Source: an uncultured virus (IMG/VR IMGVR_UViG_3300047352_000567)
Taxonomy: Duplodnaviria > Heunggongvirae > Uroviricota > Caudoviricetes
Virus record (IMG/VR): IMGVR_UViG_3300047352_000567
DNA: 26,850 bases
Reading direction: 5' to 3' (one strand)
Under the pieces are notes generated by a model. That model searched no databases. It was given only the letters and a program-made list of their open reading frames with translations, and was not told where the DNA came from. Below, in pieces: positions 1-26,850 of this stretch (positions within the stretch are counted from its first letter, which is position 1; each line of letters begins with the position of its first letter). A program made the translations under genes and the position numbers.

Positions 1-2
1 AA

Positions 3-698
3 CGCATATGTTCTATCGCTACTGGTGTACCCTTTTCACGACTTCGGACAAAGAATCTGAGCGTGACAGAGTGGCAGCTAGTAGCAGGCTGGTGGGCCAA
101 TAGGTTTCAGCAAGGCCAAGATAAATTGATGGAGTACAACGAACACCGTGACTTTGAGAAATTTCATCATAATTTAACAACAAACTGTGAGCTTCTCCCG
201 ACTCAACAGGTTGATGTGATTTATGATCCAGCTTTGACTCTTGCAAAAATCAAAGCAGAAATGGACAAAAAAGTGAAGTCTCTTAATGTTGCGGTTGTTC
301 TTGTTGACTATATCAATCAGGTCAAACGCTCTGCAGTACCTTCCCGCATGGGACAATACGATTGGACTGAGCAGATAGAGGTGAGCAAAGCCCTCAAATC
401 TATGGCGCAAGAGTACGAATGTACTGTTGTGACTCCATATCAAACTGACGCAAGCGGTGAAGCGCGTTTTGCAAAAGGTATACTTGATGCAGCGGATGCT
501 GCTTATGCTCTTGAAACTTATGACCAAGAGGATGCAGCCATCACGTTCAACTGTACTAAAATGCGTTCTGCCGCTATGCGTTCTTTTACTTCTACTGTCG
601 ATTGGGAAACAATGAAAATTGGTCCAGACTCTGCAATGACTCCTTCTGAACGAGAACAGTCTGAGCATAAAACTGGCGAAGACATTGACGATCTGTAA
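3..698 (+). CDS. dnaB: DnaB-like replicative DNA helicase, C-terminal part (5' truncated by window edge)
   Basis: Frame is open from position 3 (RICSIATGVPFSRLRTKNL...). Walker B-like VLVDYINQV, EVSKALKSMAQE, TPYQ, GILDAAD and KMR arginine finger. Lies upstream of primase and pol as in T5. Confidence 0.85.
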   Translation, partial: RICSIATGVPFSRLRTKNLSVTEWQLVAGWWANRFQQGQDKLMEYNEHRDFEKFHHNLTTNCELLPTQQVDVIYDPALTLAKIKAEMDKKVKSLNVAVVLVDYINQVKRSAVPSRMGQYDWTEQIEVSKALKSMAQEYECTVVTPYQTDASGEARFAKGILDAADAAYALETYDQEDAAITFNCTKMRSAAMRSFTSTVDWETMKIGPDSAMTPSEREQSEHKTGEDIDDL

Positions 699-699
699 C

Positions 700-747
700 A
701 AAAATATTTCTTGACATTTTTGTTGAAAGCCTGTATAATATACGTTC
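700..747 (+). promoter_or_regulatory. sigma70-type early promoter P1
   Basis: TTGACA 711-716, 17-nt spacer, TATAAT 734-739, A-rich UP-like element 700-706. Intergenic. Confidence 0.92.
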
Positions 748-765
748 ACATTTCGGAGAATTGTA

Positions 766-1071
766 TTGATTATACACGGCAGCATGAATCATACCTATTC
801 TGGTAGACGTAAGAACAAATTGAAAACAAGGAAGAAAAAACAAGCAGAGTTTGTGCCTCTCAGTAGAGAGAAGCACTCGTTTTCGCCTGCGTGGTGGGAA
901 GAGAAGAAAAAAGAAATGAAGTCTACTCCATTTCTTCCCTTTGAGCCAAAGCAGCTTGACGATACTTCATACAGAGAAGAAGTAAGTAAAAAGTATACTG
1001 TAAGTATTCCATACAACAAAGGTGCATACCAAGTTGTTCCAAATGACGAAATAAAAAATATTGGTAAATAA
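766..1071 (+). CDS. Hypothetical basic phage protein (101 aa)
   Basis: TTG start with GGAGAA RBS at 755-760, directly after P1. Lys/Arg-rich N-half. C-terminal YTVSIPYNKGAYQVVP motif resembles small conserved marine-phage proteins (recalled). Confidence 0.7.
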   Translation: MIIHGSMNHTYSGRRKNKLKTRKKKQAEFVPLSREKHSFSPAWWEEKKKEMKSTPFLPFEPKQLDDTSYREEVSKKYTVSIPYNKGAYQVVPNDEIKNIGK

Positions 1072-1072
1072 T

Positions 1073-1321
1073 ATGATGACACTAAACAAAACTCTGATAG
1101 TAACAATGGAGGAGTGTGGTGAGCTTACTCGTGCCTGTGCTAAAGTAGTACGTCATGGCATGGATGAGGATCGTAAGTATCGAAACAATCTCATGGAAGA
1201 GCTAGCGGATGTACAAGCAATGATACATTTAGTTGTAAGTGCTGCTAGTTTTAGTCCTGATTATATAGAAAAACTAGTTGATAAGAGACTAGAAAAAATG
1301 GTAAACCCTCACTACGAATGA
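1073..1321 (+). CDS. mazG: MazG-like all-alpha nucleotide pyrophosphohydrolase (single domain)
   Basis: EECGEL...EELADV metal-binding acidic motif (ExxE...ExxD). Probable start is ATG 1073 or 1076, just after the upstream stop. ATGA overlap with primase. Confidence 0.8.
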   Translation: MMTLNKTLIVTMEECGELTRACAKVVRHGMDEDRKYRNNLMEELADVQAMIHLVVSAASFSPDYIEKLVDKRLEKMVNPHYE

Positions 1322-2145
1322 ACGTACAAGAACTACTAGAGCAAAAATCGGTACACTTTATACAGAAGGGAAAAGACTATGTAGTTAGATGTCTTAACCC
1401 TGAACACGAAGACCGCAATCCAAGTATGAGAATCGACCAGATTGATGGTCGGTTCAACTGCTTTTCGTGTGGATATAAGGGTAGTATTTTTGTTCATTTC
1501 GGTGAAAAAGCATCTATGATGCAAATGAAGCGAGAAGTAGTAAAAAGAAAAATACAGGAAAAGCGTGCAGAAAATATCGGACTTACTTTCCCAGCTAACT
1601 ATATGCCTTATGTTGGAAATTGGCGTAATATTTCACCCAAAACATATAAAAGGTTTGAAGCTTTCGAGCACACAGGAAGAGACTACATTAGTAGAATAAA
1701 CTTTCCTATTCGAGATATATCTGGAAAGATAGTAGCTTTTCAAGGTAGACACACTGCAGGTGGGGAGCCTAAGTATAAATTTACTCCTCCTGGTGCAAAG
1801 CTGCCGCTCTTTCCACAGGTATCTCCCAAGCTAGGAGAGATTATCCTTGTTGAAGGTATTTATGATGTAATAAATTTACATGATAAAGGTCTTAAAAATG
1901 CAATGTGCTGTTTTGGCACAAATAATATAAATGAAGATAAGCTACGTATGCTGCAAATGCAGGGAATCAGTAGAGTAGCTGTCTTTCTTGATGGAGATGA
2001 GGCAGGCCAAAAAGGTGCCACAAATATACAGGTTATGTGCGAGAAAGTTGGTCTCATAGCCAGGAATGTCTATCTCAAAGACTTAGACCCTGGTGCACTT
2101 ACCGAAACCCAAGTTAGAAAACTGGAGAATAAATTATATGCCTAA
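1318..2145 (+). CDS. dnaG: DNA primase (CHC2 zinc finger + TOPRIM)
   Basis: CLNPEHEDRNPS...CFSC zinc finger. TOPRIM motifs LVEGIYD and DGDEAG. Confidence 0.93.
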   Translation: MNVQELLEQKSVHFIQKGKDYVVRCLNPEHEDRNPSMRIDQIDGRFNCFSCGYKGSIFVHFGEKASMMQMKREVVKRKIQEKRAENIGLTFPANYMPYVGNWRNISPKTYKRFEAFEHTGRDYISRINFPIRDISGKIVAFQGRHTAGGEPKYKFTPPGAKLPLFPQVSPKLGEIILVEGIYDVINLHDKGLKNAMCCFGTNNINEDKLRMLQMQGISRVAVFLDGDEAGQKGATNIQVMCEKVGLIARNVYLKDLDPGALTETQVRKLENKLYA

Positions 2146-4423
2146 AGTTGCATTAGTAGAAACAAAACCTAGCCGCACAGACTTTACTCGTGAGTTTGAT
2201 GGGGCTTTTGACTTTGATCAGTATCAACTTTGTTCTGATCCTACACTTAAAAAAGTTCTAAAACGAGATTGCGATATTTCAATTGACACCGATGAGTATG
2301 ACTGGGTTGTACTCGTCGGAAGTGATGCTCTAAAATACTTTACAAAAATAAACTCAGTTACAGAGTACTCTGGCAAAAAAGTGGAGGAAAAGTTCCTGCC
2401 TGTTATAAATCCTGCGATGCTTGCATTTAAGCCAGAAGCACGCAAGACCTGGGAAGACTCCAAGAAAAATATTATTGCCTACATCAATGGTGAGATAGAG
2501 GATGTTGTTATTGATGAAAGCATTGCTATGGGCACCCAGGATACTCAAGTAGCAAAAGAGTGGATTCGAGGAGCGCTAGCACATAGTGGTGACTATATTG
2601 CTCTTGACTCAGAAACAAACGGCCTGTACCCTCGAAATGGACATATGATCGGTATTTCTATGTCCTATAACGGAAAAAACGGTATCTATATTGATACTGA
2701 GTGTTTTGATGATGAAATAGAAAAGATGCTACATGAGCTTTTTCTAAAACGCAGAGTAATCTTCCACAACGCTAAGTTTGATATGGCATTTTTTCAGTAT
2801 CATTTTGGATTTGAGTTTCCTCGGTTTGAAGATACCATGTTGCTCCATTACCTCATAGACGAGAATCCTGGAGGACATGGCCTTAAACAGCTCTCCCTAA
2901 AGTTTACTGCATTTGGTGATTATGAAAAACCAATGTATGATTGGATTCAAGACTACAAAAGAGCAAACGGACTAAACCAAGAAAGTTTTCAATGGGATAT
3001 GATTCCGTTTGACGTAATGAAAACATATGCAGCAATGGATGCAGTGTGTACTTTTCTGCTCTACCAAAAATTCAAGAAAATTAAAGAAAACCCAAAGCTT
3101 AAATGGGTATATGATAATATTCTTATTCCTGGCTGTCGTTTTCTAATTGATGCACAGGACAATGGAGTGCCGTTTGATCGCCAACGACTACTTATCTCTC
3201 AGGGATTGATGCAGGATGATATTGATGAAGCTATCCAATCTTTGTATGACGTACCTGAAATAAAAAGATTTGAAGAAGCACAGGGCAAACAGTTTAACCC
3301 TAACAGCACTGTACAGCTGCGTTCTCTTTTGTTTGATTATATAGGTCTCAAGCCTACCGGCAAAAAGACGGGAACAGGAGCAAACTCTACAGATGCAGAA
3401 GTACTACAACAGCTTGGAGAAGTACATGAAGTTCCAAAACACATACTTAGCATCCGACAAAAGTCAAAGATCAAAAATACATATCTTGATAAAATCATTC
3501 CGCAGCTTGATAGAGATTCTCGCCTTCGGACTAATTTCAATCTTCATGGCACTACTAGTGGCCGACTTAGTAGTTCTGGCAAGCTAAATATGCAGCAGCT
3601 GCCTCGCGACAATCCAATTGTAAAAGGATGTATCAAAGCAGCGCCTGGCAATAAAATTGTTGCAATGGACTTAACTACCGCAGAAGTATATGTTGCAGCA
3701 AAACTTGCAGATGATGAAGCACTTATGGATGTATTCCGCAGCGGCGGAAACTTTCATAGTACGATTGCTAAAACAGTCTTCAAGCTACCTTGCGATGTAG
3801 AAGATGTTGCCGAGCTTTACGGAACTCAAAGACAAGCTGCAAAAGCAGTAACATTCGGTATTATGTATGGGGCTGGTCCTTCAAAGATTAGTCAACAAGT
3901 TACAAAAGACTCAGGAAAATTATTCAGGGTATCAGAAGCTAAAGAAGTTATTGATGATTATTTCGGCTCTTTTCACCGTCTTAAAAAGTGGCTGGAGACA
4001 AATCAAAAGTTTATTGAACAGAATGGATTCGTTTATTCGTTTTTTGGACGGAAACGACGACTTCCAAACGTATTATCTGAAGATGCTGCTATTCGTAGTC
4101 ATAGTATTCGGTCTGGGCTTAATTTTTTGGTACAATCGCCTGCTTCAGATATTAATCTTCTAGGTGCAATTGATATGAATGACTATATACGAGTAGAAAA
4201 GATGAAATCTCGTATCTTTGCACTTGTGCATGACTCAATACTTGCAGAAGTTCCAGACGAAGAAGTTGAACAGTACAGTAGAGCCCTCAAAATGTTTATT
4301 CAACTCGATCGCGGTGTATCTATACCAGGCGCTCCTGTTGGCTGTGATTTTGATGTACATGAAGATTACTCCTTGGGTAAATTTGAGAAGATGTATGGTC
4401 ATAACCTGGAAACAGCTCAGTAA
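2138..4423 (+). CDS. polA: Family A DNA polymerase, T5-type, with 3'-5' exonuclease and N-terminal UDG-like domain
   Basis: Start ATG 2138 (GGAG at 2124-2127). ExoI DSETNG, ExoII FHNAKFD, ExoIII YAAMD. TTSGRLSS, motif A MDLTTAE, motif B RQAAKAVTFGIMYG, motif C VHDS (T5-like). Confidence 0.96.
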   Translation: MPKVALVETKPSRTDFTREFDGAFDFDQYQLCSDPTLKKVLKRDCDISIDTDEYDWVVLVGSDALKYFTKINSVTEYSGKKVEEKFLPVINPAMLAFKPEARKTWEDSKKNIIAYINGEIEDVVIDESIAMGTQDTQVAKEWIRGALAHSGDYIALDSETNGLYPRNGHMIGISMSYNGKNGIYIDTECFDDEIEKMLHELFLKRRVIFHNAKFDMAFFQYHFGFEFPRFEDTMLLHYLIDENPGGHGLKQLSLKFTAFGDYEKPMYDWIQDYKRANGLNQESFQWDMIPFDVMKTYAAMDAVCTFLLYQKFKKIKENPKLKWVYDNILIPGCRFLIDAQDNGVPFDRQRLLISQGLMQDDIDEAIQSLYDVPEIKRFEEAQGKQFNPNSTVQLRSLLFDYIGLKPTGKKTGTGANSTDAEVLQQLGEVHEVPKHILSIRQKSKIKNTYLDKIIPQLDRDSRLRTNFNLHGTTSGRLSSSGKLNMQQLPRDNPIVKGCIKAAPGNKIVAMDLTTAEVYVAAKLADDEALMDVFRSGGNFHSTIAKTVFKLPCDVEDVAELYGTQRQAAKAVTFGIMYGAGPSKISQQVTKDSGKLFRVSEAKEVIDDYFGSFHRLKKWLETNQKFIEQNGFVYSFFGRKRRLPNVLSEDAAIRSHSIRSGLNFLVQSPASDINLLGAIDMNDYIRVEKMKSRIFALVHDSILAEVPDEEVEQYSRALKMFIQLDRGVSIPGAPVGCDFDVHEDYSLGKFEKMYGHNLETAQ

Positions 4424-4892
4424 TATACAGTTTCCTGTATTTGCTCTTCCCTCTTCAAATTGGGAGGAGCAAGACAGGTTATTATATGTTGATAACCAAA
4501 TAGTGGACGATAAAAATATGCCAGGAAAAACTCTTGGCATGAGACGTTTACAGACTCCAGTAAAAGAGTTGTATCCCTTGCGCGGATCTATCGCAGCTCC
4601 TATATCTCTAATTCGCCAAACTAGAATCAAAACTTTCATAGATAATGTCGGAACTCCATTTATCTATGAAAAAACAACATCGAGTTCCTTAAAATATTAC
4701 AAAATAAGAAAGATAGAATTAAAAGATGTCGCTTCTGTTTTGTGGTTAAATGGAGTATCGTTTCCTTTTAAAGTTCCTCGCCCCCCTAAAGACGGCCTTA
4801 GCTGGGCAGGAGTTTTACATGTAAAAGAAATTCCTTGGTTACTGTATGAGTACTCAGAAACTAAAAAAGCTGACACTCGAAGAAAAGTATAA
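4395..4892 (+). CDS. Conserved T5-like hypothetical protein (downstream of pol)
   Basis: ATG 4395 overlaps the pol end. FPVFAL...DDKNMPG..LGMRRL...LYPLRG...FID resembles the recalled T5 ORF between pol and D10. The ORF-track start at 4218 overlaps pol too far. Confidence 0.75.
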   Translation: MVITWKQLSNIQFPVFALPSSNWEEQDRLLYVDNQIVDDKNMPGKTLGMRRLQTPVKELYPLRGSIAAPISLIRQTRIKTFIDNVGTPFIYEKTTSSSLKYYKIRKIELKDVASVLWLNGVSFPFKVPRPPKDGLSWAGVLHVKEIPWLLYEYSETKKADTRRKV

Positions 4893-4896
4893 ATTT

Positions 4897-5559
4897 ATGG
4901 CAAACAGAAAAAATAAAACACTAAATTCTTCTGGACTGACTCTACACGATATAGAGCCTTTAACACGAAATCAAGTTCTAGCCTTTGAAAGCGAAAAAAA
5001 CATGATTCTTCACGGTGTAGCGGGTACAGGAAAAACATTTATCTCTTGCTATCTTGCATTTGATGATATGATAAAAAATTTGTATAAACAGCTTATTATC
5101 ATAAGAAGTGCGGTTCCAACTCGAGATATTGGTTTTTTACCTGGAAGTGAAAAAGAAAAAGCCTCTGTATATGAAGAGCCCTACAAGGATATTGCAGTAG
5201 AACTATTCCAGCGGGGAGATGCCTATGAGATACTAAAAACAAAAGCACTAGTACACTTTATGACTACATCATATTTAAGAGGAGTTACTCTTAAAGACGC
5301 AGTTATAATTGTAGATGAGTGTCAGAATATGTCGTTTCATGAGCTAGATTCTATAGTAACTCGGGTCGGAGAAAACTGTAGAATTATTTTCTGCGGTGAC
5401 TTTCGACAAGCAGATCTACAGAAAAACGGCTTGCAAGAATTTATACGAATACTCAAAGCTATGGATCAATTTGATTTAATAGATTTTGAGATAAAGGACA
5501 TTGTACGCAGTAACTTTGTAAGAGATTACATTACTGCGAAAACGGATCTTGGTCTGTGA
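4897..5559 (+). CDS. phoH: PhoH-like ATPase
   Basis: Walker A GVAGTGKT, RDIGFLPG, YLRGVTL, IVDECQN, GDFRQADL, DIVRS. ATG at 4897. Confidence 0.93.
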   Translation: MANRKNKTLNSSGLTLHDIEPLTRNQVLAFESEKNMILHGVAGTGKTFISCYLAFDDMIKNLYKQLIIIRSAVPTRDIGFLPGSEKEKASVYEEPYKDIAVELFQRGDAYEILKTKALVHFMTTSYLRGVTLKDAVIIVDECQNMSFHELDSIVTRVGENCRIIFCGDFRQADLQKNGLQEFIRILKAMDQFDLIDFEIKDIVRSNFVRDYITAKTDLGL

Positions 5560-6839
5560 AGGCAGTAATAAGTAATAGAGTATATCTAGAAGTAACGGAC
5601 GAGTATAAGGACTTTCTCAGCAAAGAACTAACGTATACAATTCCGTCTTACAACCCCAAAGACCCGCCTCTTGTAATAAAAAATATGTCACGAATAAAAT
5701 CTGGCTTGGTTAGCATTCCTGTGGGTAGAGTTGACCTAATTCCGAAAGACTATGAGATTGTAGACAAAAGAGAGGTTATAAAAGCAGACTTTCCAGATTT
5801 TAAGTTTGAATTACGAGAAAGCCAAAAAGCAGTCTATGATGATTTGAATGATAATGCTATAATAAACGCTTGGGTCAGCTGGGGCAAGACTTTTACGGGT
5901 CTTGCAATAGCAGGCAAACTAGGTCTAAAAACACTTGTGGTTACCCACACAGTTCCTTTGCGTAATCAGTGGGCAAAGGAGGTAGAGAAAGTCTATGGAA
6001 TTAAACCAAGTATTATTGGAAGCGGTAGCTTTGATACTTCTGGTCCTGTGGTTATTGGCAATACTCAAACTCTTTATCGTAATATACCAGAAATACGTCG
6101 AGTATTTGGGACAGTTATCTTGGATGAGATGCACCATGTCTCGTCTCCGACGTTTTCTAAAATTATAGATACAAACTATGCGCGATATAAGATAGGCTTA
6201 TCAGGGACTATAGAAAGAAAAGATGGAAAGCATGTAGTCTTTCGAGACTATTTTGGTCATAACGTATTCAAACCACCAAAAGAAAACTTTATGCCTCCAA
6301 GTGTTCATATTTTGAACTCAGAGATAAGATTTATGGATGGGGCCAGAATACCTTGGGCTAATAGAGTCACTGCTTTAGCTAATAATGAAGAATACCGCCA
6401 CACCATTGCTTTGACTGCTGCGGCCTACGCAGCAAAAGGTCATAAGGTACTGGTAGTAAGCGATAGAGTGCATTTCTTGAAAGCTTGCGCCGAACTGGCT
6501 GGAGAGGATGCAATATGTGTTACGGGCGAGGTTTCGCATGAAGATAGAGAAACGTACATATCCGAAATCAGGAGTGGAAAAAAGAAAATTCTATTTGGTA
6601 CGCAAGCTATCTTCTCTGAAGGAATCTCAGTAAATAACTTAAGTTGTCTTATTCTTGGTACACCTATCAATAATGAGCCTCTCCTCACACAACTTATTGG
6701 ACGAGTAATACGAAAAGAGGAGAATAAGAGAGACCCCGTGATTGTAGATATACATCTAAAAGGAAACACTGCCAGAAAGCAGGCTTCCAATCGCATGGGT
6801 CATTACATGAAACAGGGCTATGCAATTAAACAACTGTAA
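5556..6839 (+). CDS. D10: SF2 DNA helicase, T5 D10 / UvsW-like
   Basis: LRESQ Q-motif, WGKT Walker A, DEMH, SGT motif III, SEGIS, QLIGRVIR motif VI. GTG start overlaps the phoH stop. Confidence 0.92.
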   Translation: MKAVISNRVYLEVTDEYKDFLSKELTYTIPSYNPKDPPLVIKNMSRIKSGLVSIPVGRVDLIPKDYEIVDKREVIKADFPDFKFELRESQKAVYDDLNDNAIINAWVSWGKTFTGLAIAGKLGLKTLVVTHTVPLRNQWAKEVEKVYGIKPSIIGSGSFDTSGPVVIGNTQTLYRNIPEIRRVFGTVILDEMHHVSSPTFSKIIDTNYARYKIGLSGTIERKDGKHVVFRDYFGHNVFKPPKENFMPPSVHILNSEIRFMDGARIPWANRVTALANNEEYRHTIALTAAAYAAKGHKVLVVSDRVHFLKACAELAGEDAICVTGEVSHEDRETYISEIRSGKKKILFGTQAIFSEGISVNNLSCLILGTPINNEPLLTQLIGRVIRKEENKRDPVIVDIHLKGNTARKQASNRMGHYMKQGYAIKQL

Positions 6840-6887
6840 AAAAATAGTTCTTGACATTTATGGTATTTTTTAGTATAATATATGTTC
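6840..6887 (+). promoter_or_regulatory. sigma70-type early promoter P2
   Basis: TTGACA 6851-6856, 17-nt spacer, TATAAT 6874-6879, A-tract upstream. Flanks match P1. Confidence 0.9.
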
Positions 6888-7289
6888 TTTTATGACTGGC
6901 CGAAAATCTATGACGCATCGCAAGGTAGCGTGATAGAAATTGTACGAATTTTTAGGATGATTGTTGAGAAACAAATTCCTAAAAACAAGTATGATCCTAT
7001 CTATAGATATTCGCAGAAAAACTTTTCTGGGATTAGTTTCATGCTACATCCTGACGTTCTTCTATACCATTCATTTAAGTATAAGTACCGTGAAATTGCA
7101 CAGTACATAAGTTTGTGCGCTCTGCGTTCATCAGCGGATTTTATCTCGACACAAGACCCGTCTCTTGATGTAATTTTGTTGCCGGGATTAGATCCAGAAA
7201 AAATTATAGAAAACAATAGGCTACTCATAATAGATGAAGATAAAGTTTATTTTCGATATGAAGAAGTCAATCCAAAGGAGATACATTAA
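6882..7289 (+). CDS. Conserved T5-like hypothetical protein (between D10 and D11)
   Basis: FFYDWPKIY...SFML...IAQYISLCALRS...DPSLD...N.L resembles the recalled T5 ORF at this position. Confidence 0.75.
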   Translation: MFFYDWPKIYDASQGSVIEIVRIFRMIVEKQIPKNKYDPIYRYSQKNFSGISFMLHPDVLLYHSFKYKYREIAQYISLCALRSSADFISTQDPSLDVILLPGLDPEKIIENNRLLIIDEDKVYFRYEEVNPKEIH

Positions 7290-7291
7290 CA

Positions 7292-7918
7292 ATGGCTATT
7301 AAATTCAACCAGCACAAAGGTGCTGCACAAAAATCAAATATCACTTCTTTTCAGTATACAGATGGTGATAACAAGTTTCGATTAGTAGGCGATATTCTTG
7401 CTCGCTATGTATACTGGATTAAGGGCGAGAATGACAAAAACATTCCCCTGGAGTGTTTGTCTTTTGATCGTAATAAAGAGTCTTTTAACAACATGGAAAA
7501 AGACTGGGTTCGTGAGTATTATCCTGACCTAAAGTGTGGCTGGAGCTATGCAACTCAATGTATTGATAATGGTCAAGTCAAGGTTGTAAACCTCAAGAAA
7601 AAGCTGTGGGAACAGATTATTACTGCCGCAGAAGATTTAGGAGATCCAACAGATCCCGAAACAGGCTGGGATGTACAGTTTAAGCGAGTAAAAACGGGCC
7701 CTCTGCCTTATAACGTAGAGTATCAGCTACAGGCTCTTAAGTGCAAATCGCGTGCTCTAGGCGAAGATGAGCTTGCTTTGATTGCAGATCTCAAATCTAT
7801 GGATGAAGTTATGCCTCGTCCAACGCCAGATGCCCAGAAAGAGCTACTAGATCGTGTTCGTGAAAGTGCGGGCGATGAAATTGATGAGACTATTGAAGAC
7901 GAGTTTAAAATTGCATGA
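7292..7918 (+). CDS. D11: Single-stranded DNA-binding protein, T5 D11-like
   Basis: RLVGDILARYVYW, LKKKL, DPTDPETGWDV.F.R.KTGP..NVEY and an acidic C-tail. AAGGAG RBS. Synteny. Confidence 0.85.
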   Translation: MAIKFNQHKGAAQKSNITSFQYTDGDNKFRLVGDILARYVYWIKGENDKNIPLECLSFDRNKESFNNMEKDWVREYYPDLKCGWSYATQCIDNGQVKVVNLKKKLWEQIITAAEDLGDPTDPETGWDVQFKRVKTGPLPYNVEYQLQALKCKSRALGEDELALIADLKSMDEVMPRPTPDAQKELLDRVRESAGDEIDETIEDEFKIA

Positions 7919-8874
7919 TTTTATTTACTGCTGACTGGCACATTAAACTGGGACAAAAGAATGTCCCAGTTGAGTGGGCAACCAAAAGATATAACGAATT
8001 TTTTGACCAAGTGCATCAACAATCAGAGAGTTGTGACATGCACATCATTGGAGGAGATTTGTTTGATCGCATACCTACAATGGAGGAGCTTTCTCTATAC
8101 TTTTCTTTTATACGAAAGGTAAAGAAGCCCACTCTAGTATATGACGGTAACCATGAAGCAACTCGTAAGAATAGAACATTTTTTTCACAACTTAAACAAG
8201 CATCAAGAGATATCAACCCATTAGTAAATGTGGTTGATATCTCTTATGTTGATGAAGATTTAGGTTTTGGTGTACTGCCCTATGCCGATTTACACAGAAA
8301 AGACAGCATAGAGCATTTTAGTACAGAACAACCTCTATTCACTCATGTGAGGGGCGAAATACCTCCTCATGTAAAACCAGAGGTAGATCTAGATCGTTTT
8401 GCTGATTTTCCTGTAGTGTTTGCAGGAGATTTACACGCACATAGTAACACACAAAGAAATATTGTATATCCAGGTAGTCCAATGACCACTTCTTTTCATA
8501 GACAAGAGGTTGAAACAGGCTACCTTCTTATCAATCCCAAAGATTGGTCGTGGGACTGGTGGCCTTTTACTCTGCCTCAGTTACTAAGAAAAACAGTAAC
8601 TAATCCAGCAGATATGATACCCACTAATTATCATCACACAATCTATGAAATAGAAGGAGATATACAAGAGCTAGCTTCAGTAGAAAACACAGAGTTACTT
8701 GACAAGAAAGTTGTAAAAAGAAATTCTGAAGCATCCTTAATTATTGAAAAGGATATGACTTTAGACGAAGAGCTGGTAGAGTACCTAAAATATATTTTAG
8801 AGCTTCCAGAAGATAAAATAAGTAATATTTTGGGGACATATAATGATTACGCTCAAAAAGCTCAAGTGGAGTAA
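7915..8874 (+). CDS. D12: Mre11/SbcD-like metallophosphoesterase nuclease (T5 D12)
   Basis: ADWH, GGDLFD, GNHE, THV, GDLH, YPGSP phosphoesterase motifs. Confidence 0.92.
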   Translation: MILFTADWHIKLGQKNVPVEWATKRYNEFFDQVHQQSESCDMHIIGGDLFDRIPTMEELSLYFSFIRKVKKPTLVYDGNHEATRKNRTFFSQLKQASRDINPLVNVVDISYVDEDLGFGVLPYADLHRKDSIEHFSTEQPLFTHVRGEIPPHVKPEVDLDRFADFPVVFAGDLHAHSNTQRNIVYPGSPMTTSFHRQEVETGYLLINPKDWSWDWWPFTLPQLLRKTVTNPADMIPTNYHHTIYEIEGDIQELASVENTELLDKKVVKRNSEASLIIEKDMTLDEELVEYLKYILELPEDKISNILGTYNDYAQKAQVE

Positions 8875-10645
8875 TTGCTTTAGCTATGGCCCAGACAATG
8901 AGCTACAGCTAGACGATAACACTGTCACTCAAATAATTGGTACAAATGGTATGGGCAAATCGTCTATACCATTAATTATTGAGGAGGCACTATACAATAA
9001 AAACTCAAAAGGCATCAAAAAAGCAGACATACCGAATAGGTATATAAACGACGGCTATGATATTGAGTTGGAATTTGAAAAGTCTGGCAAAGAGTATTTA
9101 ATTCGTATAAATAGAAAAAACAACATAAAAGTTGCTTTACTAGAAGATGGAGAAGATATATCAAGTCACACGGCTACAAACACCTATAAAAGTATACAGG
9201 ACATAGTGGGAGTAGATTTTAAGACTTTTTCACAGCTTGTTTATCAAAATACAAATGCTAGCTTACAGTTTCTTACCGCTACCGATACTAATAGGAAAAA
9301 GTTTCTAATTGATCTGTTAAGGCTGGAAGAGTACGTTCAGTTATTTGAAGTATTTAAAGAAGCATCACGAGAGTCTTCAAATAAGATGATTGAGGTATCC
9401 TCAGAAATTACAACTATTGAAAAATGGTTATCAAACAATAAACTTGAGGCTACCAATATACTACCACTATTAAATTTAGAAATTGATACGGAAGAAGATG
9501 AGAAGACATTCCGTTCTCTTTCAGTAGAACTTAAAAATATTTCCGAAAAAAATAAAAAAATTCTAAAAAATAATCACTATAAAGAAATGCTGGGCGGGAT
9601 AGATATTAACAAAATACAATCCTCATTAGAAACACTTCCTCCTACAGAGTCTTATGACAAATATCAGAGTATCATAGGACAGGTAGAAGGTGCTAAAAGA
9701 GCTTCTGATAACATGATGCAAAAGCTTGAGCAATTAGGAGATAAGTGCCCTACTTGCGAGCAAGATATAGATGCAGAGTTTAAAAATGAGTTAATCAGAG
9801 CCGAGAAAAAAACTCTCGAGTTTCTAGCTTCAAAGAAAGAAGATAACGAAGACATCATACGACAGATAAAAAGAAATAATGCTGCTAGAACTAATTTATC
9901 CAATGCGCAGAAAGAGTGGGAAGACCTTTTCAGAAGTATAGACAATACTTTACCCACTAACCTTCTTAACGCAGAAGAGCTGCAAGAAAAGCTAGATGAA
10001 GTAAGTGCAAAACTAAAAACTGCAAAAGCAGAACTAGCTAATATTGCTTCACAGAATGAAGCAATTACAAAGAGAAATACTAGAATTGAGATAATTCAGG
10101 CCCAGACAGATGGTTTTATACAAAAACTAGCTGCAGCACAGGAAGTTTTAGATCAGCAAAAAGAATTAGACTCTAGCTTAGAGATTCTAAAGAAAGCATT
10201 TAGTACAAACGGACTTCTTGCGTATAAAATTGAAAATCTAGTAAAAGAGCTAGAAGAGCTAGCAAATAGTTATCTTGCAGAACTATCCGACGGTAGATTT
10301 ACGCTAGAGTTTATTGTATCAAATGATAAATTAAATGTGCAGATTACTGATAATGAGAATATTGTCGATATTTTAGCGCTTTCTTCTGGGGAGCTAGCAA
10401 GAGTAAATACTGCAACTTTGATAGCTATTCGTAAACTAATGAGTAGCATATCAAAGTCAAGAATAAATATACTTTTCTTAGATGAAGTTATAAATGTTCT
10501 TGACGAAAGTGGCAGAGAAAAGATGGTAGAAGTATTACTACAAGAGGATTTAAATACCTATGTAGTGTCACACGGCTGGACTCATCCTCTTTTAGAAAAA
10601 ATAGAGGTTGTCAAAAAAGGAAACGTGAGTAAACTTGAATGGTAG
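8843..10645 (+). CDS. D13: Rad50/SbcC-like SMC ATPase (T5 D13)
   Basis: Walker A GTNGMGKS, Q-loop VYQ, coiled coil with CPTC zinc hook, signature LSSGE, Walker B FLDE, VSH H-loop. Confidence 0.94.
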   Translation: MITLKKLKWSNCFSYGPDNELQLDDNTVTQIIGTNGMGKSSIPLIIEEALYNKNSKGIKKADIPNRYINDGYDIELEFEKSGKEYLIRINRKNNIKVALLEDGEDISSHTATNTYKSIQDIVGVDFKTFSQLVYQNTNASLQFLTATDTNRKKFLIDLLRLEEYVQLFEVFKEASRESSNKMIEVSSEITTIEKWLSNNKLEATNILPLLNLEIDTEEDEKTFRSLSVELKNISEKNKKILKNNHYKEMLGGIDINKIQSSLETLPPTESYDKYQSIIGQVEGAKRASDNMMQKLEQLGDKCPTCEQDIDAEFKNELIRAEKKTLEFLASKKEDNEDIIRQIKRNNAARTNLSNAQKEWEDLFRSIDNTLPTNLLNAEELQEKLDEVSAKLKTAKAELANIASQNEAITKRNTRIEIIQAQTDGFIQKLAAAQEVLDQQKELDSSLEILKKAFSTNGLLAYKIENLVKELEELANSYLAELSDGRFTLEFIVSNDKLNVQITDNENIVDILALSSGELARVNTATLIAIRKLMSSISKSRINILFLDEVINVLDESGREKMVEVLLQEDLNTYVVSHGWTHPLLEKIEVVKKGNVSKLEW

Positions 10646-11784
10646 ATGAAAAATTACAACTAATTCTTTTTAACGAAGAGTGTAGGCAGAGCAATCAAAT
10701 AGAGCTGATAGCAAGTGAGAACTTTGCAAGTGAGGCTGTAAAAGAGCTTTGCGGTAGTGTTTTTACTAATAAGTACGCTGAAGGTTATCCTGGTGCTCGT
10801 TACTATAATGGTTGCGAGTACATGGATGCTGTAGAAAGATATGCACAAGAATTAGTTCAAAAACTATATGGCTGTTCATACTCTAATGTTCAGCCCCATA
10901 GCGGGGTCAATGCAAATACAGCAGTATATCAAGCATTTCTAAAGCCAGGAGATAAAATTCTTGGAATGGACTTAGCTAGTGGAGGTCATTTGAGCCATGG
11001 TGCAAAACCAACTTTAAGCGGTAAGGTATATGAAGCACACTCTTATGGTGTAAAAGAAGACGGCTGGATTGACTACGAACAAGTAGAAAGGGTTGCCTTA
11101 GAGCAGAATGTGGATATGATTGTAGCAGGTGCAAGTGCTTACTCTCGTCATATAGATTGGGGTAAATTTAGAGATATTGCAAAAAAAGTAAATGCCTATC
11201 TTTTGTGTGATATGGCGCACTACAGTGGGCTAGTCGCAGCAAGAATGTATCCGAGTCCGATTCCTTTTGCCGATGTAGTTACAAGCACTACTCATAAGAC
11301 ACTACGAGGACCAAGAGGTGGTATGATTCTTTGGAATAATCCAAATTATACTAAAAAAATAAATAGTGCTATTTTTCCTGGAACACAGGGCGGACCTCTT
11401 ATGAATATGATTGCTGCAAAAGCACAGTGCTACTCAGAGGCATTACAACCTTCTTTTGGGCATTATATATTTAATGTAATTAAGAATGCTCGTACAATGT
11501 CAAAAGTATTTACTGACGCAGGATATAACGTAATTACGGGAGGAACTGATAGTCATCTACTTCTTCTTGATTTAAGTGATAAAACCATCAGTGGAAAAGA
11601 AGCCGCAGATAGACTTGAAGAGAATGGAATTACTGTAAATAAAAATGGTGTGCCCAATGATCCTCGTAATTTTATTGAAACAAGCGGTATAAGAATTGGT
11701 ACGGCAGCAGAAACAACAAAAAATAGATCTAACTACTGGTTTCAAGACTTGGCGGGTATGATGATCGAGATATTGGAGAAGTAG
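10639..11784 (+). CDS. glyA: Serine hydroxymethyltransferase (PLP-dependent), auxiliary metabolic gene
   Basis: LIASENF, NKYAEGYPGARYY, NVQPHSG, GGHLSHG, DMAH, TTHKTLRGPRGG (PLP lysine), FPGTQGGP, GGTDSH, NKN, SGIRIGT. Confidence 0.97.
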   Translation: MVDEKLQLILFNEECRQSNQIELIASENFASEAVKELCGSVFTNKYAEGYPGARYYNGCEYMDAVERYAQELVQKLYGCSYSNVQPHSGVNANTAVYQAFLKPGDKILGMDLASGGHLSHGAKPTLSGKVYEAHSYGVKEDGWIDYEQVERVALEQNVDMIVAGASAYSRHIDWGKFRDIAKKVNAYLLCDMAHYSGLVAARMYPSPIPFADVVTSTTHKTLRGPRGGMILWNNPNYTKKINSAIFPGTQGGPLMNMIAAKAQCYSEALQPSFGHYIFNVIKNARTMSKVFTDAGYNVITGGTDSHLLLLDLSDKTISGKEAADRLEENGITVNKNGVPNDPRNFIETSGIRIGTAAETTKNRSNYWFQDLAGMMIEILEK

Positions 11785-12230
11785 TGGTAGACTCAAGAGC
11801 AAAAGGGGCGAGGGGGGAGTATCTCGTAAGAGATATGTTGCGAGAGCATACTGGACATCAGTTCGAAAGAGTTCCTAGCTCTGGCGCACTTGAGTACTTA
11901 AAAGGAGACTTATATGTTCCTCATGCAAAAAATAAATTTTGCATAGAAGTAAAGAACTACGCAGAGTCTCCTCTTACAGATAAAATATTTACAGCAAGTA
12001 AAACTAATAACTTAATACAGTGGTGGAAAAAACTAGAAAGACAAGCAGAGCAAGGAAGTCAAGAGCCTTTACTGTTTTTCAAATATAATAGATCACCAGT
12101 TTTTGTAGTAACGGTAGAGCCGCCCAGTAAAACAGAAGAATATATGTTTATATGTTTCTTAAACTGTTTTGTCCTGCTTGCAGAAGAGTGGCTAACCAAA
12201 GAAAAGGTAGAATTTTTAGATGGCATTTAA
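11784..12230 (+). CDS. D14: Holliday-junction resolvase-like PD-(D/E)xK nuclease (T5 D14)
   Basis: SRAKGARGE...RVPSSGA...KGDL...IEVK motif. GTG start with GGAG RBS. Synteny before D15. Confidence 0.88.
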   Translation: MVDSRAKGARGEYLVRDMLREHTGHQFERVPSSGALEYLKGDLYVPHAKNKFCIEVKNYAESPLTDKIFTASKTNNLIQWWKKLERQAEQGSQEPLLFFKYNRSPVFVVTVEPPSKTEEYMFICFLNCFVLLAEEWLTKEKVEFLDGI

Positions 12231-13059
12231 CTTTACAGATAAAATAGTTGATAATGATATCAACTGTACACTAATAGTAGATGCCTTAAATTTGGCGTTT
12301 AGATGGAAGCATCAAGGAAGAACAGATTTTAGATATGAGTATCAAAGAACTATTCAATCTTTAGCAAAATCTTACGACTGTAAAAATGTAATAATTACAG
12401 CAGATTTAGGCTCTTCTACTTATAGAAAAGAGATAAATCCAGAGTATAAACAAAATCGAAAAGATAAATTTGCTGACCAATCGGAAGCAGAAAAAGCAGA
12501 TTTCGAAGAGTTTATAGAGGAATATGAAGCAACTCTCAGTCTTTTACAGGAGGACTATACATTGCTTCGATTTAGAGGAGTAGAAGCAGATGATATTGCT
12601 GCTCATCTAGTCAAAGAAAAAGATAAGTATGACTTAGAATATATTTGGCTTATTTCAAGTGATAGGGATTGGGATTTACTCATAGGAGAAAATGTTAGCA
12701 GATTCTCTTATGTTACACGTAAAGAAGTAACATTAGAAAACTGGAGCAAACACTATGATGTAACTCCTGAAGAGTTTATTTCTCTTAAATGCCTTACCGG
12801 GGATAAAGGCGACAATGTTCCAGGAATTCCTGGAATTGGACCAAAAAGGGCTGTGGGGCTTATAAAGGAATATGGAGATGCTTTAAGTATTTACGATGCC
12901 TGTCCTATTGAAAGTAAATACAAATATATTCAGTCATTAAATGAAAACTATGAGCAAATACTACAAAACTATGAGCTTATGGATCTAATCACATACTGTG
13001 ATGATGCTATAGGCGTAGAGAATGTATCGGTGATAAAGGGGATAATGAATGCAAATTAA
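12220..13059 (+). CDS. D15: Flap endonuclease / 5'-3' exonuclease (T5 D15)
   Basis: IVDALNLAFR, YKQNR, GVEADD, ISSDRDWD, GDKGDNVPGIPGIGPKRA (H3TH motif). Confidence 0.94.
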   Translation: MAFNFTDKIVDNDINCTLIVDALNLAFRWKHQGRTDFRYEYQRTIQSLAKSYDCKNVIITADLGSSTYRKEINPEYKQNRKDKFADQSEAEKADFEEFIEEYEATLSLLQEDYTLLRFRGVEADDIAAHLVKEKDKYDLEYIWLISSDRDWDLLIGENVSRFSYVTRKEVTLENWSKHYDVTPEEFISLKCLTGDKGDNVPGIPGIGPKRAVGLIKEYGDALSIYDACPIESKYKYIQSLNENYEQILQNYELMDLITYCDDAIGVENVSVIKGIMNAN

Positions 13060-14818
13060 CTATAATCGTGATAATTATCTATCTGAGTTCAGTATTAAAA
13101 CACTGGAAGATAGATATTTAATCGGGGACGAAAAATCTCCCCAAGAAGCATTCGCTCGTGCAGCAAAGTGTTTTTCCGACAATGAAGCACACGCCCAGAG
13201 ACTCTACGACTATGCAAGCAAGTTGTGGTTTATGTTTTCTACACCTGTGCTTTCCAACGGTGGAAGTGCTCGTGGAATGCCTATAAGCTGCTTTTTGAAT
13301 TATGTAGACGATAGTAGAGAGGGCATCACAGACCACTATACAGAAAATGCTTTTCTATCTTCCGTTGGAGGAGGAGTTGGTGGCTGCTGGAGCGGGGTTC
13401 GGAGTGTAGGCTCGAAAACGAGCAATGGCTCCGAAAGTACGGGTGTAATACCGTTTATGAAAGTTGTAGATGCTGAAATGCTTGCTTTCTCTCAGGGAGT
13501 AACTCGACGTGGAAGCTATGCAGCATATCTTGATATGTCTCATCCTGAAATTGAGGAGTTTTTAGATGTCCGTAAACCTACTGGTGGAGATATTAACAGG
13601 AAGTCTACTAATTTGCACCACGGCGTTGTTGTCTCTGATGCTTTTATGCAAATTATTGAAAACGCTACTAGAGCACCCGGTTTCGACGATAGCTGGGATC
13701 TTATTGATCCCCATAGTAATGCTACTGTAAAAACAGTATCGGCAAAAACACTTTGGGTAAAACTTATTCAAAATCGTGTTGAAACGGGTGAACCTTACAT
13801 TATGTTTGGTGATACTGTGGACGAAAGCGTGCCAGAATTTCAGCAAAAACTTGGATTAAAAGTTCATCAATCAAATCTATGTTCTGAAATTACACTTCCT
13901 ACAGATAAAGACCGCACAGCGGTATGCTGCCTGTCAAGTGTAAATTTAGAAGAGTATGATGAGTGGAAAGATAATGACCAATTTATTCCTGATTTGGTAA
14001 GAATGTTGGATAACGTACTACAGTACTTTATTGACCATGCTCCGGATCAGCTATATCGCGCAAAGTATAGTGCAATGAGAGAAAGAAGTATTGGTCTTGG
14101 CGCAATGGGCTTTCATGCCTATCTACAACGTCATAACACTCCATTTGAGAGTCCTATGGCAAAGAGTAGGAACATGCAAATGTTCTCACGGATTAAGTCG
14201 GAGGCGGAACGTGCAACCAGAGAGTTGGCTAAAGAAAGAGGTGAATGTCCTGATGGAGAGGGTTACGGTGTTCGGAACGCTCACCTTCTTGCTATTGCTC
14301 CTAACGCCAGTAGCAGTATTATCTGTGGTAATACTTCTCCTTCAATTGAGCCTTACCGTGCTAATGCTTTTACTCAGAAAACTAAAACGGGGAGCAGTTT
14401 ACTTAAAAATGAATATCTCGAAGCTGTCCTCCAGGATCTCGGTCATGACACCGACGATGTCTGGAAAAGTATTGTTACGAGTAACGGCTCTGTACAACAC
14501 TTGGATTTCTTGGATGATTGGACGAAAGACGTCTTTAAAACGGCGGTGGAAATCGACCAAAGATGGGTGATCGAGCTTGCAGCAGATAGACAAGAGTTTA
14601 TATGCCAAAGCCAATCACTCAATGTCTTTTTTCCTGCGAATGTATCAAAACAAGAACTTCACGCTATACATATAATGGCCTGGAAAAGAGGAGTAAAAAC
14701 TCTATACTACTTACGAAGCGAAGCGTATAAAAGAGCAGAAACAATTTCAGATGAAGTCTTACGCGCTAGAATCTTTGAAAGTATAGACGATGACGGTTGT
14801 CTTGCTTGTGAGGGGTAG
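13049..14818 (+). CDS. nrdA: Ribonucleotide reductase class I alpha subunit, lacking ATP cone
   Basis: STPVLSN, PISCF, GGGVG, SQGVTRRG, SNLCSEI, VCCLSS, APNASSS, TLYY and C-terminal CLAC. 589 aa. Confidence 0.96.
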   Translation: MQINYNRDNYLSEFSIKTLEDRYLIGDEKSPQEAFARAAKCFSDNEAHAQRLYDYASKLWFMFSTPVLSNGGSARGMPISCFLNYVDDSREGITDHYTENAFLSSVGGGVGGCWSGVRSVGSKTSNGSESTGVIPFMKVVDAEMLAFSQGVTRRGSYAAYLDMSHPEIEEFLDVRKPTGGDINRKSTNLHHGVVVSDAFMQIIENATRAPGFDDSWDLIDPHSNATVKTVSAKTLWVKLIQNRVETGEPYIMFGDTVDESVPEFQQKLGLKVHQSNLCSEITLPTDKDRTAVCCLSSVNLEEYDEWKDNDQFIPDLVRMLDNVLQYFIDHAPDQLYRAKYSAMRERSIGLGAMGFHAYLQRHNTPFESPMAKSRNMQMFSRIKSEAERATRELAKERGECPDGEGYGVRNAHLLAIAPNASSSIICGNTSPSIEPYRANAFTQKTKTGSSLLKNEYLEAVLQDLGHDTDDVWKSIVTSNGSVQHLDFLDDWTKDVFKTAVEIDQRWVIELAADRQEFICQSQSLNVFFPANVSKQELHAIHIMAWKRGVKTLYYLRSEAYKRAETISDEVLRARIFESIDDDGCLACEG

Positions 14819-14972
14819 AGTTTGGACGATTTGGAAATACACAATCGGAAGTTTTAGCGATGAAAAAACAGCCGAACATGATAATATTGTAGCAATACTA
14901 CGAACTTTGATTGTTCTTGTCAACTTTATAACCTGTTTCTTCATCATGGCGAACGTAGTTCACAATTGGTAA
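14790..14972 (+). CDS. Small hypothetical membrane protein between nrdA and nrdB (start uncertain, possibly GTG 14808)
   Basis: Fills the nrdA-nrdB gap. W..WK..IG...D....RT followed by a hydrophobic helix. Stop lies 4 nt before the nrdB ATG. Confidence 0.6.
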   Translation: MTVVLLVRGRVWTIWKYTIGSFSDEKTAEHDNIVAILRTLIVLVNFITCFFIMANVVHNW

Positions 14973-14976
14973 AAAA

Positions 14977-15936
14977 ATGAATTTATTGCAGGAAAGAGAA
15001 TATTATAAACCTTTTAATTATCCGTGGGCATTTGAGCACTATAAGAGTCAGCAGCACATGCACTGGCTTCCTGACGAAGTGCCGCTTGCAGATGATTTAA
15101 AAGACTATCGGGAGAAAATGACTGAGGGACAGAAAAAGTTGCTATCAAGCCTTTTTCGTTTCTTCACTCAAGCGGATGTTGATGTGTGTTGTGGATATGC
15201 AAAGCATTATCTACCAACATTCAAGCAGCCAGAAGTAAGAATGATGCTATCTGCCTTTGCTGCTATGGAAGCAGTACACCAGGAAGCATACTCTTTGCTA
15301 CTTGAAACACTTGGATTCGGCGATGACGAATACCAGAAGTTTTTTGAGCACAAGGCTATGCTTGATAAGCATGAATATCTACATGATTTTGGAATGAATA
15401 CGCCCATGGATATTGCAAAAACCATGGCTATCTATTCTGGATTCACAGAGGGAGTTCAGCTGTTTAGTAGTTTTGCTATTCTACTGAACTTTCCTCGCCA
15501 TAATCTAATGAAAGGTATGGGACAGATTGTTACATGGTCAATTCGTGATGAAACATTGCACGTTGAAGGTATGTCACAGCTATTTCGTACTTTCATAAAA
15601 GAAAATCCAGAACTATGGACAGACGATCTAAAATATGAAATTTATTGTGCGGCAGAACGCACGGTAGAGCTTGAAGATGCGTTTATTGATCTTTGCTTTG
15701 AGGGAGCGGAAGTTCCGGACCTTACGCCGGAAGAAGTAAAAAGCTATATTCGTTATATTGCAGATCGAAGACTACTAGGTCTTGGATTAAAGAAAATTTT
15801 TCTAAGCGAAGACAATCCTCTTCCTTGGTTAGATTATATGTTGAATGGTGTAGAACACACCAATTTTTTCGAGAACCGTGCCACTGAGTATTCGCGCGCT
15901 AGTACTACAGGTAATTGGCAAGACATTTTTAAATAA
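14977..15936 (+). CDS. nrdB: Ribonucleotide reductase class I beta subunit
   Basis: HWLPDEV, FFTQAD, MEAVHQEAYS (iron ligands and radical Tyr), TEGVQLFSSF, RDETLH, NFFENRATEY. Confidence 0.96.
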   Translation: MNLLQEREYYKPFNYPWAFEHYKSQQHMHWLPDEVPLADDLKDYREKMTEGQKKLLSSLFRFFTQADVDVCCGYAKHYLPTFKQPEVRMMLSAFAAMEAVHQEAYSLLLETLGFGDDEYQKFFEHKAMLDKHEYLHDFGMNTPMDIAKTMAIYSGFTEGVQLFSSFAILLNFPRHNLMKGMGQIVTWSIRDETLHVEGMSQLFRTFIKENPELWTDDLKYEIYCAAERTVELEDAFIDLCFEGAEVPDLTPEEVKSYIRYIADRRLLGLGLKKIFLSEDNPLPWLDYMLNGVEHTNFFENRATEYSRASTTGNWQDIFK

Positions 15937-15947
15937 GGAACCTTACT

Positions 15948-16169
15948 ATGTCCGAAGTTGACCAAACTGAAGAAAATCCTGTATTGAACTTTAATGGGCA
16001 GGAATATCCTATTGCAGATCTTACAGACGAGCAGAAATACCTTGTAAATCAAATTCAAGATATTGAAAATCAGTTGTCTCCTTTACGAGCAAAAACTCAT
16101 CAGCTCACCCGAGCAAAAGAGGGTTTTGTCTCAGATCTAGAGACAGCACTAACTCCTCCAGAGGAGTAA
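15948..16169 (+). CDS. Small acidic coiled-coil hypothetical protein
   Basis: AAGGAA RBS. FNGQEY.I.DLTDEQ followed by a heptad-like helix. Ends just before the terminator. Confidence 0.7.
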   Translation: MSEVDQTEENPVLNFNGQEYPIADLTDEQKYLVNQIQDIENQLSPLRAKTHQLTRAKEGFVSDLETALTPPEE

Positions 16170-16197
16170 AAAGAAAGGGGCTTCGGCCCCTTTTTTT
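16170..16197. terminator. Bidirectional intrinsic terminator between convergent early and late operons
   Basis: AAAGAAAGGGGC-TTCG-GCCCCTTTTTTT: GC stem with C(UUCG)G tetraloop, T7 tract on + and A-rich tract serving the - strand. Confidence 0.92.
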
Positions 16198-16219
16198 ATG
16201 ATGACCAAGCTGGCATATT

Positions 16220-18814
16220 TTAAGGCCCTTGTTGTCCTGAAGTTAAGTTATTCCATAGCGTATCGGGATTATATGTAAAAGTTGCCGTTCCATTTGAGTT
16301 TATGCCTCGAATTATGCTTTTAGTAGAAGATGAAGCAGTATTACCCGAAGCTCCATCACCTATTGCTGCATAATATGTTCCATTTGGCAGTGCGCCACTT
16401 CTTGTTGAATCATAGGTTCCATTTTTCCAGTAATGTAACTTTTTAGTGTTTCTATCAAGCATAAAAGAATAGGTAGCTCCCCCGCTCGCAGAACCCTCTC
16501 CTCCATAGTGTCCTGTAGTATTTGTAGTAACATCTCTTAAATGAAGATCAGAGTTAATCTTTGCAGTACTTATAAAACCTCCGCTATAATATGCTTGAGA
16601 AGAGTTAGTTGTAAACTCATAATATACTTTAGAAAGCCCTGATTGACTATTAGCAATAGTATAAGTAGTATGGGTAGCAGAAAGGGTTCCTAAGTTGCCT
16701 GCATTATATACCTCTATGTTATTTCCATTATCATTTAATTGCCATCCTGAGCCGCTATTGTAATAATTATTAGTTGTTGTCCAATTTACATACTCATAGA
16801 AAGCTAGTGAAAACGTTGAAGAAGCACTATTGGTTCTTACCCCATCAAAAGCTTTAAATCTAGCTGTAAATGTTCCGGCATTAGAAGCAGTAGTACTAGG
16901 AGTTACTGTAAATGTGCCCCCACTTTGACTAATTGTAGCTTGAGCCTGGTTAGCCGGGGTAGTATCATGACTATAAGTAATGGCAAAGCCTTCTGGATCT
17001 GTAGCAGCTACTGTAACAGTGGTTGCTGTTCCGTCTAAAGCCAAATCATAGCTAGCCGCCGGACTAGTAGTAAACTCAGGAAGCATATTTTGTCCACTAA
17101 AAATTCTATCCCACTCTGTACCGTCCCACCCATAAAAAGCTTTTACATCCGTTACAAAAGCTAAATCTCCGGCAGTATTTCCAGAAGAAGGAAGAGCTGC
17201 GATATTTGCATATGTAGTAACACCCCCGCTGCTGCTGACTAGAAGCCCAGCTGCCGCAGCTGCCGCAATTTCGCCTTTTACAATTAGCTTAGTTGCTGAG
17301 ATAGCGGTTCCTGCTAACACTGAAGGAGTCCCTGCACTTGTTGAGAGTGTACCGTCGTTTTGTATATAATGAGACTGCCCAGGAGTTAACCCAGACTGAG
17401 CATCGTCTACAGAGCCAATAAGTTGAATTGTGGCAGTAGCAGAATTAGCATAAGCTGCATCGGAGACTCCTATATAGTTATTTGCTGTAAGATTTGTAGA
17501 ACTCGAATCAGCAAGTTGTAGTACAACAGCCGTTCCACGATCAGAGTTTCCCCCGTCTTGATAAACAAATACTGACTTTCCTTCATTTGAATCAAATGTA
17601 CCTCCCTGGTAAAAAATCGAGCCATTATTAGCATAAACTACTGGACTACCAAAACTAATGCTTGTACCAGATACAGTACCCGCTATTGCAGTCCCATAAC
17701 TAGAGTTTCCTGAGTCCTCATAACCAACTACGATTTTATTTATATTTGAAGCAAAGTGAGCTGAAAGATAACTTGCGGCATCCGTTTCAAATACCGTTTC
17801 ACTTCCAAAACTAATACTTGTTCCAGATACTGTACCTACAATTGCTGTTCCCCGAGTAGAGTTTCCGTCATCTCTATATAAAACAACAATTTTATCGTTA
17901 CTCGAATCATGTACAACTTGTGTATATTCTATATTTGCTGTATTAAAAGTAGCATAGCTACCAAAACTAATACTTGTTCCAGATATTGTACCTACTTGTG
18001 CTCTGCCGTGCCCGCTATTTGAATGTGCTCTATAAGCAACTATAACTTTATTATTAGTTGAATCAAATCCAAGTGCAGTACGAAGATTGATTCCAGAGTA
18101 ATAAACATATTCGCTACCAAAACTAATACTGTTACCAGATACTGTGCCTACAATTGCAGTTCCATAGCTATTATTGCCACTATCTCTATAGGCAAATACA
18201 ACTTTATTTGCGTTTGAGTCAAATGTAGCTGCTAACTCTGTAGTATTTCCACTATTAAATACGACTTCACTTCCGAAACTAATACTTGTACCAGACACTG
18301 TGCCTACAATTGCAGTTCCATAAGAGCTATTATCACTATCTTTATAGCCAATTACAACTTTATTTGCATTTGAGTCAAATACAATTTCAATCTCTTGAGT
18401 ATTTGCACTTGCAAATGCAACTGGAGTGCCAAAACTAATACTGTTACCAGATACTGTGCCTACAACTGCATAGCCATAAAAATTATTGGTATGTGAGTAA
18501 GCAATTACAACTTTATTTGCGTTTGAATCAAACGCGGCTCTAGCAAACCTGGTGGTATCTGATTCAAATACAGTAGCACTACCAGTACCAGCACTACTTC
18601 CTGTCTGTGTAACTGCACTTACAGTACCATCAGAGTTTACTACAACCATATCTCCATTTGCAAGGGTGCCGCTTGCAACTGCTGTAATACTAGGATTCGC
18701 TGCTGTAGTAGCAGTGATCTCCCAGGTGGAAGTACTACTACTATAGGTATAAGTTCTGCCGCCTGCTGTTATTGTAGCTCCATTACTCGGGCTATCTGTA
18801 AAATTAACTGCCAT
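16220..18814 (-). CDS. Modular virion fibre / receptor-binding protein (864 aa): N-anchor, beta-propeller cassette, cadherin/Ig-like domain, SPRY/ConA-like C-domain
   Basis: AGGAGAATAAA RBS. Seven FDS..NKVVIAY / GTVSGxSISFG blade repeats. PEFTT...ATDPEG..ITYS Ig-like segment. KVYYEF...MLD..KKLHYWKNG SPRY-like segment. Ser/Thr/Gly/Asn rich. Confidence 0.75.
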   Translation of the reverse strand: MAVNFTDSPSNGATITAGGRTYTYSSSTSTWEITATTAANPSITAVASGTLANGDMVVVNSDGTVSAVTQTGSSAGTGSATVFESDTTRFARAAFDSNANKVVIAYSHTNNFYGYAVVGTVSGNSISFGTPVAFASANTQEIEIVFDSNANKVVIGYKDSDNSSYGTAIVGTVSGTSISFGSEVVFNSGNTTELAATFDSNANKVVFAYRDSGNNSYGTAIVGTVSGNSISFGSEYVYYSGINLRTALGFDSTNNKVIVAYRAHSNSGHGRAQVGTISGTSISFGSYATFNTANIEYTQVVHDSSNDKIVVLYRDDGNSTRGTAIVGTVSGTSISFGSETVFETDAASYLSAHFASNINKIVVGYEDSGNSSYGTAIAGTVSGTSISFGSPVVYANNGSIFYQGGTFDSNEGKSVFVYQDGGNSDRGTAVVLQLADSSSTNLTANNYIGVSDAAYANSATATIQLIGSVDDAQSGLTPGQSHYIQNDGTLSTSAGTPSVLAGTAISATKLIVKGEIAAAAAAGLLVSSSGGVTTYANIAALPSSGNTAGDLAFVTDVKAFYGWDGTEWDRIFSGQNMLPEFTTSPAASYDLALDGTATTVTVAATDPEGFAITYSHDTTPANQAQATISQSGGTFTVTPSTTASNAGTFTARFKAFDGVRTNSASSTFSLAFYEYVNWTTTNNYYNSGSGWQLNDNGNNIEVYNAGNLGTLSATHTTYTIANSQSGLSKVYYEFTTNSSQAYYSGGFISTAKINSDLHLRDVTTNTTGHYGGEGSASGGATYSFMLDRNTKKLHYWKNGTYDSTRSGALPNGTYYAAIGDGASGNTASSSTKSIIRGINSNGTATFTYNPDTLWNNLTSGQQGP
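17649..18465 (-). repeat. Six 156-nt-period repeats encoding GT(V/I)SG(T/N)SISFG propeller strands
   Basis: CC(A/G)AAACTAAT cores at 17649, 17805, 17961, 18117, 18273, 18429. Confidence 0.9.
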
Positions 18815-18815
18815 T

Positions 18816-19070
18816 TTATTCTCCTATCTGTTCACTCGATGGCTCAGTCCACTCCGAATTTAATGTCCACGTTGAATCGGCATAAATATATTTACAGCCG
18901 GTCCAGTCACTAGGGGGTGTAACATTCTCCACTACAGTAACATTACTCGAGTTTAAGTCTCCAATAATGAAGTTAGGAGTAGTTATAGAGTCTGAGTTAA
19001 CAGATAGAGATACGCTGTCCTCAAAAATATATAGAGACCAATTATTTTCGTTCCTGATTATTGTTTTCAT
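18816..19070 (-). CDS. Small fibre-associated protein, possible tail fibre assembly chaperone (84 aa)
   Basis: Sits between two fibre genes. C-terminal ENVTPPSDWTGCKYIY...WTLNSEW resembles fibre-assembly-type small proteins (recalled). GGA RBS. Confidence 0.6.
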   Translation of the reverse strand: MKTIIRNENNWSLYIFEDSVSLSVNSDSITTPNFIIGDLNSSNVTVVENVTPPSDWTGCKYIYADSTWTLNSEWTEPSSEQIGE

Positions 19071-19076
19071 AATTTT

Positions 19077-22000
19077 TTATCCTTTTACAATTAATTTAGT
19101 TGCAGATACTGCAGTTCCTGCGAATACTGAAGGAGAATCTGCAGATGTTGAAAGTGTACCATCAGTTTGTACATAGTAAGCTTGACCAGCCGTTAGCCCG
19201 GATTGAGCATCATCTACTGAACCAACTATTTGAATTGTAGCAGTAGCAGAGTCTGAATATGCTGCATCTGCTATTCCTATATAGTTGGTTCCTGTAAGAT
19301 TTGTTGAACTCGAAGCAGCAAGTTGTCCTACAACAGCAGTTCCATAATTTGAATTTCCTCCGTCTACATAAGAAAACACAGATTTATTTGAAACTGTATC
19401 AAAGGTAGATCCAAAAAAAGAACTATTTGCACTCTCTAATGTAATTTCTGTGCCAAAACTAATACTGGTACCAGAAACTGTTCCTGCTATAGCATTCCCG
19501 TAACTAGAATTTCCTTCATCCTGATAAGCAATTATAACTTTATTTGCTCCTGAATCAAAATGAGCAGATATGTGATTTGTGGTTGCATTGTTAAACGTAG
19601 CTTCACTGCCAAAACTAATAGTTGTACCAGAAACTGTTCCTACAATAGCAGCCCCAAAATAGCTGTTTGCTAAATCCCTGTACATAATAACTACTTTATT
19701 ATTAGCAGAATCAAATACCGCATTATTATACTCTAAATTAGCTCCTGAAGAATTATAGGTTACTGATGAGCCGAAACTAATACTTGTACCCGATACTGTT
19801 CCTACTTGTGCTCTCCCGTGCCCACTATTTGAGTGAGCCCTGTAAGCAACTATAACTTTACCGTTGCTAGAATCAAATGCAAGAGCATTACGAAGACTAA
19901 TTCCTGTATAGTAATTAACTGGAGTACCAAAACTAATACTATTACCCGATACTGTTCCTACCACGGCTGTTCCATAGCTAGAAACAGTATTATTCCTATA
20001 AGCAACTACAATTTTATTATTGGTAGAATCAAATGTAATTGCAGTATCTGAGGGATTGTGCGAAGCTACATTGACAGGAGTGCCAAAACTAATACTTGTA
20101 CCAGAAACTGTTCCAACAACCGCTGTCCCATAATTTGAATTACCGTGATCTCTATAAAAAATCACAACTTTATTTGAGTTTGAGTCAAATGTGGCTGTAA
20201 CATAGCTTACTTCTGCACTTTCAAAAACAACTGGAGTACCAAAACTAATACTATTACCCGATACTGTTCCTACCACGGCTGTTCCATATTGTGAGTTTCC
20301 AACGTCTTCATATGCAATTACAACTTTTCCGGAATTTGAGTCAAACGTAGCTGCAGTATAGGAAGTAGAAGCAGACTCAAATACAGTTGCAGATCCTACG
20401 CCTGCACTGCTTGATGTTTGCGATACTGCACTTACACTACCATCGGAGTTTACTACAACTAAATCTCCATTTGCAAGGGTGCCGCTTGCGGTTGCTGTAA
20501 GAGTTCCTCCGCCGGAGCCTTCATTGTCCGCAGCGGGAGCCCACTCACTTCCACTCCACTTTAGCACCTGGCCCGCGCTAGGACTTGTAGTACTTACATT
20601 TGTTAAGTCCGATAAAACGCCCGATACTGTTCCTGAGTCAGGATTCGCAAATTCAACCCATTGATTACTACTCCCATCCGCATAGTAAATATAGGGTGTT
20701 AGAGAAGAGGAGCTCCACCATAGATCTCCAGATGAGGGGCTGCCGGGAGCGCTATCTGAAACTGTTACAGAAGCTCCTCCGCTACTTTGTGCAGTCCAGC
20801 TTAAATTACCAGATCCATCTGTTTTTAATACATAATTTGCAGTTCCATCCGCAGTAGGCCAACTTAATCCATCAAGTATGATTTTTCCTGAGCCATTTGG
20901 AGTTATCGAAATATTTCCATTACTAACAGAAACAATGCTTTGTCCGTTTACATCTAAAGAACCTCCAAGCTGTGGAGTGGTATCTGCAACTACAGAGGCT
21001 ATTCCTCCGCCGGAAGTAGAGTATCCATAGCTTAAAATCTTATCTTCAATTGCAGCAGAAGTCATTAGAGATGTATCATTGTTTGCAAAAGACTCAGAAC
21101 TTAATTGTATAGAGTTAGCCGCAAACTCTGAAACTGTTAAATCTGCAACATTTAGAGTAACACTACCTGAGGTTCCTCCACCAGATAAGCCGGTTCCTGC
21201 AGTTACTCCTTCTATATCGCCGGAAGCTGTGGAAGAGCTAGTAGTATGCTCCATTAATAACTCTGTCGCAGAAATAGCAAGACCCATTTTAACGTTGTAA
21301 CTATCTGCCGTAGTACTTAAAGTACCATCAGATGTAAGATAGTATGTAGAGCCTGTTGTTAAACTGGATTGATTTCTGTCAACTCCACCAATTAAATTTA
21401 CAGTGCCCGAAGCGCCCGCAGAAATAGCTTCTTCAGCGATACCAACTATTGTTTTATCAATATTTGTTGCAGTGACTGTTTGCTGTATACCATACATTTC
21501 ACCATCAAGCTCACTAATCATACCCGCGCCTTGACCATATCTGGTATAACCAAACATCAGCCCTCCAGTTTTGTATATCAAAGTACCGGGGTGAATAGTA
21601 TTACTGTGCGTCATTACATTAACGCTTGAACCGGATGCAGAGATTCCTCCATTGGAAGCCATAGTAAGACGACTTAGCATTAATTTACGATTACTATTGT
21701 AGGAGCCATTTACAAGCAGCACTACAGTATTTGTATCAGGGTCGACCGTGGCTACTGCAATTGCAGCACTAAGAAAGTTATAGTTTAGTCCAGAATCCGT
21801 TCCTTTGTCTGAAATTGTAACATCGCCATTTGCTTCTATGGTAGCGCTATTAAATCCTACAGGCCAAGTTCTATAATTAGAACCATCATTAAATCTAATC
21901 TGATAGAGCATCATAAATTTTGCACGATTCGGAATATATACTACATTTAATCCTGTAGCATTCTCTCCATCAAAATATACATTTCCGGGTTGATCGCTGC

Positions 22001-24350
22001 TATCTAGCTCTGTATTTACTACAGCCGTTTGGGTGCCTAGCGTTATAGTACCACCAGAAGAAGTCCACTTTCTAAAGTAAACATCTTCTCCAGAGCCGTA
22101 AACGGCTAGACCCGCGTCTCTTACAGGATCGTATGCCACTGAAGTTGCAGAAGGAGCAGAGCCTAGAGTTACCGCTGAGCCTACTGAAAAAGTATCATTT
22201 GAGCTATCATAGGTTAGAGCTCTCATTAGTCCATTTGAGCTATCTTCGTATGCTATTACCCACTTTCCATCATTATCATCATATACAATATTATTATTGC
22301 TGTTCCAAGTTGAACTACCACTCCAAATTTGAGTATTACTGCCCCAAGTTATTGCCCCCGTTGATGTATTAACAGTACCAACTTTATAGTAAGTATTTGA
22401 ACCATCAGAACCAATCATAACAAGCTTGTTACTTGCAGCCATAAACATAGGACCACCAGTAACTTGAGCTGTTGTACCTGGTAAAGTATTCCTAGATGTA
22501 ATTGTAGCAGTTCCATTCGCTGCTAAGGTAACCCAGGCATACTTAACACTAGAAGATTCGTAAGTTAGTATAAATATTTTATTATCATATGCTGGAACAA
22601 GTACTGCTTCCTCAAAATTAGAGTTACTTGTTCCCAAATAGTCTATCGTAGTAGTTGTTTGAGTAAGCGCTGCACTTGTAGTACTTTCACCCGCGGTCGC
22701 ATACTGAGAATTTGCTGTATCATATACAATTACATTGCCTGCACTTGCAGCGTCGGAAATAGTAAGTTCTGCTTGTACTGTTTTAATTTGATCTACAAAA
22801 GATAAAGTACCGCTTCCATTGCTTTGTAATACTTGGTCTGCATTTCCATCATTATTCGGAAAGGTAAGAGTATAAGAAGCATTAGCACTATGAGGAGGCC
22901 CCTGTAGTTTAATGCCATGAGAATTTTGCTCACAGTTTAGAGTTATAGAGCCAGAACCTGCTGTAGAATTACCTCGTACTTTAAATAGTCCGGAGCCATT
23001 TGGATCTATTTCTACGTGGCCATTGCTTGCTGACGTTATGAGTTGCCCGTTTACATCAAGCCCTCCGCCAAGCTGGGGAGTTGTATCAGTAACTATGTTT
23101 GGTACTATATTTGCTGAACCGTCGAAAGATACTCCCCCGATAGTTCTTGCAGTAGTTAAAGTAGCTGCAGAGCCTGTAGTGTTTTGATTTCCTGCTGTAT
23201 TAACACCCGGAAGATTGATATTTGCAGACCCATCAAATGATACTCCCCCGATAGTTCTTGCAGTAGTTAAAGTTGCAGCAGAACCTGTAGTGTTTTGATT
23301 TCCTCCAGTATTTACACCTGGAAGGTTAATATTATTAGAGCCATCAAACGATACTCCTCCAATAGTTCTAGCAGTCTCCAGTATAGTTGCTTTTGCGGCT
23401 GTTCCGGAAGTATTTTGATTTCCCGCTGTATTAACACCCGGTAAATTTATATTTGCAGACCCATTAAACGATACGCCACCAATAGTTCTTGCAGTCTCAA
23501 GTGTGCTAGCGGTGGCCGCGTTTCCAGTAGTGTCTTGATTTCCCGCCGTATTAACACCCGGAAGATTTATATTTGCAGAACCGTCAAACGATACACCTCC
23601 AAGAGTTCTTGGTGTAGTTAAAGTAGCAGCAGAGCCTGTAGTATTTTGATTACCCGTTGTATTAACACCTGGAAGGTCTATATTTGCAGACCCATTAAAC
23701 GATACGCCACCAATAGTTCTTGCAGTTTCTAATGTTGTTGCAGTTGCAGCGTTGCCAGTAGTATTCTGGTTAAGAGTGCCTACAGTAAAATCTACTGTGC
23801 CATCAGTATCATCATATGCTACAGTTATACCACTTTCAGTATTACCCGAAAACATTGCTCCCACAGTGTCTTGAATTTGCTCGGATAAACTAATATCTGC
23901 AGAACCATCAAATGCTACTCCATGAATAGTTCTTGGTGTAGTTAAAGTAGCAGCAGAACCCGTAGTATTTTGATTTCCTGCTGTATTAACACCCGGAAGA
24001 TTGATATTTGCAGAGCCATCAAAGGATACTCCACCGATAGTTCTTGCAGTAGTTAAAGTAGCTGCAGAACCTGTGGTATTTTGATTTAGAGTTGCTACTG
24101 TTGCGTCTATAGCACCGTCTCCCGCATCATCATATGCAAAAGATATACCATTATGAGAGCCGTTGGTTACTAGCTGAGCTCCAACTAAATCCTGAACTTG
24201 TTCATTCGTTAGCCCACCCCCGCCTCCGCCTCCGCCTCCGCCGGAAGTTACCTCCCAGCGAGACTTACTGGAGTTAAACGTATAAGTTACTCCTCCGGAT
24301 GTAATTGTGTCTCCATTTGAGGGAGAGTTTGTAAAGTCTACAAATGCCAT
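19077..24350 (-). CDS. Large tail/virion fibre protein (1757 aa) with fibre shaft repeats and two beta-propeller cassettes
   Basis: AAGGAG RBS. Poly-Gly linker, eight TARTIGGVSFDGSANI-type repeats, two DTTPQLGG.LDVNGQ motifs, one divergent and one regular propeller, LSDLTNV...GQVLKWSGSEW motif. Confidence 0.8.
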   Translation of the reverse strand: MAFVDFTNSPSNGDTITSGGVTYTFNSSKSRWEVTSGGGGGGGGGGLTNEQVQDLVGAQLVTNGSHNGISFAYDDAGDGAIDATVATLNQNTTGSAATLTTARTIGGVSFDGSANINLPGVNTAGNQNTTGSAATLTTPRTIHGVAFDGSADISLSEQIQDTVGAMFSGNTESGITVAYDDTDGTVDFTVGTLNQNTTGNAATATTLETARTIGGVSFNGSANIDLPGVNTTGNQNTTGSAATLTTPRTLGGVSFDGSANINLPGVNTAGNQDTTGNAATASTLETARTIGGVSFNGSANINLPGVNTAGNQNTSGTAAKATILETARTIGGVSFDGSNNINLPGVNTGGNQNTTGSAATLTTARTIGGVSFDGSANINLPGVNTAGNQNTTGSAATLTTARTIGGVSFDGSANIVPNIVTDTTPQLGGGLDVNGQLITSASNGHVEIDPNGSGLFKVRGNSTAGSGSITLNCEQNSHGIKLQGPPHSANASYTLTFPNNDGNADQVLQSNGSGTLSFVDQIKTVQAELTISDAASAGNVIVYDTANSQYATAGESTTSAALTQTTTTIDYLGTSNSNFEEAVLVPAYDNKIFILTYESSSVKYAWVTLAANGTATITSRNTLPGTTAQVTGGPMFMAASNKLVMIGSDGSNTYYKVGTVNTSTGAITWGSNTQIWSGSSTWNSNNNIVYDDNDGKWVIAYEDSSNGLMRALTYDSSNDTFSVGSAVTLGSAPSATSVAYDPVRDAGLAVYGSGEDVYFRKWTSSGGTITLGTQTAVVNTELDSSDQPGNVYFDGENATGLNVVYIPNRAKFMMLYQIRFNDGSNYRTWPVGFNSATIEANGDVTISDKGTDSGLNYNFLSAAIAVATVDPDTNTVVLLVNGSYNSNRKLMLSRLTMASNGGISASGSSVNVMTHSNTIHPGTLIYKTGGLMFGYTRYGQGAGMISELDGEMYGIQQTVTATNIDKTIVGIAEEAISAGASGTVNLIGGVDRNQSSLTTGSTYYLTSDGTLSTTADSYNVKMGLAISATELLMEHTTSSSTASGDIEGVTAGTGLSGGGTSGSVTLNVADLTVSEFAANSIQLSSESFANNDTSLMTSAAIEDKILSYGYSTSGGGIASVVADTTPQLGGSLDVNGQSIVSVSNGNISITPNGSGKIILDGLSWPTADGTANYVLKTDGSGNLSWTAQSSGGASVTVSDSAPGSPSSGDLWWSSSSLTPYIYYADGSSNQWVEFANPDSGTVSGVLSDLTNVSTTSPSAGQVLKWSGSEWAPAADNEGSGGGTLTATASGTLANGDLVVVNSDGSVSAVSQTSSSAGVGSATVFESASTSYTAATFDSNSGKVVIAYEDVGNSQYGTAVVGTVSGNSISFGTPVVFESAEVSYVTATFDSNSNKVVIFYRDHGNSNYGTAVVGTVSGTSISFGTPVNVASHNPSDTAITFDSTNNKIVVAYRNNTVSSYGTAVVGTVSGNSISFGTPVNYYTGISLRNALAFDSSNGKVIVAYRAHSNSGHGRAQVGTVSGTSISFGSSVTYNSSGANLEYNNAVFDSANNKVVIMYRDLANSYFGAAIVGTVSGTTISFGSEATFNNATTNHISAHFDSGANKVIIAYQDEGNSSYGNAIAGTVSGTSISFGTEITLESANSSFFGSTFDTVSNKSVFSYVDGGNSNYGTAVVGQLAASSSTNLTGTNYIGIADAAYSDSATATIQIVGSVDDAQSGLTAGQAYYVQTDGTLSTSADSPSVFAGTAVSATKLIVKG
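19453..20288 (-). repeat. Six ~156-nt-period propeller repeats, including an exact 60-nt duplicate
   Basis: Cores at 19453, 19609, 19771, 19927, 20083, 20239. 19917-19976 is identical to 20229-20288. Confidence 0.9.
23106..24090 (-). repeat. Tail-fibre shaft repeats (37-40 aa, T(A/P)RTIGGVSFDGSANINLPGVNTAGNQNTTG), 8 copies
   Basis: Directly visible in the translation and as 111-120 nt direct repeats. Confidence 0.92.
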
Positions 24351-24361
24351 TTATTGCTCCT

Positions 24362-24535
24362 TTATGCCCATCTTTGGGGCGGGGCCGAAGATACCGCTAT
24401 TTGAGGCGGAATCACAGTTATCTTAACAACATTTGCCATTATAACAGGCTGAATAGTTGTAGTTGTAGTAGCCGTTTTAACAGCTGTAGCCATTAATGTT
24501 GGCTGAATTGTTGATTTTGTTGCTATATCAGTCAT
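24362..24535 (-). CDS. Unannotated 57-aa Thr-rich ORF
   Basis: Hand-translated as MTDIATKSTIQPTLMATAVKTATTTTTIQPVIMANVVKITVIPPQIAVSSAPPQRWA. AGAGAA RBS-like site upstream. Fills the gap exactly, and its TAA abuts the AGGAG RBS of the next gene. Confidence 0.7.
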   Translation of the reverse strand: MTDIATKSTIQPTLMATAVKTATTTTTIQPVIMANVVKITVIPPQIAVSSAPPQRWA

Positions 24536-24544
24536 TTATATTCT

Positions 24545-25678
24545 CTAAAATGCTACATTATTTTCTGGAAATGCAATACATCCGTCCCTAGTAGCTGCGC
24601 CTCTAGAGTCATCTCCGGTTTTAAAACAGCGCAGTACTCTATAATAATCGCTTCCGTGTTGGAATCTTTCACCGTGTGTCTGATTGTCTGTAGTTCTATA
24701 GACATTCATAATTCGTGCTGTTCGAGGGTCTCCATATCCATTAGTTGGAGCATAATTATTATTGCCCTGATATGTCATAGGAATTAATTGATGAATTTCT
24801 CCGGAAGCAACCTGAGTAGATTGAATTCCAAACTGTGCGTAAGGATACCACTGAGGATAATAGTGCTGAAGCTGGTTATTTGTCCCATAGTGATAGTCTG
24901 AACCATCATTTATTTGTCCTGTTCTATAATTTGTACCTGCAGCATCTAGATACTCATGCCTAAATACTCCGTACCAGTGTCCGTAAGTAGTACCTGCTGC
25001 AGTATTATTGTCTTCGAGCAAAGAATTAGATACATAAGACCACATAGTAGATCCTGGATACCATTTTGCATTTTGACTGTGCATATACGGATCAAGGGCT
25101 GAATCATATTCATGATCTGCCATACAAACAACACCGACATCCTGATTAGCCGCAGATACATTGGTTTGATGTAGAGCCATGAAAAGAGTAGTGTCATTTC
25201 TAATTATATGAATTTCCAAAGATGACATAAGGTGGCTGAAAAATGAATAAGCAGTACTAGTATTAGATGTCCATGTATGGCTATTACTTGACGTTGGCAC
25301 TTTATAACTGCCCGCAGAATCCTGTAGACTCCATCTAAAGCCATAATCCGATTTACACCTAAAGTGTAGTCTAGTTGAAGGATCATAGCCCGAAGTTTGA
25401 TTTTTTGAGTAAGGATATTTTATTACAACAAAGTCAAAATACCAGTTAGTGTAGGTACTTGAGCTATAGCTTGTCATAGAACCTACAGAGTATATTCCTG
25501 AACTAGCATCGGTTCCTACCTTATAGCTAGCACCTATATTAATAACATCTGAGTAACTGCTTAGATCAGAAACAGTTGTAGCTGTGCCTCCCATAATCTC
25601 TCTTAAAGCATTGCCTACAGCTACCAGATTCGGGCCAGTATTCGAGTATGCGTTTGTTTGTATTCTCCAATATGCCAT
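24545..25678 (-). CDS. Hypothetical virion-associated protein (377 aa, Tyr/Ser/Thr/Asn rich)
   Basis: AGGAG RBS and TAATG overlap with the upstream gene. Beta-rich composition within the structural cluster. No recognised motif. Confidence 0.65.
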   Translation of the reverse strand: MAYWRIQTNAYSNTGPNLVAVGNALREIMGGTATTVSDLSSYSDVINIGASYKVGTDASSGIYSVGSMTSYSSSTYTNWYFDFVVIKYPYSKNQTSGYDPSTRLHFRCKSDYGFRWSLQDSAGSYKVPTSSNSHTWTSNTSTAYSFFSHLMSSLEIHIIRNDTTLFMALHQTNVSAANQDVGVVCMADHEYDSALDPYMHSQNAKWYPGSTMWSYVSNSLLEDNNTAAGTTYGHWYGVFRHEYLDAAGTNYRTGQINDGSDYHYGTNNQLQHYYPQWYPYAQFGIQSTQVASGEIHQLIPMTYQGNNNYAPTNGYGDPRTARIMNVYRTTDNQTHGERFQHGSDYYRVLRCFKTGDDSRGAATRDGCIAFPENNVAF

Positions 25679-25974
25679 TATTCTTCTCCTGTAAATTCTG
25701 TCCAGACACCTGCAGTGTCTAGTTTGCTGTGACTTCCAAAAACTAAAAGTTCATACTTTCCTAAACCAAGCAAGGTTCTTGATAGTATTTCAGGATCTCC
25801 GCTACTTGTATCAAAAACCGTAGAAATTTGCATTTGTTCTAAGGGTACAGGTTTAACAGCCCTATAAATTGTTAAAACTCCTTCCCATTTTGAATCAAAT
25901 TCTGAGTCTGTTTCATGATGCCACTCTCGTAGTTCTGTTACTAGTGTGGCTTGTGCTGTTTTATCTAGTGCCAT
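25678..25974 (-). CDS. Hypothetical protein (98 aa)
   Basis: TAAGGAGAATAAAATG RBS. Tightly packed in the operon. Confidence 0.7.
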   Translation of the reverse strand: MALDKTAQATLVTELREWHHETDSEFDSKWEGVLTIYRAVKPVPLEQMQISTVFDTSSGDPEILSRTLLGLGKYELLVFGSHSKLDTAGVWTEFTGEE

Positions 25975-25984
25975 TTTATTCTCC

Positions 25985-26848
25985 TTAGAATGTATAAACT
26001 ATTAAAAGCTGTAAATCTCGTCCCGCTTCGGTTGACCCTACTTGAGTTACATCTAATGTTAAGTAGTCATCTGCCCCCAAAGATAGACTTGGTGAGGTAT
26101 TTTCAACTTTCGTCTGTCCTGCAGCAATAACTAAATTAGTTGTAGTTGTACTTCCGCTTGAAACTTTATTTAATGTTAAATTCATATTTGCTCCTGTAGG
26201 AGCAGTATTTACTCTTGCTACAAGTTTAGTTACTGTAGCAGCACCGGGTGGATACCAGCGTCCAGTACCTGTTTGGGTATTCACTAAGCCTTCTACTCGT
26301 AAATATTGAACCCCTCTTGAAGGAGGATCACCCCAAGCAAGATTTCCAGAGCCATCTGTTATAAGCACCTGATTTGCTGTGCCATCTGTCTCCGGTAAAG
26401 TAAAAGCACCCACTTGAAGCGGAGAGCTAATAACTACCTTGCCGTTACCGTCTGGAGCAAGAGTTAGATTTCTATTTGAGGCAGTAACTATGGAGTTAGT
26501 TCCTAAATCTAAATTTCCTCCGAGCTCTGGACTTGTGTCTTCTACTACATTATTTATGCTTACTGCTTGTGCTCTTGCATCAGTATAGTAAAGATTCGTA
26601 GAGCCTTCAGTAATTTCATCCGTATTATCTTTTGTTGCAATCTGAGCCGCAACATATGCCTTAACAGATTGTTGTGAAGGCGCTCTAGTGGCACTGTCTG
26701 TATCAAAACCGTCTTCATCTATAATGTTGTTTGCTATTCTAGCATCTGCTCTAGCATTAGTAAAATATAGATTTGTTGAGCCTTCACTTAGGCTATCAGT
26801 ATCTGCTGCAGCTATTCTAGCATCTGCTCTAGCATTAGTAAAATATAG
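25985..26848 (-). CDS. Tail/virion fibre protein, C-terminal part (extends beyond window)
   Basis: Frame is open to the window edge upstream of the ORF-track GTG: ...NLYFTNARADARIAAADTDSLSEGSTNLYFTNARADARIA...PSQQSVKAYV...EDTSPELGGNLDL...LPETDGTANQVLITDGSGNLAW. C-terminal L.ADDYLTLDVTQVGST..G.DL domain. Confidence 0.8.
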   Translation of the reverse strand, partial: LYFTNARADARIAAADTDSLSEGSTNLYFTNARADARIANNIIDEDGFDTDSATRAPSQQSVKAYVAAQIATKDNTDEITEGSTNLYYTDARAQAVSINNVVEDTSPELGGNLDLGTNSIVTASNRNLTLAPDGNGKVVISSPLQVGAFTLPETDGTANQVLITDGSGNLAWGDPPSRGVQYLRVEGLVNTQTGTGRWYPPGAATVTKLVARVNTAPTGANMNLTLNKVSSGSTTTTNLVIAAGQTKVENTSPSLSLGADDYLTLDVTQVGSTEAGRDLQLLIVYTF

Positions 26849-26850
26849 AT
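26733..26850 (-). repeat. Exact 40-nt direct repeat, 78-nt (26 aa) period, NLYFTNARADARIA fibre repeat
   Basis: 26733-26772 equals 26811-26850. A third, diverged copy (EGSTNLYYTDARA) lies near 26570-26610. Confidence 0.9.

Follow-up and report, generated by a model that had tools for sequence, protein, structure and literature searches.

Serine hydroxymethyltransferase (SHMT), the product of glyA, interconverts serine plus tetrahydrofolate and glycine plus methylene-tetrahydrofolate (methylene-THF). The protein described here has the fold of bacterial SHMT (E. coli 1dfo, PRK00011, PF00464), its TTHKT motif with the PLP lysine, all of the catalytic residues that we checked and, by prediction, its dimeric form. 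It differs from the bacterial enzyme in lacking the last helix and the first 9 residues and in carrying clade-fixed changes, and it is 53 to 59% identical at best. The SHMT of the Aeromonas T4-like phages 44RR2.8t and 31 (phrog_9968) is also phage encoded, about 387 aa long and without the same terminal helix, but it is 49 to 50% identical to ours, lacks the substitutions of the marine clade and, in its T4-like genome, precedes gene 39.

In the T5-like Tequintavirus DT57C, the genes D10, D11, D12, D13, D14 and D15 follow one another in the same order as in the genome analyzed here. D13 and D14 are 3 nt apart in DT57C with nothing between them, in keeping with the adjacency stated in a first-pass annotation of our sequence, whereas the corresponding junction here is a variable slot. 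Accessory slots of this general kind are familiar from phage morons, extra genes located between conserved neighbors and swapped by recombination in the flanks. Unlike morons, the glyA gene has no intergenic room for its own promoter or terminator and is joined at each end to the neighboring gene by an overlap.

Phage glyA is already known. Table 3 of PMC1524935 lists 44RRORF008c of phage 44RR2.8t as an SHMT, and PMC10653327 includes glyA among the marine viral auxiliary metabolic genes of seawater viromes; in the available part of the latter this is a KEGG-type listing that does not give the lineage, the short form or a T5-like context. The word "glyA" does not occur in the available part of PMC11480375, which covers phage alaS. 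In the literature searched (main texts of open-access papers), we found nothing on a short, phage-only SHMT clade, its swapping between slots, T5-like glyA or the activity of such an enzyme.

A glyA gene overlapping D13 and D14

We analyzed a 26,850-nt stretch of DNA, referred to below as the window, from G000, an uncultured marine T5-like phage. Its virus record is complete (88,850 nt, direct terminal repeats, 100% completeness), with head genes, tail genes, a split ligase and a D-gene order that are all of the T5 type. Seawater or marine metagenomes are the sources of the sequencing runs in which the stretch is found. By sequence, nrdAB is present in G000, and no match to purZ/purA was found in the genome. 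The features that concern us are as follows.

5556..5559, + strand: phoH-D10 junction ("slot A"), empty in G000 and occupied in relatives by a sister glyA or by thyX
8843..10645, + strand: D13, SbcC-like subunit (phrog_77, 8e-96); glyA starts within its final codons, GAA TGG TAG
10638..10647, + strand: left copy of a degenerate 10-nt repeat, AATGGTAGAT; RTGGTA is likely derived from the D14 start, and GAY coincides with the Asp codon native to SHMT
10639..11784, + strand: glyA, encoding a 381-aa SHMT of the short phage-only clade; PLP lysine K220 at 11296-11298
11775..11778, + strand: GGAG, a putative Shine-Dalgarno-like site of D14's own, inside the glyA tail and 5 nt upstream of D14
11783..11792, + strand: right copy of the repeat, AGTGGTAGAC; the TAG stop of glyA overlaps the GTG of D14
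11784..12230, + strand: D14, Holliday-junction resolvase-like (phrog_244, PF24608)

The glyA product scored 538 bits against NCBIfam PRK00011 (cutoff, 335) and 470 bits against Pfam PF00464 (cutoff, 27), and D14 gave a 38% match to records annotated as "D14 protein."

The glyA gene starts at 10639 (ATG GTA GAT) and overlaps the end of D13 by 7 nt. Its last codons, AAG TAG, finish at 11784, where D14 begins (GTG GTA GAC), resulting in a 1-nt overlap, and TGGTAGA is found at 10640 and 11785. These positions agree with the first-pass annotation, which had interpreted the repeat as a 7-bp duplication of the D14 start, captured by glyA upon insertion. The bare 7-mer occurs 14 times in the G000 genome, 7 times on each strand. 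However, when both strands of the 88,850 nt were searched, RTGGTAGAY and ARTGGTAGAY were found only at the D13-glyA and glyA-D14 junctions, and because ARTGGTAGAY is confined to these two places, the 10-nt repeat is beyond chance. The arrangement follows the pattern of a target-site duplication, with one copy of the repeat at the empty junction and two around the insert, and locus L020 carries exact 10-nt copies at both ends.

The repeat is real, but not all of it is diagnostic. Asp3 of phage glyA aligns with D12 of the E. coli enzyme, the native helix-cap Asp of SHMT, and is replaced by Asn or Ser in 9 of 35 junctions; for both reasons RTGGTA is the only part that is likely to be derived from D14. 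Compared with the donor's own sequence, the left copy contains native ATG and GAY and a GTA codon that is missing from outgroup glyA. This Val codon is the part of the glyA start that was probably taken from D14, and the shared ATG and GAY may have acted as microhomology at insertion.

The overlaps may couple glyA translationally with its neighbors, and D14 also has the GGAG as a putative site of its own. Contigs from RNA libraries of two studies, which may contain DNA, bridged D13 and glyA in 3 of 4 runs and glyA and D14 in 2 of 4; contigs across both junctions are compatible with cotranscription and are no proof of it.

Empty and filled junctions in relatives

We compared the junction with its counterparts in related phages. 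Among the best 80 D14 loci, 13 had glyA between D13 and D14; 10 were empty, with the terminal Trp codon and stop of D13 (W-stop) lying over RTGGTAGAY, as a captured D14 start predicts; 13 were empty with D14 a few bases downstream; and 44 contained other short inserts. A scan with the D13-end pattern, which selects D13 genes ending in W-stop, found 42 empty junctions, 23 with glyA and 1 cut locus in 66 viral contigs. In 78 metagenome contigs the same scan returned 35 empty junctions, 24 with glyA, 1 with another insert, 4 cut loci and 14 rows flagged as non-D13, one of which (L336) is really an empty junction. With the D14-start pattern, 86 loci were divided into 63 empty, 17 with glyA, 5 with another insert and 1 without D13.

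The left ends of the inserted genes are alike. Thirty-three of 35 distinct left junctions begin with RTGGTA (24 as RTGGTAGAY, 5 as ATGGTAAGT and 4 as ATGGTAAAT), and the glyA stop overlaps the D14 start at 24 of 25 distinct right ends, the remaining one reading through. Among 63 glyA genes from other phages, the usual starts are MD and MN, and neither MV nor RTGGTA occurs as one; the sister copies at the phoH-D10 junction likewise all lack RTGGTA at the start. Because D13 of relatives with an empty junction overlaps this D14 start and the Val codon is missing from glyA of outgroup phages, glyA likely captured the start of D14 on insertion. For RTGGTA this supports the earlier proposal; for Asp3 it does not.

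Other genes have used the same site. The insert in L374 is a 264-aa polysaccharide pyruvyl transferase-like gene (PF04230, 29 bits) that is unrelated to glyA and yet has the same ends, ATGGTA over the D13 stop and AAG TAG over the GTG of D14; L386 contains the 5' part of this gene. In L408, from a more distant phage, a 106-aa insert begins with ATGGTA. The D13-D14 junction is a reusable variable slot with a patchy distribution of glyA.

In a D13 tree for which 124 distinct loci had been thinned to 83 rows, the state of glyA changed 12 times, with 10 changes forced by starred branches. For the filled alleles compared, the best empty partners of the left and right flanks usually differed, and no filled and empty pair among them was near-identical on both flanks. 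The D13 gene of L216 is 64% identical to that of the window, but its glyA is 87% identical and nested near the window's. We infer that homologous recombination in the flanking genes has both spread glyA and removed it. No support was found for precise excision through the repeat: there was no such near-identical pair, and no contig joint skipping glyA was found in 4 DNA runs, where contigs reveal presence rather than absence.

A second slot between phoH and D10

A glyA gene was also found roughly 5 kb upstream of the D13-D14 slot, where phoH meets D10, in 7 of 64 contigs searched, and the D13-D14 junction of each of the 7 was empty. Eight non-T5 loci with only a distant phoH (47 to 48%) had been automatically tagged as slot A and are not counted here. 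The phoH-D10 copies are 381 aa long, 71 to 73% identical to the window's, start with MD, MN or VH and form the sister group of the window's glyA clade (support 99). The two slots can differ in otherwise similar phages: G465 and G456 share 95% identity across the 5,093 nt that run from D10 through D13, and carry glyA in opposite slots. In G434, slot A is occupied by thyX.

Twenty-six records (G000 and 25 of 57 searched) span the region from phoH to the end of D13. Twelve have the D13-D14 copy only, one of these seen only by the first codons of glyA, 6 have the phoH-D10 copy only, 8 have neither and none has both. Since it is absent from 8 of the 26, glyA is dispensable. The lack of records with both copies had p = 0.017 on raw contigs and p = 0.25 after near-copies were collapsed by hand, and is suggestive of redundancy beyond one copy.

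The encoded enzyme

All nine catalytic residues named in the first-pass annotation are intact. Y55, E57, Y64, Y65, H126, D200, H203, K229 and R363 of E. coli GlyA align with Y46, E48, Y55, Y56, H117, D191, H194, K220 and R352 of the window's SHMT, and they are invariant in 18 SHMTs from the slots, 63 other viral SHMTs and 78 cellular ones. In E. coli numbering, the PLP and substrate residues K229, D200, H126, H203, Y55, S35 and R363 are kept, as are, by alignment, the folate-contact residues E57, Y64, Y65, L121, G125, L127, S175, N347 and R363; the catalytic and folate-site roles are those that we take the aligned residues to have.

No internal stop was found in 28 full alleles, and the median dN/dS relative to the window was 0.085 for glyA (25 pairs), compared with 0.098 for D13, 0.09 for D14 and 0.06 for D15. 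These ratios indicate that glyA is under purifying selection like that on its core neighbors. One D13 value of 1.0 is likely an alignment artifact.

The AlphaFold model of the window's SHMT had a pLDDT of 94, and its best Foldseek match was E. coli SHMT 1dfo, with a TM score of 0.88 beside an rmsd of about 9.5 Å. A homodimer predicted with PLP scored 0.96 versus 0.00 for the best control, with contacts agreeing to at least 98% between runs and a pLDDT of at least 95; in the calibration, the mark was reached by 20 of 30 solved pairs and 1 of 23 single chains. The dimer score was likely aided by likeness to solved SHMT dimers. The listed interface contains no residue beyond 357, and the lost helix is therefore not needed for the modeled dimer. 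We know of no catalytic role for this helix, which is typical of cellular SHMTs. By these models, the window's glyA encodes a fold-type I SHMT that is predicted to form a homodimer.

A short phage-only clade

The first-pass annotation had called SHMT uncommon among phage auxiliary genes, but 169 viral stretches encode relatives of the window's protein, so the gene is not rare in marine phages. Outside the T5-like genomes, the neighbors of glyA are T4-type genes (gp23, gp32, gp46/47, gp55 and a UvsW-like gene). Members of the phage clade are about 378 to 393 aa long (62 of 65 in one set and 63 of 63 in another). The 78 cellular SHMTs run 15 to 37 residues longer (median, 26), and the 25 best matches in Pseudomonadota are 413 to 422 aa. 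The absence of the last helix (E. coli residues 393 to 417) from the window's SHMT was evident in the first-pass annotation, and the first 9 residues are absent as well. That the helix was trimmed by the insertion is ruled out, since all other viral members of the clade are equally short; the loss predates the insertion.

In SHMT trees, which were quick or FastTree runs without bootstrap, all marine viral sequences (62 of 160 rows) fell on one side of a branch with a support of 100 and cellular sequences on the other, as they did in another tree of 85 rows. Two T4-like genes, L527 and L549, joined the T5-like SHMTs at a support of 96, and the Aeromonas phage SHMT was placed on a long branch at 86. 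Grouping of the T5-like SHMTs with E. coli was rejected (AU, p = 1e-5), and the comparison of a single with a double origin of the D13-D14 copies gave an AU p of 0.25.

Identity to the SHMTs of other phages is 64 to 68%. No close cellular relative was found: the best cellular identity was 58% to the window's SHMT in genome contigs (among the 80 best matches listed) and 59% to that of L127 in 401 Pseudomonadota genomes; none of our conclusions depends on the unpublished G389. The best full-length match in a library of 50% clusters was at most 56% among the matches listed, and no cultured phage record exceeded 57%. There was no sign of recent capture from a host, as the window's SHMT was not nested among cellular homologues in a partial cellular sampling. 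The phylogeny thus points away from a host and to a T4-like phage as the likely donor of the window's glyA.

Origin of the repeat and use of the enzyme

The repeat could have another history, in which glyA already had an MD start of its own when it was inserted and gained ATGGTA later, via recombination with empty alleles of the W-stop type. Two of the 35 left junctions, L091 (MITIMDER) and L471 (MNKDIL), occupy the D13-D14 slot without RTGGTA, which, together with the mosaic flanks of D13-D14 glyA and the native Asp3, would fit such a course. However, both alleles are nested in the tree among alleles starting with MV, which makes MV the more parsimonious ancestral state, and the other inserts at this junction (L374/L386 and L408) also begin with ATGGTA. 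We regard later gain as unlikely and retain capture of the D14 start at insertion.

What the enzyme is used for can also be read in more than one way. The first-pass annotation had linked it to methylene-THF for thymidylate synthesis. No match to thyA, thyX or DHFR (PF00303, PF02511 and PF00186) was found in the complete G000 genome, in which controls did match, so a link to dTMP would run through host enzymes rather than within the phage genome. The same absence favors an active SHMT whose main use is to provide glycine, for making protein, purine or heme, to a marine host that is limited by it; a SAR11 host requires glycine or its precursors, and the available part of PMC12753301 reports upregulation of the host's own glyA during one pelagiphage infection. 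Against this, both glyA slots are in the replication and nucleotide module beside nrdAB, thyX also uses slot A, and 6 of the 14 large non-T5 contigs that carry this glyA also have thyX. Since one reaction yields both products, the two uses are not exclusive, and we consider a role mainly in glycine supply rather improbable. Among T5-like contigs, thyX was found in 14 of 24 with an empty D13-D14 slot and in none of 9 with glyA there; mutual exclusion of the two genes is ruled out by G432 and G006, which carry both.

Still less probable, in our estimate, is a shift in function or regulation, such as a folate-independent aldolase or escape from folate inhibition, that would explain the lost termini together with the changes near the folate site. 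The clade-fixed changes are G66N, T128S, V204Y, N316S and P356F, with S99V in D13-D14 alleles. At five positions that cellular SHMTs conserve, a substitution is fixed in the viral sequences (at least 85% of 81), and two of these, G66N (adjoining Y64/Y65) and P356F, are beside folate-binding elements. Such changes near the active site could alter function, and the clade's long stem branch agrees with a shift, as does its shortening at both ends, by the last helix and by N-terminal residues. However, all of the catalytic and folate-contact residues checked are kept, and the Aeromonas phage enzyme, without the same helix and yet without these substitutions, points to plain streamlining. The likeliest role remains to raise the methylene-THF and glycine from which the host makes dTMP and purines, where we infer both the direction of the reaction and the limiting product.

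Implications

Taken together, the analysis makes it probable that glyA of G000 is an intact, purifying-selected, short phage-only SHMT that would act as a PLP-dependent dimer. Its likely donor is a marine T4-like phage, and it was likely joined to a duplicated copy of the D14 start. While the phage DNA is being replicated, the enzyme would convert serine and tetrahydrofolate to glycine and methylene-THF, with which the host would make thymidylate and purines. The incoming gene would have reused the terminal ATGGTA of D13 as its start, with D14's own start kept downstream, and would thereby ride on the replication transcript. It would then have spread and been lost by recombination in conserved flanking genes, one copy per genome being sufficient. 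A bolder generalization, which we offer as speculation with little expectation that it holds in full, is that the SHMTs of marine T4-like and T5-like phages form an old, streamlined, phage-only, one-copy module with retuned folate handling that crosses phage families, and that the T5-like start-codon socket (ATGGTA...AAG TAG/GTG) could give any incoming gene instant expression from the replication operon.

When glyA turns up in viromes, it is often suspected to be contaminating host DNA or taken for a recent capture from a host. Here, glyA belongs to a genuine phage-only lineage that is conserved, and it can be recognized directly by its diagnostic residues and its shorter length. Near-identical phages with glyA in slot A, in slot B (D13-D14) or in neither, and with or without thyX, offer a ready comparison for asking whether one-carbon units limit phage replication. 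The junction itself shows, base by base, how an accessory gene may enter a tightly overlapped operon without signals of its own.

Junction occupants and glyA 3' ends

The D13-D14 slot also holds a pyruvyl-transferase-like gene in two relatives, where its start and stop overlaps are identical to those of glyA:

L374, 597-1391; also L386: pyruvyl-transferase-like gene, D13-D14 slot

Other short inserts, about 110-920 nt long, were found at this junction in 44 of the 80 D14 relatives (loci L016, L019, L021-L036 and others).

At the right junction of L043/L089, CAG stands in place of the glyA stop, and glyA continues to ...KQW-stop; by this read-through, the overlap of a Trp-stop ending on the D14 start is formed anew. 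The end of glyA passes into tRNA 5' arm-like sequence (GCTCAG..GGTAGAGCAG) in several T4-like phages:

L097, L113-L118, L128, L140, L154: glyA end with tRNA 5' arm-like sequence, T4-like phages

The phoH-D10 junction constitutes a second accessory slot, occupied in relatives by glyA or thyX:

Window, 5556-5559: phoH-D10 slot
L503, 5677-6819, minus strand: same slot
L504, 2753-3409: same slot

Some relatives carry thyX and a glutaredoxin-like gene approximately 18 kb upstream of D14, and neither genome G407 nor G000, the complete phage genome, has this pair at the corresponding place:

L503 (genome G432), 18340-19220: thyX and glutaredoxin-like gene

Other features of the phage genome

Two large tail-fibre-like ORFs have a repeated domain in common; tandem repeats of about 39 aa occur in the longer of them:

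Window, 16220-24350, minus strand: tail-fibre-like ORFs, 864 and 1757 aa

In G000, positions 1-10500 begin with 78-nt tandem repeats and are poor in ORFs of at least 70 aa, none of which had a PHROG match. The early region encodes three enzymes, listed here along with two predicted RNA genes of G000 (L163 is the G000 locus); purZ/purA had no match in G000.

L163, 4038-4673: polyphosphate kinase 2
L163, 16230-16664: dATP/dGTP diphosphohydrolase
L163, 13900-14607: GT2 glycosyltransferase
L163, 5033-5411: predicted tmRNA, permuted type, tag ANDDVYSLAA
L163, 5482-5555: single tRNA-Cys (with the tmRNA, G000 45033-45555)

The permuted-type tmRNA and the lone tRNA-Cys are a possible clue to the host.
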